From positions 124,001 through 188,000 of IMG/VR virus record IMGVR_UViG_3300044641_009805: a stretch of DNA of 64,000 bases. The stretch is one strand, 5' to 3'. This document shows, piece after piece, positions 1-64,000 of this stretch (position 1 is its first letter; every line of letters starts with the position of its first letter). Under the pieces are notes generated by a model. That model saw nothing but the letters and a program-made list of their open reading frames with translations, was not told the DNA's origin and did no database searches. The position numbers and the translations under genes were made by a program.

Positions 1-588
1 AAGATTCAATCTGGTTCTTTAAAACCTAAAGACGAACAAAAAGCAATAGAGAACATAAAAAAAATAAATGGAGCTTTTGCAGGATTTGCCGTGGCAATGA
101 AAAATATTCCAAAAGCAGGAATAGCAATAAAAGACTTCAAGAAAATATTAAAAAAAGAATTAGAAGACAGTAGAAATGATAATAGAACTTCTAAAAAAAT
201 GTCAGAGCTATTTCCAAATGATTATCAGAAATTTTCAGCAGCCTTAAGTTCTTCTTTTAAAACTAAGATTAGCGTTTATGATCCTGTAAAATTGGGAATT
301 CCTTGGGATACAAATGCTGTAGTTTCTGAATTCGTGAACATGCCTGTAAAAGCTTTAAATAGATTTACTGGTAAAGTTCAAGACAGCGAACCGCCTCCAA
401 CTCCTCCTGCACCGACACCACCAGGGTCTCCACCGACACCTGCCGCACCTGATGTGAAAATTAAAGATATTTTCAAAGGTGCAAATGAACAAGACATTAG
501 AAAGTTTAATGAAAAGTTTAAAGAAAAATTTGGATTTGAACTTTCTGATAAAGATGACCTAGCTGCAATACTTGCTAGTATGACATAA
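1..588 (+). CDS. Hypothetical protein, 5'-truncated, with a Pro/Thr-rich linker
   Basis: Frame 1 is open from base 1 (KIQSGSLKPK...) into the tracked ORF 91..588; contains PPPTPPAPTPPGSPPTP. Confidence 0.7.
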   Translation, partial: KIQSGSLKPKDEQKAIENIKKINGAFAGFAVAMKNIPKAGIAIKDFKKILKKELEDSRNDNRTSKKMSELFPNDYQKFSAALSSSFKTKISVYDPVKLGIPWDTNAVVSEFVNMPVKALNRFTGKVQDSEPPPTPPAPTPPGSPPTPAAPDVKIKDIFKGANEQDIRKFNEKFKEKFGFELSDKDDLAAILASMT

Positions 589-1768
589 TGACAGAGTTAT
601 GTATTACTGCACCTAATGAATTTAATTTTTCAAAAAACAATTTAGAATATAAGTTAGAAGAGACATAAGATCCGTAAAGCTTAGAATCATTTATCACTCC
701 AAATTCTATCATAGATTTTATTGATCTAAGACAATAATCAACAGATTGTCTTTTTACGACAAAATCGCTGGTATCTGGAAGTCTAATAATGACATTATTT
801 GCTGACAAAGATCTTATTCTATCTTCATAGATTTCTTCTACATTTTTTGATTCTTCTCTTTTAGATAATAGAAATTTAATATGAGAATTGACATCAGATT
901 TTGATGATTGATTTTTTATGCAAATTGAATTAACGTAAATAGAGATTTCATCTACTTTTCTTGCATCATCTATAGAAATATTAGAAATCAGTTGGCCTAA
1001 ATTGCTAGAAAACAAAGATGCAGAACAAGCTATTGAGATATCATTAAGTTTGTTTATTCCTTCCAGATTAAACTCAACTACAATAGGATAAACTTCAATA
1101 GCTCCTCTAATTCTATTGACTTTCAGTGTATTTAAAACTTCGTCATGAAGTCCTCTAGCTATTAGAATTACAGGGTGTTTTGTTGAACTTGCTCCTTCAA
1201 GCAATAAATTAATCTCAGAAACAGATTCAACAAATCCATCAATAACGATGACTCTAGGATTTACTATTTTTATTGGTTTTTCTTCAAAAGTTTTTACTTT
1301 AAAGGTAAAACCATCAATAGCTTCAATTGAAGTAAAGTTATTGCTAGACTTTTCTACAGATATTCTGCCACCAAACCCAGCTAAAAGCACAGCGTCAAAT
1401 AATAAGTTGCTTAACGTGTTATCGTCTTTTGTTTGAGAAAAAATGATTTTTTTTAGATCATTCAAAGTAGCCTTGTTTGAAGATCTGGTTTTATCATCAA
1501 GATTAGAGTTTAATATCCTGTGTAACGTAAAGTCAAACCCACCAGGAGATATTTTTTCTGATAAAATACAATGTTCTATAATCAACCTATGAATAGCTAA
1601 TTTCAGTTGATTAGAATATTTTAAATTAAAAATTCCTTGAAATGAAGTTTTTAACAAAACTTGATCTTTTTCAAGGAATAATACTTTTTCTGTATTTAAA
1701 AAATTTCTTAAATCATCGCATACTTCTTTAAATGATTCAAGTATTTCTTTTTTTAGAAAAATTGTCAC
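575..1768 (-). CDS. GroEL/Cpn60-like chaperonin, shortened and divergent
   Basis: Apical-domain-like segment PRVIVIDGFVESVSEINLLLE...HPVILIARGLHDEVLNTLKVNRIRG, plus LNDISIAC and YEDRIRSLS (cf. LQERLAKL). Only 397 aa, and no GDGTTT motif. Confidence 0.75.
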   Translation of the reverse strand: MTIFLKKEILESFKEVCDDLRNFLNTEKVLFLEKDQVLLKTSFQGIFNLKYSNQLKLAIHRLIIEHCILSEKISPGGFDFTLHRILNSNLDDKTRSSNKATLNDLKKIIFSQTKDDNTLSNLLFDAVLLAGFGGRISVEKSSNNFTSIEAIDGFTFKVKTFEEKPIKIVNPRVIVIDGFVESVSEINLLLEGASSTKHPVILIARGLHDEVLNTLKVNRIRGAIEVYPIVVEFNLEGINKLNDISIACSASLFSSNLGQLISNISIDDARKVDEISIYVNSICIKNQSSKSDVNSHIKFLLSKREESKNVEEIYEDRIRSLSANNVIIRLPDTSDFVVKRQSVDYCLRSIKSMIEFGVINDSKLYGSYVSSNLYSKLFFEKLNSLGAVIHNSVIMSY

Positions 1769-1774
1769 AAAATC

Positions 1775-1803
1775 ATTGTAGCTTATTTTTGGCTAATGTT
1801 CAA
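1775..1803 (-). promoter_or_regulatory. Sigma70-type promoter, probably leaderless, for the GroEL-like gene
   Basis: Minus strand reads TTGAAC-17nt-TACAAT-6nt-GTG start. Confidence 0.65.
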
Positions 1804-2402
1804 ATAATTTGAATATGCGAATTAATGTAAGCATGTATTATCTTACCAATAGCACCTAAAATTGCTGTACCTACTGCAATTGAAAGCCATCTAGTAAAAG
1901 CTGCTTGTTTTTGATACCAAGATTGTAATTCTTTAATTACTTCAGAATGTTGATTTATAATCTTTGCAAGATTTTCATCATTTAGTTCTTCTTTTTGAGC
2001 TAGTTTTTCTTCATGAATTTTCCAGCTTTGTATCGAATGCAACTGTTCTTCTAACTCTTCAACTCTTTCAATTTCAGCTGTACTATTTTCAACATTCTTT
2101 ATTCTTGCATATAATCCATTATCAGGATTATACAAAACTTCTCTTATTTCGTCAACTTTAAAAACTAATTGAGTCTGTGATTGTTCTATTTTTTCAATTT
2201 TGTACATTAGATTTGAGAATCCACCATTCATTGCGGGAGCTGATAGGATTCTTTTTTGCATCTCTAAAATTTGTTGTCGATTGCTTTCAATAGCATCCAA
2301 AGTTTTTTTTGTTTCAACGTTATCAAGAGGATCTTTTTTGTCAATTTTTGCATCCGAAAAGTTCGGAGAACTTACTTGCGTATTAGTTTTTTTTCTTGAC
2401 AT
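1800..2402 (-). CDS. Coiled-coil protein with one C-terminal transmembrane helix (XhlA/holin-like topology)
   Basis: AGGAGG lies 6 nt before the ATG at 2402; heptad-rich body; WLSIAVGTAILGAIGKIIHAYI at the C-terminus. Confidence 0.6.
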   Translation of the reverse strand: MSRKKTNTQVSSPNFSDAKIDKKDPLDNVETKKTLDAIESNRQQILEMQKRILSAPAMNGGFSNLMYKIEKIEQSQTQLVFKVDEIREVLYNPDNGLYARIKNVENSTAEIERVEELEEQLHSIQSWKIHEEKLAQKEELNDENLAKIINQHSEVIKELQSWYQKQAAFTRWLSIAVGTAILGAIGKIIHAYINSHIQII

Positions 2403-2541
2403 ATACATCCTCCTAGACAATGTTATTTTTTCTAAGATTAAGATTTATAATTTACTAAATCTTATTTCTAAATCTATAAATTTAGATCAATTTACTTATA
2501 GAATTAATTATAATTCTTCAGAGAATTTAAAGAGGTAAATC

Positions 2542-4470
2542 TTGCAAACATTCAATAAAAGCATATTCGAAAATAGTTCTAGACCTCTCATCATTCCTGA
2601 TGAAGTTAAGGTTATTTTTGTAGCTGATCTCTTTTCAGAGGATTATGTCGGTGGAGCAGAACTAACCACGCAGGCTTTGATTGATGAGTGCCCTTTGCCT
2701 TACATGAAAATTCGTTCAAAAGAGCTGACCATGCACTTATTAGCTCAAGGAACTAATAAGTTTTGGATCTTTGGCAATTTTGCTCAAATGAACATGGAAC
2801 TAGTTCCAAGCATAATTGGAAATTTGAACTATTCTATCCTAGAATATGATTACAAATATTGCAAGTACAGATCTCCTGAAAAACATTCTGAAAAAACCGG
2901 ATCTCCGTGCGATTGTCATAATCAATTCAACGGAAAATTAATCTCTGCTTTTTACTACGGAGCAAAAGTTTTGTGGTGGATGTCAGAGGCGCAGAAAGAT
3001 CGTTATCACAGAATGTTCCCATTTTTATCTGAAAAAGATAATGTTGTCTTATCAAGCGTATTTTCGAAAAAAACCCTAGGTACCATCAAGTGGCTTAGAG
3101 AAGTTGTTTCTTCATCAGGATCAGATCGAAAAGGATGGGTAGTCTTAGGTTCAGAATCTTGGGTAAAAGGAGCTCAAGCTGCAGAAAAATGGTGCCTGGA
3201 CAACAAAGTAGAATATGAAGTTGTCTGGAATGTAGCTTACGAAGTCATGTTGGAAAAGCTAGCTAATGCAGAAGGGTTTGTATACCTTCCAGCAGGTGCT
3301 GATACCTGCCCAAGAATGGTCATAGAAGCGAAGCTTTTGGGTTGCAAACTTCATTTGAACGAAAACGTACAACATAAAAATGAAGATTGGTTCTCTACAA
3401 ATAACATTGAAGAGATTGAAGAGTACTTGTTTGGAGCACCAACTCTATTTTGGAATTACATAAAAAAGATGATGGAATATCGTCCTAACATCAGCGGATA
3501 CATGACGGTTTATAACGCATTGTCTCAAGAATATCCATTTATACAGTGCGTTAAGTCTATGCTTCCTTTTTGCGAGGAGGTTTGTATTGTTGATGGAGGT
3601 TCTACAGACGGCACTTGGGAGAAGCTTCAAGAATTGTCATCTACGGAAACAAAGATCAAACTGAAGCAAGTGACAAGAGATTGGAGCCATCCTAGATTTG
3701 CTGTTTTTGACGGAATGCAAAAAGCAGAAGCCCGTTCCATGTGCACAGGAGATTTTTGTTGGCAAATGGATTCAGATGAAATAGTGCACGAAGACGATTA
3801 TGAAAAAATATTAAACTTATGTGCAAAATTTCCAGCTAACGTAGATCTTATATCATTACCAGTTGTTGAATATTGGGGAGGTCCTAAGAAAGTTAGAGCC
3901 GACGTTCTTCCTTGGAAGTGGAGATTAAGTAAAAATAAGAAAAATATCACTCACGGAATACCTTCAGATGCTCGTCGAACTGATGAAAATGGAAATCTTT
4001 ATGCGGCTTATGGAGATGGATGTGACATGATAGATTCATCATCTTACGAAAGAATACCTCACGTAACTTTTTACACTTCTGAAGTTGACAGTGCAAGAAA
4101 GCAAGCAGTTTCCGGTGACGCTGAAGCAATAAAGAATTATCAAGAATGGTTCAACAAAGTCGTCGATAATTTGCCTGGAGTATTTCATTATAGCTGGTTT
4201 GATCTGCCCAGAAAGATTAAACTGTATAAGAAATATTGGACCAAACACTGGGAATCGTTGTCTGGAAAATCTTATGAAGATACTTCAGAATCAAATATGA
4301 TGTTTGATGTTCCTTGGTCACAAGTGACAGATGAAATGATAGAAGCTAGAGCTTCTGAACTCTCGGAAAAATTAGGCGGGTGGATTTGGCATCAAAAATG
4401 GGATGGTAAGACGAAAACTCATCATATAACGATAAGCAAATCTCAACCTAAAATTATGTTAGATAAATGA
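2542..4470 (+). CDS. Two-domain glycosyltransferase (GT-B/GT4-like N-half fused to GT2 C-half)
   Basis: N-half VGGAELTT...DTCPRMVIEAKLLGC; C-half YMTVYNA...IVDGGSTDGT...MDSDE; AGAGGT SD before a TTG start. Confidence 0.85.
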   Translation: MQTFNKSIFENSSRPLIIPDEVKVIFVADLFSEDYVGGAELTTQALIDECPLPYMKIRSKELTMHLLAQGTNKFWIFGNFAQMNMELVPSIIGNLNYSILEYDYKYCKYRSPEKHSEKTGSPCDCHNQFNGKLISAFYYGAKVLWWMSEAQKDRYHRMFPFLSEKDNVVLSSVFSKKTLGTIKWLREVVSSSGSDRKGWVVLGSESWVKGAQAAEKWCLDNKVEYEVVWNVAYEVMLEKLANAEGFVYLPAGADTCPRMVIEAKLLGCKLHLNENVQHKNEDWFSTNNIEEIEEYLFGAPTLFWNYIKKMMEYRPNISGYMTVYNALSQEYPFIQCVKSMLPFCEEVCIVDGGSTDGTWEKLQELSSTETKIKLKQVTRDWSHPRFAVFDGMQKAEARSMCTGDFCWQMDSDEIVHEDDYEKILNLCAKFPANVDLISLPVVEYWGGPKKVRADVLPWKWRLSKNKKNITHGIPSDARRTDENGNLYAAYGDGCDMIDSSSYERIPHVTFYTSEVDSARKQAVSGDAEAIKNYQEWFNKVVDNLPGVFHYSWFDLPRKIKLYKKYWTKHWESLSGKSYEDTSESNMMFDVPWSQVTDEMIEARASELSEKLGGWIWHQKWDGKTKTHHITISKSQPKIMLDK

Positions 4471-5189
4471 AAGGCGTAATATTAGCAGGTGGTACTGGAA
4501 GTCGTTTATATCCTTTAACAAAATCGACCAACAAATGTTTGCTTCCAATTGCAACCAAGCCGATGGTTTATCATGTTTTAGAATTGATGACTTCTTCAGG
4601 AATTGATGACATCATGTTGATCACAGGTCCTGAAAATGCAGGACAAGTCATGAATTTGTTGGGGTCAGGACTTGATTATTCCTGCTCTTTGACTTATAGA
4701 ATTCAAGATAAAGCTAACGGCATAGCAGCAGCAGTAAATCTTTGCAAGAGTTTTGTTGGAAACTCTAAATTTACCGTGTTATTAGGAGACAATATTTTTA
4801 GCGATTTTTCTAAACTAGCATCGCAAATTCGTGAGTTTTATTCATCGAAGGATGAATTTAGACTTTTCTTAAAAGAAGTAATAGACCCTCAAAGGTTCGG
4901 AGTACCAGTTTATCTTAATGATGAAGTTGTAGATATAATCGAAAAACCAAAATCTCCTCCTAGCAATAAAGCAATAGTGGGATTATACTGTTATTCTTCA
5001 AACGTCTTTGATGTGATTGAAGGTTTAAAGCCTTCTTCTCGCGGAGAATATGAGATATCGGAGTTAAATTCTTATCTAGTGAAAAATTGTAGTGGTAGCT
5101 TTTTTGATGTTGAATGTGAATGGGTAGACGCAGGAACTCATGAATCTTACAAAAAAGCTAATGAAATGATTTGGGAAACTTTAAAATGA
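4467..5189 (+). CDS. rmlA: Glucose-1-phosphate thymidylyltransferase
   Basis: MKGVILAGGTGSRLYPLT, LGDNIF, IIEKP, SRGEYEI, WVDAGT. Confidence 0.92.
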   Translation: MKGVILAGGTGSRLYPLTKSTNKCLLPIATKPMVYHVLELMTSSGIDDIMLITGPENAGQVMNLLGSGLDYSCSLTYRIQDKANGIAAAVNLCKSFVGNSKFTVLLGDNIFSDFSKLASQIREFYSSKDEFRLFLKEVIDPQRFGVPVYLNDEVVDIIEKPKSPPSNKAIVGLYCYSSNVFDVIEGLKPSSRGEYEISELNSYLVKNCSGSFFDVECEWVDAGTHESYKKANEMIWETLK

Positions 5190-6007
5190 AAGTAATCATC
5201 GGATCAGGGAAAGTAGCTAACATTATAAAAGATAAAGAAGACATTGTCTTGTCTCATTCGCAAATAGAGATTAAAGATGAAATGTCGATTGACTCGATTC
5301 TTTCTACATTTCCTGAAAAAACAGTAGTTGTAAACACTGCCGCTAAGATTAATCTAGAATGGTGCGAAGAGAACAAAAAAGAATCTGAACTAGTCAACGT
5401 AGTTGGTGCAGTAAACGTTGCAAAAATTTGCAAAAAATATCATCATCATCTATTACACGTTAGCAGCGGTTGCATTTTTGATGGAATGGAAACAGAAAAA
5501 GAGTATACTGAATTAGATGATCCATCACCAGCTTCTTGGTACGCACAAACTAAAGCAAATGCTGATATTTCGATCTTATCTTTGGGATATCAAAATATTA
5601 CGATAGTTCGACCTAGGCAGTTAATATCAGCTGTTCCTAATCCCACAAATATGTTAACTAAGTTTATGAATTTGCAAAAAGGCAATTTTATTGATTCAAA
5701 AAATTCTATTACTTGTATAGAAGATATGAAACTAATGATTGATCACCTGATTAGTAACAAATGTTATGGAGTCTATAATCTTGCAAACGTTGGTTGGATG
5801 AGCCCGTACCAAATAGCCAACAAAATAAAAGCTAAAATTTTTAGTGATTTTATCATCGATAAGATAAGCTACGATGATTATATAAAGAGTATAAAAGTAA
5901 AAAGAGTTAACACTTTACTAAGCGTAGACAAATTAATATCTACGGGATTTGTTCCCAGAAGTGCAGAGGAAGCTTTAGAATGGTGTTTAGAAAATTACGG
6001 GAATTAA
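5186..6007 (+). CDS. NDP-4-keto-6-deoxyglucose reductase of the RmlD superfamily, most like bifunctional 3,5-epimerase/4-reductase NRS/ER
   Basis: NLEWCE, SSGCIF, YAQTK (YxxxK), NPTNMLTK, NSITCIED; ATG at 5186 overlaps the rmlA stop (ATGA). Confidence 0.8.
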   Translation: MKVIIGSGKVANIIKDKEDIVLSHSQIEIKDEMSIDSILSTFPEKTVVVNTAAKINLEWCEENKKESELVNVVGAVNVAKICKKYHHHLLHVSSGCIFDGMETEKEYTELDDPSPASWYAQTKANADISILSLGYQNITIVRPRQLISAVPNPTNMLTKFMNLQKGNFIDSKNSITCIEDMKLMIDHLISNKCYGVYNLANVGWMSPYQIANKIKAKIFSDFIIDKISYDDYIKSIKVKRVNTLLSVDKLISTGFVPRSAEEALEWCLENYGN

Positions 6008-6008
6008 A

Positions 6009-6947
6009 ATGAAGGTAATCATTACAGGAGGAGCAGGATTTATTGGAGGTCATGCTGTTAGACATTTCTTAAGCTTAGGAGATTCTGTTCTTAACATAGA
6101 TAAACTTACTTACGCAAGCAAAAAAACTAACTTTGAAAATTCAAATTTTCTTCAGTTGGATATTTGCGAAACAGAGATTTTGATAGAACAAATCAAAAAA
6201 TACAATCCTGACTTTTTAATTCATTTTGCAGCAGAAACCCATGTAGATAATTCCATATTAGATTGTAATGATTTTATTCACTCCAACGTTAAAGGTGTTG
6301 CCTCAGTCTTAAATGCATGTAAAGCAACCGGTACAAAATTGTGTCACATTTCCACTGACGAAGTATATGGTCCAGCATATGATAGATCTTTTGTAGAAAG
6401 TGATCCATTAAATCCTTTAAATCCTTATTCAGCTACAAAAGCTTCAGGAGATTTGTTGATAAAATCTTATAAAAATACTTACGGGTCAGATTACATCATT
6501 GTTAGACCTTCTAACAACTACGGTCCAAATCAACATTCTGAAAAATTTATACCAAAGTTGATTGATTGCTTGAAAAAAGGTATTCAATTCCCTCTTTATG
6601 GAGATGGACGACAAGAAAGAGAATGGACATACGTAGAAGACACGGTAAAGTTAATAAGGATTTTGTTAACTTCTGAATCTGCAGAATGGAATTCTTGTTA
6701 TAATTTAAGTTCTGGAATGACATTCACAAATATAGAGACAGCTTCTCATGTGATAAAGACCTACAATCTTATTACAAATAACAATTTTGATATTTTTGAT
6801 GTGTTAAAAACATCAAAAGATAGACCCGGACATGACAAAAAGTATTGGATTTCTACAAAAAAGCTAAATTCTGTTGTAGATTTCAAATATATTGGATTTC
6901 AATCTGGGATAGAAAAGACAGTTTCTTCTTATGTCCAAGAACAATAG
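6009..6947 (+). CDS. rmlB: dTDP-glucose 4,6-dehydratase
   Basis: GGAGFIG, DKLTYA, HFAAETHVDNSI, ISTDEVYG, PYSATKA, NNYGPNQHSEKFIP, DRPGHDKKY. Confidence 0.95.
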   Translation: MKVIITGGAGFIGGHAVRHFLSLGDSVLNIDKLTYASKKTNFENSNFLQLDICETEILIEQIKKYNPDFLIHFAAETHVDNSILDCNDFIHSNVKGVASVLNACKATGTKLCHISTDEVYGPAYDRSFVESDPLNPLNPYSATKASGDLLIKSYKNTYGSDYIIVRPSNNYGPNQHSEKFIPKLIDCLKKGIQFPLYGDGRQEREWTYVEDTVKLIRILLTSESAEWNSCYNLSSGMTFTNIETASHVIKTYNLITNNNFDIFDVLKTSKDRPGHDKKYWISTKKLNSVVDFKYIGFQSGIEKTVSSYVQEQ

Positions 6948-7671
6948 ATTCGTTTTTGTATCACCCATGTATAATGCATCCGAAACCTTGCCTCGGATGC
7001 TTCATTCTATTTGTGGTCAATCTTATGATAATTGGCGAGTTATTTTGATCGATGATCTTTCTTCTGAAGAGCACGTCAAGAACTGCAAAAAAATACAAGA
7101 TGACTTTTCTTCAATGTTGGATCAATCCTACAAAAATAAAATTGAAGTTATATGGAACGTTGAAAAAAAATGGGAAGTTGCAAATGTCTTAATGGGAATC
7201 TCTAAATGCAATGATGATGACATTGTTTGTCGGATAGATGCTGACGATTGGTTAACAGATCTTGATGCATTAACGATTATCAATCATGCATATACTGAGA
7301 CAAATTGCGATGCATTGTGGACAGCGCATAGATGGAGTTTTTCTGATAAAAATATCAGCAGACCAATGCCAGATGATGCTGATGTATACGCTTATCCTTG
7401 GGTTTCAAGTCATTTAAAAACCTTTAGAAAAACTTTGATAAATGAAGTTAAAGATGAAAACTTTAGAGGTGAAGATGGAAACTATATTAGAAGAGCAGGT
7501 GATCAAGCGATATATCTACCAGTTCTTCACAAGTCTAAAAAGAGATTGTTTTTACCAAGAGTAATGTATCATTATACCATCAAAGATGTCCCTGAAACGT
7601 ATCAAACTGATGATGCTAGATTTCAAAAAGACGAAGCTATCTTTTTAAGAAAACGTGGGTTTGTAAAATGA
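6931..7671 (+). CDS. Glycosyltransferase family 2
   Basis: SPMYNA, ILIDDLS, RIDADDW (DxD motif). Confidence 0.88.
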   Translation: MSKNNRFVFVSPMYNASETLPRMLHSICGQSYDNWRVILIDDLSSEEHVKNCKKIQDDFSSMLDQSYKNKIEVIWNVEKKWEVANVLMGISKCNDDDIVCRIDADDWLTDLDALTIINHAYTETNCDALWTAHRWSFSDKNISRPMPDDADVYAYPWVSSHLKTFRKTLINEVKDENFRGEDGNYIRRAGDQAIYLPVLHKSKKRLFLPRVMYHYTIKDVPETYQTDDARFQKDEAIFLRKRGFVK

Positions 7672-8030
7672 AACAGCAAAATTTTCATGATTCTATCTCT
7701 AAACTATTGGTCGAAAGACTTTCAAAAAGAAAAAATCAAATTTTGAATAAAGCAACTTGCGTTGAGATTTATAATGATATATTTTTCACATTGTCTGAAG
7801 TGATAAAAACAGCTTCGACGCCTTTGTCAAATGAATCCGTGAATTTTTTAGCTCAAATGTACTATGACTCTATAAACATAAACGAGACTCAAGAATTAGA
7901 TCCTAACATCTTTACTCAAAGAGCTAGTTTAAAAAATATTGAAACTAAAGAAATCGCTTTAATGGCTGTCATGCTAAATGGCACTGAATTCGCTACGCCT
8001 TTCATTTCAGAGGTAAAACGAAGATCGTGA
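7668..8030 (+). CDS. Hypothetical protein
   Basis: 120-aa ORF translationally coupled to both neighbours; no recognised motif. Confidence 0.65.
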   Translation: MKQQNFHDSISKLLVERLSKRKNQILNKATCVEIYNDIFFTLSEVIKTASTPLSNESVNFLAQMYYDSININETQELDPNIFTQRASLKNIETKEIALMAVMLNGTEFATPFISEVKRRS

Positions 8031-8956
8031 AAATACATTTAGACAACGTGAATATGGGATCTAATTCAGGTCCAAATTCTTTTGCAAAGAGACTTGCAAA
8101 AGGCCTTATAGAATCCGGGCATGAGGTAGAAATTTATGATGGAAGAAATTCAGATGTTTCTTTGGTTTTTATTGAACCTAGTGGTAGACCCTTGGCAAAG
8201 AAAGTCATTCAAAGACTTGATGGAATTTGGTTTTCTCCATCTGAATTTCATGTAAAAAATGTTAACATAAAATCATTGTATCAAAAAGCCGATGGTGTGA
8301 TCTGGCAATCAGAATTTGATAAGAATATGGCATCAAAATGGTGGGGAATTCCAAAAAATGGAAAAATCATATTGAATGGCATAAATGCTGAACCCGTTAA
8401 ACAGTTTAAAATTTCTTCATTAGAACAAATTAGACAAAAGTATGAAATGCTTTTTGTCTGTTCAGCAAATTGGCACTCACAAAAAAGACTTGAATCTAAC
8501 GTTGAGTTATTCAAGCATTTACAAAGTTTTTATGGTTCAGCCGCGCTCATAGTGATGGGTTCAAATCCAAAAATGATTCCTGACGTAGACATATTCTACA
8601 CAGGACCTCAACCTCATGAAGTTTGTCTAGAAGTATTCTCTGCTTCAAATTGGATGATTCACCTTGCTTGGTTAGATCATTGTCCTAATACGGTGGTAGA
8701 ATCTTTATCTCAATTTACTCCTGTTATTTGTTCGGAGCAAGGAGGCACAAAAGAACTAGTTAAGAATTTTGGAGTGATTTTAAAAGAGAATCAACCATAT
8801 GATTACGAACTAGTCAACTATGATAATCCTCCAAAAATAGACGTGAGCCAAATAAAAGAAAAACTTCCAGACCTAAAAGACAAAAAGCCTGACACAGACG
8901 TCTCAATGAATAGAGTCATAAATGATTATCTAACATTTTTTAAAGAACTATTATGA
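8027..8956 (+). CDS. Glycosyltransferase, GT4-like
   Basis: SGPNSF, IILNGI, QKRLE, DHCPNTVVESLS...GGTKELV. Confidence 0.85.
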   Translation: MKIHLDNVNMGSNSGPNSFAKRLAKGLIESGHEVEIYDGRNSDVSLVFIEPSGRPLAKKVIQRLDGIWFSPSEFHVKNVNIKSLYQKADGVIWQSEFDKNMASKWWGIPKNGKIILNGINAEPVKQFKISSLEQIRQKYEMLFVCSANWHSQKRLESNVELFKHLQSFYGSAALIVMGSNPKMIPDVDIFYTGPQPHEVCLEVFSASNWMIHLAWLDHCPNTVVESLSQFTPVICSEQGGTKELVKNFGVILKENQPYDYELVNYDNPPKIDVSQIKEKLPDLKDKKPDTDVSMNRVINDYLTFFKELL

Positions 8957-9852
8957 AAATAGCCATAAATAGAAAGCCGATAGACGGACCTTGGGGCGGC
9001 GGAAACAATTTTGTTAGAGCAGTATATGCAACTGTTCCTTCTGGCATAACCATTACTAATAATCTGTCAGAAGATGTTGATTCCATATTTCTAATGGATC
9101 CTAGAAAAGAAAATGGAATGTTTGACGCAAATGACGTCTACAAATTTGTATCTTCTGTTAAAAAAATTCCAGTTGTTCAAAGAATCAATGAATGTGATGC
9201 TAGAAAAGGTACTGAACACATGGATAGTTTGCTCTTACAATGTAGCATCTTAAATACAAAAACAATTTTTGTTAGTAACTGGATGAAAGATTACTTCAAT
9301 AAAAAAGGGTGGAATTGTAAGAAACAATACGTTATGCACAACGGAGTAGATGACACTTTCATTGAAAATAGAAAGAACAACTCATATACTCGTTCAGATA
9401 ATAAACTCAAAGTAGTAACTCATCATTGGTCTAACAATTCTTTAAAGGGATTTGACGTATACGAGTTTATTGATTATTTGACCACGAAAGAAAGAAATAT
9501 TGAATTTACTTACATCGGAAGAGAAAGAGGTACCTTTAACAATACAAAAATAATTCCTCCAATTCACGGAGAAGAGTTAGCAAAAGAGTTAGCAAAACAT
9601 GATGTTTATATAAGTGGATCAAGACATGACCCAGGACCTAATCATGTTTTAGAATCTATTGCTGTAGGTTTGCCAACATACGTTCATGTTGAAGGTGGCG
9701 GATCTGTAGAATTCGCAGGCATAGATCATGTCTATAAGAATTTTTTTGAAATTGAAAAGTTGTTGCTTAGCAGAGATTTGAAGAATAATTCTTATGATAT
9801 TTTAAGATGGTCTGATTCAATGAAACATTTTTGGAATATAATTTTTCAATGA
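8953..9852 (+). CDS. Glycosyltransferase, GT4-like
   Basis: GPWGGGNNF, HNGVD, KGFD, DPGPNHVLESIAVGLP. Confidence 0.85.
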   Translation: MKIAINRKPIDGPWGGGNNFVRAVYATVPSGITITNNLSEDVDSIFLMDPRKENGMFDANDVYKFVSSVKKIPVVQRINECDARKGTEHMDSLLLQCSILNTKTIFVSNWMKDYFNKKGWNCKKQYVMHNGVDDTFIENRKNNSYTRSDNKLKVVTHHWSNNSLKGFDVYEFIDYLTTKERNIEFTYIGRERGTFNNTKIIPPIHGEELAKELAKHDVYISGSRHDPGPNHVLESIAVGLPTYVHVEGGGSVEFAGIDHVYKNFFEIEKLLLSRDLKNNSYDILRWSDSMKHFWNIIFQ

Positions 9853-10751
9853 ATAAGGTGTTTGTCTTACCTCCATCTGAGGATTGGATAGTCGATAGAT
9901 TTGTCAAAGAATGGAATGAAGATAATTCAGACATAAGTGTTAACCACCCAAAAGACGCAAATGTAGTTTGGTTATTAGCTGATTGGGCTTGGCAAAATCT
10001 GTATCAATCAGGTTGGTTAAACGGGAAAAAAGTTTTGACCACCGTTCACCACATTGTTCCTGAAAAATTTAATTCTTTAGCTTATCAAGAATTTATGTTT
10101 AGAGATAAGTTAACGACAGCATATCACGTTTACAACGAACAGACTAAAGACTTTATAAGTAGATTAACAAAAAAAGAAGTATTCGTGGTACCATATTGGG
10201 CAAATCAAAAGATATGGAAAGCAACTGGAAGTAAAAACGATTTAAGAAAAAAATATAATTTGCCGTTGAATTCATACTTGGTAGGATCTTTTCAAAGAGA
10301 CACGGAAGGATCTGATTTGATAAGTCCTAAATTAGAAAAAGGTCCAGATTTGCTGGCCGATTATCTAGAAAAAGTTGTTAAAAAGAATCCTGACTTGCAT
10401 GTTGTTTTGGCTGGATGGAGAAGACAGTATATAATCTCTAGACTAAAAAAATCTGGAATACCATTCACATACGTCGAGAGACCTCCTCATGATGTAATAA
10501 ACGAGTTGTATCAAACTCTTGATTTATATCCTGTGACAGCAAGATGTGAAGGAGGCCCTCAATCTTTGATAGAATGTGGACTATTAAATGTTCCAGTAAT
10601 TTCAAGAAACATAGGAATAGCTACGCAGGTTCTTCCTCTTCATTCTATTCATGACGATGTTAGTTTAGCTATTCCTTCAATTCCTGATGTTGAATCTTGG
10701 AAATTGCCACAAGGATATCAAGGATATCGAAATCTAATATCTGCCATGTAG
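9849..10751 (+). CDS. Glycosyltransferase, GT4-like
   Basis: EKGPD, EGGPQSLIECGLLNVPVIS (Ex7E); ATG at 9849 overlaps the previous stop. Confidence 0.85.
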   Translation: MNKVFVLPPSEDWIVDRFVKEWNEDNSDISVNHPKDANVVWLLADWAWQNLYQSGWLNGKKVLTTVHHIVPEKFNSLAYQEFMFRDKLTTAYHVYNEQTKDFISRLTKKEVFVVPYWANQKIWKATGSKNDLRKKYNLPLNSYLVGSFQRDTEGSDLISPKLEKGPDLLADYLEKVVKKNPDLHVVLAGWRRQYIISRLKKSGIPFTYVERPPHDVINELYQTLDLYPVTARCEGGPQSLIECGLLNVPVISRNIGIATQVLPLHSIHDDVSLAIPSIPDVESWKLPQGYQGYRNLISAM

Positions 10752-10765
10752 ATAAGGAGACAAAT

Positions 10766-11680
10766 ATGTCGATTACAATTGCAGTTACAACTTTTAATAG
10801 ACTAAAGTACGCTAAGTCTCTTTTTAAATCTTTAGAAAATGTAAAAAGCAATAATCAACTTATTGTTGTTGATAATTGTAGCACTGAAAAAGGTTTGCAA
10901 GATTATCTCTTTGATCTCAAGAAATCTAACTTGATAGACGATCTATTTTTGAGAGATCCTAAAGAAAGAAATTGGGTAAATGATGAATATGTTGCTAAGA
11001 ACATGATCATCGAGACTGCAAAAAATGACGTGATTTTATTTTTGCAAGATGATTTGCAGCTGATTGTTAATAATGAAGTTTTTGAAAAAACAGTTCAAGA
11101 TTTTATTAGCTTTGATGAGGCGAAAGCATTAGAAGTAAATGCTGTTAGAAACTCGACCGTATCTAACAGGTATGATGCCGATAACTGCGAAGTTTTTAAG
11201 CTCGAAAATTACAAATATTACAAACCGATAGACAATCATTTTCCCACAATGGGATTCTTCAAAAAAGAAGTTTTTGACTTAATTGGGAAATACCCAGTAG
11301 ATTGGCCTCAGACTCAAGATTATTGGGGAAGATCAGAAGACTGGTACGATAACGAAGTAAAATTAAAATTAAAAGATCAGATGAACTATTCTAGTTGGGT
11401 CCCTCTATTTGCTCCTGTGTGGAATGACCCTAGAGGAGGATATGCTTTCATTAGAGGTAATAAGAGGTATGGTTATTATTTAGACGCTCCATCTACTTCT
11501 GGTATGTACTATGAAAAATTGTCTGATGAACAGTATCAACAAAAACAAAATTCTAGGATTCCATTGGGGTTTACTGACGTTTGTAAATCAGATGGTTGGG
11601 AATACAAGGTGGTTAATAAAGACCAGGTAAAATATCCACAAAACAAAATTCTTTTAGAAGGACCTGAAGAGGAATTTTGA
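10766..11680 (+). CDS. Glycosyltransferase family 2
   Basis: AAGGAG SD; IAVTTFNR, IVVDNCS, FLQDD. Confidence 0.82.
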   Translation: MSITIAVTTFNRLKYAKSLFKSLENVKSNNQLIVVDNCSTEKGLQDYLFDLKKSNLIDDLFLRDPKERNWVNDEYVAKNMIIETAKNDVILFLQDDLQLIVNNEVFEKTVQDFISFDEAKALEVNAVRNSTVSNRYDADNCEVFKLENYKYYKPIDNHFPTMGFFKKEVFDLIGKYPVDWPQTQDYWGRSEDWYDNEVKLKLKDQMNYSSWVPLFAPVWNDPRGGYAFIRGNKRYGYYLDAPSTSGMYYEKLSDEQYQQKQNSRIPLGFTDVCKSDGWEYKVVNKDQVKYPQNKILLEGPEEEF

Positions 11681-12813
11681 TGAACGTTTTAATATTTCCT
11701 ACAGATGATAGAAGTGGACTAGCTTCTATGATCTACCACTATTCAAAATTGGGACATAAAGTTTTTGTTCCTAAAAAAGGAACGCTTGGTCTAAACTGGC
11801 AAAGAATAGCAACTTGGCCTGCTATGCTTTGTAAATCTTTTGAAGACAAAACAAAAAGAAATTTAGAAATTTATCCATTTGAAGAAAATCTTTCTTTTTT
11901 TGGAGAAGATTACTTTTTGAAAGATTTTAAATCTCATAATCTTTATGAAGAAGACATCTATTGTCAAATCATAGATTTGACAAAACAAAAATGTTCAATT
12001 GATGTATTCCACACCTTGCGAGGCGGCGAAAGTTCTTTACGCCAATATTTCAAAATAGCTTCAGAATATTTCCCAAATGCAAAATGGGTATCTTCAACAA
12101 TGAATGCTTGGGATAGTTCACCTGAAAATTACAAAACAAGAAACGCCGCTAAATTTATTCCTGCAAACTATGAAAATAAAAATACAGACGTAAACAATGT
12201 TAATGTCTTTTGTCTGCCATTCGAAAAGTCATTACTTGACATCACGAATGTCTCTATTTCAGGTTACGAAGATGTTTCTTTTGCTTCGTTTAACCACAAC
12301 TTTGAAGTAAGACAACCAGAAGACTATAAGATATTCAAGAAAATGAATTCCTTGCTTAGAGAAATCAATCTACCAGAAGTAATAAACTTCGGTGGAAACA
12401 TCCGTAGCGCAGGAGCTGACATTAGATATTCAAAAGAAAATGGCGTGACTGGTAAATTTCCTACAATCACGCCCAGACAATCTTACAAAATTACGTCTAG
12501 ATTAAAGGCAGCCGTTCATTTCAAGCAGACCGATTGGGGAGGTGGCGTTTTTTATTATTGCTTAAATTCTGGAACTCCCATCATTACGACCAATAGGTAC
12601 GTTAATTCTTCAAACGCTTCAAAGTATCTTATAGATAACATTAATTGTATTCTTGTCGATGATGCTTTAAAAGCATCAAATTCAATTGAAAAATTGTTAT
12701 TTGATGATTCTTACGTTAATAAATTAAGAAATGGAATGTTAGAACTTCAAAAAGAGATTCTTAATAATTCTTATTGGAAAAAGTGGGAAAATTTTATTGG
12801 AGAACTAACATGA
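11680..12813 (+). CDS. Putative GT-B glycosyltransferase
   Basis: C-terminal DWGGGVFYYCLNSGTPIIT...LIDNINCILVDD resembles the GT4 nucleotide-binding region; operon context. Confidence 0.55.
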   Translation: MNVLIFPTDDRSGLASMIYHYSKLGHKVFVPKKGTLGLNWQRIATWPAMLCKSFEDKTKRNLEIYPFEENLSFFGEDYFLKDFKSHNLYEEDIYCQIIDLTKQKCSIDVFHTLRGGESSLRQYFKIASEYFPNAKWVSSTMNAWDSSPENYKTRNAAKFIPANYENKNTDVNNVNVFCLPFEKSLLDITNVSISGYEDVSFASFNHNFEVRQPEDYKIFKKMNSLLREINLPEVINFGGNIRSAGADIRYSKENGVTGKFPTITPRQSYKITSRLKAAVHFKQTDWGGGVFYYCLNSGTPIITTNRYVNSSNASKYLIDNINCILVDDALKASNSIEKLLFDDSYVNKLRNGMLELQKEILNNSYWKKWENFIGELT

Positions 12814-13637
12814 AAGATACTTTATTTCTTTTGGTCACTTGTACGAAAGATGTGACTAGATTTGAGATACTAAAACAAGTTGTTGATAATCTAGTTCATG
12901 TAATTGATAAAAAAACGTTAGATGATTTGTTGGTATTTGATAATGCTTCTTCTTACGAAGGCAGCGTAAAATTATTGACAGACAATTTTGTTAACGTTTA
13001 CCAATCAAAAACCAACATTGGACTTTGGAGCGCAATACATTGGTGCTTAAAAAATTACCAATCTTTGATGAAAAGAGACTACAAATATCTTTACATTATC
13101 GAGTCAGACTTAATTCATTCCAATGACACTCTAAAAAAATTAGAAACATGTGAATCATTTTTAGAATCTAACAGTGAAGTAGGATTTATAAGGACAGAAG
13201 AATTTTTAGTTTCACAAAGACATTTGTACGATAAAGGAAGCCCAAAAAAAGATTCAAGAAAATACGCCTGGGTAACTCAAAATAACTTTATCCAAAACAA
13301 AAGAGTAGAGTTTTTTCAGTCAGATTGTGACGGTATGTATAAATGCAATTTTTTGGCAAAACTACCAGCCCTCAGCAGAATTCAAACTATGAAAGAAGTT
13401 TTTTTAGATCTTTCTAACTTAAAAAAGTTCAATGAGACTGATTATCAAAAGTTGTACTATCAAAGATATAAAATTTCAGCTGTCTTAGACGGAGGCATAT
13501 TTCATTCTAAGTTAGGAAATGAAAATACGGATGTAGTCATCAACGGCAGCAGGAATTACAACCTTAGCATTGATTACAGACCGACTAGATCTGATTCAAT
13601 AACTGAAATTTCTTTAGACGATGTTGTTAAACTTTGA
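12810..13637 (+). CDS. Putative GT2-like glycosyltransferase
   Basis: LVFDNASS, NIGL, YIIESD. Confidence 0.65.
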   Translation: MKDTLFLLVTCTKDVTRFEILKQVVDNLVHVIDKKTLDDLLVFDNASSYEGSVKLLTDNFVNVYQSKTNIGLWSAIHWCLKNYQSLMKRDYKYLYIIESDLIHSNDTLKKLETCESFLESNSEVGFIRTEEFLVSQRHLYDKGSPKKDSRKYAWVTQNNFIQNKRVEFFQSDCDGMYKCNFLAKLPALSRIQTMKEVFLDLSNLKKFNETDYQKLYYQRYKISAVLDGGIFHSKLGNENTDVVINGSRNYNLSIDYRPTRSDSITEISLDDVVKL

Positions 13638-13662
13638 ACAGTTTTTTTCGTGAAAGTATAAT
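13634..13662 (+). promoter_or_regulatory. Sigma70-type promoter, probably leaderless
   Basis: TTGAAC-17nt-TATAAT-7nt-ATG(13670); no SD. Confidence 0.7.
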
Positions 13663-13669
13663 TTGAACG

Positions 13670-14695
13670 ATGAAGTATCTAATATTCGGTGGAACTGGTT
13701 CCTTAGGAAAAAAATTAATTTCTAGATTTTTAAAAAGTGGCGATAAAATCGCTGTTTATTCTAGAGATGAAGCTAAGCATTGGACTATAAAGAACGAACT
13801 CAATTCTTCATCAGAAGTAGAGTTTTTTGTTGGAGACATTAGAGATTATAACCGAGTAAAAGAAGTTATACTTCATTACAAACCTCAAGTCATAATTGTC
13901 GCTGCTGCTTTAAAACAAGTTGATACTTGTGAGCTCAGTCCTTTTGAAAGCGTAATGACCAATTTATTAGGAACTCAAAATGTCGTTAAGTCAGTAAAAG
14001 ACATATCACAGTCTTGGGGATCTGACTGGAGGATAGAAAAAGTTTTGTTTGTTAGCACGGACAAAGCTTGTTCTCCTGTCAACGTTTACGGAATGTGTAA
14101 AGGAATATCTGAACGTCTAGTAACAAGTCAATCTAAAAATGATTCAACTGGCGTTAAATTTTTGTGCACCAGGTATGGAAACGTCCTAGAGTCTAGAGGA
14201 AGCATTATTCCACTTTTCAAATATCAAGCAGAATATTCTGAGAATCTAACAGTGACAGATCCAGATATGACCAGATTTGTTATGACCTTAGATGACAGCG
14301 TAGATCTAATTTTAGAAGCTTTAAAAAGAGGAGAAAGCGGAGAAACCTGGATTCCTAAAATACCTGCAATGAGGATTGGAGATCTAGCTGAAATTTTCTC
14401 AAGTTTGTATAAAAAGCAGATTAAGATCATTGGTCTTAGACCAGGAGAAAAAAAGCATGAAGATCTTATTAATGAGTCAGAGTCTGTTAGAACTAAAGAC
14501 GTAGAAACCCATTACGTAATAGGACCAGCTTATCAAGCAGGTTCTAACGATAGATTCATGTATACAAGCGCTGATGATGTCATGACAAAAGATCAGCTTT
14601 TTGTTAGATTAAAAGAACTTGGAATTATTGATATGTCTTTAGATAATTTTCAAGGATTAAAGATAGAAGAGATTGCAACAAACAGGAAAAACTAA
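13670..14695 (+). CDS. UDP-GlcNAc 4,6-dehydratase (PseB/FlaA1/CapD family)
   Basis: GGTGSLG, YSRDEAK, GDIRD, AAALKQV, STDKAC.PVNVYGMCK, RYGNVLESRGS, MTRF, GLRPGEKKHE. Confidence 0.92.
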   Translation: MKYLIFGGTGSLGKKLISRFLKSGDKIAVYSRDEAKHWTIKNELNSSSEVEFFVGDIRDYNRVKEVILHYKPQVIIVAAALKQVDTCELSPFESVMTNLLGTQNVVKSVKDISQSWGSDWRIEKVLFVSTDKACSPVNVYGMCKGISERLVTSQSKNDSTGVKFLCTRYGNVLESRGSIIPLFKYQAEYSENLTVTDPDMTRFVMTLDDSVDLILEALKRGESGETWIPKIPAMRIGDLAEIFSSLYKKQIKIIGLRPGEKKHEDLINESESVRTKDVETHYVIGPAYQAGSNDRFMYTSADDVMTKDQLFVRLKELGIIDMSLDNFQGLKIEEIATNRKN

Positions 14696-14696
14696 T

Positions 14697-15839
14697 ATGA
14701 ATAAACAATATCATCTTTTCAAAGTTCATATACCTGTAGAAAAAGCATTGGATCAAATCAAAAAAGTTTTTGAATCAGGATTCATAAATGAAGGAATACA
14801 AGTAACTGAATTAACGGAAAAGTTAAAGTCATATCTAAAGACTGAAAACTTGATACTGGTTAACAGCTGTACTTCAGCTTTAACAATGGCTCTACGTCTT
14901 TGTAATGTCACAAAAGATGATGAAGTTATTTCAACTTCTATGACCTGTGTAGCTACCAATACGCCAATTGACAACTTAGGCGCAAAAATAGTTTGGGCTG
15001 ATGTAGATCCTGAAAATGGAATGTTAGACCCAAACGACGTTCTTAATAAAATTACTGCAAAAACTAAAGCTGTCATTGCAGTTGCTTGGGCAGGAACCCC
15101 ACCAAGACTTCAAGAATTAAGCAAGATTTGTAAAGAAAAAAACGTTAAATTAATCTTGGATGCAGCTCATGCTTTTGGCGCATCTTACGATAACCTTCCT
15201 TTACATCATTGGTGCGATTTTGTTTGTTATAGCTTTCAAGCTATTAAACATGTCACTACAGGGGATGGCGGCGCTTTAATCAGTAAGTCTGATGAAGATT
15301 ATAAACGATCAAAATCGATGAAATGGTTTGGCCTAGATAGGGATGTAGCAAAAGACGCCTCAGGAAATTGGAAAGGCCAGCAATGGGATGTTGATATAGT
15401 TGAAGCTGGGTATAAATTTAACATGAACAACGTATCAGCAGCAATTGGATTATCGCAGATTGAATATTTCGATGAGATAATAAATTCTCACGTAAAAAAC
15501 GCTAAGTTGTATAAACAACTTTTTGAAAATGAAAAGTTTGTTTGTTCTGCTTCTATTCCTGAAGGATCTAACTCTACATTTTGGGTTTATACCATGAAAT
15601 TAAAAAATCCAAAATTAACAAGGGATCAACTATTGAAATCTTTAAATGAATTAGGAATACATGCAGGAGTGGTTCATGTTCCTAACCACGAGTATACTGC
15701 ATTTGAAAGCTTTAACACTAATTTGCCTGGTGTCGAAGAATTTTCAAAGAATCAATTTTCTTTACCTTGTGGGTGGTGGTTGGAAGAAAATGACATAATT
15801 GAGATTGCAACAAAGGTGAAAGAAATTGTCAACTGTTGA
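14697..15839 (+). CDS. DegT/DnrJ/EryC1/StrS PLP-dependent sugar aminotransferase
   Basis: NSCTSAL, DAAHAFGA, SFQAIKHVTTGDGG, GYKFNM. Confidence 0.93.
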   Translation: MNKQYHLFKVHIPVEKALDQIKKVFESGFINEGIQVTELTEKLKSYLKTENLILVNSCTSALTMALRLCNVTKDDEVISTSMTCVATNTPIDNLGAKIVWADVDPENGMLDPNDVLNKITAKTKAVIAVAWAGTPPRLQELSKICKEKNVKLILDAAHAFGASYDNLPLHHWCDFVCYSFQAIKHVTTGDGGALISKSDEDYKRSKSMKWFGLDRDVAKDASGNWKGQQWDVDIVEAGYKFNMNNVSAAIGLSQIEYFDEIINSHVKNAKLYKQLFENEKFVCSASIPEGSNSTFWVYTMKLKNPKLTRDQLLKSLNELGIHAGVVHVPNHEYTAFESFNTNLPGVEEFSKNQFSLPCGWWLEENDIIEIATKVKEIVNC

Positions 15840-16362
15840 AGCTAAAGAATTAACACATCAAAAATTCTCATTAAGAGAAGTTTGCGATGATGATCATCTT
15901 TGGTTAGTAGAACTTCATAACGATCCTGAAGTTTTGAAAAACTTAACTAATCCTCAACCTATTACTTTAGAATCTCACTTAAATTGGTGGAATTCTTTGA
16001 ATAAAGAAAAAGAAAAAAGATACGTTTTTTGTGTTAATGAAGAAAAAGTAGGATTTTGCAAAATCTATTCAATAGATCGTAATAACAAAAATTGTTTATT
16101 AGGAGCAGATATACACAAAGACTATAGAGGAAAAGGGTTAGCAAAGCACATGTGGCAATTAATGCTTCATGTTTGTTTTAATGAGTTAAGTCTACACAGG
16201 GTTTCTTTAACCACAGCATCCTATAATTTGATAGGACAAAGAGTTTACAAAAATCTAGGATTCAAAGAAGAAGGTAGACAAATTGAATCGTTGTACAGAG
16301 AAGAAAAATATCATGATTCTATATGCATGTATTTGTTAAAACAAGACTGGAATAACAAATGA
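15826..16362 (+). CDS. GNAT N-acetyltransferase (PseH/RimL-like)
   Basis: ITLESHLNWW, YRGKGLA, VYKNLGFKEEG. Confidence 0.88.
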   Translation: MSTVEAKELTHQKFSLREVCDDDHLWLVELHNDPEVLKNLTNPQPITLESHLNWWNSLNKEKEKRYVFCVNEEKVGFCKIYSIDRNNKNCLLGADIHKDYRGKGLAKHMWQLMLHVCFNELSLHRVSLTTASYNLIGQRVYKNLGFKEEGRQIESLYREEKYHDSICMYLLKQDWNNK

Positions 16363-17063
16363 AAATTTTCGTTGGAACGATGGAACATGGAGAACTAGAT
16401 TTTCAAGCTTCTAAAGAATCAATTCAAAATCAAGTTGGTTTTGAAATAACTCATCACATAGTTTCAAATCATCCAGAAAAAGAAGCTCATGAAAAATTAT
16501 TTTCCGCGTGGAATGAAGCTAAAAAAGATCATCAACTTTTCTTGAAGGTTGATGCCGATACTGTCTTGTCTCATAATGAAGTTATAAAAAACTTTGTTGA
16601 AGTTTTTGAAAGTAACTCTAGAGTAACAGGTGCGCAAGCTTGGTTACACGATTATTTGACAGACAGCTTGATATATGGACTAACTTGCTTAAAAAACACT
16701 GTCAATGTTGCAACAAAAGTTGATAAGTTGTATCCTGATCGAGCAGACACGGGTCATGATATCGTTTTACGCGGAAATCAATTACCTGAAAAGTTAATAC
16801 CTGCCGGGAAGCATTGCTGGTACTCTTCAGAATCTCAAGCATTTCATTACGGCTTTCATAGAGGTAAAAAGAACCAATCAGACATTCTTAATAAGGTCTA
16901 TTCTGCTTGGGAAAAAAACGATTTTGACAGAATCAGAGGCATGTGTCTAATGGGATTTAAGTTGTCTTTATCGTACGAAAATGTTGATTATAGAGATGAA
17001 GATTTTCAAAATGCTTTTGAAATTGCTAAGAGAACTTACTCAAAAGAAAAAGTAAAAAGATGA
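16359..17063 (+). CDS. Putative GT-A glycosyltransferase
   Basis: FLKVDADTVL (DxD motif); operon context. Confidence 0.55.
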   Translation: MKIFVGTMEHGELDFQASKESIQNQVGFEITHHIVSNHPEKEAHEKLFSAWNEAKKDHQLFLKVDADTVLSHNEVIKNFVEVFESNSRVTGAQAWLHDYLTDSLIYGLTCLKNTVNVATKVDKLYPDRADTGHDIVLRGNQLPEKLIPAGKHCWYSSESQAFHYGFHRGKKNQSDILNKVYSAWEKNDFDRIRGMCLMGFKLSLSYENVDYRDEDFQNAFEIAKRTYSKEKVKR

Positions 17064-17965
17064 AATTGCATGTATTGATTGACAACTTGTCTTACATTCA
17101 GTCTAACTGTTATCAACATCAGTTATTCAAAACTTTAAGTCAAGAGTGTGAATTGACCTTTAGCACAATTGATGACATATTGAAGAATAAAAAAATATCT
17201 TCAAACCATGATAGGATATTGTCATGTTTAAAGCTTAGGACAATAAACAACAACGTTCATACAATTAAGAGGTTTTTAGATAATAGAGAAATTTATATCT
17301 ATGAACAGGATCCTTGGGAATCTTTCAAAGATGATTCGCAATATAAGGGTTCATATCATAAGATTTATAACGAGTTGAATGTTTTATCCTTCTTAAATAC
17401 GTCGAAGTGGTGGAGCGACTTTATCAACTCTCAAGGAATAAGGTCTAAATTTGTGAAGATGTGGATGTTGCCAGAATATTGTTCTGCTGTTCCTAATTTA
17501 TCTTCACGACAAATAGATTTAGGCTTTTGTGGCCAACTACATCCTTATAGGAAAAAATTCTTTGATTATCTTAAAAGTGAAGGAATTGTTGTCGAGGTGA
17601 TGAAACCTGCTCCTTACCAAGAATTTTTGCAAAATTTGTCAAATATAAAAATCTATGTGCATAATGAGCAAGTCAATTGGCAGGTGAATGGAAAAAACAT
17701 CTCAGCAAATGCGCTGTGGATTAAAGATGTTGAGGCCGCAGCTAGAGGTTGTATAAGCATCAGAGATTATGAAGAAGAATTAGAAAATTATGTTCCTAAA
17801 AATAATATCTCTACGATAATGACTTATGATTCATTTGAGAATGCAATTGAAGTGATAAGAAGAAACTTGAAAGAAGTGAATCAACTTCAAGACAAAATAA
17901 TTGAATCAGTGAACGCAATAAAGAATGATGTTGGATGGAAAACTGTTATTAAGGCGTTAGAATAA
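17060..17965 (+). CDS. Putative GT-B (CgeB/YkvP-like) glycosyltransferase
   Basis: RQIDLGFCGQLHPYRKK ... KDVEAAARGC. Confidence 0.55.
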   Translation: MKLHVLIDNLSYIQSNCYQHQLFKTLSQECELTFSTIDDILKNKKISSNHDRILSCLKLRTINNNVHTIKRFLDNREIYIYEQDPWESFKDDSQYKGSYHKIYNELNVLSFLNTSKWWSDFINSQGIRSKFVKMWMLPEYCSAVPNLSSRQIDLGFCGQLHPYRKKFFDYLKSEGIVVEVMKPAPYQEFLQNLSNIKIYVHNEQVNWQVNGKNISANALWIKDVEAAARGCISIRDYEEELENYVPKNNISTIMTYDSFENAIEVIRRNLKEVNQLQDKIIESVNAIKNDVGWKTVIKALE

Positions 17966-17967
17966 TC

Positions 17968-17996
17968 TTGATCATTTTTTTATTTTTTCTTATAAT
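17968..17996 (+). promoter_or_regulatory. Sigma70-type promoter, probably leaderless
   Basis: TTGATC-17nt-TATAAT-6nt-ATG(18003); no SD. Confidence 0.7.
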
Positions 17997-18002
17997 CTTT
18001 GT

Positions 18003-18935
18003 ATGAAGAAACAATCTATTGCTGTTGTAGGTCAAGGGTTTGTTGGCGGCTCTCTTACTACTGTCTTTGCTGAAAGAGGATTCGACGTCTTGGTGCATGA
18101 CAAGACAGGAAAAGTCTGTACTGGAGGAAAGCAACCAACAACAACAGAAGGATTACACCCGACTAATGTAAATGAGTTCGTAAAGTCATGTGAAGCATCT
18201 GAAAACTTCTCAAAAGTGTATTTTGTGTGTCTACCGACTCCGATGTATGATGACGGATCTGCGGATCTGTCTATCGTAGAAGGTGTTCTTTCGCAATTGG
18301 CAACTTTACCTGGCGAGAGAATTGCTGTAGTAAAATCCACGGTTCCTCCTGGCTCTACTGAGAGATGGAACAAGATGTTTTCAGAACAAGGCCTTCATGT
18401 AGTTTTTAATCCAGAATTTCTCACAGAGGCCAACGCTCTAGATGACATGAGAAATCAAAATCGTATTATTCTTGGTGGCCCTCGCCCATGGATTAATACC
18501 GTGAAACAAGTTTTTCAAACAGCATTTCCAAAAGTTCCACTCATTAAAACTTCGTCAACGACAGCTGAGATGGTGAAATATGTCACTAATAACTTCCTGA
18601 CAGTTAAGGTTTCGTTTGCAAACGAGATGTATCAGGTTTGTAATGCCCTAGATAAATCCGGATTAAATGTGGATTATGATAAGGTAATTGAATATGCAAA
18701 GTATGATTCTAGGTTAGGATCAAGCCACTGGAGTGTACCTGGACCTGATGGTGACTTTGGCAGCGGGGGTCACTGTTTCCCTAAGGACATCAATGCTATG
18801 ATCGACGTTGCAAAAAATCTTGAAGTTAAACCGACTGTTCTTAAAGCTGCGTGGGAAAAGAATCTTGAGGTTAGAAAAGACAGAGATTGGGAACGTATGT
18901 CTGGCCGCGCAGTTTCTAAAAAATCCAAAGATTGA
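18003..18935 (+). CDS. UDP-glucose/GDP-mannose dehydrogenase family, short form
   Basis: VGQGFVG, CLPTP, KSTVPPGST, NPEFL, KYVTNNFL, catalytic GGHCFPKD. Confidence 0.9.
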   Translation: MKKQSIAVVGQGFVGGSLTTVFAERGFDVLVHDKTGKVCTGGKQPTTTEGLHPTNVNEFVKSCEASENFSKVYFVCLPTPMYDDGSADLSIVEGVLSQLATLPGERIAVVKSTVPPGSTERWNKMFSEQGLHVVFNPEFLTEANALDDMRNQNRIILGGPRPWINTVKQVFQTAFPKVPLIKTSSTTAEMVKYVTNNFLTVKVSFANEMYQVCNALDKSGLNVDYDKVIEYAKYDSRLGSSHWSVPGPDGDFGSGGHCFPKDINAMIDVAKNLEVKPTVLKAAWEKNLEVRKDRDWERMSGRAVSKKSKD

Positions 18936-18939
18936 ACTA

Positions 18940-18963
18940 ATAAGGTAATGTAAATTACCTTAT
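18940..18963. promoter_or_regulatory. Perfect 10-bp inverted repeat overlapping the putative promoter of the nuclease gene
   Basis: ATAAGGTAAT-gtaa-ATTACCTTAT, lying within TTGAAC-18nt-TACCTT-6nt-ATG(18968). Confidence 0.5.
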
Positions 18964-18967
18964 AACA

Positions 18968-19786
18968 ATGCAAGAAAATAATAGTTCCTTCCAAACTTTG
19001 CCTACTGGAAAACCGCATGTTTCTTTTTCTGAGGTAAAGTTATGGAAGGAATGTTCTTTTAGACATCATCTAATTCATATTAAAAAGATTGATTTGTCTA
19101 AACCTTCTCCTGTTTTAGACTTTGGAACCGCTGTCCATGCATCTTGCGAAAAATATCTGTTGACTCGAGAGATGGATCAGCAGGTCGCGTTTAGTCATCT
19201 AGACAATGCTTGGAAGAAGCATGAAGACAATCCTGATTTTTCTAAATCTGCTTTAGAGAAAGCTAAAGTTGAAGTATCTCAAATTCTATCTGAGGTTCCT
19301 GCATTTTTAGATAAAGAGTTTCCTGAATGGCAAGTCGTTGATGCAGAGCATCAACTTTATGAAGCCGTTGAAGGTCATCCTCATGCATTCAAAGGTTTTA
19401 TTGATGGAGTCATTAAAGCCAAGGGTAAAAGAGGAGAAACAGTCTATTGGATTCTCGATTGGAAAACTACTATAAGAGGGTGGTTTCGAGAAAAAAGATC
19501 AGACGACATGGTAAAAGCCCAGCTGGCTCTTTACAAAAACTATTGGTGTCAAAAAAATCCTAATGTTCCATTCAAGGATGTTAGATGCGGTTTTGTGCTT
19601 TTGAAAAAGTCAGCAAAACCAGGAGAACATTGCGAGTTATTTTCTGTTTCTCTTGGTGAGGTCCCAATTAAGAAATCTCTTAAGGTTGTTGGAAACATGT
19701 TGACCTCTGTCAAACGAGGCATTGCCATCAAAAATAGAGATGCATGCACATACTGTGAGTATAAAGGCACTGAGCATTGCACATAA
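18968..19786 (+). CDS. PD-(D/E)XK RecB/Cas4-like exonuclease with probable Fe-S cluster
   Basis: SFSEVKLWKEC, FGTAVH, KGFIDG, ILDWKT, QLALY, C-terminal CTYCEYKGTEHC. Confidence 0.88.
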   Translation: MQENNSSFQTLPTGKPHVSFSEVKLWKECSFRHHLIHIKKIDLSKPSPVLDFGTAVHASCEKYLLTREMDQQVAFSHLDNAWKKHEDNPDFSKSALEKAKVEVSQILSEVPAFLDKEFPEWQVVDAEHQLYEAVEGHPHAFKGFIDGVIKAKGKRGETVYWILDWKTTIRGWFREKRSDDMVKAQLALYKNYWCQKNPNVPFKDVRCGFVLLKKSAKPGEHCELFSVSLGEVPIKKSLKVVGNMLTSVKRGIAIKNRDACTYCEYKGTEHCT

Positions 19787-19846
19787 TTTTTTGTTAGTTT
19801 GATGAATTTTTATTACAACTTTTGAAAAGTAGGTAATATATCGTTG

Positions 19847-21091
19847 ATGCAGAAAAAGACAATATTGTTACTTTCAGATCACCCACTTTCTACGAGCGGA
19901 GTAGGAACTCAAGCTAGATGGTTGATTAATGGATTGATTTCTACAGGAAAATATAAGTTTAAGTGCTTCGGCGGTGCAATGAAGCATGAAGACTATAGAA
20001 CGATTGTAGTAAATGAAGATTTCATTATCAAACCGACTAACGGATTTGGTGACAGAAATCTTTTGCGACAAGTCCTTGCGACTGAACGACCAGACGCTCT
20101 AATGCTATTTACCGATCCTAGATTTTTTATTTGGGTTTGGGAAATGGAGGATGAAATACATCAAATATGTCCAATCGCATACAATCATCTATGGGATAAC
20201 GGTCCTTGGCCAGAATTCAATAAAGTGCTATATGAATCTACTGATTTAGTCAATTGTATAAATTGGCCCACCTATCAAATGGTTAAGGAAAGATTTCCAG
20301 AAAAAACCAACTATATTCCTCATGGAGTTCCAAAAGAAATCTATTATCCTCTACCTGAAGATAATTCTAGAAAAAACAAAGTTAAGATCTTAGGTTCCGA
20401 TAGAGCAGATCACTTTGTGGCTCTATATGTCTCTAGAAATGCTAGAAGAAAAATGCCAAGCGATATTTTAGTGTCTTGGAAGCAATTTTTAGATGCTTTG
20501 CAAGAAAAGCATGGTCATAAAAAAGCTACACTTTTGATGCATACAGATCCTCTTGATCATGAAGGTCCTAATCTTTATCATGTTATTGAGATGCTTCAAA
20601 TAGAAAATCATGTGAAATTTTCTAAGAGTAGAGTTGATTTTAATGAAATGAGAGAAGTTTATTCGGCATGTGATACAATCGTTAATAGAAGCTCTAATGA
20701 AGGATTTGGTTTACCCACTTTAGAAGCTATGATGTGTGGAAAGCCCATTATTGCTATTAAAACCGGAGGGTTAACTAGACAAGTTGAAGATCTAGAGACT
20801 GGTGAACAATATGGGATTGCATTAGAACCTGACGTTAAATCTCTGGTTGGTAATCAAATGGTACCTTTCATTTACGAAGATTTAGTTACTCATGAAAAAT
20901 TAGCAAATGCATTTTTAGAAATGTATGAATGGGGTCCTGATAAGAGAAAGCAAGTCGGAATGAGAGCATTAGAACACGCTCACAAAGACTATGATCTAAA
21001 GAAGATTGTTTCTGATTGGGATGTTTCATTGACAAAACTGATTGAAACTTGGAAAGACCAAAGAAAAGCTTGGGAGGTAAATTCTCTATGA
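19847..21091 (+). CDS. Glycosyltransferase family 4
   Basis: SGVG, IPHGV, RNARRK, EGFGLPTLEAMMCGKP. Confidence 0.92.
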   Translation: MQKKTILLLSDHPLSTSGVGTQARWLINGLISTGKYKFKCFGGAMKHEDYRTIVVNEDFIIKPTNGFGDRNLLRQVLATERPDALMLFTDPRFFIWVWEMEDEIHQICPIAYNHLWDNGPWPEFNKVLYESTDLVNCINWPTYQMVKERFPEKTNYIPHGVPKEIYYPLPEDNSRKNKVKILGSDRADHFVALYVSRNARRKMPSDILVSWKQFLDALQEKHGHKKATLLMHTDPLDHEGPNLYHVIEMLQIENHVKFSKSRVDFNEMREVYSACDTIVNRSSNEGFGLPTLEAMMCGKPIIAIKTGGLTRQVEDLETGEQYGIALEPDVKSLVGNQMVPFIYEDLVTHEKLANAFLEMYEWGPDKRKQVGMRALEHAHKDYDLKKIVSDWDVSLTKLIETWKDQRKAWEVNSL

Positions 21092-22248
21092 AAACTGTAG
21101 TTCTCAGGGGTCCTGTGATGACGCAATCTGGATACGGAGTTCATAGTAGACAGGTAGCAAAGTGGTTAATTAATCAACCTGATATTTCCGTGAAATTTAT
21201 GGCAACTCCTTGGGGAGATACTCCATGGATTTTAGATAAAGATTTTGATGATGGATTGGTCGGAAAAATAATGGAAAGAACGGTTGGTCCTGATTACAAG
21301 GCAGACGTTTCTTTTCAACTTCAGCTTCCTAATGAATGGGATCCAAAATTATCTTTAAAAAATATAGGTTTGACAGCATCAGTAGAAACAGACAAGGCTC
21401 ATCCGTCTTGGGTGACTGCTTGCAACAGCATGGATGCAGTTGTTTTTCCTTCTAATCATGCAAAAGAAAGCATTACTTCAATAGGCGAAGTAACTAAACC
21501 AGTTCACGTAATACCAGAATCTTTTTGCGAAGAAATATTAGGTAATGATCACAACTTAGATTTGTCAAAAGTTGACACTGAATTTAATTTTTTAGTGTTC
21601 GGACAACTTACGGGAAATAATCCACACAATGATCGAAAGAATATTCTGTTTACCATCAAATGGTTGTGCGAAGTTTTTAAGGATGATCCTGATGTTGGAA
21701 TAGTTCTAAAGACTAATTCAGGAAGAAATACTAAAATTGATAGAAATCTTATCATTAAGATTCTAAAAAATGTTTTATCTGAAGTTAGAAAAGGTCCATA
21801 TCCTAAATTACATCTTTTGCATGGCGAACTAAGTAATAAAGATGTAGCTGGTCTTTACACGAATCCTAAAATTAAAGCTTTGGTAACTTTGACTAGGGGA
21901 GAAGGATATGGATTACCAATTTTAGAAGCCGCCGCTTCTGGATTACCAGTCATTGCTACAAATTGGTCAGGACACTTAGATTTTTTGAAGCACACCAAAT
22001 TTACTAAGATTGATAGTAAGATCGTCCCAGTCCATCCGTCGCGCATAGATGATAAGATCTTTGTAGCAGGAGCTAAATGGGCTGAACCCCTAGAGTCAGA
22101 TTTTAAGAAAAAAATTGCAAAGTTTAGATCATCTCCTACTTTGCCTAAAGAATGGGCGTTAGAAGGAGCTAATGTGATTAAAGAGAAATATAGGTTTTCA
22201 GAAGTTGCGAAAATTTATGATGATCAATTAGGACATTTCTTAAAATGA
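21088..22248 (+). CDS. Glycosyltransferase family 4
   Basis: SGYG, DRKN, GEGYGLPILEAAASGLPVIATNWSGHLDF; GGAGG SD. Confidence 0.92.
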   Translation: MKTVVLRGPVMTQSGYGVHSRQVAKWLINQPDISVKFMATPWGDTPWILDKDFDDGLVGKIMERTVGPDYKADVSFQLQLPNEWDPKLSLKNIGLTASVETDKAHPSWVTACNSMDAVVFPSNHAKESITSIGEVTKPVHVIPESFCEEILGNDHNLDLSKVDTEFNFLVFGQLTGNNPHNDRKNILFTIKWLCEVFKDDPDVGIVLKTNSGRNTKIDRNLIIKILKNVLSEVRKGPYPKLHLLHGELSNKDVAGLYTNPKIKALVTLTRGEGYGLPILEAAASGLPVIATNWSGHLDFLKHTKFTKIDSKIVPVHPSRIDDKIFVAGAKWAEPLESDFKKKIAKFRSSPTLPKEWALEGANVIKEKYRFSEVAKIYDDQLGHFLK

Positions 22249-22538
22249 TTTATTTTTTGATATTTTCTAATCTTTTAACATTTTCATGTTTGTTTCTCTT
22301 AGTAAAGAGGCACATGCAGACGTTAGAACAGTTTGAAGATTTGACTGAAAGAATTGAAGAATCTTTAGACGTGCTCGATTTTTCTTATGGAAGAATGACA
22401 AAGTTGTTAGAAACACCAGTTGCATTTGATGATCCAATTGCTGTCGAATTAGTACAAAGCGCAAAGAATGCCCGCGATGCCATGCTTTTAGTAGCTAACA
22501 ACATAGTAAACGAAAAATTACAACCGAACAATGAGTAA
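22245..22538 (+). CDS. Small membrane-anchored hypothetical protein
   Basis: N-terminal hydrophobic helix followed by a coiled coil. Confidence 0.6.
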   Translation: MIYFLIFSNLLTFSCLFLLVKRHMQTLEQFEDLTERIEESLDVLDFSYGRMTKLLETPVAFDDPIAVELVQSAKNARDAMLLVANNIVNEKLQPNNE

Positions 22539-23316
22539 AATTGTGGAAGAAACAAAAACAAAAAAAACTAGAAAAAAGAGAAAAAGTGCGCAAACTGATT
22601 CACCCAATGAAGAAGGAACGCAACAAAATCCTAAATTTTATTTCACTTCCAACACTCAAGAAGCTATTTGCAAGTTTCAAAGTTCGGTGGATAAGATTGA
22701 AAGAGAAAGATTGTATGTAGATGAAATAATGCCAGCTTTTGAAAAGCTGGTTGAAAACCTTATTAACATTCATAAGTTTAGCAGCATGTATGATTCTTAT
22801 GAGGACTTAAAGAGTGATTGCGTAAATTTTTTGTTTGAAACAATTCATAAGTTCAACCAATCAATGGGTACCAATGCATTTTCTTACTTTAACGTTGTAG
22901 CAAAGAACTGGTTGATCATAAAAACGAAACAAAAAGCTCAAAAAACAAAGAGAATGGTTAGTTTGAGCGATGTCGAGATGCTTTCAAACAGTGAAATACA
23001 AATAATAGAAGAGTACAACATGGTACCTTCTCAAGATCATGATCTGGATAAGGCCGCATATACCGCTAAGATACTTAAGATGTTGTATGATATCCGCGCC
23101 AAGGTAAAAGTTGAGAATGAACTAGCATGTATCAATTCGGTTATAACAATCTTTGAAAATATTGATGATATTGACATATTGAATAAAAGCGCAATTTTTA
23201 TTTACATGCGTGAGTTATCAGGTTTAAGCCCTAAACAACTGACGACATCAATACAATCGATAAAAAAGCATTATAACAAGCTAAAATTTAATTCCTTAAA
23301 CGATATCTTCGAATAA
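22531..23316 (+). CDS. Phage RNA polymerase sigma factor (T4 gp55-like, probably late)
   Basis: YFTSNTQEAI, EDLKSDCVNFLFETIHKFN, NAFSYFNVVAKNWLI (sigma region 2-like); lies directly before the structural module. Confidence 0.7.
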   Translation: MSKIVEETKTKKTRKKRKSAQTDSPNEEGTQQNPKFYFTSNTQEAICKFQSSVDKIERERLYVDEIMPAFEKLVENLINIHKFSSMYDSYEDLKSDCVNFLFETIHKFNQSMGTNAFSYFNVVAKNWLIIKTKQKAQKTKRMVSLSDVEMLSNSEIQIIEEYNMVPSQDHDLDKAAYTAKILKMLYDIRAKVKVENELACINSVITIFENIDDIDILNKSAIFIYMRELSGLSPKQLTTSIQSIKKHYNKLKFNSLNDIFE

Positions 23317-23324
23317 TTTCAATT

Positions 23325-23696
23325 ATGACTACAGATCTACATGATGCTTTGGAGTTGAGCGACAAGACCATACAGGAAAAAGTAAAAGATTTTAGCACGC
23401 TATTAAATCAAATAGAATCTTTGACTGATAAGAAAAAGCAACTATGGAAAGAGATATACGAAAACGCTATTTGTGATCGACAAAATGCGTACATAATGTT
23501 CACAAAATTGGTGATGATTGTGCATGATAAGAGCACAGAACATGCAGTGCATGGAAGAAACATTTCGTCATACATTGAAAGAATGAGTAAGGCGAACGAT
23601 CAGCTTATCAAGCTAGCTGAACTCGTAGCAAAGGCTGAGACAGCTTCTGAGACCATAGATCCTGATGAAGTGTTTAGTAAAATAAGGGACAACTGA
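23325..23696 (+). CDS. Hypothetical helical protein
   Basis: 123-aa ORF, no recognised motif. Confidence 0.6.
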   Translation: MTTDLHDALELSDKTIQEKVKDFSTLLNQIESLTDKKKQLWKEIYENAICDRQNAYIMFTKLVMIVHDKSTEHAVHGRNISSYIERMSKANDQLIKLAELVAKAETASETIDPDEVFSKIRDN

Positions 23697-23699
23697 AGA

Positions 23700-25265
23700 A
23701 TGGGTAATTCCAGATTACAATCTGAGATAGCTGAAGGTACCTTTAAGACTAACTCTGCAATTCGTGCTGCTTATAATGAGTTTTCCAACAGCGACATTAG
23801 CCTATTCCCTGTTTTCCAAAAGTTTGTAGTTCTTGAAGTTTTTAATTCTCCTTCTGAATTGACGACTGAATCATTAGATTCGATTCAAAGTGCCTACGGT
23901 GAGTTGACAAACTTTGAATTTTCTAGATCTATGCCTCGTAATTCGATTATTGCTAAGCCTGTTTTATCAGACGTTTTAGCAAATCGAGCTGATGCAGCTA
24001 CAACGATGATATTGTATCCTTTTTTCCCATCTCACTTAGCCATTCCATGTAAGGCAGGCGAGCATGTCTGGGTTGTTTTTGAATCTTTGACTGAAAAGAA
24101 AAGCATAGGCTATTGGATATGCCGAATCGTCGGTTCACAACACATAGATGATGTCAACCACAGTCATGCTCCTCGAGAGTACGATAACAGTTTTAATCCT
24201 ACGTTTTCTCCTGAAACAATTCAAGCGATAAATGAACTTCAGGAACCTACCAAACCTCGTTTTCATTTTAAGAACGGAATTTTTATCAACGTTTTAAACG
24301 AAAATGAAGAACCTGATCAAATCGTAAATGTGGACAGTCAATATATTTTGACAAAACAAGATTTCGTAAATGCTTACGAGAACATTATTTTAAATTCTAA
24401 TGCCGCGTCACTAGAGGTAAGAGAACCGATTCCTCGTTTCAAGAAGAGACCAGGAGATTTAGCCCTTGAAGGAAGTAATAATTCTCTGATTGTGTTGGGC
24501 AGAGATAGGTTCGAAAACTATGGACCCAACCCTTTATCTTCAGGAAATTTTTCTGCTGAAACTGCAGCGGGAGCAATAGACATAGTCGTCGGCCGAGGAT
24601 CAGGAAAAAAATCTGCTGATGAAGAAATCGTAAAGAATGAACAAGGGACATCAGGAAAAATCGTAAATAATGATTTAGGAGAACAAGAACTAGATAAATT
24701 TATAACAAATCTAGAACCTCTTGAAGGTGATCCTGACACGCGTAATGACCGCAGCCGCATCATGATTTCTCAAAGAACATCGCCCGATGCAGCTTTAGGG
24801 TTGAATTTGTATAACAAATCCAACTTTGGTCCTGCAACTGGAGATAACTCAGAAGGAGATGCTGCCATAGTTCTAAAAACAGACAAAGTTAGAATAGTGG
24901 CCAGATCTGACATTCAGTTGTTAGTGAAAGGATTTTCTAGTGATGAAGACGCTAACGGGAACCCGATAAAAGATGAGAGTGATGACTCTACGAAATATGC
25001 ATCTATCACTATAAAATCTAATGGTGACATAGTGTTTACTCCTTCCAAGCTAGGTTATATAAAGCTAGGAGGAGATGATGCAAATAGAGGAATAGTTTGT
25101 TCAGATTTTCCTGTGACACCTACAGGAGGTGGCATCGTGGGAGGACCGTTGCTGACGACCATGGGTGGTCAATTTGCAGGAGCAAAGAGTGCAAATTCAG
25201 CCGGTAACCTAGGGGCTATCGCACCTTCTTTAGGAACCTATGCAAACAAAGTACTAATTAAGTGA
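23700..25265 (+). CDS. Baseplate hub/central spike (gp5/VgrG-like)
   Basis: OB-fold-like PFFPSHLAIPCKAGEHVWV...YWI; PGDLALEGSNNSLIVLG; beta-helix-like IVLKTDKVRIVARSDI; upstream of gp25/gp6. Confidence 0.6.
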   Translation: MGNSRLQSEIAEGTFKTNSAIRAAYNEFSNSDISLFPVFQKFVVLEVFNSPSELTTESLDSIQSAYGELTNFEFSRSMPRNSIIAKPVLSDVLANRADAATTMILYPFFPSHLAIPCKAGEHVWVVFESLTEKKSIGYWICRIVGSQHIDDVNHSHAPREYDNSFNPTFSPETIQAINELQEPTKPRFHFKNGIFINVLNENEEPDQIVNVDSQYILTKQDFVNAYENIILNSNAASLEVREPIPRFKKRPGDLALEGSNNSLIVLGRDRFENYGPNPLSSGNFSAETAAGAIDIVVGRGSGKKSADEEIVKNEQGTSGKIVNNDLGEQELDKFITNLEPLEGDPDTRNDRSRIMISQRTSPDAALGLNLYNKSNFGPATGDNSEGDAAIVLKTDKVRIVARSDIQLLVKGFSSDEDANGNPIKDESDDSTKYASITIKSNGDIVFTPSKLGYIKLGGDDANRGIVCSDFPVTPTGGGIVGGPLLTTMGGQFAGAKSANSAGNLGAIAPSLGTYANKVLIK

Positions 25266-25274
25266 GGTCTTAAC

Positions 25275-27776
25275 ATGGGAATGGGTTGTCAAGTTGCTGC
25301 TGGCATCTTAAAAGAAGATGACTTGACTTTGACTGAAAAAGCAAAAAACAAATTCATAGAAGAGGTCAAGGACATTGTCATAAATGGATCAGAGAACCTC
25401 ACTATACCATCCCCTTTTCCCTGTGGCGATCCTATTCCACCGAATCCAAATATGGATCCGCAGGCATTTAATTTAGAAGTCGAGTCAATCTTTTCAGATT
25501 TTCACAAGAACACAGTAAAAGGCCAGTACGAAAAGATAGCTAAATCTCTCAATCTAGAGTCGACCTTCAGCTTATTGCCAGCTTTGGCGGACCCCATAGC
25601 ATTAGCTGGATCTTTTGGCATTGAAATGCCAGAATTATCATTTCCTAGCGGTTTTATACCGTATTTTACAGGATTGCTTGTTCCCAAGTTTGCCATAGAT
25701 TTGTTAGCAGCAGGAGTTCCAGATTTTTTCCCTCCAGTTTTATTGGTACCAAAGCTCCTTGAACTAGTCAAGGTCCCATCAATACCTTCATTACCCTTGC
25801 CGCCTGATGTACCTTTTCCGCCGCCAATTCCTGGAATACCTAGCCCTCCAATCCCGGAATTACCAGCTCTCCCTTCCATACCAGGCTTAGAGATTCCTCC
25901 AATTCCTGGAATTCCGAATCCTCTTGAGGCATTTTTAGACTTTGTGGATTTACAGGTTGCTTTAGTTACAGGCATTCCTAACTTGTTGGTTGAGATGATC
26001 GCGAAGATACCTGGTTTTTTGCCTAAATTAGGAGATATAAAAGCGATATTAGCAGAAATATGCGGCATGGTGAGAGACTCTGGTATTTTTGGTAACATCA
26101 AACCCACGTCTTCTGTTCAGGCTGCAGCAACAGTGGTGTTGGCAAGAAAAACAGCTGAATGTTTGTTGAATGCAGCCTTTGCCTCAACGATTGGTATGGC
26201 ACCAGGCAGCGCAGGTTGCGCTATCAACCAGCAAATTTCAGGATATGATGTGGTTAAAAAGAAACCTGCGACAAAGGGACCAGATACACCGTCAGAAAGG
26301 GTTCGTCGTTATGCTCGCAGCCTTGCCGGAGTCAGTGCGGGTCAAAATGACGGAGAACCTTACACATCTTCTTTATACTTTGCCGAAGCCGCGCTATCTC
26401 AAATGAATGATGGTTCTGTGAATTTGATAGGAGAACCAATAGATCCTCAAAATGAAATAACAAAAAATTTTAATATAAATAATATTGAATCATGGTCACC
26501 AGAATTTTCTAAATTAGCTCCTGTCGAGAAAGCTTATGGTCAGTATGAGTGGGCTCGCGCGGCTTCTTTAGCGCATTCTTCTTGTGCCTTATTCGCTAGA
26601 GCCTGTTATTACGCTGGCGGGTTTAACGCGGGATTTTTTACATCATTGTATCCTCCATCCACTGCGCAAGCAGGTTTAAGATTTTCTTTCGTATTGCGAA
26701 ATTATAAATGGTTAAAGGATGACGGGACATTTAACGTAGAACTTTACAACATCATGAACGAACTGTTCAGCGGCGTCAAATCTTCTACAGGAAAAGATTC
26801 TTTTGCTATAGCAAACAATGTGTTAGGTGGATTAGAAATAGACATAGGTCCCGATGGTAGAGCTACAACAGTAACGCCTTCATACAACGAACGTTTAAGT
26901 TCATATATAAAACCCTTTAATGAAAGACCGTACATAGGTACCTATGAATTAGCTAAAATAGCGCAAGGTAAACATCCTGATTGTCCAGATTTTCCAGCTT
27001 TATCACCAGGAGATCTTATATACGTCAAAGGAAAAGCGAACAATGATCACGTTTCGGTGCTGGAAGAACCTCGTCCTGCTGGATTTGAGGCAGATCCTGC
27101 CACTAAACTTCTCAAAGTTCCTTTCATCTCTATCGACGGAGGACAGGTCGATCCGGACAATTTAGGTTCAGTAGAAACTCCTGATGAGTATTACGAAGAT
27201 TTTCCTTATAATTTGAATTACATTGATCCTGATACACAAAAAAAATATCCTGATGGTGCTTATATAAAAGTAGGAGACAAAGTCAGGGTTCTGTTTTATA
27301 CAGAAATTAGAGTTATAACAGTCAAAAGAAATGGAATAGATGTTCCAGATATATCTAACTACTACACAGTAGACATTACGGAGGTTTTAAAGGTCGGTAA
27401 ACCCACAGCGATTTTAAGAGTAAACAGAGATTTAGGCGTCCGTAGCTCTGATGGGTTTTCAATAGGTTCTAGAAATATTACATTGACTAATGGTTCTACT
27501 CTTGCCTATAATGACACTAGAAAAATACAGTATATAGTCAGATCCAATATCATGTTGGATGAGAAAGAGAATAGTCAAGAAAAAAGCCCAGGTGCTGGAA
27601 TTGCGGCAGCTGCCCAAGACGACTTGACAGGTTTCCTCTGGAAACGACGCATTGAATTTAATGGCGGAGATGACCAACGTGTATATAATTGTTTCCCGAC
27701 TTTTGGCGCAAAGCAACTAAAAAAAGCTCAAGACAAAGCTTCCAAAAATAAATCTCCTACTACTGAGACCAAATGA
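25275..27776 (+). CDS. Virion protein with a Pro-rich linker and a putative NlpC/P60-CHAP peptidoglycan peptidase domain
   Basis: PPIPGIP repeats; SSCALFARAC (Cys), PGDLIYV...NDHVSV (His), ISIDGGQ. Confidence 0.55.
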   Translation: MGMGCQVAAGILKEDDLTLTEKAKNKFIEEVKDIVINGSENLTIPSPFPCGDPIPPNPNMDPQAFNLEVESIFSDFHKNTVKGQYEKIAKSLNLESTFSLLPALADPIALAGSFGIEMPELSFPSGFIPYFTGLLVPKFAIDLLAAGVPDFFPPVLLVPKLLELVKVPSIPSLPLPPDVPFPPPIPGIPSPPIPELPALPSIPGLEIPPIPGIPNPLEAFLDFVDLQVALVTGIPNLLVEMIAKIPGFLPKLGDIKAILAEICGMVRDSGIFGNIKPTSSVQAAATVVLARKTAECLLNAAFASTIGMAPGSAGCAINQQISGYDVVKKKPATKGPDTPSERVRRYARSLAGVSAGQNDGEPYTSSLYFAEAALSQMNDGSVNLIGEPIDPQNEITKNFNINNIESWSPEFSKLAPVEKAYGQYEWARAASLAHSSCALFARACYYAGGFNAGFFTSLYPPSTAQAGLRFSFVLRNYKWLKDDGTFNVELYNIMNELFSGVKSSTGKDSFAIANNVLGGLEIDIGPDGRATTVTPSYNERLSSYIKPFNERPYIGTYELAKIAQGKHPDCPDFPALSPGDLIYVKGKANNDHVSVLEEPRPAGFEADPATKLLKVPFISIDGGQVDPDNLGSVETPDEYYEDFPYNLNYIDPDTQKKYPDGAYIKVGDKVRVLFYTEIRVITVKRNGIDVPDISNYYTVDITEVLKVGKPTAILRVNRDLGVRSSDGFSIGSRNITLTNGSTLAYNDTRKIQYIVRSNIMLDEKENSQEKSPGAGIAAAAQDDLTGFLWKRRIEFNGGDDQRVYNCFPTFGAKQLKKAQDKASKNKSPTTETK

Positions 27777-27854
27777 AGTTGGTAAATTTACGAGCAAAAG
27801 ACAAGTGGTCTTATTTTTTTCTTTAGATATTTACTCTTGCAAAAGATATTTGGC

Positions 27855-28319
27855 ATGGGTAGCTTTAATTTCAAGAGTTCTGGAAAGCTTGCTTCACAAC
27901 CCACTACGGCTGTTGAGCAGACTTTTTTGCAACCTATTGGTATAAAGACCCCCTTGCAGGTTAGCGATAAGGACATATATGCTATGCATTATAGCTTAGC
28001 TGATCAGATACATGATAATTTGAAGAATTTGCTTTTGACTAACTGGGGTGAGCGTTTAGGTTCGTATTATTTTGGCGCAAATTTAAGAGAATTGACATCA
28101 GAGATATCAAATCTCGATGCATTCGATGAACTAGCTATCACAAGAATAAGAAGCGCTGTTGAAAAATGGATGCCTTTCGTTTCTTTGAAAGATTTTTCTT
28201 CTTCTGCCGATAATGTCAACAATTTTTCTACAGCTATTGTTAAGATTACGATAACTTATACTGTCCCTAAGATTAGCACTGAAATTAGATCATTGCAGAT
28301 AGTCTTGTATGCAATATAA
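27855..28319 (+). CDS. Baseplate wedge / sheath initiator (gp25-like)
   Basis: NLKNLLLTNWGER...FGANL...IRSAVEKWMPFV. Confidence 0.9.
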   Translation: MGSFNFKSSGKLASQPTTAVEQTFLQPIGIKTPLQVSDKDIYAMHYSLADQIHDNLKNLLLTNWGERLGSYYFGANLRELTSEISNLDAFDELAITRIRSAVEKWMPFVSLKDFSSSADNVNNFSTAIVKITITYTVPKISTEIRSLQIVLYAI

Positions 28320-28337
28320 TGTAATGGTGGAACTATT

Positions 28338-30173
28338 ATGGCAATAAATGATTTAAAGAACTATCGTATTAGGACTTATCTAGCAAAAGATTTTGATTCT
28401 CTTCGAGCTCAGCTTGTTCAATACGCAAGGACTTATTACCCTGATAAGATACAAGATTTTTCTGAATCTTCTATGGGAGGAATGTTATTAGACTTAGCCG
28501 CCTATACAGGCGATGTGATGTCTTTCTACTTAGATCATCAATACAACGAATTAGATTACAACGCTGCGATTGAACCGCAAAACATAGAACGAGCTATCAG
28601 ATCTTCAGGGGTTAAAATAACGGGAGCTTCTCCTTCAATAGTTGATTTAACTTTTGTTATCGAAGTTCCATCATCGATAGTTTCTAACGCCATAGTTCCT
28701 TCTGCTGAAGCTCTACCGATCGTAAGGGCAAATTCTATCTTTACTTCTAACTCAGGAATAGACTTTACGTTGCTTTCAGACGTAGATTTTTCCAGAAAAA
28801 GATCAGATGGTACTTTTTTAGCTGATGTTCAAGTTGGAAAGATATCTGGGGATGGTACTCCTCTTAGCTTTGTCATGGTTTTAGATGGACAATGCATTTC
28901 TGGTAAACAAGAAAAAGAATCTTTTTCGTTAAGCGGAGAATTACCATTTAGGACGATTGAATTATCAAGAAGCAATGTCACGGAAATATTATCGGTGTTT
29001 GATAGCAAAGGTAACGTTTATTACGAAGTTAGTTCGTTGACAGATGATGTTGTCTATCGTAACGTATTGAATTTAGCTAGAGATTCTCAAGAAATATCTG
29101 AAGCTATAAAAGTAATACCAGCTCCGTATCGGTACATCACCAATGTTGATCTAAGCACCAGAAAAACCTATATGATCATGGGTGGAGGTTCAGACACCAG
29201 TCTTGAAGACGATGCGGTTCCTGATCCATCTGAGTTTGCAATTAGCTTTCCTTATTCGAAAACGTTCTCTAGAACAACAGTTAACCCTCTTCAAATGTTG
29301 AAGACGAGGACTTTGGGAGTGTATGCGCCAGAGTCTCAATTAACAGTGGTTTATAGATATGGCGGTGGACTATCTCACAACGTTCCTGCAAAGACTATCA
29401 ACACTATCACTAGTATGACAGTGGATTTTCCGCTAAATCCAAAGCTTTCAGTTATAAACGCAGTTAGAAATGGCATGGTCGTCACGAACAAGAAGGTGGC
29501 TTCAGGAGGAGAAGAAGCACCAGGCGTCGACGAGTTGAAATCCTTAATTCCTTCAGCAAGAAATGCTCAAGAAAGAATTGTGACAAGAGAAGATTTGCTT
29601 GCTAGGATCTATTCTATACCTTCTAACTTTGGTCGAGTATTTAGAGCTGCAGTTCGTTCAAATCCCAACAACCCTCTAGCGACTCAACTTTACGTTGTTT
29701 CAAGATCTGCAAATTCCACTTTAATAAATAGTCCTGATACGTTGAAAGAAAATCTTCGAAAATATATTGCCCCTTATCGTCTGGTGAATGATGCAATCGA
29801 TATATTAGACGCTTACATAGTCAATCTATCGATGATTTTCGAGGTCGTTGCCGATCCTTCCTTGAATAAACAAATTTTACTGCAAGAAATCTTGGTAAAG
29901 TTGATCGATCGTCTCAATATTAAGAATTTTTCTATAGATCAACCAATTGTCATCAACGATTTGCAGAATTTGATATATAACACCCCTGGTGTTATCGCTG
30001 TTACTAATATAGAATTCTTTAATTTAAACGGAAAGATAAACAATCTTCAATACAGCGAAAATTCTTTTGACGTAAAAATGCATCTTAGAAAAGGTATGTT
30101 ATATCCACCAGAAGGTGGAATATTCGAATTCAAATTTCCCAACGTAGACATAATTGGAAGGACTAGCATATAA
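28338..30173 (+). CDS. Baseplate wedge subunit (gp6/GpJ-like)
   Basis: KDFDSLRAQL, DFSESSMGGMLLDLAAYTGDVMSFYLD, YRYGGG, ASGGEE, AQERIVTREDL. Confidence 0.9.
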   Translation: MAINDLKNYRIRTYLAKDFDSLRAQLVQYARTYYPDKIQDFSESSMGGMLLDLAAYTGDVMSFYLDHQYNELDYNAAIEPQNIERAIRSSGVKITGASPSIVDLTFVIEVPSSIVSNAIVPSAEALPIVRANSIFTSNSGIDFTLLSDVDFSRKRSDGTFLADVQVGKISGDGTPLSFVMVLDGQCISGKQEKESFSLSGELPFRTIELSRSNVTEILSVFDSKGNVYYEVSSLTDDVVYRNVLNLARDSQEISEAIKVIPAPYRYITNVDLSTRKTYMIMGGGSDTSLEDDAVPDPSEFAISFPYSKTFSRTTVNPLQMLKTRTLGVYAPESQLTVVYRYGGGLSHNVPAKTINTITSMTVDFPLNPKLSVINAVRNGMVVTNKKVASGGEEAPGVDELKSLIPSARNAQERIVTREDLLARIYSIPSNFGRVFRAAVRSNPNNPLATQLYVVSRSANSTLINSPDTLKENLRKYIAPYRLVNDAIDILDAYIVNLSMIFEVVADPSLNKQILLQEILVKLIDRLNIKNFSIDQPIVINDLQNLIYNTPGVIAVTNIEFFNLNGKINNLQYSENSFDVKMHLRKGMLYPPEGGIFEFKFPNVDIIGRTSI

Positions 30174-31717
30174 TGTATAAAGTATTGTTAGCGGATAAAG
30201 ACGCTTATATTACTAACAGATTTGTTAGAAACGCAAGTACTTCGTCCATAAAAACTAGTTCAAATGTTGGCGCGGCTTCTACTTTAGATCTTTTTAAATT
30301 GTACGGATCTAATCTTGATGAGAATGGCAATCCAAGAAAAGAACTCTCAAGAATTCTCATTCATTTTGATCTGCAACCCTTAAAAGACCTAATATCGCAA
30401 AATAAGATAAACATTAATCATTCGTCTTTCAATTGCAAATTGCAACTATTTGATGTGTACGGAGGGCAAACAACTCCAAATAATTTCGACATCTCAGCTT
30501 ATCCTTTGTCCAGATCTTTTGATGAAGGAGAAGGAAGAGATGTAGTTTATTACTCTGATATTGATTACTGCAATTTCTTATCTTCATCTTTCTCTGAAGG
30601 ATCATGGTTTGTTACAGGATGTTCGTTGGCGGGTTATGCTGAATCAAGCTGCGATTATATAACATCATCAAATTTGTTGTCTATTTCTAGCTTTGAGTCT
30701 AAACAACATTTTGCTTCTGGAGAAGAAAATCTAGATTTAGATGTTACAACCATCGTGTCAGCTACTCTTTCAGGTGATTTGCCTGATAACGGATTTAGAA
30801 TTTCTTTCTCTAACGTTGAAGAAAACAACGCTTATTCTTACTTTGTTAAAAGGTTCGCTGCTAGAACGGCTTACAATTCTTCAAAACACCCACGAATGGT
30901 TATAAGATATAACGACTCGATTATTGATGATTCAAGGATATTAAGATTCGACACGACATCAACGATGTTTTTAAGAAATTATCGAGATGATCAACTTTCT
31001 AACATCTTGAGTGGATCTTCTTTATCGCATGTGACTGGTAGCAATTGTTTGTTGTTAAAGCTAAAGACAATGAGGTCTGATGGGAGTGGATCTTACTCAA
31101 TATATGCGACAGGATCTCAACATTTCGACGGCTTGAATTATTTTGCAGGATTATATTCTGCATCATTTGTGCTTCCACAATCGGACTCAATTTTATACGC
31201 TGAACTAGCTAAATCAGGTTCTGTTCTTTTCACTCCTATCTGGAGTTCATTAGATGAATCTGTAGTTTATTACACTGGATCTGACTTGTACGCTTATCCA
31301 CCCAACAGAAGTTCTGCTATACTTGATGGAAAAGAATATGTGATCACGACGACAGGATTACAAAACTTGCATAGGTCGAATGAAGACGTGATAGTTCGTC
31401 TTAACATATTCGATTATACTGCACCTTTTATAAAGTTAGTTAAAAAACCAATTAACTTGCCTGGGATAGTGTTAAAAAGAACTTATTATCAAGTAAGAGA
31501 TTTTTCGACAAACGAAGTAATAATTCCATTTGATGAAGTTTATAACTCAACAAGAGTGTCTAGTGACACCGACGGCATGTACTTTAACTTGGATATGTCT
31601 AGTTTACCGCTAGATAGAAGTTATGTAGTTGATATAATGGTTAACGTGATAGGGTACAAAAAAATCTATAAGGCTGTCTCAAATGTATTTAACGTTAGCA
31701 ACTCTCAAGTTTCGTGA
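30173..31717 (+). CDS. Baseplate-associated virion protein
   Basis: ADKDAYI, SRILIHFDL, HPRMVIRYND; position in the baseplate module. Confidence 0.6.
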   Translation: MYKVLLADKDAYITNRFVRNASTSSIKTSSNVGAASTLDLFKLYGSNLDENGNPRKELSRILIHFDLQPLKDLISQNKININHSSFNCKLQLFDVYGGQTTPNNFDISAYPLSRSFDEGEGRDVVYYSDIDYCNFLSSSFSEGSWFVTGCSLAGYAESSCDYITSSNLLSISSFESKQHFASGEENLDLDVTTIVSATLSGDLPDNGFRISFSNVEENNAYSYFVKRFAARTAYNSSKHPRMVIRYNDSIIDDSRILRFDTTSTMFLRNYRDDQLSNILSGSSLSHVTGSNCLLLKLKTMRSDGSGSYSIYATGSQHFDGLNYFAGLYSASFVLPQSDSILYAELAKSGSVLFTPIWSSLDESVVYYTGSDLYAYPPNRSSAILDGKEYVITTTGLQNLHRSNEDVIVRLNIFDYTAPFIKLVKKPINLPGIVLKRTYYQVRDFSTNEVIIPFDEVYNSTRVSSDTDGMYFNLDMSSLPLDRSYVVDIMVNVIGYKKIYKAVSNVFNVSNSQVS

Positions 31718-31731
31718 TGTAAGGCAAACAA

Positions 31732-34700
31732 ATGGCTAATTACAGTTTCACTCAGTACGTACCTTCTTTTATAAAGGCAGTTGGAGATAACAACAGATCT
31801 TACGTATTGAAGTTTGCAGATTTACCTGAATCTGACTCCAGCAACGAAAACTCATTTGCAAACGACATTCAGGGAACAGGATTAAAATCTACTCAGCAGC
31901 TCGACATAGACTGGTCAAAATTTGAAAATCATACTTTCTTTATGTCAGCGGAAGCTAAAGTTAACTTAGCTTTTGAGTTGATAATTAACTCTTATCCTTT
32001 CGACGGTAGTAAAGAAGAAATAGATTCATTTTTTTCGAACTTGACTGGATTTGAAAAATGGGTTTTTGATCAAATTCCGAAGTACAAAGGAGAGTTGCTT
32101 TTTTCAGGAACCCAGCTATCCGAAACGACTCCTGACAAAGGAACTTATATAGTCGTAAAAGACATCCCGGGATCGATGTTTCCATCACTTAACCCTGATG
32201 CGTTAGTAAAGTCTTCAGTTCTTAATCCAAAGAATGATAAGTCACTAAGCGTAGAAATGCAGCTTTTCATTCCAAGCATACAAACTGCAGGAACGCAAAT
32301 AGTCTTTCAAAAAATAAATGCCAGCAACAACCACGGAATATCTTTGCGATTGAATCCTACAACTTCGACAGATGAAGTTGAGGCACAGTTTGACGTGTTT
32401 TCAGGATCAGCTGCAATGACGGTTTCATCGCAAATTAAAAAAGGCGAATTTAATCATTTATGCGTGGTGTTGGATAAAGAATCTAACAACAATGTTTTAA
32501 GATTTTATAATAATGAAATTTTAAAAGCTACTTCTGATAGCATGTATTTAACCAATCTTGATATCGACTATAATGATTTTGTCATAGGTAGCGGAACGTC
32601 TTACAAGGTAGCTTCTACTATAGTCACCCCGCAACAGACGTTATCAGGGGTTCTTGATGAGTTAAGAGTTTTTCATAGCGTTAGAAGCGTGCTCCAACAA
32701 ACTTCTTACGCAAAAAAATCAATTTTTTCTACTCCTGATTTAAAGTTATATTATCGATTCAATGAACCAGCCCCTCCGCTGTCACCAATCAACAATGACG
32801 TAACGAACACGATCGTTCTTGATAGCTCAGGAAACTCTTTACATTCCTACGTTAGAAATTTCGAAGATTCTTTAAGGATTGACGCTGCTGCTGATACAAC
32901 AAGCAACATGACATATGAAAAGCTGTCGACTTGTCCGGTTCTATTCCCAGCCTATGCAGGAGTCGTTGCTTTAAATAATGATCTTTTAAACGAAGCTGCT
33001 GATTTTGATGCAGAAAATCCCAATTTGATAACGAAGTTAATTCCCAGACACTATCTTTTAGAAGGTGCTGCGTTAGAAGGGTTCAATACTGCGTTACAAA
33101 ATAACGGTTCTCAGTATTCAGGTACAGGAATTCCTGGACAAGGTAAGTTAAATAACGTTCAATTGTTGCTGTCTTTGCTTTATATTTGGGCAAAGTTTTT
33201 TGATGAAATTAAGTTGTTTCTTGACACGTTTAGCACAATCAAGTACGTCTCTTATGATACTAGAGAAAGTGCTCCTGATAATTTTCTTTTTGACATAGCG
33301 AAAAGCTATGGATTCTATATTCCTCCGCTGTTTGCCAATTCTACAGTCGAACAATACTTGCAGGGAGAAAATATCGATCCTCTATTTAAGAGCAATGAAT
33401 CTCTGTCTTTACAGCAAGTTCAAAATTCAATACTACGTAGAGTTCTAGTCAATTTACCGTCGGTCATACGTTCAAAAGGGACTCAACATAGCATAAAATC
33501 ATTTCTCAGAGCAGTAGGAATAGATCCAGACAGCAGCATGAGATTTAGAGAGTACGGTGGACCTACTTACAAAGTTCTATCAAAATCTAGAGAGCTGAAG
33601 TCTGACGTAACTACGATGATTAACTTTACCTCTTCTTCGTTAGTAACGTCTCAATACCTTTCAGGTTCTAGAATAGAGGTAGGAAAACCAAAAATCGCAG
33701 GAAATTATGTTCAAGATCCTTCATATGGATTTCACGGAATTTCTGATGACCCGAATGATGGGCTCTTTACTTCAGGTTCTTGGACTTTTGAGACCGCTGT
33801 CAAATACGGATCAATCAATTCTGGTGTTATATTATCAACGACACAATCTTTAGCTAGATTGTGCGTGACTGGTTCTGGCATACAAAATCCTGGATTGGTT
33901 GCAAATTTGGTTACTTACAACGATGACAATGATCCAAGAATTGATTTGTTTTTGCGGCCTGGCAATTCGACTTCTGCGCCTCTTTTCAAACTACGTTTGA
34001 ATTTAGATAAGTCTTCTATTTTCAATGGAGACGTGTGGAACGTTTCGTTCGGATGTATAAGGAATGATGAGATAGAATCTTTAGCTTCATCTTCTTATTA
34101 CATTCGAGCAGGATTTCAGAACGAAGGAGAAATTCAAGCATATTACACGACTTCATCTTACTTTTTTGAACTAGCTGGGATGGGATCTCCTGATGAAAAT
34201 GCTTTCAGAAGCCTTAATTCAACATTAAATGCTTCTGGAACTTTTTTGAGCGTAGGTTCCAATCAAGTAATTCCAGATGGAACTACTTCGACTTATCTTT
34301 ACCTTAACAACTCTTCAGTTGTTGCCGACGAAGCAGCTAGAAGCGTTGTCTTTGAAGGAAGGTTAGCTAAGACAAGATTTTGGTCAAAGTCATTTACCAC
34401 CAAAGAATGGTCGGAACACATACGAAACTATCAGTCTTTGGGTGTGTCTGATCCATCCAAAAACTACAATTACGTGTACACGGTATCAGGTTCTTTCGAA
34501 AAGCTAAGACTAGATTCTTTATCTAAACAATCGAATAGAACGGCTTCTGCTCCTGACGGAAGCATCACGTTCTTGGATTTCAGTGAAAATAACATGCACA
34601 TGTTGGGAACGGGATTTCCAACGGCCACTGACTTTTTCTTACCTGAAATTATTAGGTATTCACACTTGTCTTCGTACTATGATGAAGCGCTGTCTAACGA

Positions 34701-35232
34701 TAAGATAAGAGTTCGTGGATATCTAGAAGATTCTTTGATTGATGCAAACCCTTGGGCTTCGAGAGCGCCCGTTCATCAGATATCTAGATCGGAAAGCCCA
34801 ACAGATGATACTAGATTTTCAATCGATTTTTCTTTGGTTGATTCTTTAAACAATGACATAGTGAACATGTTCTCAACGTTTGAAGCGCTAGAGAATGCGA
34901 TAGGAAATCCTGATTTAGTCTATTCCCCTGATTATCCAGATCTAGAAACTTTGAGAAACGTGTACTTTAATCGTTTGAAAGAAAAACTAAATTTCAAGGC
35001 TTTTTTTGAGTTCTATAGTTGGTTTGATAATTCGATAAGCAATTTTATAGAACAGTTGATACCTAGAAAGACAGTGTATAAAGGTACTAACTTTATCGTA
35101 GAGTCTCACATGCTTGAAAGGCATAAGCAAGAGTATTATTCTAGCGAGATATATCTAGGCGAAAATGATCGCAATAGAATTAGAGACAATTTGTTGCTTC
35201 AACAAATAGCTGGAACGATAAGGAGATTCTAA
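31732..35232 (+). CDS. Large baseplate protein with LamG/concanavalin-like domains and a gp7/GpI-like segment
   Basis: FNHLCVV, SGVLDELRVF, LKLYYRFNE, VLDSSGN; NLPSVIRSKGTQHSIKSFLRAVGI. Confidence 0.75.
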   Translation: MANYSFTQYVPSFIKAVGDNNRSYVLKFADLPESDSSNENSFANDIQGTGLKSTQQLDIDWSKFENHTFFMSAEAKVNLAFELIINSYPFDGSKEEIDSFFSNLTGFEKWVFDQIPKYKGELLFSGTQLSETTPDKGTYIVVKDIPGSMFPSLNPDALVKSSVLNPKNDKSLSVEMQLFIPSIQTAGTQIVFQKINASNNHGISLRLNPTTSTDEVEAQFDVFSGSAAMTVSSQIKKGEFNHLCVVLDKESNNNVLRFYNNEILKATSDSMYLTNLDIDYNDFVIGSGTSYKVASTIVTPQQTLSGVLDELRVFHSVRSVLQQTSYAKKSIFSTPDLKLYYRFNEPAPPLSPINNDVTNTIVLDSSGNSLHSYVRNFEDSLRIDAAADTTSNMTYEKLSTCPVLFPAYAGVVALNNDLLNEAADFDAENPNLITKLIPRHYLLEGAALEGFNTALQNNGSQYSGTGIPGQGKLNNVQLLLSLLYIWAKFFDEIKLFLDTFSTIKYVSYDTRESAPDNFLFDIAKSYGFYIPPLFANSTVEQYLQGENIDPLFKSNESLSLQQVQNSILRRVLVNLPSVIRSKGTQHSIKSFLRAVGIDPDSSMRFREYGGPTYKVLSKSRELKSDVTTMINFTSSSLVTSQYLSGSRIEVGKPKIAGNYVQDPSYGFHGISDDPNDGLFTSGSWTFETAVKYGSINSGVILSTTQSLARLCVTGSGIQNPGLVANLVTYNDDNDPRIDLFLRPGNSTSAPLFKLRLNLDKSSIFNGDVWNVSFGCIRNDEIESLASSSYYIRAGFQNEGEIQAYYTTSSYFFELAGMGSPDENAFRSLNSTLNASGTFLSVGSNQVIPDGTTSTYLYLNNSSVVADEAARSVVFEGRLAKTRFWSKSFTTKEWSEHIRNYQSLGVSDPSKNYNYVYTVSGSFEKLRLDSLSKQSNRTASAPDGSITFLDFSENNMHMLGTGFPTATDFFLPEIIRYSHLSSYYDEALSNDKIRVRGYLEDSLIDANPWASRAPVHQISRSESPTDDTRFSIDFSLVDSLNNDIVNMFSTFEALENAIGNPDLVYSPDYPDLETLRNVYFNRLKEKLNFKAFFEFYSWFDNSISNFIEQLIPRKTVYKGTNFIVESHMLERHKQEYYSSEIYLGENDRNRIRDNLLLQQIAGTIRRF

Positions 35233-36128
35233 TGGGAAATGAAGTTAGCAAAGCTTTACAGCTATTGACACCCAAAAAAAATACTAATTTTTTCTATGGT
35301 TTCTTACCTAGAATTAATAAAGAATATTTTGATGATGGTCAGGGTGAAAGCAACGATCTAAAACTCAAGCCTTCGTCAACTGAATTCGTTTTAACTGGTT
35401 CGATGGATACATCTGCCATCGACGCTTTTAGACAAGGCGTAGAGATCACAAGGTCTCAACATTTTGACGCGGGAACTTCTTTAAAAATTCACGCAGGTGA
35501 ACCCGGAGGGGTCGTCAGAAAAAATTCTTATGGATATGATCGTAATTTTAGAAAAGATAATTTTTATAGCGATATTGATTATTTTGATCCTGTCGACTAC
35601 CTGACGTCAACTCGAGTTTTTTCATATCCTATTATTACTGGTGATAATGATGAAACTGAAAATTATAACTTCAACGGCGTAATTGAGCCTTTAACCATAA
35701 GAGCTCTAGTTTCGTTTTTTAGCATTGACGTTCCCTTCGAAGCTCACGACGTGAAAGCCAACCTAGAGGACGGCAACAGCACCATAATTCGATCTAATGA
35801 TAGAATTAAGACGGTTCGAGAAAGAAATGAGAACAGGATTGTTCCTTGGTTGGACATGATAGACATGGTGGGAGAAGTCAAGAAAATCCCAACGATGGGA
35901 TATTTTAACGACGATCGTACTTTTATTGCTCCGTTTAACGATCAAAAGTATAAGTTAGAATTATCATCAAACTTAGAAGGTACAATGCTTTTAGCCGCAA
36001 GACTGTTGAATGGGTCAACCGATAACTACGTTGCTGACGGGTACATATCTGCAACGGCAGGGTGGACGTACGATGACGTGACGGTTCATGGAACTGATTC
36101 GATTGCATTTGGAGGGTTTGGATACTAA
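35232..36128 (+). CDS. Virion structural protein, unknown function
   Basis: Coupled ORF within the baseplate module. Confidence 0.6.
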   Translation: MGNEVSKALQLLTPKKNTNFFYGFLPRINKEYFDDGQGESNDLKLKPSSTEFVLTGSMDTSAIDAFRQGVEITRSQHFDAGTSLKIHAGEPGGVVRKNSYGYDRNFRKDNFYSDIDYFDPVDYLTSTRVFSYPIITGDNDETENYNFNGVIEPLTIRALVSFFSIDVPFEAHDVKANLEDGNSTIIRSNDRIKTVRERNENRIVPWLDMIDMVGEVKKIPTMGYFNDDRTFIAPFNDQKYKLELSSNLEGTMLLAARLLNGSTDNYVADGYISATAGWTYDDVTVHGTDSIAFGGFGY

Positions 36129-38986
36129 TGCCTTCCGCAAGATCTTCTAGAACGCCTCCGCAGAGGTTATTCAAAGATTATATTTTAACCAAAGAAATAG
36201 GTAGAGGTCTTTCTGGGGTCGATGCATCGTTATTCGTACCAATCCCAGGTTCAGTTGGACAACCAAGCGCTGATGATGCAGTTTCTTCTGAGCTGGACAT
36301 CGGATTTGGATTTCAGATCAACGGCATCACATACAATAAGTTCGTCGTTTCGACAAACGGATGGATGCTTCTTGTCGATCCTTCGTTCGCATTTTCTTTG
36401 GGTGATATTTTATCTTCAACTTCTGGAGAAAATTGGTCTATAAATTCAAGCTTTGGAGGTAAGCAACATCTCTTGCTTGCCCCATGGTTTGATGATTTAA
36501 AAAACAAATACGATCTAGCTTCTCTCTTCACGACAGTCCAACAAGACTCCGTGAACAAAGGGCTTTTCCCCCTCACTGATGCCTACCATCCTACAGCAAA
36601 TGGAGTGATGTATTGCATCGACAAAAATTCTCCTTTAGGAAAAAGGCTTATCATTAGATGGCATTCAATTTCCTTAGCCGAAGACAACGTTTTGATTTTT
36701 GAATGTATAGTTTATGAGAACGGCCGCGTTGAGTTTAGATACTCACCTCGTTCTGGTTGGAGATTATACACTGGCGGATCGAACGATAATGCGACCGTAG
36801 GAGTCTTTCTTGACGGCTATTATCAAATGCGTGATTTTGCTACTGAACTAGATTATTCTAAGTCTGCAAGAAAATTATCTACTTATGGCGGAGCAGAATA
36901 CGATTCATCCTACTCTGACACCGACACGGCTTTAAATGTAGCTAGTTATTCTATAGGTCTACGTCCTTTGCTTAATTGGCCAGGTCAAAAAAACTTTGGA
37001 TCAACTTTGGTATTCCAACCTCCGTTGAACAAGCGAAGAATATTGCCTAGACAAAGTTTACGAAACCTAGATTGTAAGAGTTCTCTACCCACTACTGCTC
37101 GTACAGGGGATAATAGGCTAGGGAACAAGAATATCATTTTCAATGATAATAATTCTATTTTGTATGGAAAAAGAAAGAACGCAAAATCTGGAATTGTTAT
37201 AGATGGTCAACAGCCCGTTAATTACCCGACAACTTTACCTAGGTTTTACGGAAATTCCACTTCAGATTCAACTCATCGTCAGGATTTGTTTTCAGGAGAT
37301 TTTTTAGTAACAGGAAGTGTCGTGAAATCTTTGGTTCAAGATTTCTTGGTTTTGAAAGATGATTCTAAAGTTCCTGCTTTTGAAGATCACAAAAGGTATG
37401 AGATTGAATCTAGAGAAGACAGCTTTTTTTCTGTTGGAACATCTCCAGTAGACGTAGGGTTTGGTTTCTCTCACCCACTACAGTCGAAAACTCAAATAAG
37501 AATGTCGTTCCGCGTGGATCATAAAACCACCATGTTCGGCGCTTCTTCAAGCATTTATTACTATAACTCCACCACAAAACGATGGCAATATCCGACTTCT
37601 TCTTTTGCAGAGGGATTCGATATAGCTAATCACTATGAAGACACTTATTACAATCGTCTGACTGAGGTAGATAGAGGATTTAACGCATTCGGTTTTAATA
37701 TTTCTTCAGGATCTAATAGTGACGATTTTCGCATCAATTTCAGTTATCCGACTGACGATGTTTTTAATAAAGGTTGGACTAGAGACAATGAAACCTTAGC
37801 TTTAAATAAATACTACAGTAAAAGCATACAAAACGATCCAAGATATGCAGCAATTAAAGATGAAACTATCGTGGTTCCAATTTCTCAACCTTTCTTGTTA
37901 GAAAAAGCAGTTATAGAAATTCCTTTTGAAATGGGTCCAGGATGGTTTAACGATAAAACGCAGTGTTTCTTGCCGATAGGAAATCTTATCGATTCTTCAT
38001 ATAGCCCGTCAGCGTTAAGTACACCTTTTGACATAGGAGGTCCTGGAATAACTTTCGCATTGTTCAACCAAATAAACATAGGAGGAAGAACTCGTAGAGA
38101 TTTAATCATGTCTGGCACAATCACACATTCGTTAGACAATGAAACGAAAATAGTGTATTCTAGATCACCAGACTTAGTTTCTTTAGGTGGTGATGTTTGG
38201 CAAATTATCCCTCAAGGATTTAATGCCTATGGTACACCATCAGCCGTGGTGACAGGAAACTCTGGATCTGTAGGATATTATTTCACCGGTAGTGTTCGTT
38301 TAAAATGCGAATCAGCCATATCTAACGGAGTCCTGGTCAGAGATACAATCTACATGAATCAAACTTTGGGGTATTTGACTGCTTCATTAAAGACAGTTTT
38401 CAACAGTCCAGAATGGAGTTTAATAGGCAGAGGATCAATAGAAAATTTTAATCAAGATCTTGGTGGAAATGGATTTAGAGCAAGAACGATTGTTGCAGCT
38501 AATAACTTAGGTAGAGGTGGCACAGGATTCGAACCATCAGGCAGATCGACGTTTGGTAAAGAGTATGTTACTTCTCAAGGACTTTCTCAAGGAAACTATT
38601 CAAATGTTTTCTACAAGTACAAAGACGGAAATATATTATCTGAGCTAATCGATCTAGCGACAGCAGCCTCTCCAACACCGGAATTTTATGCAACTTCCGC
38701 AATTAACCAACAGAAAACTTTAACTTCTCCTTATTTGTTATTCCCAAACGATAGACTAGTTTTTTCTATCTCCAAATCAAGACCTCATTTCTTTTCCACT
38801 GAAGTCGCTAGGCCATACACCTCTGGGTCAATACAACATGACGTTAAGTTATCAACTGGAAGCATCAACATTACGTTATATGGAAGCTTGATTTCTAATG
38901 GTAGAGAATTTCACGATCCGCTGAACCAAGAACTGTCTTCAGACGCAATTCATGAAGTAGTTATAGGAGAGACAAAAACATGGTAG
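36128..38986 (+). CDS. Large virion protein with an N-terminal nidogen/NIDO-like beta domain
   Basis: DIGFGFQINGITYNKFVVSTNG, LAPWFDDL, FECIVYENGRVEFRY, ATVG. Confidence 0.6.
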   Translation: MPSARSSRTPPQRLFKDYILTKEIGRGLSGVDASLFVPIPGSVGQPSADDAVSSELDIGFGFQINGITYNKFVVSTNGWMLLVDPSFAFSLGDILSSTSGENWSINSSFGGKQHLLLAPWFDDLKNKYDLASLFTTVQQDSVNKGLFPLTDAYHPTANGVMYCIDKNSPLGKRLIIRWHSISLAEDNVLIFECIVYENGRVEFRYSPRSGWRLYTGGSNDNATVGVFLDGYYQMRDFATELDYSKSARKLSTYGGAEYDSSYSDTDTALNVASYSIGLRPLLNWPGQKNFGSTLVFQPPLNKRRILPRQSLRNLDCKSSLPTTARTGDNRLGNKNIIFNDNNSILYGKRKNAKSGIVIDGQQPVNYPTTLPRFYGNSTSDSTHRQDLFSGDFLVTGSVVKSLVQDFLVLKDDSKVPAFEDHKRYEIESREDSFFSVGTSPVDVGFGFSHPLQSKTQIRMSFRVDHKTTMFGASSSIYYYNSTTKRWQYPTSSFAEGFDIANHYEDTYYNRLTEVDRGFNAFGFNISSGSNSDDFRINFSYPTDDVFNKGWTRDNETLALNKYYSKSIQNDPRYAAIKDETIVVPISQPFLLEKAVIEIPFEMGPGWFNDKTQCFLPIGNLIDSSYSPSALSTPFDIGGPGITFALFNQINIGGRTRRDLIMSGTITHSLDNETKIVYSRSPDLVSLGGDVWQIIPQGFNAYGTPSAVVTGNSGSVGYYFTGSVRLKCESAISNGVLVRDTIYMNQTLGYLTASLKTVFNSPEWSLIGRGSIENFNQDLGGNGFRARTIVAANNLGRGGTGFEPSGRSTFGKEYVTSQGLSQGNYSNVFYKYKDGNILSELIDLATAASPTPEFYATSAINQQKTLTSPYLLFPNDRLVFSISKSRPHFFSTEVARPYTSGSIQHDVKLSTGSINITLYGSLISNGREFHDPLNQELSSDAIHEVVIGETKTW

Positions 38987-40419
38987 CCGTCTTAGATCAA
39001 TTTGAAGTAGAGTACAAAGAATCTTATATCTCAGGAACTTATGATCAAGTGGTCATGGGTAATATGATTTTTCTAACGACGGCGGGCGGAAAAAGAAATT
39101 ATGTTTACGGTAACAGGGGAGTAGTCTACGGTTCGATCAATAGCAATCAACCTCAGCAACCTGGGACTAGCATTTTTGACTTTTCTACTTCTGTCTCTTA
39201 TCGGTCTCAACCTTACAAAGAGAAAGCTGGAAATTGCAGAGCGGCTAAGCACACCTGCTACAATGAAAGAATTTATGATACGTTGGCTCCTGATGCTCTT
39301 TCATGTTTTAAGAGAAATGGAGCAGAACCTTTCTTTTTCACAGGGTCTGCAAATGAAATACCAGGAGTCGGTGTATTTTCAGGACTCGATAGTAACAACG
39401 CTGGATTTATCATGTTTGATAATTTTATTCCAACGTCGAATGGTAGCAGAAGCAATTTCAATAAAGGCGTAGACAGAAACTGGACGCGTTCTTTTCCTTT
39501 TGAACCCAGATACTCGGATGTTTCTAGAAAATCTCAACAAAAATTTTTTAATGGTAACGTTGAAGCTGCTTATCATGCTAACTTTTTAGACAACACTGGT
39601 AACAACTTCACAAAAGTAACGAAACGAAGAAAAGTTAAGTCTCTTATAGTAGGCACGGTCGGTCCAAACGCTGTCTACAGTAACAGACATAATACTTTAA
39701 CTTTAAATACAATATTTTTACCCCCTGGTCAAAATTGGTATCATCATTGGGTTGTTGACAGAGATGCTAACAAAAAATACACTTTTTCTGGTAGGTTTTT
39801 GACAGGATCTTGTTCCGACAGTGACACGATGAAAGTGTTATTCGGGTATGGAGACGTCAATACTATAGTTTATTCATCTTCTTACGTAAATTCAAATAAC
39901 ACTTTTGGATATGCGATGAGAGGTTCTAACAACTGGCCTGATTTTAGGTTAAAAGACAGTACGAATGTAGGAGGTGCGCCACTCGGGGGTACATACGAAG
40001 GAGTGACAGGTAGTATTTGGAATATCTCTCCAGTCATACGAGGATGGAAATACGGATTACACAGCGCGTTGGAGGATTATACGTCTGCATATTATCGTCA
40101 AGGTAGATACGGACAATTCAGAGACATGTTGGAGCAAAGAAAATTTACAAAGATCTTTACTCCAAATTCTCAAGATAGACTGCAGACCATTCAACAAACG
40201 GTCTCAAATTCACCAGTTACAGTAAAGTTTGTCGATTCAGAAGGCAAATTAACAACGCCAGAAAATACTCAATCTCAAAATTTAAGCGTGGAAGCTACTT
40301 CTTCTTTACCATATTTTGATTTGATTTCTCGTAATAGACCTGTACAATCGACGATAAAAGCAACGAATCTAAAGCTTATCAATTTTTCAGTAGATGGATT
40401 TGGAAATACGCGGGTGTGA
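38980..40419 (+). CDS. Virion structural protein, unknown function
   Basis: AGGAG SD; module context; YGQFRDMLEQR. Confidence 0.6.
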   Translation: MVAVLDQFEVEYKESYISGTYDQVVMGNMIFLTTAGGKRNYVYGNRGVVYGSINSNQPQQPGTSIFDFSTSVSYRSQPYKEKAGNCRAAKHTCYNERIYDTLAPDALSCFKRNGAEPFFFTGSANEIPGVGVFSGLDSNNAGFIMFDNFIPTSNGSRSNFNKGVDRNWTRSFPFEPRYSDVSRKSQQKFFNGNVEAAYHANFLDNTGNNFTKVTKRRKVKSLIVGTVGPNAVYSNRHNTLTLNTIFLPPGQNWYHHWVVDRDANKKYTFSGRFLTGSCSDSDTMKVLFGYGDVNTIVYSSSYVNSNNTFGYAMRGSNNWPDFRLKDSTNVGGAPLGGTYEGVTGSIWNISPVIRGWKYGLHSALEDYTSAYYRQGRYGQFRDMLEQRKFTKIFTPNSQDRLQTIQQTVSNSPVTVKFVDSEGKLTTPENTQSQNLSVEATSSLPYFDLISRNRPVQSTIKATNLKLINFSVDGFGNTRV

Positions 40420-40422
40420 TAT

Positions 40423-40881
40423 ATGGCTGATGTAAAATCAGATGTAGATAAAAATCTTTTCTTGATTATAAGAAATTCGTTGAACGATGCAGTTAATTTA
40501 GTTGCAAGCCCAGCTAGCTTTCAAGTCGGGTTGAGTGATTCTCCTTCTGATTTAACTTTGATGGGCAGATTTTCGTTATCATCTAAAGTCTATTATGCGA
40601 CAAGCGAGAATGGATATACCGTCAATTTAAGCAATGATGCAAGCATTGCTCTTATATCTATACCCATAAGAAACTCTGCTAAGGTGCTTTTGCCTTCTGG
40701 CCCTCGTGAAGGTCAAATAATCTTTATTAAGGATAGAGAAGGAATATGCTCTTCGGCACCAATGGTTATATCTGCATCTGAAAGTTTAATTGATGGAGCT
40801 TCTTCGATTGCTATAACTTCAGACTATGGTAAGAAGTGTCTGTGCTGGAATACTGACAGGTGGTCTGTCATCTCTGATTGA
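40423..40881 (+). CDS. Small virion protein with a gp9/gp10-like fibre-connector domain
   Basis: LLPSGPREGQIIFIKD...IDG...Y...W pattern. Confidence 0.55.
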   Translation: MADVKSDVDKNLFLIIRNSLNDAVNLVASPASFQVGLSDSPSDLTLMGRFSLSSKVYYATSENGYTVNLSNDASIALISIPIRNSAKVLLPSGPREGQIIFIKDREGICSSAPMVISASESLIDGASSIAITSDYGKKCLCWNTDRWSVISD

Positions 40882-41019
40882 TTCTATTGTTATCAGCTGC
40901 AACTGAAGTTCATCAATCGTAGTTAAATTTTCTGCTTCTTTATGTTCTTTTTTTGTTGGGGTGATTGTTTCCTCTACGAACAAACCGTCTGATGATTCAT
41001 ATAAGTTTATTGAGATCAT
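40819..41019 (-). CDS. Small acidic hypothetical protein
   Basis: Preceded on the minus strand by ATACTTAT (late-promoter-like) and AAGGGGA SD; convergent overlap with 40423..40881. Confidence 0.5.
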   Translation of the reverse strand: MISINLYESSDGLFVEETITPTKKEHKEAENLTTIDELQLQLITIESIRDDRPPVSIPAQTLLTIV

Positions 41020-41043
41020 AAAGTTCCCCTTTTTATATAAGTA

Positions 41044-41553
41044 TCAATTTAATTCACACTGCAAGTTTTTCTTTACGATATCTTCGATAGTTTCATTATC
41101 TTGGAATAAATCAGCAAATTCAAACTGTTCATCTTCTTCAGATAAAGTTTGTATTTTTATTCCTTCTCTAACACCATCGATTAGTCTCAAATGATCGCTC
41201 AATATCCACCCAAAGTGAATCGAGATCAGTGATCCATCATTGGTTTTTTTTGCAGCAGATGCAGCTTTTATTAATCTTAAGAATGTAGTAGAAACGTGCT
41301 TGTTGTCAATGTAATCGATGTGGCACCCGTTCCATTCGACTTCTAACCATTGTCCTCTTTTCAAGGTGATGACTTCAACCTCTGGATGGGTTTTCAATAA
41401 GTTGTTTAAATTTTTCTTTGAAGATTTTTTGACTAAATTGTGAAGGACTGTCGATTCTGGAAACAAATAGAAATATTTTGTCTTTGTTTCGTTATCAGGT
41501 AACGTAATTTTGTGCTTTTTCATTTCATTCTTTGAAATTCTAACACAAATCAA
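41044..41553 (-). CDS. Hypothetical protein
   Basis: 169-aa ORF; TAAACT 6 nt before the TTG start. Confidence 0.6.
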   Translation of the reverse strand: MICVRISKNEMKKHKITLPDNETKTKYFYLFPESTVLHNLVKKSSKKNLNNLLKTHPEVEVITLKRGQWLEVEWNGCHIDYIDNKHVSTTFLRLIKAASAAKKTNDGSLISIHFGWILSDHLRLIDGVREGIKIQTLSEEDEQFEFADLFQDNETIEDIVKKNLQCELN

Positions 41554-41572
41554 TGCAATAGTTTATTCTAAT

Positions 41573-41935
41573 TTAAATGGGTTTTAACTTACTAACAATC
41601 TTTTCAATTAATTTTGTATTGTCAGGTCCTAATGCTACACACACTAATTCGTTACCCTTTGTATTAGAGTGAGCCTCTATTCCCATGAACTCCGCTCGAT
41701 TTAAAATATCATGTAGTTGTTCTTCGGAATCTACCCCTAAGATAATTTGCGAAAAAGACCCAGTTAGCCATGAAACTTCGTCATTCGAGAGATTGACAAA
41801 AACCTGATCTGGTCTGGCGGCTTCATTATTTTCTATTAAAAACTTTACGGAAGCTGCGGCAACTTGTGAAGCGATTTCTCCTCTTCTCATGTTTAGATCG
41901 TTGCGTACCACTATGAATTGTTTTACATCTTCCAT
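41573..41935 (-). CDS. Peptidyl-tRNA hydrolase type 2 (Pth2)-like protein, degenerate active site
   Basis: KQFIVVRNDLNMRRGEIASQVAAA, IILGVDSEEQL, CVALGP; GAGGTG SD before the ATG at 41935. Confidence 0.8.
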   Translation of the reverse strand: MEDVKQFIVVRNDLNMRRGEIASQVAAASVKFLIENNEAARPDQVFVNLSNDEVSWLTGSFSQIILGVDSEEQLHDILNRAEFMGIEAHSNTKGNELVCVALGPDNTKLIEKIVSKLKPI

Positions 41936-41960
41936 TGTAACACCTCGTAAACAAGCCACG

Positions 41961-42464
41961 TCATTCTTCTTGATCATCTTGAAGAATTTCTTTTCTTACT
42001 TCCTCCAATATTTTACCAAGCCAGTTTTCTCCTACACCTCCTACTGTTCCCCAAAATCTATCGTTCCACCGATTTTCATTAATCAGTGGTCTGTTATCTG
42101 TTCCTTTTAATCTACAACGAATAAAAGGATTTTCAAACTTTTTTCTTATCAAATCCTTCATGATAGAGATTTTTTCTTCTTTCCAATCTTCTCTAACAAT
42201 GACAGATTGTCCCAATCTTTTAGCAAGATTGGGATTTTCAGCTTTTCTTATTAGTTCCCTCGTTTCTTGATTCAAGCTTTTTGCAGCTTGATATGCATGC
42301 TCAACAGAGGGATATAACTTTCCTTCAAAAGTTATCGACGAATTATAAAAATTAGAAAGGAACTCAAATCCATTTTTTTTAGAAAATCCTACAATCGGAT
42401 TACTCTCTTCTCTTAAATTCTTTGGATTTTCTAAGTCCTTTTGCATATAAATTTGATAATGCAA
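41961..42464 (-). CDS. NADAR (YbiA/DUF1768) family protein; start codon uncertain
   Basis: FLSNFY, YPSVEHAYQAAK, AKRLG, REDW, KKF, NDRFWG, GENWLGKILEEVR. Confidence 0.9.
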   Translation of the reverse strand: MHYQIYMQKDLENPKNLREESNPIVGFSKKNGFEFLSNFYNSSITFEGKLYPSVEHAYQAAKSLNQETRELIRKAENPNLAKRLGQSVIVREDWKEEKISIMKDLIRKKFENPFIRCRLKGTDNRPLINENRWNDRFWGTVGGVGENWLGKILEEVRKEILQDDQEE

Positions 42465-42936
42465 TTGAGTAATCTTCTTGATTCGATCTATAATAATTAC
42501 ATCTTTTCAACGAAAGAGACGCCTCTTTAGGATTGCCTGATCTAAAATTTTTCAAAGCGATTGAACATCTTGACATGAATCTCCAATACTCTTCTCCGCC
42601 CGTTACGAAGTTTTTATGAGATCTATATTTCGCTTTCCCAAAATGACTATAATACGGACCGGGAGTACCAGCAGGTAAATTTCCTATATTACCTAAATTA
42701 TGATTCCAGATTTTACGACCATGTTGGTTTTCCAACGCAATATGTGACCATGCACCTGCTAGCAAATTTTCATGCGGCAAGTTTCCGTAGACATTTACAT
42801 AAGATTCATTTAAAATTTTTACAAGATCATCGCTATCGATCGGCGTAAGTTTTCTCTCTACTTTACATTCTTTTGCTGGAAAAGCTAGAATGGAAAAAGA
42901 GATTATCAAATTCATAAAAATCGTCGCGTTAATCAT
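42400..42936 (-). CDS. Secreted glucosaminidase-like peptidoglycan hydrolase (GH73/FlgJ-like)
   Basis: N-terminal signal-like segment; SHIALENQHG, NHNLGNI, KYRSH, LKRCNYY..NQEDY. Confidence 0.65.
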   Translation of the reverse strand: MINATIFMNLIISFSILAFPAKECKVERKLTPIDSDDLVKILNESYVNVYGNLPHENLLAGAWSHIALENQHGRKIWNHNLGNIGNLPAGTPGPYYSHFGKAKYRSHKNFVTGGEEYWRFMSRCSIALKNFRSGNPKEASLSLKRCNYYRSNQEDYSIALSNLYAKGLRKSKEFKRRE

Positions 42937-43108
42937 AGATTGTAATTATACAATGTAATACAAAAGTATACATAAATGGAATTTCATTAATTTGTGTGGT
43001 CGTGTATTTGTGCGGGTAGATAAATACTGAAAGTATGGTTTTGTGTATTTAACGTTTTCCGGAATGTCATACATTTGATGATACGTGCCTGGAGCATTAA
43101 GAATTTAA

Positions 43109-44866
43109 ATGTCAACAAACGACAAGAATAGATTTAGAAAAACTTATTCTTTTTTTAGACAGCAACCCATCTTTGCTTCAGGCGGTGGGGGCGGCGGCGG
43201 TGGTGGGGGTAATGGAGATCAATTTTGGTATTCTACCACCAATGATTCGATCTATACTACTGGGTCAGTTATAATTCGAGGAGATGAAACGGGGTTAGAC
43301 TCTCCTTTTGATGTTGGATCTGACGTATTTTTCTATGTCAGCGGTTCTATAGACGCCATTAATCCTAATGACAGCAAAGTGGCAGTTTTTGGTGGAGATC
43401 TTGTTGTCAGTGGTGCCTTTTTACTAGAAAGCGATTATCTTGAAATAACTGGCACGTTGGTCGTTACAGAAGGTGTCAGCGGATCCATTACAAAACTTGC
43501 TGATGGCACTTCTTATCTTGTAGCAGGTAGTAACATTACGATAACTTCTCAATCTAATGGATCTATTGTAATCTCTTCAACTGGTGGTGGTGGATCTTCA
43601 ATTAACTTTTTTGATTCTACGACTGCCGGATCAGTTTACACGACGGGATCATTTGCCTTTAGAGGTCAAGAGCTAATAGATTCTCCTTCTGACGTTGGAA
43701 CTGACGTCTTCTTTTTTGTCAGCGGTTCTACGGGCGCGGTCAGCAATCAAAAATCTCTTTTTGGAGGTGACGTAGTCGTAAGCGGTTCTTTCTTTGCGGA
43801 AGGCGACCGCCTAGAGATGACAGGAACTATCCTGGCGACTTCAGGGTTTAGCGGTTCGTTAACAAAACTCACTGATGGTACGTCTTATTTAGTCGCAGGA
43901 AACAATGTTAACATCGTTTCACAGTCCAATGGATCGATAGTAATATCTTCAACAGGTGGCGGAGGAGATAGCTTCTTTTCCTCAACGACGGCTGGTTCAA
44001 TTTATACAACGGGGTCAGCTGCATTCAGGGGTCAAGAATCTATAGATTCTCCAATAGACAAAGGTACGGACGTATTCTTTTATGTCAGCGGTTCCAAAGG
44101 TTCTCGAGACACGTCCGTAGCAGGCTCTTCGCTATTTGGAGGAGATGTAATAGTCAGCGGATCGACTTACATGTTGTCGGGTGCCATTGTACAAAATGGT
44201 CTCAGGGTCACAGGATCGTTAGATGTCGAAGGAGACATCGTCGACATATCTGGCTCTCTCATCGTCACGGGTTCCACTTACCTATCTGGTACTTTATTCC
44301 TTACGGGATCTATGTTTTCTGAAATGGGCAGCATTACAGCTGTTCAAGGATTCAGCGGATCATTAACAAAGTTGGCAGATGGAACTTCATACCTGGTGGC
44401 AGGAAACAATGTTAACATTGTTTCGCAGTCCAATGGTTCTATTGTGATCTCTTCTACGGGAGGAGGATCAAGCACAGTAAATCTCCAGTTCCTTGCTGGC
44501 ACGGTTTCTTCAGCAGCGCCGTCAGGGTCTATGGAATCGATCGGGATGGATTATCTGAATCTTTCAGCATTACCACCGGTTCCAACAAACTACACATTCT
44601 CAGCAATTTTAGCTACAACAGTTGGCACGACTGCATACATGGATCTTTACGATTACAATGGAATATTCAGCGGCGGTTCTCCTGGGCCCATATCCGGATC
44701 GGTGTTGACAGGATCGAGTCAGTCTTATACTTACCTAACAGCAAACTTGACGACTGCGATGTCTTCTCCTTCTGGCAACGGAATAATAGAAGCGAGGATA
44801 TGGTGCGATCCGACTGGATCAAATTTGAACGCAATATGTAAGTCAGCTAAACTGACGATAAGTTAA
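43109..44866 (+). CDS. Tail/head fibre-like protein with three internal repeats
   Basis: Three copies of STTxGSxYTTGS...DVFFxVSGS...FGGDxxVSG...SGSxTKLxDGTSYLVAG...SQSNGSIVISSTGGG; poly-Gly linker. Confidence 0.75.
   Translation: MSTNDKNRFRKTYSFFRQQPIFASGGGGGGGGGGNGDQFWYSTTNDSIYTTGSVIIRGDETGLDSPFDVGSDVFFYVSGSIDAINPNDSKVAVFGGDLVVSGAFLLESDYLEITGTLVVTEGVSGSITKLADGTSYLVAGSNITITSQSNGSIVISSTGGGGSSINFFDSTTAGSVYTTGSFAFRGQELIDSPSDVGTDVFFFVSGSTGAVSNQKSLFGGDVVVSGSFFAEGDRLEMTGTILATSGFSGSLTKLTDGTSYLVAGNNVNIVSQSNGSIVISSTGGGGDSFFSSTTAGSIYTTGSAAFRGQESIDSPIDKGTDVFFYVSGSKGSRDTSVAGSSLFGGDVIVSGSTYMLSGAIVQNGLRVTGSLDVEGDIVDISGSLIVTGSTYLSGTLFLTGSMFSEMGSITAVQGFSGSLTKLADGTSYLVAGNNVNIVSQSNGSIVISSTGGGSSTVNLQFLAGTVSSAAPSGSMESIGMDYLNLSALPPVPTNYTFSAILATTVGTTAYMDLYDYNGIFSGGSPGPISGSVLTGSSQSYTYLTANLTTAMSSPSGNGIIEARIWCDPTGSNLNAICKSAKLTIS
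43220..44470 (+). repeat. Three imperfect intragenic repeats of about 125-165 codons
   Basis: Protein-level repeats above; DNA shares e.g. gcaggaaacaatgttaacat. Confidence 0.8.
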
Positions 44867-44883
44867 TGAAAGAATGAAATAAC

Positions 44884-46080
44884 ATGGCAAAGTATAGAGC
44901 AAGAGTAGATTGTTACTTAGAACCTACGTTGGCAGATAGCGTCGGTGTTAACTCTAGAGCTAATGGCGAGTTCTTCGTGAATCTGGTACAACATATTTCA
45001 TCCAGTATGAATGACCTTGGGATCGAGATGCTTGCCTGGAACTATGGTCAAGGAGGTTCAGATTGGTCTTTTTGGAATGAACCTGGGTCGACAGGTCGAT
45101 ATGCTTTTGCTTGTTTTAGATTTCATTCGGCGTCTTTCGGCAAGTTTGATTGTTTGATCTACGAAAACACGGGTTCTTTCAACGGTCATACAGGCTCTAT
45201 TTATGTAAACAATCAAAACAGTAATTATTTTCAAGAAACATGTTTTTTTCAGGTTGGTATAGCGTTTGCATGTCATCCGAGTGGATCAGTACCTGACGTT
45301 TATCCATATACAGGAGGTCCTTGGGATGGCAGCTATGGACCTGGTGCGGATATTCAGACAGTAACAGAACTTTGGAAAACCACACCAGAAAGCAAAGGTG
45401 CTTTCTTCCCACGCCCAAATGGAATTTCAGGAGAAAGCTCTGGTTCAAGGGCCACCCTACAAGGTCTCGGCGGATATGACATGAATGGATCTAGAAATCA
45501 CTTCATCGTGTCCGAAGACAGTTTGACGATTCTCACGGATTCAGCAATGGATGGCCGTCATAGAATCATGCATTTCGGCCCATACACACCTCGTTCAGGT
45601 ACGACACCTACTCCTGAAAGCCCATACGTCATGTGGTCAAGTAACAATCCAGACAGCTTCTCACCATGGGTTCACTTCTATGGTGGTCAAATAGGCACAA
45701 CCTCTAGAAACGATGACAACATATACCAAGGAGCTCTTGCGCATCCTGATCTGTTGTCGGGATCAAGACGTTTCAGTTGGAATACTGTCGTAACAAGTGA
45801 CATGTTTTTAGGGTTGAATAAGTTTGTAGAGAATGGATCGTACGAAAAATTCCCTGTATGGGTCACTCTCAATGAAGGAACCGACTGCGGGACTTTAGGG
45901 ATCTTAAATCATCTCTGGTATGGAATAGGAATGCCAAATCTAAGCGTCTCTGTAGTCTCTTCATCAGCTGCATTCGGTAGAATGACGATGAATGAAAACA
46001 AGGTCATTGTTCCTTGGAGCGGAGATCCTCCAACCACCACGCCGTGGACGAGAAAAGGTAGAAACTTTAGCATAGGATGA
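44884..46080 (+). CDS. Virion protein, paralogue A
   Basis: Collinear with 46096..47286; near-identical N-terminal ~95 aa and C-terminal GRNFSIG. Confidence 0.7.
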   Translation: MAKYRARVDCYLEPTLADSVGVNSRANGEFFVNLVQHISSSMNDLGIEMLAWNYGQGGSDWSFWNEPGSTGRYAFACFRFHSASFGKFDCLIYENTGSFNGHTGSIYVNNQNSNYFQETCFFQVGIAFACHPSGSVPDVYPYTGGPWDGSYGPGADIQTVTELWKTTPESKGAFFPRPNGISGESSGSRATLQGLGGYDMNGSRNHFIVSEDSLTILTDSAMDGRHRIMHFGPYTPRSGTTPTPESPYVMWSSNNPDSFSPWVHFYGGQIGTTSRNDDNIYQGALAHPDLLSGSRRFSWNTVVTSDMFLGLNKFVENGSYEKFPVWVTLNEGTDCGTLGILNHLWYGIGMPNLSVSVVSSSAAFGRMTMNENKVIVPWSGDPPTTTPWTRKGRNFSIG

Positions 46081-46095
46081 CAAGAGGAATCTAAC

Positions 46096-47286
46096 ATGAC
46101 AAAGTATAGAGCAAGAGTAGATTGTTATTTACAACCCGCAGTGGGAGATTCAGCTGGTGTCAATTCCAGAGCAAACGGTGAATTCTTTGTTAATTTGATT
46201 CAACACATGTCTTCTAGCATGAACGACCTTGGAATCGAGATGCTAGCCTGGAATTACGGCGATGGCGGATCAGATTGGTCTTTTTGGGATGAACCTGGAG
46301 CGACAGGCAGAAATGCTTTTGCATGTTTTAGATTTCATTCTGCGTCTTTTGGAAAATTCGATTGCTTGATCTATGAGAACACTGGGTCCAATACTTCCGT
46401 ACGTACGCACACAGGATCTATCTTCATAGACAATCAAGACAGGCAATTCTTCGAGCAAGAAGGTTACTATCAAGTAGGTATTGCCTTTGCATGTCATCCA
46501 AGCGGATCTGTTCCTAACACATATCCTTATGTCGATGGCCCATGGAATGGTGGTTACGGAATGAGCGCTTCTATAGAGACCGTAGGTCCTGTTTGGAAAA
46601 CAACTCCAGCCGGCAAAGGAGCATTCTTCCCGAGACCGAACGGTGTACTAGGTCAGCTGTCTAGCTCAAGATCTTCTCTATCTGGAATTGCGGGTAGCAG
46701 TATGGATCAAAGCAAAAATCACTTCATTTTGTCTGAGGACAGCGTCACGATTCTTGTTGATGATGCTTCTGACGGTTATTCTAGAGTGATGCACTTTGGT
46801 CCTTACATTCCGAGGTCTGGATCTAACCCTGAAAGTCCGTATGTCATGTGGAACACGGGAGATGATAATGTTGCTCCTTGGATTCACGGATACGCCAACA
46901 CAATTGGAAGCTTCACCCTCGTTAGCAATGCACCACAAGGAGCCATTGCACACCCAGACTTGTCCAAAGGAGCTTTAAAGTTAAGCTGGGGGTTTTTAGC
47001 TCATGATTCTTCTAACGGATATAACAATTTCATCAACAGCGGATCATTTGAAAAATTCCCTGTGTGGGCTATTGTTAACGAAGGTACAGAAAGAGGAATC
47101 CTTGGTACTCTTAAACATCTAACACTTGGCGTTGGGATGAATAGTCTCACTGTCTCTACACTTTCTTCTTCAGCCGCGTTTGGACGTCCGACCACAGCAG
47201 AATCAAAAGTGCTGGTTCCGTGGGATGGAGTTCCTCCTCAATCATCTTCGCCTAATAGAACTGGTAGAAACTTTAGCATAGGTTGA
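46096..47286 (+). CDS. Virion protein, paralogue B
   Basis: GAGGA SD; tandem duplicate of 44884..46080. Confidence 0.7.
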   Translation: MTKYRARVDCYLQPAVGDSAGVNSRANGEFFVNLIQHMSSSMNDLGIEMLAWNYGDGGSDWSFWDEPGATGRNAFACFRFHSASFGKFDCLIYENTGSNTSVRTHTGSIFIDNQDRQFFEQEGYYQVGIAFACHPSGSVPNTYPYVDGPWNGGYGMSASIETVGPVWKTTPAGKGAFFPRPNGVLGQLSSSRSSLSGIAGSSMDQSKNHFILSEDSVTILVDDASDGYSRVMHFGPYIPRSGSNPESPYVMWNTGDDNVAPWIHGYANTIGSFTLVSNAPQGAIAHPDLSKGALKLSWGFLAHDSSNGYNNFINSGSFEKFPVWAIVNEGTERGILGTLKHLTLGVGMNSLTVSTLSSSAAFGRPTTAESKVLVPWDGVPPQSSSPNRTGRNFSIG

Positions 47287-47288
47287 TC

Positions 47289-47651
47289 ATGTCAGGAAAC
47301 GACTTTGCAGATTTCTTTCCGCCTGAAGTACAAAATCAGGTCTTTCCAGAAGTGTTCCAATCTAATGGTCAACACTCTTCTGCTGCTGAATTTACAAACT
47401 TAATTCCTGAGATTTTTCAAGATGCTGGTGCTTTAAAGACCGCAACTGAATTTGACCACACGACTCCTGAGGTATTCAAATATCAAATAATCACCACGAC
47501 GGGAGGAGCTCCTGCAATCAAGTATCGAATGAGAGGATACTATGTTGGAGGTTCAACGTACGAATTTTGGATTACAACGAATCCTGATTCAGCCAATCCC
47601 AGCGGGAATCCTCTTATCAACAAAGTTATCGACTCGATCATTGCATCATAA
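47289..47651 (+). CDS. Hypothetical virion protein with short PE(V/I)F repeats
   Basis: PEVQNQ / PEVFQ / PEIFQ / PEVFK. Confidence 0.55.
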   Translation: MSGNDFADFFPPEVQNQVFPEVFQSNGQHSSAAEFTNLIPEIFQDAGALKTATEFDHTTPEVFKYQIITTTGGAPAIKYRMRGYYVGGSTYEFWITTNPDSANPSGNPLINKVIDSIIAS

Positions 47652-47686
47652 AAGTATTATAATGAGACAATAAAAGACAAATTTAT

Positions 47687-48664
47687 ATGCCTGTCAAATT
47701 TAGAAGAATTGGAATAACCAACAACATTTATAATTCTGGATTCCCAGTTGGAAGACCAGTTCTCGGTCCTACTGGGCCGCAAGGGGAAACAGGGCCAGCT
47801 GGTCCGACAGGCCCCACCGGTCCGACAGGTCCTACCGGACCAACTGGTTCCGCCGGTTCAATAGGTCCTGTTGGTTCTACTGGGCCAACAGGACCGACTG
47901 GTCCATCAGGATCAACTGGCCCACAGGGAGATAAAGGTGAAACAGGCGCTACGGGTGATCGAGGCGAAACAGGCCCAGCAGGACCTACTGGTTCGACCGG
48001 CCCGCAAGGCGACCGAGCAGACAATGGCGCAACTGGTGCCACAGGTGATCAAGGTCCCACAGGCGCAACTGGCCCCACCGGTCCGACGGGACCTCAAGGT
48101 GACAGAGGAGATAATGGTGCGACCGGTGCCACAGGAGACAGAGGCGAAACAGGAGCAACTGGGCCCACGGGTCCGACGGGACCTCAAGGTGACAGAGGAG
48201 ATAATGGCGCAACTGGCGCAACTGGTGCAGCGGGCGATCGTGGTGCGACAGGAGCCACAGGTGCTACAGGCCCGACAGGAACAGCGGGTGGTAGTTTCTT
48301 GTTTTACTTCGGTGCCACAAGCATAAGCGTTGATGCGACGAGATATTTGTATCCTGGAAGTTCTACTTCAGCAGCATCATCTACTATCATTGAAATTCCG
48401 ATGCCGATAAGAGGTAATGTCACTAAGATGTATCTTGCTCAATTGGCTGGTTCAGGAACTAGATCCATCGACTATAAACTATTCGTAAATGGATCTGCAT
48501 CAGGCATGGGTGTGTCAACAACCACAAGCGGCACTGGCGCAAATACGACGGACTCAATAGCGATATCATTTGGTGATAAAATTTCCGTGGCGTCAGTACC
48601 AGCTTCAGGAACAGGCACAACCCCATCTAATATAATGATAGTCATAGTTCTTGAGCCGACATGA
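47687..48664 (+). CDS. Collagen-like fibre protein (Gly-X-Thr rich) with a C-terminal beta domain
   Basis: Continuous Gly-X-Y from about 47765 to 48290, dominated by GPT/GAT/GET/GST; ~120-aa beta-rich C-terminus. Confidence 0.9.
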
Positions 48665-48708
48665 TTCAATTAATTTACTTTAACAAAAACAGAAATAACA
48701 TATAAGTC

Positions 48709-48888
48709 ATGCCAGCAACAACAGACGTATTATTGATGAAGATAAAGCAATTAGAGCTTCAAATTCAAGAAACCATCAAGCAAGGTCAAGATGCTTCTGC
48801 TTTGCAAGAACAATTGAACGAAATGAAAAGTTCTTTTATGTTAAAGAATGAAGCTTTGAGCAACAAATCTAACATTCTAAAAGGGTAA
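48709..48888 (+). CDS. Small coiled-coil protein, 59 aa (below the ORF-track cut-off)
   Basis: MPATTDVLLMKIKQLELQIQETIKQGQDASALQEQLNEMK...ILKG*; fills the gap between two genes. Confidence 0.6.
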   Translation: MPATTDVLLMKIKQLELQIQETIKQGQDASALQEQLNEMKSSFMLKNEALSNKSNILKG

Positions 48889-48902
48889 TAGAAATAAATA
48901 AT

Positions 48903-49121
48903 ATGCAAAAGGTAGACTTATATCAACCAATGATCAGCAATCGAGTCGGAGCACCTCCGCTAGTTCTCAACGTGGGTGTACAAAGAAGTTCTGCTGAAGT
49001 TATGGGAGGCCCAGTGGAGAATGCTCTGCGTGCAGAACACTATGTGTTGTTGTCAGCTCTTCCTGATGAACTTAGAGAAAGAGTGAAGACTGCGGTTCAA
49101 GCTTTGTTGTCTTCCATTTGA
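48903..49121 (+). CDS. Hypothetical protein
   Basis: 72-aa ORF immediately before the endolysin. Confidence 0.55.
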   Translation: MQKVDLYQPMISNRVGAPPLVLNVGVQRSSAEVMGGPVENALRAEHYVLLSALPDELRERVKTAVQALLSSI

Positions 49122-49125
49122 TATT

Positions 49126-49914
49126 ATGAAAACGTTATATCCAGGAATGAAAGGTGCCGATGTAAAACGTTGGCAAATTTTTCTTAGAGGGTTATCCAAC
49201 GACTCTAATGTAATCGTCAATGGCGATTATGATTTGATTACGCTTGATGCGACAAAAGCATTCCAAACTTCTAAGGATCTCGACGCGGATGGCATAGTAG
49301 GTCCTAAAACCATATCTGCAGCTTTGTTAGATGGATTTGACGTAGTAAAAGATAATTCAGATGGTGATCTCGGACCTAATTGGCCCCCACGGCCTGATAA
49401 TAATCCGCTGACTATTCTTGAAAGAATGAAATTATTTGGAAAGTTCTCTTTTGTTTCTTCCCCGACGCAGACAAATCCAGAGGCAATAAAGATCACTGAC
49501 GATTGGTCAAAAGATAATATAGTCGTGGTGCAAGTCCCTCAACTAATTGGAGTACCAGGGTCTTTACAAAATGGTGCCGCCCATGTTCACAGGAAGATAT
49601 CAAAACAATTCTTAAAATTGTTTGATGATTGGCAATCAGCGAATTTAAATGAAAAAATTCTAACCTGGGGTGGATCATGGGTGCCTCGGTTTGTGAGAGG
49701 ATCAAGAACTTCTCTATCAAACCATGCTTGGGGCACAGCATTCGACATAAACCACCAGTGGAATGGGTTGGGCATACGTCCTGCTCTTCGGGACGAAAAG
49801 GGATCAGTCAGAGATCTGGTTGACATCGCATACCAAAACGGGTTTTATTGGGGCGGATGGTTTAAGTCCAGACCTGATGGAATGCACTTTGAGGCTTATA
49901 AAATAATCGAGTGA
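49126..49914 (+). CDS. Endolysin: PG-binding domain plus M15 Zn peptidase
   Basis: GMKGADVKRWQ...FQ...LDADGIVGPKT; SNHAWGTAFD; WGG...DGMHFE. Confidence 0.9.
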   Translation: MKTLYPGMKGADVKRWQIFLRGLSNDSNVIVNGDYDLITLDATKAFQTSKDLDADGIVGPKTISAALLDGFDVVKDNSDGDLGPNWPPRPDNNPLTILERMKLFGKFSFVSSPTQTNPEAIKITDDWSKDNIVVVQVPQLIGVPGSLQNGAAHVHRKISKQFLKLFDDWQSANLNEKILTWGGSWVPRFVRGSRTSLSNHAWGTAFDINHQWNGLGIRPALRDEKGSVRDLVDIAYQNGFYWGGWFKSRPDGMHFEAYKIIE

Positions 49915-49932
49915 TTATTTAATCAACATCAT

Positions 49933-50316
49933 ATGGCATTTAGAGACGCCTCACGAACTAGAAAAGCATATTCGTATTACAGGCCACGTCCGCGTTTGCA
50001 ATACGTATCAACTCCTGAAGAGACGCAACAATTATTACAGACAATCAATAATTTAGCGTCATTGACAACGGTGACCATGATATGGAATGAGACTTTAACT
50101 GGTGTGACCGATGATTTGAACACCATTTTTGAACTGTCTTATACTCCCGTCGCTGACACTGAAGTAATGTTATTCGTGAACGGAGTTCTTCAACACAGAA
50201 ATAATGGAGAAGCTAAAGATTTTAGCATATCAGGCAAAGTAATCACCATGAATTTTCCTCCGCACACGGGAGATGAAGTCACCGCGACGTACGCATACGA
50301 TCCTAACGATCCTTAG
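49933..50316 (+). CDS. Small virion decoration/fibre-type protein
   Basis: ETLTG...FVNGVLQ...DFSISGKVITM..PP..GD..TATY beta module; N-terminal motif shared with 43109. Confidence 0.6.
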   Translation: MAFRDASRTRKAYSYYRPRPRLQYVSTPEETQQLLQTINNLASLTTVTMIWNETLTGVTDDLNTIFELSYTPVADTEVMLFVNGVLQHRNNGEAKDFSISGKVITMNFPPHTGDEVTATYAYDPNDP

Positions 50317-50379
50317 ACAATAATTCAGTTATTGGTTCTCAGCAAACGAAAATTATTGTGTTCGAAGATACGTAGTATT

Positions 50380-51555
50380 ATGTCTACGTTTTCAACGACG
50401 ATTGGTCCTACGCCGTTCGGATTTTTTGATTCGGACGCAACTTTTCAATCAGAAGCCGACGCAATGGTCTTGTTCGTCAAGCGCAAACTCGGTGATGATG
50501 TGTTGTCTGTAGAATTGACCAAAAAAGAGATATGGGCATGTTTTGAAGAAGCTTGTTGTGAATATAGTCGTTTAATACATGAGACAAAAATAACGTCCGA
50601 ATTGACAAACTTGTTGGGCTTGCCTACAGGAAGTGCAGATCTGACGAACAAATATGCCAGACAAACGCTGGAACACTTGTTACGTATGGCAGAACCATAC
50701 GCTTCCCAAGCTTTCGTAGGAGGATCTTACGATGCGACGTTAGGGTATCTTGACCTCGCCACTGGTCGACAAGATTATGACATTTATTCTGAAGTAAAAG
50801 ACAACGAAACAGGAATTGGAATCTATGATTCCATGGTATCAGGATCAAAAGGCAAGTTGAAGATTGCTGAAGTTTTTCATTTTGAGCCCCTTGCCGCTCA
50901 ACACTTTTTATTAAATGCATCTAATATTACTAACTTTTTGGCAACCAATTTTAATTACGAATCTTATGTTAACTCTACAGTTTTTTATGTGTTGCCTGTT
51001 TTTGAAGACGTGTTAAGAAGAGGGATGCTAGAGACAGCTTTTAGGGTTAGAAGGTCAAATTATAGCTACGAAATTATGGGCAGAAAGTTGAGAATTTATC
51101 CCATACCCACCACAGATTTGCAGACAGGAAGGCTGTACATCAAAGTCGTAAAACCGCAGAATCCTCTTATGCCAGCTTACCATGATGATTCAATTTATGG
51201 TATATCTGGTCCCAGTAACGTTCCTTTAGGTAATATTCCATTCGCGTCGATAAATCAACCTGGGAGACAATGGATTAGACAGTTTACTTTAGCCTTATGT
51301 AAAGAGTTGTTAGGATTGATTCGATCAAAATTTCAAACAGTTCCCATACCTAATGCCGATCTTCAGCTTAATGGCGAGGCTTTAATTACTCAAGCTCGCG
51401 AAGATAAAGAGAGATTAAACACTCAGATGAAAGAATTTTTGGCAAATTTGACATATGCAAAATTGCTTGAGACAGACGCCCTCGCCGCTGAAAACTTGAA
51501 CAAGCAGCTTAGATTTATCCCTATGCCGTTAGGCAAGGCTATTTCGATAGGATAG
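50380..51555 (+). CDS. Neck / head-tail adaptor (gp13-like)
   Basis: KRKLGDDVLSVEL, KLRIYPIP, WIRQFTLALCKELLGLIRSKF..VP.P...QLNG. Confidence 0.85.
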   Translation: MSTFSTTIGPTPFGFFDSDATFQSEADAMVLFVKRKLGDDVLSVELTKKEIWACFEEACCEYSRLIHETKITSELTNLLGLPTGSADLTNKYARQTLEHLLRMAEPYASQAFVGGSYDATLGYLDLATGRQDYDIYSEVKDNETGIGIYDSMVSGSKGKLKIAEVFHFEPLAAQHFLLNASNITNFLATNFNYESYVNSTVFYVLPVFEDVLRRGMLETAFRVRRSNYSYEIMGRKLRIYPIPTTDLQTGRLYIKVVKPQNPLMPAYHDDSIYGISGPSNVPLGNIPFASINQPGRQWIRQFTLALCKELLGLIRSKFQTVPIPNADLQLNGEALITQAREDKERLNTQMKEFLANLTYAKLLETDALAAENLNKQLRFIPMPLGKAISIG

Positions 51556-51570
51556 ACTGGAGAATAATTT

Positions 51571-52236
51571 ATGGCTCGTCTTTTTATCACACAAAGAGAA
51601 ATTAATTTCATTTCTGACATCACAAAAGAAGTGATAAAAGATGTGATCGGCCAAAAGATCTATTACTATCCTATCTCAGAAACTAAGACCAAGACTCATG
51701 AAGTTTATGCTGAAGCTATGCAAAAAATATTCGATAATCCAATCGTTATTGATGTTTTAGTAAGCAATGAATTTCAGATCGATACAAAGATAGATAAGTT
51801 TGGAGTAGACACTAATTTTAAATCAGAGGTTTACATCCAACATAGAGACATGATAGAAAAAGGTATTAATCCTGCAATCGGCGATTATTATTCTTTTAGC
51901 GATGTTTTTTATGAAATAACTGAATACAGATTCATGAGAAACATTTACGGACAGGCTGAAAACATTGACGGAGTCGCGTTGGTGGGACTCAGGGTACGTG
52001 ATAGTCAATTCAAGGCTCTTGTTAAAGGCCCGACTGGCATTGAGTACACCGATAAAGATGCTACGCAAACCACATTCGTACAGCAAAGAGGTGTTGAAGA
52101 AAATGCCGAAGGTCCGACAGCCGACGTTAGAGATTTGGTGAAGCAAGGGGTTCTTGACCCACCAATCTCAGGTCCCAGAGAAGTTTCCAGCAAAGGAGAT
52201 TCTACTGGTGCTGGTAATTCTTTTTATGATGAATGA
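51571..52236 (+). CDS. Neck / head-closure protein (gp14-like)
   Basis: GQKIYYY, EVYAEA, KFG, PAIGDY...FYEI; follows gp13. Confidence 0.7.
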   Translation: MARLFITQREINFISDITKEVIKDVIGQKIYYYPISETKTKTHEVYAEAMQKIFDNPIVIDVLVSNEFQIDTKIDKFGVDTNFKSEVYIQHRDMIEKGINPAIGDYYSFSDVFYEITEYRFMRNIYGQAENIDGVALVGLRVRDSQFKALVKGPTGIEYTDKDATQTTFVQQRGVEENAEGPTADVRDLVKQGVLDPPISGPREVSSKGDSTGAGNSFYDE

Positions 52237-53573
52237 GCAGAACTATGCCTACCAGATTTAATTCTAACAGCAATCCTCAGTTTGGCGTGCCAGGGTTAAT
52301 TGATAAAACGCACCAAGGAACGGCTGAATTTACAATCCCTCCCGTCGGATTGGAAGACGTTGATGTTTCGATTTTTAATTTGTTTGATAAAGAGTTAACC
52401 TTGCAAGTCAATGGTGATAATTCAGTACCAAAAAATGTTCCTGTTATCTTTGCGTCGGGAGAAAAATGGGCAATCTTGAAGAAGAGAAAAGCCTTAAGAG
52501 ATAGAAATAATTCTTTGATACTTCCTTTGATCACTATCGTAAGGACGGGAATTTCCCAAAATTCAGACGAAGACATCGCCGGTAGAGGTATAAATCAACA
52601 AACCGGTGAAATCATCATAAAAAGACGCCTTGATAAATCCGATAGAAAATATCAAAATCTTATTAATCGATTTTTATTAAAAAACCAACTGAATGTAGCG
52701 ACTAATCCCAACAAAGAATACGTCGATGGTCAGATCTTGACTGACAGAACTGTCGGAGAAGATGAAGAATCATCAGCCATAATAGATGGAGCTTGGCTTG
52801 CAGATATCAAGAAAAAAAATATCTATGAGACCATAGTCATTCCTGCTCCTCAATTTTATAACATTCGTTATGAGATTACTCTGTGGACTCAATACACGCA
52901 ACATATGAATCAGATTTTAGAAAATATTGTTGCTTCTTTTTTACCGCAAGGTAATTCTTGGAAGCTTAACACGACCAAAGGATACTGGTTCATCGCTAAA
53001 GTTGAGGATAATTCATACGAACCCGAAAATAACGTCGATGACATGTCACAAGAGGAGAGAATCATCAAATATAAATTTAATGTAAAAGTTCTCGCTTACT
53101 TGTTTGCCACGCAGTCTCCTGGAACTGGGGTTCCAATAAAACGTTATGTTTCATCTCCGATTATAAAATTTGAAACCGTTGCGCCAAAAGACGATGATCC
53201 CGCGTCGCCTATCAATTTAGTTGAAGATCCTTTCCTCGGATCCGATGATCCGACTCTTCCGTTGTCTGACACCAAAAATAATAGAGAAGATCAACGCAGA
53301 AGCGGTACTAAACTATATTCTCCAACGGACTCTGCTGTCTCAAATGATCCTGCACTACAAACCAGGTCATCCAAACAAAATAGACCAGTGTACCAAAAAA
53401 TAATTACTCAAAACTCTTCAGGTAAAAATGTTGCGACTTACGCTAGGGTTTTTAGAACATCCAATGCGTCAGGAGAAACTGTCATAAAACCGTCAAATGA
53501 TTTTTCTTCAAAATCTAATCCTGCGGCTGCTGACACGCTACTAGGTGATCTAACATACGAAACTACTAAGTGA
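52233..53573 (+). CDS. Tail terminator / sheath stabiliser (gp15-like)
   Basis: VPVIFASGEKW, LPLITIVRTGI, P.FYNIRYEITLWT...MNQILE. Confidence 0.75.
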   Translation: MSRTMPTRFNSNSNPQFGVPGLIDKTHQGTAEFTIPPVGLEDVDVSIFNLFDKELTLQVNGDNSVPKNVPVIFASGEKWAILKKRKALRDRNNSLILPLITIVRTGISQNSDEDIAGRGINQQTGEIIIKRRLDKSDRKYQNLINRFLLKNQLNVATNPNKEYVDGQILTDRTVGEDEESSAIIDGAWLADIKKKNIYETIVIPAPQFYNIRYEITLWTQYTQHMNQILENIVASFLPQGNSWKLNTTKGYWFIAKVEDNSYEPENNVDDMSQEERIIKYKFNVKVLAYLFATQSPGTGVPIKRYVSSPIIKFETVAPKDDDPASPINLVEDPFLGSDDPTLPLSDTKNNREDQRRSGTKLYSPTDSAVSNDPALQTRSSKQNRPVYQKIITQNSSGKNVATYARVFRTSNASGETVIKPSNDFSSKSNPAAADTLLGDLTYETTK

Positions 53574-53601
53574 CCACTCCAGTTTTTTAGAATTCTCTTG
53601 A

Positions 53602-53609
53602 ATACTTAT
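53602..53609 (+). promoter_or_regulatory. Putative late promoter ATACTTAT
   Basis: ATANTTA motif recurring upstream of sheath 1, 2, 3, the tube, gp25 and the 41019 ORF. Confidence 0.55.
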
Positions 53610-53648
53610 ACGAAGAAATTCCCAGTGTATTCATGAAGGAGCAGGAGA

Positions 53649-56600
53649 ATGGCTGAACAAGTTTTTAGATCACCTAATTTTTTTGAAAGAGAAATTGAGC
53701 TTAAGGCACCGCCTCCGTCAGGACCCGTCGGAGTTCCTGCAGGCGTGATTGGTACTTCTAAAAAAGGACCGGCTTTCGTACCAGTTGCTGTTTCTAACTT
53801 TAACGAATTCGTAAGCATTTTTGGCGATCTAGATCCAAAAAAGTTTGGTCCCTATGCCGTCAATGAGTTTTTGAAAAATAGAACAGCGTTAACGTATATG
53901 CGCGTCCTAGGCGGAGGCTCTAATCGTTCTTTAAGCGACGTGCAAACGACGCTTATAACTGGTAAGGTAAAGAATGCCGGATTTAAGACGATCGGGACTA
54001 AAACTGATTTAACCGAGGATCAATACAAACGACATGTCGGGGGTGTGCAGTTCATCGTAGCTGATCACACGATCGATACGGCGGATGAACCAGCAGGAAT
54101 GCCTATGTTCACTGACAATGATTCTAGGACTCAAACCAGCAACGTTTCGCTTGTTAGAGGCGTCGTTCTTATGGCATCTGGCGCTAGAATGCTTGTTTTA
54201 GACGGAGATCAAAGCATAGGAACCAGCTTCGATGGTGTGGTTTCTGTTGATGATGAAGGAGCTGTAAAGAGCGGAAAAGTCAAGTTAGTCATTTCATCCA
54301 CTTTAGGATCAGCTTTCTCTTATGATGATGGGAAAGCAGGATTGAAGGTTTATACAGCATCTCTTAACCCTACTAGCGCAGATTACTTTGGTAAAGTGTT
54401 AAATAAGGATCCTGAAAAATTTGCGCAGTATCAGCACTTGCTATACACGGACTTTGCTGTAGATGATGAAGTTGCCTCGGTTCTTGATAATGATAAGGTA
54501 GCAATATTATCAGGATCAAGCTTTAATAGTCCAGCATCTGGAGATCCATCACTTCATTTCAGCGGAGCATTTGGTTCATTCGATACTAGATTCACGGCAC
54601 CCAAAACTCCGTACTTTATTTCTCAGCCTTTCGGAACGTCAGAATATGATTTGTTTGCCGTTGAATCTATCGACGATGGAGAATACGCAAACAGTCTTTA
54701 CAAGGTGTCGATCAGCAATCTTAAGGTTTCTGAGAATGACGCATATGATTATGGAACATTCAATCTACAAATTCGCGATTTTAATGATACGGACGTAAAT
54801 CCAGTTATCATAGAAGAGTTTGTAAATTGTTCACTCGATCCCGACGCCGACAACTATGTGGCAAAGTTAGTAGGAGATCGCAAAGTGACTTATGACTTTG
54901 ATCAAGACATATTGGTAGAAAGACGCATCGTTACGACAGGAAAGTACCAAAATATTTCAAAGTTTGTCAGAGTAGTCATGTCTCCCGCTGTGGAAGAGAA
55001 AAAAATCCCTGCAAAATCTTTGCCTTTCGGTTTCAGAGGGTTTGAGCTTCTGAAGACAAACGATAATTTGAAAGATTCTGTTCCAACAAGAAATAGACTA
55101 TGGGGATCAGTAGGTACCGGAGGCTCAAGTTTAGCAAGTTCTATTCTTCCTCCTGTACCTTACAGATATAAGGTAACCCGCGGCGCAGTTTCATCCGCTG
55201 CAAACTGGAGTGGCGAACCTGGACCTCTTGAGTCTACAAATCCAGCTTATTACTGGGGCGTGAAGTTTGAAAGGAATACAGAACCCTTAAACAACAACCT
55301 GAGTGAAGAAAAGAACGTTCTCATTGAAAGCTTCACAAAGTTCATGGGAATCAAAAAGCTAGATGTTCTAGTCACGGGTTCTGGTGCTGACACTTTCAAT
55401 AACAACAAATTCAGCCTTTCCAAGGTCGCTTTTGCAAATGGATCTATAGCTGAGTTAACTGGCACAGTTAGAACTCACATGAGAGAAGCAGCATATATCA
55501 GAAATGCCAAGGTTGATCCATCAACTTACACGATCTACGATTCAGGATTCGGAGATAGAATCACTTTAGCGAGCTTACTATCAAATGGAGAATCCTATCA
55601 GTTCAACAGATTCTCAACGTTTGCAAAGTTCTCAACATTCATGTGCGGAGGATTCGACGGATTGAATATCCTAGACCCAGCTGCCCGTCGAATGAATGAT
55701 AAAGCAACTTCATTTGAAACTCCTAAGGGAGCAGCCTCAACCACATATACATCACCAGGTCTTGCTTCTAACGTGGCTGGAACTGGAGTTGACAATAACT
55801 CAGTTAGTTCTTATGTCACAGCAATTGACGTAATGACTGATCCTCTGCAGGTCAATGTGAATCTGCTTGCCCTCCCAGGTATTCGTGAGGATTATCTCAC
55901 GAATTACACATCAAAGAAAGTAAGAGATTATGGATTGGCCATGTACATCATGGACATACCAAATTATGACGACAACAGTGATAGAATCTATGATGATTCT
56001 ACGAACAGAATCAACATCGAAAATACAGCAGCTATCTTCGAAGAAAGAACGTTCGATAACAACTACGTCGCGACCTACTTCCCCAACGTCTATGTCAATG
56101 ATACGACGAACAGCAGATACGTGAAAGTTCCTGCGTCTGTTGCAGCTCTCGGTGCATTAGGGTTCAACGACTTTATTGCATATCCTTGGTTTGCACCTGC
56201 AGGATTCAACCGCGCCGCGCTTGACTTCGTTAACAACGTAGAGGTCAGATTGAACGTCTCGGATAGAGATCGTCTATACGACGCTAGAATCAATCCTATA
56301 GCGACATTCCCAAGATTGGGATTCGTTATCTACGGACAGAAGACGTTACAAATAAGAAAGTCTGCTCTTGATAGAGTTAATGTGAGACGTTTGCTCTTAG
56401 AGGTTAAGAGATTAATCATCAACATAGCTAACAGGATCATATTTGAACAGAACACACCAGCCGTCAGAAACAAGTTTGTGGCGGATGCAATTCTTCAACT
56501 CAGCCTTATTCAGACCCAGGCAGGCATTGAGGCCTACCAGGTCATCATGAATGAGACGAACAACACACAAGAGGACATCGATCTCAATCGTTTGAATGGT

Positions 56601-56684
56601 CGAATCGTCGTCGTCCCAACGAGAGCAATTGAATTTATTGCGATCGATTTCATCGTAACAAACGCCGGCGTCGAATTTGTCTGA
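53649..56684 (+). CDS. Tail sheath protein 1 (gp18-like)
   Basis: SPNFFEREI, GTSKKGPAFVP, GGFDG, PWFAPAGFNR, INPIATF, YGQKTLQ, LDRVNVRRLL, IEFIAIDF. Confidence 0.95.
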   Translation: MAEQVFRSPNFFEREIELKAPPPSGPVGVPAGVIGTSKKGPAFVPVAVSNFNEFVSIFGDLDPKKFGPYAVNEFLKNRTALTYMRVLGGGSNRSLSDVQTTLITGKVKNAGFKTIGTKTDLTEDQYKRHVGGVQFIVADHTIDTADEPAGMPMFTDNDSRTQTSNVSLVRGVVLMASGARMLVLDGDQSIGTSFDGVVSVDDEGAVKSGKVKLVISSTLGSAFSYDDGKAGLKVYTASLNPTSADYFGKVLNKDPEKFAQYQHLLYTDFAVDDEVASVLDNDKVAILSGSSFNSPASGDPSLHFSGAFGSFDTRFTAPKTPYFISQPFGTSEYDLFAVESIDDGEYANSLYKVSISNLKVSENDAYDYGTFNLQIRDFNDTDVNPVIIEEFVNCSLDPDADNYVAKLVGDRKVTYDFDQDILVERRIVTTGKYQNISKFVRVVMSPAVEEKKIPAKSLPFGFRGFELLKTNDNLKDSVPTRNRLWGSVGTGGSSLASSILPPVPYRYKVTRGAVSSAANWSGEPGPLESTNPAYYWGVKFERNTEPLNNNLSEEKNVLIESFTKFMGIKKLDVLVTGSGADTFNNNKFSLSKVAFANGSIAELTGTVRTHMREAAYIRNAKVDPSTYTIYDSGFGDRITLASLLSNGESYQFNRFSTFAKFSTFMCGGFDGLNILDPAARRMNDKATSFETPKGAASTTYTSPGLASNVAGTGVDNNSVSSYVTAIDVMTDPLQVNVNLLALPGIREDYLTNYTSKKVRDYGLAMYIMDIPNYDDNSDRIYDDSTNRINIENTAAIFEERTFDNNYVATYFPNVYVNDTTNSRYVKVPASVAALGALGFNDFIAYPWFAPAGFNRAALDFVNNVEVRLNVSDRDRLYDARINPIATFPRLGFVIYGQKTLQIRKSALDRVNVRRLLLEVKRLIINIANRIIFEQNTPAVRNKFVADAILQLSLIQTQAGIEAYQVIMNETNNTQEDIDLNRLNGRIVVVPTRAIEFIAIDFIVTNAGVEFV

Positions 56685-56703
56685 TGCAAACGTCGGGAAT
56701 CTT

Positions 56704-56711
56704 ATACTTAT
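56704..56711 (+). promoter_or_regulatory. Putative late promoter ATACTTAT
   Basis: Same motif; AGGAG SD follows. Confidence 0.55.
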
Positions 56712-56736
56712 CATGCAAAGCGTAGGAGCGATATAA

Positions 56737-59700
56737 ATGGCACAGCTCAAATTTGGAAGCGCAGGAGTAACAACAAGAGAAATAGACTTAACGGGCCCCG
56801 TCGAAACAGGACCGACGGGGGTCCCCGCGGGGGTCATCGGCACGTCATTAAAGGGACCAGCATTCGTACCACTAACTTATGGAACGCTCAAGGACTTCTT
56901 CGCGAAGTTCGGTGAGAGCGATTCTAAGAAGTTTGGACCGATAGCTGTCTCTGAATGGCTGAGCCGTTCAACCGCAGTGACTTACCTTAGAGTCTTAGGC
57001 GTTGGTGATGGAAAGCAACGTCTTAAAACTGGAACAACCGCTGGTGAAGTTAACAATGCAGGATTCGTCGTAGGCGAAGAACAACCTGCAGAAGACGGAA
57101 CTTTATCACCGAATCCATATGCTGTTTCAGGAGGACCACTGGGTAGAACATACTTCTTAGGATGTTTTATGTCAGAGTCCGTAGGGTCAACTTTCTTAAG
57201 TGACGCTGGTCTTCAAGGAACAAGAAGGGTTAACTCTCCTTCTGTCTTATCAGCTTCAGTTCCAATCGTCAGAGGCGTGTTGATGGCTCCTTCAGGAGTC
57301 GTCTTGCGCTTGTCGGCAAGCTATGCTACGTCCGCCGTTCCTGGTTCTGCAACACCTGCAACACCCGCAAACCTGTTTGGAGCTTCGGTGGGAACGATCG
57401 TTCTTTCTGCTTCCAACGCACCTTCCAAACAAGAGTTCACGATGTTGCTTTACGGGCACAAAGGAACAGACGTTGCGTATCCAAACGTTCTAACTGCATC
57501 TTTTGACGTTAACTCAGCGAACCACATATCCAAGGTTCTTAACACAGATCCTTATAAGATGCAGCAAGCAGGTCACTATCTTGCAGCAAGCTGGGATATA
57601 CATCCTTCGTTGGCAGTCATTACTGGAACAGGATTCTTACCAGTAGACGCAGGATATAACTGTGTATCTAGCTTAACACACTCACTTGGATCAGAGAATT
57701 CGGTCTTCTTGTTAACTTCGTCTTTGGCAAGAAACTCAGGATCACAGACTGTACCCAATTACGAGTCCTTCCGCGATAGATTCTCCAATGCCAAGACCCC
57801 TTGGGTTATCTCTCAAAAGTTCGGCGGAAAACCAGTTAACTTGTTCAGATTCCACGCTCTAGACTCTGGAGCCAACATCTCTAACAAGGTCAAGATTGGA
57901 ATCGCCAACATCACTCCTTCAAATGCGGCTAATTACAAATACGGTTCATTCAACGTCGTTCTTCGTCGCATGGATGATACGGATATCGAACCTAAGGTTT
58001 TGGAGAGCTTTAATGGAGTCAACCTCGATCCATCTTCTGATCGTTACATCGGAAAAGTAATGGGCGACATAAATGCCTACTACGATTTTGATCGTGATGA
58101 CTCAAGCCAAAAATTGGTCATTGAAGGAAATTACACATTAAGATCCAGACACGTTAGAGTTGAGGTTTCTGATGAAGTGATAGATCTATCAGTCGATCCA
58201 ACTGCATTGCCAATGGGTTTCAGAGGTATTGCTCACCTCATGACATCAGGATCAGCTATCTTTAATGTGGATAATGCGGCATTAATAGACGGCGGATTGA
58301 TCCATAACGTGGTTGAACCACCTCTTCCATTCAGAAAGAACATTTTTGATGGCGTCGGTGCTCAAGCTCAAGAAAATTCTAGGTACTACTGGGGTGCAAA
58401 GTTCGAACACGTCGTAGATGTGAACGACCAAAACAGCAACGTAACACCAGACAAATCATTCAACAGCTTCACAAGCTACTTCCCGAATTTCTCGACTGCA
58501 TTCATGAACTTCGTGGTGGGTGACAACGCTGGTGCTGCGACGACTGACGAAAATGGAATCGTAGATTCTGACAAATTCTGTAACAACTTGTTCTCTCTAG
58601 AGCATGTTCAGATCAGAACAGGTTCTAACGGTACCGTTGAGCAAGCTGACGATTGGAAACATGCGACATACGTCAGAAATGGTGATATACAACCAGACGA
58701 TGGTGCCAAGACAAGAGCAGTGAAGGTCGACGATCTATCATTCTCGCTGAACAGAAGATTCCTTAAGTTCTCTTTGATCATGCAGGGTGGATTTGATGGC
58801 GTCAATATCTTTGATGAGGATGAACATCAGATCAATAATGCTGCTGTCACAGCAGACATGAACGACGCTGATAGAGGTCGCGAAAAGGGTCCCAACGTAT
58901 CCGCTTATCTCAAGGCCCTCGAGGTCATGAAGAACACGACCAATGTTGATATTCAGCTTCTCGCGATACCCGGCATCAGAACGCCTGTCGTTACAGATGC
59001 TGCAATCACGGCGACTGAAGAGCGTTTCGATGCTCTGTACATTATGGACATGGAACAGGTAGACAAGGACGGAAACCTGATCGATATCACGGGAGTCGTC
59101 AAACCTTCAGTCACGGAAACAATCCTGCAGCATAAGGCACGTAACCTCAACACGTCCTTCGCGGCAGCTTACTTCCCAGACGTTCTAATGAGAGATCCTT
59201 CAAAGCAATCGAACACAGTGGTCGTTCCACCTTCGGTCGTGGTCCTCGGAGCTCTAGCCTTGAATGACTCACTAGGATATCCTTGGTTTGCTCCAGCAGG
59301 TCAAACCCGCGGCGCTCTCCCCACGACTCTTGAGACAAGCATACAGCTCAAGGATCAGGACCTAGATTCGCTTTACGATGAGGACATCAACCCCTTGTAC
59401 GCTCAAATTATAAACGCACAAGGCGGATTGAACCCACGCGGCGGAGTGGTTGTTTGGGGTCAAAAGACGATGCTACAAGCTGCTTCTGCTCTTGATAGAA
59501 TCAACGTCCGCCGTCTCCTCATCGACGTTCGTCGTCAGGTTCGCGAGATTGCTCAAACGATCATCTTCGAGCCCAACCGCGAAGCAACCCTCGCAAGGTT
59601 CTCTGCAGCTGTCACACCACGTCTCCAGAGAATCCAAGCCCTCGCCGGTCTCGATCGTTTCAGAGTCATCATCGATTCTTCTACGACCACACAGGCCGAC

Positions 59701-59808
59701 GTCGAGAACAACACGGTCAGAGGTAAGATATTCCTGCAGCCAACAAAGACAATCGAGTTCGTCTCACTCGACTTCGTCGTTGCAAATAACCTGCAGTCAG
59801 TGACCTGA
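56737..59808 (+). CDS. Tail sheath protein 2 (gp18-like)
   Basis: SAGVTTREID, KGPAFVP, PWFAPAGQTRG, WGQKT, LDRINVRRLL, IEFVSLDF. Confidence 0.95.
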   Translation: MAQLKFGSAGVTTREIDLTGPVETGPTGVPAGVIGTSLKGPAFVPLTYGTLKDFFAKFGESDSKKFGPIAVSEWLSRSTAVTYLRVLGVGDGKQRLKTGTTAGEVNNAGFVVGEEQPAEDGTLSPNPYAVSGGPLGRTYFLGCFMSESVGSTFLSDAGLQGTRRVNSPSVLSASVPIVRGVLMAPSGVVLRLSASYATSAVPGSATPATPANLFGASVGTIVLSASNAPSKQEFTMLLYGHKGTDVAYPNVLTASFDVNSANHISKVLNTDPYKMQQAGHYLAASWDIHPSLAVITGTGFLPVDAGYNCVSSLTHSLGSENSVFLLTSSLARNSGSQTVPNYESFRDRFSNAKTPWVISQKFGGKPVNLFRFHALDSGANISNKVKIGIANITPSNAANYKYGSFNVVLRRMDDTDIEPKVLESFNGVNLDPSSDRYIGKVMGDINAYYDFDRDDSSQKLVIEGNYTLRSRHVRVEVSDEVIDLSVDPTALPMGFRGIAHLMTSGSAIFNVDNAALIDGGLIHNVVEPPLPFRKNIFDGVGAQAQENSRYYWGAKFEHVVDVNDQNSNVTPDKSFNSFTSYFPNFSTAFMNFVVGDNAGAATTDENGIVDSDKFCNNLFSLEHVQIRTGSNGTVEQADDWKHATYVRNGDIQPDDGAKTRAVKVDDLSFSLNRRFLKFSLIMQGGFDGVNIFDEDEHQINNAAVTADMNDADRGREKGPNVSAYLKALEVMKNTTNVDIQLLAIPGIRTPVVTDAAITATEERFDALYIMDMEQVDKDGNLIDITGVVKPSVTETILQHKARNLNTSFAAAYFPDVLMRDPSKQSNTVVVPPSVVVLGALALNDSLGYPWFAPAGQTRGALPTTLETSIQLKDQDLDSLYDEDINPLYAQIINAQGGLNPRGGVVVWGQKTMLQAASALDRINVRRLLIDVRRQVREIAQTIIFEPNREATLARFSAAVTPRLQRIQALAGLDRFRVIIDSSTTTQADVENNTVRGKIFLQPTKTIEFVSLDFVVANNLQSVT

Positions 59809-59828
59809 TAACCTCTGTCAAAACAGAC

Positions 59829-59864
59829 AGGAACCGCCTCTTTTAACGGGGCGGTTTCTTTTTT
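59829..59864 (+). terminator. Intrinsic terminator after sheath 2
   Basis: AGGAACCGCCTC-ttttaac-GGGGCGGTTTCT followed by a T run. Confidence 0.85.
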
Positions 59865-59983
59865 GTCGAGGGCATTAATTAATGTCAACAATTGCACGTG
59901 GTAAAACAATCAAGGACATATTGCAAAATATTCCCATGACATCTGATGATGATTCTTACATGTCAGATGTCTGAAGCAGGATT

Positions 59984-59991
59984 ATAGTTAT
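59984..59991 (+). promoter_or_regulatory. Putative late promoter ATAGTTAT
   Basis: Motif variant; the leader resembles that of sheath 2. Confidence 0.5.
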
Positions 59992-60010
59992 GGAACGTAG
60001 AGCGATATAG

Positions 60011-63000
60011 ATGGCTAAATTCGAATTTTCAAGCGCAGGAATATCAGCACAAGAGATCGGGACGATTGGTCCTGTCAAGACCCAACCGAGTGGTCTTTCG
60101 GCTGGCGTCATTGGAACTTCAAATAACGGTCCCGCTTTCGTTCCCTTTACGTTAGGATCTCTCACTGATTTTATCGACAAGTTTGGGACCATCGACGGCA
60201 AAAAGTTTGGTCCCCTTGCGGTCGCAGAGTGGATGAGAAATGCAAACTCTATCACCTACATTCGCATCCTCGGAGCAGGCGACGGAAATAAACGCCTGAC
60301 GTCTGGCGAGGTCACCAACGCAGGTTTCACTGTCGGAGAAGAACAACCTATCAACTCTAGTTCCTTAGGGTCCAATCCATATGCAAATCTCAATGGTCCT
60401 CTAGGCAGGACTTACTTTTTGGGATGCTTCATGTCAGAATCTGCAGGATCAGTCGTGTTCAGTTCGGCTGGGCTGCAAGGAACAGGCAGCATCAATGGGA
60501 TAACGGCAGGAGCCGTTCCCATCATCAGAGGAGTTCTGATGGCACCTTCGGGGGTGATCTTACGTTTATCTTCATCAGGAGGAGGATACGATTCATCGGC
60601 TCCCTTATCAAACTTTGTAGCCGATGAATCAACGGCTCACGGTACGACTTTAGGCTCCATCTCGCTTAGAAAAGATCAAACGCCATCACAGGAATTCGTT
60701 CTGCTGATGAATGGTCACAAAGGCACGACCTCAGCTCCTAATTTCATCACGGCTTCCTTCGATATGTTCTCCACCAACTACATATCGAACGTATTCAATC
60801 TCACGGCTTCATTGATACAAGAAAAAGGTCACTACCTTGCAGCTCATTGGGACATCTACCCCTCTCACGCTGTCGTGACTGGTACGGGAGTCGTATCTGC
60901 TGGCGCCGACGTGGCTTCAGATTCAAATAGAATACTAGACACTGAGAGATCAGTCTTTTTGATCACGTCTTCGTTGTCTAGAAACGTTGGATCGACGACG
61001 GTCCCAAATTATGAATCTTTCAGAGATCGATTCACTCACGCATCCACGCCTTGGATAATTTCTCAAAAACTTTTAGGAAAGCACGAAAATCTTTTCAAGC
61101 TCCATGCCCTTGACGCGGGGGCGAACGTATCCAACAGCTACAAGGTGACAATTCATGACGTACGTCCTAAGTCAGAAGGAAGTCCATACAAGTACGGTTC
61201 GTTCAGCCTGTCTGTGAGGTTGATAGATGATCCAGATAACGAAGACTCTAAACCGCTTGAAACCTTCAACGACCTGACGCTGGATCCATCTTCTGCCACT
61301 TACATCTGTAAAGTGATAGGAGACGTAAACGTCTACTACGATTTTGACAGACCTCCTGACGACCAAAGGATGGTGATCGAAGGCAATTATCCCTTAAAGT
61401 CTAGATACGTTAGAGTTGAAGTATCTGAAGAGGTTCATAACGCTACTCTGAATCCTGCGGCCATCCCGATGGGGTCCCGAGGAATTTCACACATAGTTAC
61501 TTCCGGCTCGGCTCCGCTAGCTCCATTGGGCGGCTCGGATATTCTACCTCTGGTCGATCAATACTACCTGCGAAATTCCGTGGTTCCTCCTCTACCAATG
61601 AGGCTAAACAACAAGGCAGCAGGTAACAACACGGACCCCCCGACGAAGAAGCCTTGGGGACCTATATTCGTTCACTCAAGTCCATTCGACTCGAACGATT
61701 TGCCAAACTCAAATCTCAATAAATCTTTCAACGCTTTTGCGCTTCACTATCCTGACCACTCGACGACAACTCTAAACTTTTCCGTGAGAGACAACGAGGG
61801 AACGCCCGACTCTACCACGAATGGGATATTGGACGCCGATAGGTTCTGTAACAACCTATTCACTTTAGAAAATGTCAAGGTGTTGACCGGTAGCAGCGGA
61901 ATCATCGAGTGGGGCTCTGCCGAGTATGTTCGTCACGGCTTCGTCGCGGTCGATGATGATGCAAAGACACGAGGGATCAACGTCTCTGATCTTCTATTGA
62001 AGAAAAACAGAGACTATCTAAGCTTTAATGTGATGTTCCAAGGAGGATTCGACGGGATCAACATCTTCGACTCTGATGAAGCTGCCATCAATGACGTCGC
62101 CGTCAGAGGAGACATGGAGGACATTGCACGAGGCGGATTGAACGGTTCAGCCGTGGTCTCTCACAGAAAAGCGATAGACATCATCAAGAACACAGTCAAT
62201 GCGGACATCGGCGTCATGGCCATCCCTGGAATAAGAGAACGCGTGATCACTGACGTCGCCGTGCAGGCGGCGGAAGAAAGAATGGACACTCTCTATATCA
62301 TGGACATAGAACAGTACGATTCAGGCTCAAATCCCATGTCCATGTCGGCTCTAGGCAAGTCCAACGCACCCTCAACGTCATTGACCATTGCGGCTCTTAA
62401 AGAACGCGGCGTGAACTCATCCTATGCAGCCGCATACTACCCCGACGTGATAATAACCCCTGATCAATTGCCTGATCAGGAGATAATCGTCCCACCCTCC
62501 GTGGCCGTCCTCGGCGCCATCTCACTCAATGACTCTGTCGGAGCTCCATGGTTCGCTCCCGCCGGCATGACCCGAGGCCGTCTCACAACGGCCCTACAAC
62601 CCGTGATCAACTTCGACGAACCCACGATCGATAACCTGTACATCAACAACATAAATCCACTCTACGCGACGACAAACATAAAACAACTATCCCCAGCCCA
62701 AACGTCAGGCGTCGTCATCTGGGGTCAAAAGACGCTGCTGCTATCGACAGAATCTTCTCTAGGCAGAATAGCCGTCCGCAGGCTTCTCATCGACGTACGC
62801 AAGGCCGTCAGACAAATCGCGCTACAATTCCTCTTTGAACCAAACGTAGAGAGAGTGTCAACCGTCTTCGCCTCACAGATCACAGAATACCTGTCGTCCG
62901 TCCGCGCCCGCAACGGCCTCCAATCCTTCAAGGTGAACATAGAATCACCCCTAAAATCTAGACAAAACGTCGAAAACAACTTGCTCAAGGGCAAAATCTA

Positions 63001-63076
63001 CCTCCAACCCCCAAAGACCCTTGAATTCGTCTCACTGGATTTCATCATCTCGAACGGTCTACAGTCCGAGATTTGA
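60011..63076 (+). CDS. Tail sheath protein 3 (gp18-like, closest to sheath 2)
   Basis: SAGISAQEI, NGPAFVP, PWFAPAGMTRG, WGQKTL, IAVRRLL, LEFVSLDF. Confidence 0.93.
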   Translation: MAKFEFSSAGISAQEIGTIGPVKTQPSGLSAGVIGTSNNGPAFVPFTLGSLTDFIDKFGTIDGKKFGPLAVAEWMRNANSITYIRILGAGDGNKRLTSGEVTNAGFTVGEEQPINSSSLGSNPYANLNGPLGRTYFLGCFMSESAGSVVFSSAGLQGTGSINGITAGAVPIIRGVLMAPSGVILRLSSSGGGYDSSAPLSNFVADESTAHGTTLGSISLRKDQTPSQEFVLLMNGHKGTTSAPNFITASFDMFSTNYISNVFNLTASLIQEKGHYLAAHWDIYPSHAVVTGTGVVSAGADVASDSNRILDTERSVFLITSSLSRNVGSTTVPNYESFRDRFTHASTPWIISQKLLGKHENLFKLHALDAGANVSNSYKVTIHDVRPKSEGSPYKYGSFSLSVRLIDDPDNEDSKPLETFNDLTLDPSSATYICKVIGDVNVYYDFDRPPDDQRMVIEGNYPLKSRYVRVEVSEEVHNATLNPAAIPMGSRGISHIVTSGSAPLAPLGGSDILPLVDQYYLRNSVVPPLPMRLNNKAAGNNTDPPTKKPWGPIFVHSSPFDSNDLPNSNLNKSFNAFALHYPDHSTTTLNFSVRDNEGTPDSTTNGILDADRFCNNLFTLENVKVLTGSSGIIEWGSAEYVRHGFVAVDDDAKTRGINVSDLLLKKNRDYLSFNVMFQGGFDGINIFDSDEAAINDVAVRGDMEDIARGGLNGSAVVSHRKAIDIIKNTVNADIGVMAIPGIRERVITDVAVQAAEERMDTLYIMDIEQYDSGSNPMSMSALGKSNAPSTSLTIAALKERGVNSSYAAAYYPDVIITPDQLPDQEIIVPPSVAVLGAISLNDSVGAPWFAPAGMTRGRLTTALQPVINFDEPTIDNLYINNINPLYATTNIKQLSPAQTSGVVIWGQKTLLLSTESSLGRIAVRRLLIDVRKAVRQIALQFLFEPNVERVSTVFASQITEYLSSVRARNGLQSFKVNIESPLKSRQNVENNLLKGKIYLQPPKTLEFVSLDFIISNGLQSEI

Positions 63077-63105
63077 AATATTTTTTGTTATATCATCTTT
63101 TGTGA

Positions 63106-63113
63106 ATAATTAT
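63106..63113 (+). promoter_or_regulatory. Putative late promoter ATAATTAT
   Basis: Motif variant 30 nt before the tube ATG; AGGAG SD. Confidence 0.5.
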
Positions 63114-63142
63114 GTTAGTTCCAATAGCAGGAGAATTCTACA

Positions 63143-63631
63143 ATGGCCGAAACTCTTGACGTCACGTCAATGATTCCAAACAAGTTTGAACCAAAGCGTA
63201 AGAACCGCTGGGTCCTCATGATTGAAGGCATCGACGCCTACATCATCAAGACAGCGGCTCGTCCACAAATCACGACAGAAGAAGTCCCAGTCCCGTTCAT
63301 CAACTCAACCCGCTACCTCGCAGGCAAAACGACGTTCAGCACCATGGGCGTCACCCTCCACGACCCAATCGCTCCATCAGGCGCGCAACAGGTCATGGAA
63401 TGGATCCGCCTCCACTTCGAATCGGTCAGCGGCCGCGCGGGCTACGCCGACTTCTACAAGCGTGACATCCAACTCAAGATGCTCGACCCCGTCGGCACCG
63501 TCATCGAACTCTGGGACATCAAAGGCGCATTCATCACGGATGCTAACTTCAACGAGGTCACCTACGAGGACGGAAACCCAACGGAAATATCACTAACTCT
63601 CCGTTTCGACAATTGCGTGCTGCAGTTCTAG
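63143..63631 (+). CDS. Tail tube protein (gp19-like)
   Basis: FEPKRKNRW, YLAGKT, LHDPIAPSGAQQVMEW, YKRDI...DPVG...W.IKGAF, ISLTLRFD. Confidence 0.92.
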   Translation: MAETLDVTSMIPNKFEPKRKNRWVLMIEGIDAYIIKTAARPQITTEEVPVPFINSTRYLAGKTTFSTMGVTLHDPIAPSGAQQVMEWIRLHFESVSGRAGYADFYKRDIQLKMLDPVGTVIELWDIKGAFITDANFNEVTYEDGNPTEISLTLRFDNCVLQF

Positions 63632-63639
63632 AAAAAGTC

Positions 63640-63696
63640 TTATACCAAATCATAAAGTGATGTATAATTACCTCTGTGGCGTCAAGCTGCAGAGGT
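63640..63696 (+). promoter_or_regulatory. Sigma70-type promoter plus an SD-sequestering hairpin (possibly also a terminator)
   Basis: TTATAC-17nt-TATAAT (63640-63668); hairpin ACCTCTGTGGC-gtcaa-GCTGCAGAGGT (63670-63696) contains AGAGGT just before the ATG at 63700. Confidence 0.6.
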
Positions 63697-63699
63697 TTT

Positions 63700-64000
63700 A
63701 TGCTTAAATGTCCCCAATGCGACTTTCAAATTGAAAGCATCAATTCCCTTAGAATTCATGCTTCAAAAAAACATGATATTTCAAGCGAAGATTTATACAT
63801 TCAAGTTGTGCTAAAAGGAATTAAACCAACGTGCGAATGTGGGTGTGGTTCCGATACAAAATTTAACGGATTGGTGAATGGATACTCTAAGTTTGTATGG
63901 GGTCATGCTTCGAAAGTGAACAATAATTGGGGTCACAACAAAGAAGCCTTCAAGAAAAGTCTCACAACCAGAAGAAAAATGTGGGAAAATGGTGAAATTC
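63700..64000 (+). CDS. Zinc-finger protein, probable free-standing homing endonuclease, 3'-truncated
   Basis: Own translation: MLKCPQCDFQIESINSLRIHASKKH (C2H2) ...PTCECGCG...FVWGH; open to the end of the window; nuclease domain not visible. Confidence 0.6.
   Translation, partial: MLKCPQCDFQIESINSLRIHASKKHDISSEDLYIQVVLKGIKPTCECGCGSDTKFNGLVNGYSKFVWGHASKVNNNWGHNKEAFKKSLTTRRKMWENGEI

Follow-up and report, generated by a model that had tools for sequence, protein, structure and literature searches.

Two genes that open with the same peptide

The window, 64,000 nucleotides (positions 124,001 to 188,000) of the 278,435-bp virus record IMGVR_UViG_3300044641_009805, holds a neck and tail module in T4-like order: gp13-like adaptor, gp15 sheath stabiliser, sheath and tube (matches to phrog_211, PF16724 and sheath and tube families). 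The same window contains a 15-kb nucleotide-sugar/glycosyltransferase island. Two ORFs, 43109-44866 (585 aa) and 49933-50316 (127 aa), encode proteins whose N-termini both read D-x-x-R-x-R-K-x-Y-S-[FY]-[FY]-R-x-x-P, a peptide that we call the tag: the larger protein begins MSTNDKNRFRKTYSFFRQQP (from 43109) and the smaller MAFRDASRTRKAYSYYRPRP (from 49933). In window coordinates, the features are:

40423-40881, plus strand: 152-aa stand-alone N-terminal anchor domain (phrog_972 match), in relatives a fibre 152-2591 aa long
43109-44866, plus strand: tagged fibre gene, 585 aa, with tag, poly-Gly linker, three repeats and C-terminal domain
43121-43168, plus strand: tag copy 1, residues 5-20 of the fibre, DKNRFRKTYSFFRQQP (tag profile A2, E 4e-14)
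43181-43210, plus strand: poly-glycine linker G25-G34, directly behind the tag
43223-44467, plus strand: three fibre repeat units, residues 39-161, 167-285 and 289-453
44468-44863, plus strand: C-terminal non-repeat domain of the fibre, residues 454-585
49933-50316, plus strand: gene of the small tagged protein, 127 aa, directly preceding the gp13-like neck gene
49945-49992, plus strand: tag copy 2, residues 5-20 of the small protein, DASRTRKAYSYYRPRP
50014-50061, plus strand: predicted helix, residues 28-43 (AF2 model, pLDDT 82-88)
50071-50307, plus strand: predicted beta-jellyroll body, residues 47-125 (AF2, pLDDT about 90), akin to XD2/XD3 domains and the T7 gp17 N-terminus
50380-51555, plus strand: gp13-like head-tail adaptor, 391 aa from ATG (alternative start TTG 50332; phrog_211)
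51571-52236, plus strand: neck protein candidate in the T4 gp14 position (by position; no family match)
52233-53573, plus strand: gp15-like tail sheath stabiliser/terminator with a long C-terminal extension (PF16724, E 3e-13)

The sequence-only reading of this DNA had described a shared N-terminal peptide on two otherwise unrelated virion proteins, and both ORFs and their N-termini are exactly as it described. The bodies do differ (poly-Gly and repeats in one, a helix and a beta-sandwich in the other), and BLAST of the 585-aa body against the 127-aa body found no similarity. Gene context and fold make it plausible that both products are virion proteins. In the fibre, the repeats are of about 120 aa each, share the ending GS[IL]TKLxDGTSYLVAGxNxxIxSQSNGSIVISSTGGG and give a weak, sub-threshold match to CBM_X2 (24.9 bits against a cut-off of 28.9 bits); the C-terminal domain is, by its position, presumed to be the distal or receptor end.

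Scanned in all six frames, the window and the whole record have the strict motif at these two sites only. Residue frequencies predict about 4e-7 strict matches and 0.02 matches to a looser form, and thirty Markov-simulated genomes produced none. The two copies differ in their codons, and these many synonymous differences exclude a recent DNA duplication.

A conserved, terminal and portable tag

The motif is conserved among homologues: in distant ones the tag keeps 13-16 of its 16 residues (81-100%), as against about 40% for the bodies (28-35 of ~78) and 3-10 of 26 for the adjacent linker or helix. Compared in pairs, the codons of the tag show 1117 synonymous versus 291 non-synonymous differences and, read from these codons, the tag is under protein-level selection. 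In class-A homologues the poly-Gly linker is also conserved, at 7-12 Gly.

A profile search of 1.84 billion (1.84e9) protein representatives recovered the tag in 119 clusters, N-terminal in 108 and C-terminal in 10, with tandem pairs in 21; in one further cluster it appeared to be internal, the result of a wrong start call. Similarly, in an IMG/VR pattern scan the motif began 3-6 residues past the chosen Met in 42 of 43 tagged ORFs, the sole exception (L049) being one where an upstream ATG had been picked. The bodies joined to the tag, 55-1985 aa long, are unrelated to one another: repeat fibres, DWKQSVRAAS fibres, and proteins with Laminin_G_3, TIG or FN3-like domains, among them a tandem-tagged FN3 protein whose gene adjoins a tailspike gene. 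Conversely, the same type of fibre body also carries other N-termini: of the more than 1100 homologues of the fibre, many share its tag, while others begin with unrelated sequences. No tag match was found in 50,697 phage records, no Pfam or PHROGs family matched over the tag, and we found no description of the motif in the literature.

Phage fibre genes are mosaic, and the peptide might be a functionless recombination remnant, or a chance likeness of two N-termini. The tiny chance expectation, the excess of synonymous changes, the far greater conservation of the tag than of its flanks and its always terminal position across the 119 clusters make this hardly credible. In fact, a peptide that is more conserved than its flanks, terminal, followed by a linker and joined to unrelated bodies bears the signature of a docking tag. 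We therefore lean, with slightly more confidence than doubt, towards a terminal docking tag that would mount interchangeable appendages on the tail apparatus. Its carriers would be one broad group of uncultivated large T4-related myophages.

A basic and aromatic peptide could also serve otherwise, by binding nucleic acid or the host envelope, as a recognition site for a modifying enzyme, or as a targeting or processing signal removed in assembly. The composition (rich in R, K, Y and F, with an invariant Y-S pair) would suit such roles, and so would the glycosylation island, 13 of whose 16 genes are present in G004 and 15 in G005, both tag-bearing, while most are missing in G006. However, on fibre-type proteins the tag occupies the virion-proximal end, with a linker behind it; it occurs at either terminus and also in tandem, and the tagged bodies are external-type domains (fibres, LamG, FN3, TIG) rather than internal or DNA-binding proteins. 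T4-type capsid-targeting sequences are N-terminal only and occur on internal proteins. We consider these other roles improbable.

Two tags per phage, in two flavours

Well-covered genomes and loci each carry exactly two tags, either singly (G000, which is joined by G022, G004, G005, L061, L063 and L195) or as tandem pairs (L196-L200). The flavours differ systematically: the small protein has R-[TS]-R-K-[AV] where the fibre has R-[FLYI]-R-K-[TIV]. Tags that always come in twos and in distinct flavours are easier to reconcile with two related sockets, or with a daisy chain, than with one site. Thus, of the earlier proposal of a modular tag attaching interchangeable fibres to one site, the modularity holds well (a discrete, portable peptide at chain ends, with a linker behind and many unrelated bodies), whereas the one site is doubtful.

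Tags in twos might instead bind each other, for example by forming, between two trimers, a beta-zipper or a barrel of six strands; the jellyroll-anchored small protein and the fibre would then be one split fibre joined at the N-termini, and tandem tags would fold back. The variable positions are size-complementary (T/S and A in the small protein, F/L/Y/I and T/I/V in the fibre), and in the AF2 model of a double-tag protein both tag cores are predicted as beta-strands, a weak hint at pLDDT 54-63. But at this low confidence the two strands are non-adjacent, lying at opposite edges of a four-strand meander, and tandem-tag proteins have the bulky residue in both copies, so that size complementarity is not general. 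Near-invariance over 119 clusters is also more easily explained by one conserved third partner. Pairing between tags thus seems to us a poor prospect.

The small protein and its neighbours

In VIA-align comparisons, the small-protein body resembled CBA120 TSP4 187-250 (XD2; Z 8.2, rmsd 1.7 A over 63 residues), the T7 gp17 N-terminus (Z 8.3), TSP4 XD3 (Z 7.3) and T4 gp10 158-255 (Z 7.1); for a small beta-sandwich a Z of about 8 is borderline and can be reached by unrelated folds. The protein also has a weak phrog_2710 tail fibre match, and its body occurs without the tag in other proteins. Its modelled helix is possibly a trimerising stalk of variable length, the helix region bearing a 10-residue insertion in some homologues. 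In the AF2 monomer model the tag is disordered (pLDDT 48-65). The charge of the body ranges from 0 to -10 across homologues; since acidity is not conserved, a simple electrostatic fit between tag and body is unsupported.

As to the identity of the small protein, we rejected fibritin: the model has one 16-residue helix and a beta-sandwich, with no segmented coiled coil or foldon; Pfam and PHROGs gave no fibritin family match and the structural neighbours include no fibritin.

A neck location can still be argued by position. In T4, the fibritin gene (wac) lies immediately upstream of gene 13, as the 127-aa gene lies before the gp13-like gene (50332/50380), and the N-terminal end of fibritin anchors a trimeric coiled-coil appendage, six trimers forming the collar and six the whiskers. 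Here, both tags could dock independently on a dodecameric gp13-like ring, with the 127-aa protein as a stubby collar and the 585-aa fibre as whiskers. The twelve T4 copies bind gp13 domain III by their N-terminal domains in two non-equivalent sets (PMC12929629), which would explain two tag flavours, and among the structures nearest to the small-protein body are neck-associated chains from DT57C/T5, phage 812, Milano and P74-26. However, the fibre gene travels with baseplate genes: in the relatives compared it is always behind the baseplate module and three reverse-strand genes, and it stays there even when the neck genes are 87-97 kb away (G004, G005). Moreover, the number of positions separating phages with and without the small tagged gene is 0 in the gp13-like protein, 6 in the next neck protein and 14 in the gp15-like protein (which is longer in phages with that gene), and the small gene is absent in relatives whose gp13-like protein is 77-85% identical. 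The fibritin anchor also differs from the tag, being a folded domain some 50 residues long that contains nothing like the motif, and T4 uses one protein for both sets where two are found here. Docking on the neck ring is, to our mind, unlikely.

Other observations concern the neck genes. The gp13-like protein, a candidate neck receptor by analogy with T4 only, has 134 relatives at >=72% identity and is annotated 'head completion protein' in relatives. Gene order in relatives is lysin-like, small protein, gp13-like, the adjacency being kept or split by two inserted reverse-strand genes; in the close relatives L089 and L105 the small tagged gene has been lost while the neck proteins have stayed near-identical, which weighs against the docking-tag reading. 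A complex prediction of the tag with the gp13-like and next neck proteins scored 0.00, uninformative either way. Concerning the capsid, which the sequence-only reading had offered beside the tail, nothing points there; what gene context and folds indicate is the baseplate-fibre apparatus or else the neck.

Nearer the fibre, the 152-aa anchor domain is a candidate hub. Its gene accompanies the tagged fibre and is absent when the fibre has only a degenerate tag: G006 has neither this gene nor the small tagged gene, and the tag of its syntenic fibre is degenerate and displaced. Its profile (A6) reaches CBA120 TSP4 106-168 (XD1) with an E of 1e-3 only. By sequence, we identified no gp10-like two-XD hub in this genome and no XD2/XD3-type domain in its baseplate proteins besides that of the small protein; within the fetched loci of L195-L200 no XD-like partner was seen.

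A model for appendage docking

To explain these results, we propose that a basic/aromatic linear motif of ~17 residues, carried on a flexible linker, would tether appendage proteins to the tail apparatus. The system would be bipartite, each phage deploying two tags of slightly different flavours: in the window, tag 1 on a repeat fibre (tag, poly-Gly, shaft) and tag 2 on an adaptor-like protein (tag, helix, jellyroll). Sockets on trimeric beta-jellyrolls of the XD type would receive the tags, each probably entering as an edge beta-strand, a mechanism modelled on branched receptor-binding protein (RBP) complexes such as KP32 gp37-gp38, G7C gp66-gp63.1, CBA120 TSP4 and T4 gp10 with gp11/gp12. The 127-aa protein may itself offer one socket; in that case this adaptor would be attached to the baseplate or neck and would carry the fibre.

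In a broader form, the tag would be a universal two-plug connector, placed at either chain end, singly or in tandem, and mounting any protein, be it a fibre, a lectin or an FN3/TIG domain, on a conserved two-socket hub in many large uncultivated phage lineages. One socket would possibly lie on a free-standing tagged adaptor, giving daisy-chained, re-combinable appendages. We hold this broader form to be a speculative extension, rather less probable than improbable.

Comparison with known attachment systems

By analogy, the closest known kind would be the conserved N-terminal docking peptide of secondary receptor-binding proteins, of which the tag may be read as a new sequence family. Such peptides are described in the Klebsiella phages KP32 (gp38), K11 and KP34 and in E. 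coli phage G7C (gp63.1); in KP32 gp38, deletion of the first 29 aa abolishes virion incorporation, and the docking peptide can bring a foreign enzyme onto the virion (PMC13352976). As here, the KP32 and G7C peptides are short (29 aa in KP32 gp38), N-terminal and conserved while the rest varies, and their partner is a T4 gp10-like XD beta-jellyroll of the primary RBP, a type of fold that the 127-aa protein may share (borderline Z of about 8). Unlike them, our tag is shorter and strongly basic/aromatic, shows no sequence similarity to them, is found on both members of the pair, including the carrier of the XD-like domain, and may be C-terminal or in tandem. KP32 and G7C are podophages, whereas the tag belongs to large T4-related myophages from metagenomes, where we infer binding. 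Thus, given no sequence homology to known docking peptides, membership of this kind is functional and analogous only.

XD2/XD3-type domains are documented docking platforms for partner N-termini: T4 gp10 (with gp11/gp12) and CBA120 TSP4-N (with TSP1-3) each form one hub with XD2 and XD3 surfaces, to which two distinct trimeric partners, a short one and a fibre-like one, attach by their N-termini (PMC8825819). These two surfaces parallel the rule of two tags, and the gene order here (baseplate, fibre and, further on, small protein and neck gene) is a further likeness. The partners of these hubs, however, dock via folded N-terminal domains and not via a shared linear motif.

A more remote parallel is the adenovirus fibre, a trimer that is anchored in a penton base groove, across a symmetry mismatch, by a short conserved N-terminal peptide (FNPVYPY) on a flexible tail. 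That motif is mentioned in PMC8156859 and PMC5850374; the analogy is of mechanism only, virus lineage, sequence and receptor (a capsid vertex) being unrelated.

What a portable tag would mean

Attachment modules decide which receptor-binding proteins a phage carries and are handles for re-targeting phages. Docking peptides known so far come from a few cultured podophages and from Ackermannviridae; as a connector, a tag that occurs at either end of more than 100 unrelated bodies would be unusually compact and general. It would also provide a sequence signature for appendage genes in metagenomic phages whose structural proteins otherwise match nothing, and the rule of two tags per phage offers a testable hypothesis on the wiring of branched fibre complexes in T4-related jumbo phages. 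Should the two-plug connector prove true, no known virion-attachment module would be shorter or more portable, and we envision it as a plug-and-play handle for phage display and host-range engineering.

A terminal peptide kept at the protein level

Two proteins encoded in the window begin with the same basic/aromatic tag of about 17 residues, D-x-x-R-x-R-K-x-Y-S-[FY]-[FY]-R-x-x-P:

43109-44866: tagged fibre, a 585-aa repeat fibre; N-terminus MSTNDKNRFRKTYSFFRQQP
49933-50316: small tagged protein, 127 aa; N-terminus MAFRDASRTRKAYSYYRPRP

Both ORFs and their common N-terminal peptide are as the sequence-only reading had described them, and a six-frame scan of the whole genome gives no third copy of the motif. 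The chance expectation for the strict motif is ~4e-7, with 0 matches in 30 simulated genomes. The two copies differ in their codons at many positions, and thus their likeness is maintained at the protein level.

The motif is conserved among homologues. We found 34 homologues of the small protein, and in those at ~40-48% overall identity the tag is identical at 13-16 of 16 residues, as against 3-10 of the next 26 and 28-35 of the ~78 residues of the far more divergent body. Among 17 distinct DNA versions of the small-protein tag, pairwise codon differences are 1117 synonymous versus 291 non-synonymous, the latter falling mostly at the "x" positions of the motif. When tags from three protein classes are aligned, D5, R8, K11 and Y13 are invariant and R10, S14 and R17 nearly so.

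One tag on many bodies

The tag heads ~35 of the 120 best fibre homologues; in other homologues the same repeat body follows very different N-termini (MALITNNISGS..., MAVPFKSTVFTGG..., MAGKTDRTGVQYAFKK...). Class A tags read DKNR[FL]RKTYSFFRQQP and run into 7-12 glycines, and class B tags read [KR]D[AS]QR[YF]RK[IV]YSYYRPQPR and lead into a DWKQSVRAAS-type body. tblastn matches to the class B N-terminus (Mycobacterium phage Phrappuccino gp70 "head decoration", Thermus phage YS40 and others) were rejected as tag homologues because the match is to the DWK.SVR body domain, outside the tag. The small-protein body likewise occurs untagged in more distant contigs, and the related phage genome G006 carries it 2-3 times within a single untagged protein of 330 aa.

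Scanning IMG/VR with a degenerate DNA pattern gave 40 stretches, with tagged bodies of 109-1400 aa, and in 42 of 43 tagged ORFs the motif begins 3-6 residues past the chosen start Met. In the exception, locus L049, an upstream ATG had been chosen, and in its other occurrences this gene starts 5 residues ahead of the motif. A profile search of 1.84 billion representative proteins (E 1e-3 or better) extended this to 119 clusters: 91 with one N-terminal tag (body lengths 55-1985 aa), 17 with two tandem N-terminal tags, 6 with one and 4 with two C-terminal tags. In the remaining cluster the tag seems internal because of a mis-called start, an in-frame Met preceding it.

The tagged bodies include Laminin_G_3 proteins, one TIG-domain protein, ~180-aa FN3-like proteins that adjoin a tailspike gene wherever context was fetched, and ~530-aa proteins whose C-terminal tag is followed by KGGSNPSK. 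Tiny proteins of 60-120 aa (P0158, P0162, P0170, P0179 and relatives) consist of two tandem tags and C-terminal TE.GD.L.TE repeats only; they may serve the same sockets as plugs or connectors. A Laminin_G_3 domain, the class found on several of the tagged proteins elsewhere, is also present in a 1166-aa baseplate-region protein of the window (31732-35232).

The tag has no match in Pfam, PHROGs or the searchable literature, and a 30-aa tag query has no tblastn match in 50,697 phage records. Cultured phage records gave no match to the region by megablast or to the small protein by tblastn, and the tag profile has no match in Microcystis phage Mel-JY01 or a Flavobacterium immuto phage, the nearest isolates.

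Two tags per system

In each sufficiently covered record there are exactly two tags. One small protein and one fibre are tagged in G000 (apparently this genome), in the phage genomes G022, G004 and G005, and in the contigs of loci L061 and L063; L195 has two C-tagged proteins (525 aa and 156 aa), and L196-L200 have one protein with a tandem pair. Where a record has a single tag, it is a fragment in which either the neck region or the baseplate-fibre region is missing. The two tags of a genome differ consistently, R-[TS]-R-K-[AV] in the small protein versus R-[FLYI]-R-K-[TIV] in the fibre.

L195, L198, L199 and L200 represent a sister lineage of the same phage group, and at 25-76% identity they have ClpP, a helicase, PIN/PhoH and two large unknown genes in common with this genome. 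Their tagged genes lie in a variable cassette, with PhoH on one side and a conserved 327-aa gene on the other; the latter is without known relatives and its Atlas model is poor. The cassette, a hypervariable set of tagged and fibre-like genes, spans 8700-17411 in L195, where it includes four neighbours of similar size (432-457 aa), 7129-16764 in L199 and 10001-11195 in L200. In this genome the junction between PIN/PhoH and the 327-aa gene is empty.

A predicted small jellyroll behind an unstructured tag

In the AF2 model of the small protein (mean pLDDT 81) the tag is unstructured (pLDDT 48-65) and is followed by a helix (28-43) and a beta-sandwich (49-122). Foldseek returned weak matches, all of them to phage tail, neck and fibre-anchor chains. 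The closest structural neighbours are consistently small jellyrolls that phages use for attachment or branching, among them XD2 and XD3 of the CBA120 TSP4 branching hub.

Structural neighbours of the small tagged protein by VIA-align (Z; r.m.s.d. / aligned residues); the Z values are borderline on the tool's own calibration
Klebsiella phage KP1 baseplate protein 160-255: 8.7; 3.9 A / 77
T7 gp17 N-terminal domain: 8.3; 2.3 A / 66
CBA120 TSP4 187-250 (XD2): 8.2; 1.7 A / 63
CBA120 TSP4 261-334 (XD3): 7.3; 2.8 A / 71
T4 gp10 158-255: 7.1; 2.9 A / 80

In a model of a double-tag protein, of low confidence (mean pLDDT 58.6), the tag cores TYSYS and RKTYS both form edge strands in a sheet of four, a hint that the cores may take strand form. 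An electrostatic fit between basic tag and acidic body (+6 / -9 in the window) was considered, but dropped because the charge pattern is not conserved.

Gene context: baseplate or neck?

The window, bases 124001-188000 of its source record, is part of a large T4-related myophage; the record is linear, 278,435 bp long and of 84% estimated completeness. The window encodes a gp6-like baseplate wedge protein and other large proteins of the baseplate region, with baseplate proteins encoded between 28338 and 40419, and just beyond it lie the major head protein, large terminase, UvsX and a gp41-like helicase. The closest relatives in culture, Microcystis phage Mel-JY01, Flavobacterium immuto phages and Rhodothermus phage RM378, are remote, their gp13-like proteins being 23-32% identical; in IMG/VR at least 134 contigs have a gp13-like protein at least 72% identical.

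Genes around the two tagged genes
40423-40881: 152-aa stand-alone gene, equal to the 150-aa anchor domain that heads fibres of 383-2591 aa in relatives
41573-41977 and 41961-42464, minus strand: PTH2 peptidyl-tRNA hydrolase and NADAR genes, in the reverse-strand set between baseplate and fibre genes, conserved clade-wide
50332/50380 (start region), after the small tagged gene: gp13-like head-tail adaptor, phrog_211
52233-53573: gp15-type sheath stabiliser (gp15-like terminator), PF16724, E 3e-13
within the window: three tandem sheath paralogues and the tube protein

The small tagged gene is flanked by an M15 peptidase gene and the gp13-like gene, the place that wac takes in T4; some relatives have an insertion of two reverse-strand genes at this locus. 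The T4 neck carries twelve fibritins on gp13, in two non-equivalent sets (PMC12929629). A T4-type neck, in which the tags would dock on the gp13-like protein, is the main alternative to XD-type sockets, and the position of the small gene agrees with it. In the gp13 tree the small tagged gene is restricted to two subclades, where L089 and L105 show nested losses, and it is missing from relatives with near-identical neck proteins. Positions that separate phages with and without it number 0 in the gp13-like protein, 6 in the next neck protein and 14 in the gp15-like protein; naming a receptor from these was rejected as too confounded by phylogeny. A complex prediction of the 30-aa tag with the gp13-like and next neck proteins gave an ipSAE of 0.00, uninformative on binding either way.

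The fibre gene is linked to baseplate genes. Its order is always the baseplate module, a gene with a conserved N-terminal 150 aa, the conserved reverse-strand set with PTH2 and NADAR, and then the fibre, which in G004 and G005 keeps its place 87-97 kb away from the neck genes. This linkage, the lack of distinguishing gp13-like positions and the relatives without the small gene make the neck the less likely site.

The 150-aa domain has a profile match (E 1e-3) to CBA120 TSP4 in its XD1 region (domain limits from PMC8825819). Domain and tagged fibre co-occur in 10 of 10 informative records. G006 lacks the domain and also the small tagged gene, and its syntenic fibre starts with an extended, degenerate tag (...NDRQRARKVYGSIRRVP...). 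A phylogenetic profile over G000, G004, G005 and G006, with one informative tag-poor genome, gives two leads, the 152-aa anchor gene and a sugar island. The 152-aa gene represents a truncated fibre or else a stand-alone adaptor. PHROGs, Pfam and PDB sequence searches found no gp10-like hub among the baseplate proteins.

The sugar island (4467-18935, 15 kb) holds nucleotide-sugar and polysaccharide genes: an NTP transferase, epimerases/dehydratases, GT2- and GT4-type glycosyltransferases and a UDP-glucose dehydrogenase. Mostly missing in G006 and largely present in G004/G005, it might serve glycosylation of Ser/Thr-rich fibres or host-surface remodelling.

Other genes of the structural block
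44884-46080 and 46096-47286: a tandem pair of paralogues (398 and 396 aa; 63% identity) next after the tagged fibre; they match no family, lack homologues in G004-G006, and may be distal parts of a fibre, receptor-binding proteins or chaperones
47687-48664: 325-aa collagen-like protein between both tagged genes, with a long G-X-Y run (PF01391) and a non-collagen C-terminal domain
49126-49914: M15 peptidase that carries a peptidoglycan-binding domain at its N-terminus; it immediately precedes the small tagged gene, is inverted in some relatives, and may be a virion-associated lysin or an endolysin
53649-56684, 56737-59808 and 60011-63076: the sheath paralogues (1011, 1023 and 1021 aa; 28-52% identical)

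The C-terminus of the gp15-like terminator is a low-complexity extension of ~140 residues. This extension is longer in phages with the small tagged gene than in those without (442-451 versus 412-432 aa), and only in the former is it closed by a conserved LLGDLTYE motif. In the first two sheath paralogues the C-terminal domain match is just below the Pfam cut-off. At least these two are kept in relatives, and G004/G005/G006 have a single locus for the second and third. A sheath made from, or choosing among, three ~1000-aa paralogues is unusual.

A proposed variant of known docking peptides

Terminal docking peptides are of a known kind. In KP32, the first 29 residues of gp38, a secondary receptor-binding protein, are needed for incorporation and carry a foreign enzyme onto the virion via the T4 gp10-like branching domain of gp37 (PMC13352976). 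XD2 and XD3 provide two docking surfaces, and the same principle operates in G7C gp63.1/gp66, CBA120 TSP1-4 and T4 gp10 with gp11/gp12 (PMC8825819). Unlike these peptides, the tag described here occurs at either terminus, in tandem and on both partners. We read it as a family new in sequence, and as an unusual variant of the known docking peptides.

The sequence comparisons support well its reading as a modular terminal docking peptide, one that would bind a virion socket. Conservation, chain-end position and the many bodies sustain this part of the earlier proposal; its "one site on capsid or tail" is probably too simple. We envision that the two tags, on proteins that are presumably part of the virion, would occupy two related XD-type sockets, perhaps by strand insertion, with the 127-aa protein as a free-standing tagged adaptor that possibly supplies one of them. 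The relevance of the tag is mainly to phage appendage architecture and engineering.

What the first reader, a model, noticed from the sequence alone, without database searches (positions are those of the whole stretch)
53649..63631. Three tandem giant tail-sheath paralogues with one visible tube gene
Seen: three intact sheath genes of 1011, 1023 and 1021 aa, each with its own putative late promoter. Sheaths 2 and 3 are much closer to each other than to sheath 1. Known: most myophages have one sheath gene (T4 gp18 is about 660 aa), whereas Afp and PVC injection systems use three sheath proteins in ordered layers. The gp13/14/15-like genes indicate a headed phage rather than an eCIS. Inference: a heteropolymeric or position-specific sheath, or alternative tail types.
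Basis: partly seen in the sequence, partly recalled or inferred. Interest (0 to 1): 0.8.

Follow-up and report, generated by a model that had tools for sequence, protein, structure and literature searches.

The report
Three-gene tail sheath in lake jumbo phage
An uncultured jumbo phage common in lakes carries three full-length tail-sheath genes: two old, slowly evolving partners that probably build the sheath together, and a younger, fast-evolving copy whose expression signals suggest it is made in small amounts, a layout so far described only for phage-tail-like bacterial injection devices, not for headed phages.

Summary
Three intact T4 gp18-type sheath genes, S1, S2 and S3 (1011, 1023 and 1021 aa), sit in tandem between a gp15-like tail terminator and a single 162-aa tube gene. 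Independent lake metagenomes carry the same arrangement, so it is not an assembly artefact.

- **Two duplications.** The S1/S2 split is old and is kept in every relative of a wide freshwater and marine clade. S3 arose once, later, from S2 in a subclade.
- **S1 and S2.** They evolve slowly and at the same rate (dN/dS 0.03–0.06). Their core and linker arms are the best conserved parts and are specific to each paralogue. Both have strong ribosome-binding sites and no terminator between them. They most likely co-polymerise into a two-component sheath, as reported for phage PaBG and seen in the Afp trunk.
- **S3.** It keeps the full fold and is under purifying selection, but evolves 3.3 times faster. 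Its core and arms are its least conserved parts. All 13 genomes examined give it a weak ribosome-binding site, and all 12 scanned have a terminator upstream. It lies in a recombination island next to endonuclease-like genes. It is most likely a low-copy, position-specific sheath subunit.

No virion data exist. This is a new variant of a known kind.

The parts
50332..51555 (+). gp13-like neck / head-tail adaptor gene
   Evidence: PHROG 211 head-tail adaptor, E 6e-12. Precomputed PF26809 Phage_T4_gp13 on the identical gene in L006-L008.
51571..52236 (+). ORF in the gp14 position (221 aa), no family match
   Evidence: No Pfam or PHROG hit. Conserved in position between the gp13-like and gp15-like genes in all relatives.
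52233..53573 (+). gp15-like tail terminator / sheath stabiliser
   Evidence: PF16724 E 3e-13; PHROG 227. Weak Shine-Dalgarno as expected for a low-copy protein. Evolves fast, mean Kimura d 0.41.
53602..53609 (+). ATACTTAT box upstream of S1 (putative promoter element)
   Evidence: Conserved upstream of S1 in relatives whose spacers are otherwise diverged. One of only 5 ATANTTAT sites in the window.
53649..56684 (+). S1, sheath paralogue 1 (1011 aa), putative major sheath subunit
   Evidence: PHROG 23 E 2e-52. Forms a clade with 100* support. dN/dS 0.03-0.06. Strong SD, -8.0 kcal/mol. Invariant paralogue-specific arms.
56704..56711 (+). ATACTTAT box upstream of S2
56737..59808 (+). S2, sheath paralogue 2 (1023 aa), putative major sheath subunit
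   Evidence: PHROG 23 E 1e-52. AF2 model pLDDT 79.5 with best Foldseek hit T4 gp18, E 1.4e-16. dN/dS 0.035-0.06. Strong SD, -6.6 kcal/mol.
59829..59859 (+). Intrinsic-terminator-like hairpin plus T-run after S2
   Evidence: Strongest terminator-like site in 49-64 kb. All 12 three-sheath genomes have a hairpin (dG -11 to -22) plus T-run here, with different stems; 0 of 9 S1-S2 spacers have one.
59984..59991 (+). ATAGTTAT box upstream of S3 (variant with G, the same in all genomes)
60011..63076 (+). S3, sheath paralogue 3 (1021 aa), putative low-copy specialised sheath subunit
   Evidence: PHROG 23 E 3e-39. AF2 model pLDDT 80.4 with the same secondary-structure order as S2. Monophyletic and sister to S2 of the subclade, 100*. 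3.3 times faster than S2. Core and arms least conserved. Weak SD, -2.0 kcal/mol in 13 genomes.
63106..63113 (+). ATAATTAT box upstream of the tube gene
63143..63631 (+). Tail tube gene (162 aa), single copy
   Evidence: PHROG 4542 E 3e-30. 72-93% identical across the whole clade. Strong SD, -7.3 kcal/mol.
63670..63696 (+). Terminator-like hairpin after the tube gene
   Evidence: Second-strongest site in the scan.

Best explanation
This is the tail module of an uncultured freshwater jumbo myophage (contig about 280 kb) with T4-type neck, terminator and tube genes and three full-length gp18-type sheath genes that play unequal roles. S1 and S2 descend from an old duplication. They are made together at high level and co-polymerise into a two-component contractile sheath, each subunit using its own conserved N- and C-terminal linker arms. 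S3 arose later by a single tandem duplication of S2. It is still a complete sheath protein but is made in small amounts from its own unit, after a terminator and with a weak ribosome-binding site. It takes a special position, most plausibly a terminal ring at the baseplate end or the neck end of the sheath. There its arms and core do not have to fit the invariant S1/S2 lattice and are free to diverge. Shown here: the gene structure, the homology, the order of the duplications, the selection regime, the expression signals and the recombination island. Inferred: co-assembly, stoichiometry and position in the virion.
For: Sheath identity:
- PHROG 23 matches at E 1e-39 to 1e-53.
- A family profile hits T4 gp18 at E 2.5e-42.
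- The S2 model's best fold match is T4 gp18, E 1.4e-16.
- The S3 model has the same fold order.

Real arrangement:
- Independent contigs and runs carry it.

Two duplications:
- The S1 clade has 100* support and the S2+S3 clade 99*.
- S3 is monophyletic (100*) and nested next to the S2 of the three-sheath subclade.
- Relatives at 40-60% identity, freshwater and marine, carry S1 + S2 + tube only.

S1/S2 partnership:
- dN/dS is 0.03-0.06 for both.
- Their rates are nearly equal and tightly correlated (ratio 1.16, r 0.96).
- The N-terminal 100 aa and C-terminal 320 aa are the most conserved parts.
- The linker arms are invariant within each paralogue and differ between them.
- Both have a strong SD (-8.0 and -6.6 kcal/mol).
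- The S1-S2 spacer is 52-61 nt with no terminator in 9 of 9 genomes.

Precedents:
- Both PaBG sheath paralogues are found in virions (PMC7412058).
- Afp2 and Afp3 are both present in the helical-trunk PDB entry 6rbn.

S3 as a minor, specialised subunit:
- SD is -2.0 +/- 0.9 in 13 genomes, like the low-copy gp15-like gene at -2.3.
- A terminator lies upstream in 12 of 12 genomes.
- Its own box variant, ATAGTTAT, is the same in all genomes.
- It evolves 3.3 times faster than S2.
- N-arm region omega reaches 0.35-0.46, against 0.01-0.08 in S1/S2, and stays below 1.
- The family-invariant residues are kept, and every genome with sequence there has an intact ORF.
- Residues 101-200 are held S2-like by selection, not by gene conversion.
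- Afp4, Pvc3 and Pvc4 occur only in baseplate PDB entries, which shows that position-specific sheath paralogues exist.
Against: There are no virion proteomics, no structure and no cultured host, so co-assembly and copy numbers are inferred from sequence signals only. S3 shares its transcription unit with the tube gene, which must be highly expressed, so low S3 output rests on the weak SD alone. The SD energies assume a generic anti-SD, because the host is unknown. In the window genome itself S3 has a higher GC3 than S2 (0.53 against 0.47), unlike most relatives. RNA evidence is thin: a few small metatranscriptome contigs on S1 and S2 and none on S3. Rate covariation does not say which end of the tail S3 would occupy. 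Part of S3's divergence comes from allele exchange within a recombination island and not only from faster in-place evolution.
Confidence: 0.5

Rival explanations
1. PVC-like layout. Only one of S1/S2 forms the bulk of the sheath. The other, together with S3, forms special layers near the baseplate or the neck.
For: In PVC the trunk entry 6j0b holds Pvc2 only, and Pvc3 and Pvc4 occur only in the baseplate entry 6j0n. S1 is far diverged from S2 (32%) with deletions in the outer domains.
Against: S1 and S2 have equally strong SD sites and boxes, are adjacent with no terminator, and show the same low rate and the same core-conserved profile. A six-copy adaptor would be expected to look like gp15 or S3 in these respects.
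Confidence: 0.13
2. S3 is not a virion sheath subunit. It may be a neofunctionalised copy (assembly factor, decoy against a host defence that senses sheath protein, or another intracellular role), or a passenger kept in a mobile cassette with a homing endonuclease.
For: S3 has an inverted conservation profile, with the core and arms least conserved. It has a weak SD. In L023 against L024, S3 plus an endonuclease-like ORF form a sharply bounded divergence island, and endonuclease-like genes flank the locus in several relatives.
Against: S3 has a full-length intact sheath fold and keeps all family-invariant residues. Omega is well below 1 over deep divergence. S3 is retained in every three-sheath genome. 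It sits between S2 and the tube, in the tube's transcription unit. The window phage has S3 without an adjacent endonuclease between S3 and the tube.
Confidence: 0.15
3. All three proteins co-polymerise along the whole sheath in a fixed ratio, giving a three-component trunk.
For: All three have complete sheath folds and hallmark motifs. Each has its own upstream box.
Against: S3's SD is about 5 kcal/mol weaker in all 13 genomes. Its arms and core vary freely while those of S1 and S2 are near-invariant, which is hard to reconcile with a shared repeating lattice. Two-sheath relatives build tails without S3.
Confidence: 0.1
4. Alternative sheaths. Different paralogues are used in different particles, hosts or conditions, giving alternative tail types.
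For: Each gene has its own box. S3 is a separately terminated unit and its alleles are swapped between phages.
Against: There is no switch, invertible element or terminator between S1 and S2. There is a single tube, terminator and baseplate set. S1 and S2 have been retained together without exception over deep time and evolve at matched rates.
Confidence: 0.07
5. Assembly artefact: strain variants collapsed into tandem copies.
For: None was found.
Against: The copies are only 28-52% identical, far too diverged to be strain variants. The same order occurs in dozens of independent contigs at 50-100% identity. One contig of an unrelated run spans the junctions, with no joints or loose ends at them.
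Confidence: 0.01

Closest known systems
Two-component tail sheath of Pseudomonas jumbo phage PaBG (Lupandier group); Kurochkina et al. 2018, cited in PMC7412058
   Same: A headed jumbo myophage with two sheath paralogues that arose by gene duplication. Both PaBG proteins are detected in virions. S1/S2 here look like the same kind of solution.
   Different: The PaBG proteins are about 547 aa, 38% identical, and listed as gp76 and gp213, so far apart by gene number. That duplication is lineage-specific to its group. Here the genes are about 1,020 aa, in tandem, and belong to a different T4-like lineage (only about 28% identity to PaBG over the C-terminal domain). There is also a third paralogue with different expression signals and a different evolutionary regime.
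Afp (Afp2/Afp3/Afp4) and PVC (Pvc2/Pvc3/Pvc4) extracellular contractile injection systems
   Same: Three sheath paralogues in one gene cluster. Afp2 and Afp3 both occur in trunk entries while Afp4 occurs only in baseplate entries. Pvc3 and Pvc4 occur only in the baseplate entry. The proposed layout of two major subunits and one minor one mirrors Afp.
   Different: Those are headless particles with sheath proteins of 350-450 aa. The family here is much closer to T4 gp18 (E 2.5e-42) than to Afp2 (1.9e-13), Afp3 (1.2e-11) or Afp4 (9e-4). It lies among gp13/gp15-like neck genes on a ~280-kb phage contig. The paralogy arose independently within this phage clade.
T4 gp18 single-component sheath
   Same: Best sequence and fold match. 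Same gene order: gp15-like, then sheath, then tube.
   Different: T4 has one 659-aa sheath gene. Here there are three of about 1,020 aa, with roughly 600 aa of additional outer domains.
Other tandem sheath pairs seen here (uncultured 484-kb phage LR756508; MAG contig L079)
   Same: Two adjacent sheath ORFs upstream of a 162-aa tube, which shows that sheath duplication recurs in large phages. Evseev et al. 2022 also note that some phages have two copies.
   Different: Shorter proteins (824+824 aa and 583+577 aa). In the tree the LR756508 copies fall outside the S1 and S2 clades on long branches, so they probably duplicated independently. No third copy is present.

Membership tests
Contractile-tail sheath protein, T4 gp18 type (PHROG 23; Pfam PF04984 + PF17482) | Sequence match to the conserved C-terminal sheath domains | tested here: met
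   PHROG 23 E 1.8e-52 (S1), 9.9e-53 (S2) and 3.2e-39 (S3). The family profile hits T4 gp18 at E 2.5e-42. The Pfam domains match only below the curated cut-offs.
Contractile-tail sheath protein, T4 gp18 type (PHROG 23; Pfam PF04984 + PF17482) | Sheath fold | tested here: met
   S2 model pLDDT 79.5, best PDB hit T4 gp18 at E 1.4e-16, and every listed BFVD hit that carries a function name but one is a tail sheath. S3 model pLDDT 80.4 with the same element order.
Contractile-tail sheath protein, T4 gp18 type (PHROG 23; Pfam PF04984 + PF17482) | Gene lies between the tail terminator and the tube gene of a tailed phage | tested here: met
   The gp15-like gene lies upstream and the tube gene downstream, conserved in all relatives.
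Contractile-tail sheath protein, T4 gp18 type (PHROG 23; Pfam PF04984 + PF17482) | Polymerises around the tube and contracts | not testable with these tools
   Needs virions or recombinant assembly.
Two-component phage sheath (PaBG type) | Two sheath paralogues produced by duplication within the phage lineage | tested here: met
   The S1 and S2 clades are each well supported, and the pair is present in all clade members.
Two-component phage sheath (PaBG type) | Both paralogues present in the virion | not testable with these tools
   No cultured phage and no proteome. Only indirect signals are available: strong SD on both, and equal constraint.
Two-component phage sheath (PaBG type) | Common descent with the PaBG pair | tested here: inconclusive
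   Only about 28% identity over the C-terminal domain. PaBG's duplication is reported as specific to its own group, and single-sheath relatives such as Mel-JY01 branch outside S1+S2. Independent origin is likely, but no joint tree with PaBG was built.
Afp/PVC-type eCIS sheath triplet | Three sheath paralogues in one cluster | tested here: met
Afp/PVC-type eCIS sheath triplet | Headless particle locus, with no head-tail joining genes | tested here: not met
   gp13-like and gp15-like genes are adjacent. The contig is 278-282 kb and listed in IMG/VR.
Afp/PVC-type eCIS sheath triplet | Orthology to Afp2/3/4 or Pvc2/3/4 | tested here: not met
   Profile E-values are 1e-9 to 1e-16 for eCIS sheaths against 1e-40 to 1e-42 for T4-type gp18. 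The paralogy arose inside the phage clade.
Afp/PVC-type eCIS sheath triplet | Paralogues occupy defined layers (trunk or baseplate-proximal) | not testable with these tools
   Only single-chain prediction was available. The expression and rate signals are compatible with this.

The most novel reading that the evidence does not exclude
A T4-like headed phage lineage has independently evolved an Afp-like division of labour in its sheath: a two-protein helical trunk (S1+S2) plus a specialised low-copy ring (S3). The specialised subunit is a hypervariable cassette, swapped between related phages together with homing-endonuclease-like genes. That would make one end of the contractile sheath a target of diversifying selection, for example to match fast-changing baseplate or terminator partners, to tune the contraction trigger, or to escape a host defence that senses sheath protein.
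Probability: 0.3. Interest if true: 0.75.

Novelty: new variant of a known kind. Interest (0 to 1): 0.6.

Why it matters
Contractile sheaths of headed phages are treated as homopolymers of one protein. The known exceptions are one two-protein case (PaBG) and the headless Afp and PVC devices.

This clade is widespread: this stretch of the phage is found in at least 15 lake and freshwater metagenome runs, and thousands of related proteins occur in public data. It has kept two sheath genes over deep time and added a third with a clearly different regime.

If S1 and S2 form an ordered heteropolymer, this gives a natural system for asking how lattice symmetry, contraction energetics and assembly order cope with two subunit types. 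If S3 is a terminal ring, it would show that position-specific sheath layers are not peculiar to eCIS. It would also point to an unexpected site of rapid evolution in a phage tail.

The case also gives a practical rule for annotation. Extra sheath genes in jumbo phages should not be dismissed as redundant copies or assembly errors.

Tried and rejected
It was replaced by pairwise Nei-Gojobori estimates on close pairs. No branch-site or RELAX-type test could be run.
I removed those rows, and the Mel-JY01 row as well, and did not send them elsewhere.
- **Near-identity DNA search against deposited phages** found nothing. No cultured relative is closer than about 34% identity, over part of the protein only.
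- **Gene conversion between S2 and S3** as the cause of the S2-like patch at residues 101-200 was rejected: same-genome and different-genome identities are equal.
- **Rate covariation to place S3 at the neck or baseplate end.** The first attempt mixed up S2 and S3 in several genomes. The corrected run gave equal residual correlation with the gp15-like and gp53-like proteins (0.55 and 0.51), so it does not discriminate.
- **ATANTTAT as a general late promoter.** It is not enriched in the window. It is confined to the sheath and tube genes.
- **Genome-assembly scan for a host clue** returned only MAG contigs with inconsistent taxonomy. There are no tRNAs in the window.
- **RNA evidence.** Only small contigs were recovered, and two of the 'RNA' libraries are probably DNA. 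This is too thin to rank expression.
- **Sigma-70 promoter scan** was not above the shuffled expectation.
- **Literature search** found no report of three sheath genes in a headed phage. The library is incomplete, so this does not prove absence.


Full report

Yes. The + strand carries ORFs at 53649-56684 (1011 aa, S1), 56737-59808 (1023 aa, S2), 60011-63076 (1021 aa, S3) and 63143-63631 (162 aa).
- All three long ORFs match the tail-sheath family PHROG 23 (E 1e-39 to 1e-53). The short one matches the tail-tube family PHROG 4542 (E 3e-30).
- The Pfam sheath domains match, but below the curated cut-offs.
- Pairwise identities are S1-S2 32%, S2-S3 52% and S1-S3 28% over the full length.
- Upstream lie a gp15-like tail terminator (PF16724, E 3e-13), an unassigned ORF in the gp14 position, a gp13-like adaptor, an endolysin and a collagen-like fibre gene.

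**2. Is it an artefact?**

No.
- The exact S2 protein occurs on contigs of 278-282 kb and on shorter contigs from other samples, with the same neighbours.
- At least 15 lake or freshwater DNA runs from many studies hold 77-100% of the sampled words of 53649-59648.
- In one unrelated run a single 16,984-bp contig covers 56000-61999 with 38 point differences, no indels and no joints. In another run a contig bridges the S2-S3 spacer.
- Copies that are only 28-52% identical could not come from collapsed strains.

**3. What the proteins are**
- A profile of the family finds T4 gp18 as the best solved relative (E 2.5e-42, C-terminal ~200 residues). The eCIS sheaths are far behind: Pvc2 3e-15, Afp2 2e-13, Afp3 1e-11, Afp4 9e-4.
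- An AlphaFold2 model of S2 (pLDDT 79.5, pTM 0.80) has T4 gp18 as its top Foldseek hit (E 1.4e-16). It matches tail sheaths in the viral library, the closest from an uncultured phage.
- The S3 model is as confident (pLDDT 80.4, pTM 0.82) and has the same order of secondary-structure elements.
- These are therefore gp18-type sheaths with about 600 extra residues inserted between the conserved N-terminal ~100 and C-terminal ~320 residues.
- No deposited phage is close. The best is Microcystis phage Mel-JY01, with one 812-aa sheath followed by a tube.

**4. Distribution and history**

The large protein database holds more than 5,000 relatives, many of 1,010-1,030 aa on contigs of 100-360 kb. I fetched 61 viral-contig loci and 39 genome-assembly loci and counted sheath homologues in each.
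- Every locus whose S2 is at least 68% identical to the window's, and which has sequence downstream, carries S1, S2 and S3.
- Lineages at about 57-62% (L005, L044, L045, L049, L070) and about 37-48% (L063-L068, L071, L072, L074) carry S1-like + S2-like + tube only.
- More distant lineages have one sheath.
- In a maximum-likelihood tree of 62 sequences, S1 is one clade (100*) and S2+S3 another (99*). S3 is monophyletic (100*) and sister to the S2 genes of the three-sheath genomes (100*), inside the two-sheath S2 lineages.

So there were two duplications. An old one (S1 and S2) predates the whole clade. A single younger one (S2 to S3) defines a subclade.

Tandem sheath pairs also occur elsewhere: two 824-aa ORFs in the 484-kb phage LR756508, and 583+577 aa in L079. 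Sheath duplication therefore recurs in large phages.

**5. Selection**

Pairwise Nei-Gojobori estimates on six close genome pairs give the following.

| Copy | dN/dS |
|---|---|
| S1 | 0.03-0.06 |
| S2 | 0.035-0.06 |
| S3, two pairs | 0.04-0.05 |
| S3, four pairs of another subclade | 0.14-0.24 |

None of the copies is decaying.

Over the same 12 genomes the mean patristic distances are 0.30 (S1), 0.34 (S2) and 1.13 (S3). S1 and S2 evolve at nearly the same rate and in step (r 0.96). S3 is 3.3 times faster than S2.

**6. Where the constraint lies**
- In S1 and S2 the N-terminal 100 and C-terminal ~320 residues are the most conserved parts, with within-group identity of 0.81-0.98. This is the sheath core plus the linker arms that tie subunits together (described for phage phiKp24 in PMC9700779).
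- In S3 those same regions are the least conserved (0.42-0.58). Residues 101-200 are the most conserved (0.75) and remain S2-like (0.67-0.72).
- By region, S3's omega reaches 0.35-0.46 in the N-terminal part and 0.09-0.25 in the C-terminal core, against 0.01-0.08 in S1 and S2.
- S1 and S2 each have N- and C-terminal arms that are invariant within the paralogue but differ between paralogues. S3's arms vary freely, though the family-invariant residues and short motifs are retained.
- The S2-like patch in S3 is not due to gene conversion. S2-S3 identity is the same within and between genomes, and the longest identical DNA run is 15 nt.

**7. Expression signals**

*Upstream box.* An ATANTTAT box lies 20-40 nt upstream of the start codon of S1, S2, S3 and the tube. 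These are four of only five such sites in the 64 kb.
- The box is conserved in relatives whose spacers are otherwise diverged.
- It reads ATACTTAT for S1 in every relative from L003 to L044, and for S2 in all of them but L022 and L044.
- It reads ATAGTTAT for S3 in every genome.

*Terminators.* The strongest terminator-like hairpin in 49-64 kb lies just after S2 (59829-59859). The next strongest lies just after the tube (63670-63696).
- All 12 three-sheath genomes have a hairpin of -11 to -22 kcal/mol plus a T-run in the S2-S3 spacer, with different stem sequences.
- None of 9 S1-S2 spacers has one.
- The likely units are [S1-S2] and [S3-tube].

*Ribosome-binding strength.* Shine-Dalgarno pairing energies separate the genes cleanly across genomes.

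| Gene | SD pairing energy (kcal/mol) |
|---|---|
| S1 | -8.0 +/- 0.4 |
| S2 | -6.6 +/- 0.4 |
| tube | -7.3 +/- 0.2 |
| S3 (13 genomes) | -2.0 +/- 0.9 |
| gp15-like | -2.3 |

In T4, gp15 is a six-copy protein (PMC3622015).

*Other signals.*
- In most relatives S3 also has a lower GC3 than S2, closer to the gp15-like gene. The window genome is an exception.
- True metatranscriptome runs that hold S1/S2 words are not listed for S3, while probable-DNA libraries hold all three alike. This is weak, but it points the same way.

**8. S3 sits in a divergence island**

L023 and L024 differ by 0.03-0.06 (Kimura distance) in gp13, gp14, gp15, S1, S2, tube and gp53-like, but by 0.37 in S3.
- Nucleotide identity falls from about 0.9 to 0.64-0.84 exactly from the S2-S3 spacer to just before the tube. 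That stretch covers S3 plus a reverse-strand ORF with a restriction-endonuclease-like domain.
- Synonymous divergence is also raised there (1.18 against 0.48-0.58). Allele exchange, or locally raised mutation, therefore contributes to S3's divergence.
- Other relatives carry a GIY-YIG gene (L044), or, in the window phage, a TnsA-like endonuclease gene just after the tube.

**9. Interpretation**

*S1 and S2.* The simplest reading of their features is an obligate two-component sheath. Those features are:
- unbroken co-retention;
- matched slow rates;
- a core-conserved profile;
- paralogue-specific invariant arms;
- strong translation signals;
- no terminator between them.

Precedents exist. PaBG has two sheath paralogues, both found in the virion (PMC7412058). 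The Afp helical-trunk entry contains both Afp2 and Afp3.

*S3.* It has the full fold and is maintained by selection, but its expression signals resemble those of a low-copy protein. Its lattice-forming parts are free to vary. That is hard to square with a repeating position among invariant S1/S2 neighbours. It fits a special position such as a terminal ring. Position-specific sheath paralogues are known: Afp4, Pvc3 and Pvc4 occur only in baseplate entries.

*Which end.*
- In phiKp24 the arms of a subunit reach the ring below. If 'below' means towards the baseplate, the first ring's arms contact the baseplate and not another sheath ring.
- That would suit S3's variable arms, but this step is an inference.
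- Rate covariation did not discriminate between the neck and baseplate ends.

**10. Comparison and novelty**
- The proteins are members of the gp18-type sheath family.
- The S1/S2 pair works like the PaBG two-component sheath but probably arose independently.
- The triplet resembles Afp and PVC in number and in the proposed division of labour. It is not a member of that group: it has neck genes, lies on a ~280-kb phage contig, is closer to gp18, and its paralogy arose inside the phage clade.
- I found no report of three sheath genes in a headed phage. A review of sheath evolution mentions only two-copy cases and set the extra copies aside.
- I rate this a new variant of a known kind. It is of solid interest to tail structural biologists, and the key claims (co-assembly, stoichiometry, position) are still untested.

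Noticed in passing
window 2542-22248 (+ strand): About 20 co-oriented, often overlapping ORFs (many TTG starts, GC about 32%) form a sugar-biosynthesis and glycosyltransferase cluster. It includes GT2 and GT1/GT4 enzymes, an NAD-dependent epimerase/dehydratase, a Polysacc_synt_2 (PseB/FlaA1-like) dehydratase and a DegT/PseC-like aminotransferase. It lies next to the baseplate and tail module. It could glycosylate virion proteins or remodel the host surface.
   Followed up: partly
window 44884-46080 and 46096-47286: A second tandem paralogue pair (398 and 396 aa, 63% identical, no Pfam or PHROG match) lies just upstream of the collagen-like fibre gene at 47687-48664. They may be fibre or fibre-assembly proteins.
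   Followed up: partly
window ~63700-64000 (runs off the end); L006:16964-17863: A TnsA-like endonuclease gene (PF08722, E 4e-12) follows the tube gene in this phage. Relatives have a GIY-YIG gene (L044:13113-13973) or a restriction-endonuclease-like ORF (L023:16329-17987, - strand) between the sheath and tube genes. The sheath-tube junction is a hotspot for mobile endonucleases.
   Followed up: partly
L023 and L024, 13180-17950: There is a sharply bounded divergence island (nt identity 0.64-0.84 against about 0.9 in the flanks) covering exactly S3 plus the endonuclease-like ORF. A second divergent zone starts at about 20650, in the large downstream protein.
   Followed up: yes
L071:10001-13552, L072:10001-14524, L074:5281-9477: In two-sheath relatives on MAG contigs, S2 has grown to 1183-1507 aa while S1 stays at about 1050-1076 aa. 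The outer domains of only one partner are expanding.
   Followed up: no
L079:9515-13035; L002:7825-13788; L090:10906-12736: Other duplications of tail-tube-complex genes occur elsewhere: a tandem 583+577-aa sheath pair (L079), two 824-aa sheath ORFs in the 484-kb phage LR756508 (L002), and three adjacent tube-like ORFs (L090).
   Followed up: partly
window, whole length; L005: There is a strong GC gradient along the window, from 30% at the left end to 48% at the right. The tube gene has GC3 of 0.71 against 0.32 for the gp15-like gene. Across the clade the sheath genes range from about 34% to 63% GC (L005), which suggests hosts of very different base composition.
   Followed up: no
window 52233-53573 and orthologues: The gp15-like tail terminator evolves about twice as fast as S1, S2, gp13 and gp14 (mean Kimura d 0.41 against 0.18-0.24). 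It is the second fastest gene in the module after S3.
   Followed up: partly
window 53649-63076 against L011: Synonymous divergence between the window phage and its closest relative falls along the locus: S1 0.85, S2 0.56, S3 0.18. This indicates mosaic recombination within the sheath region even between near-identical phages.
   Followed up: no
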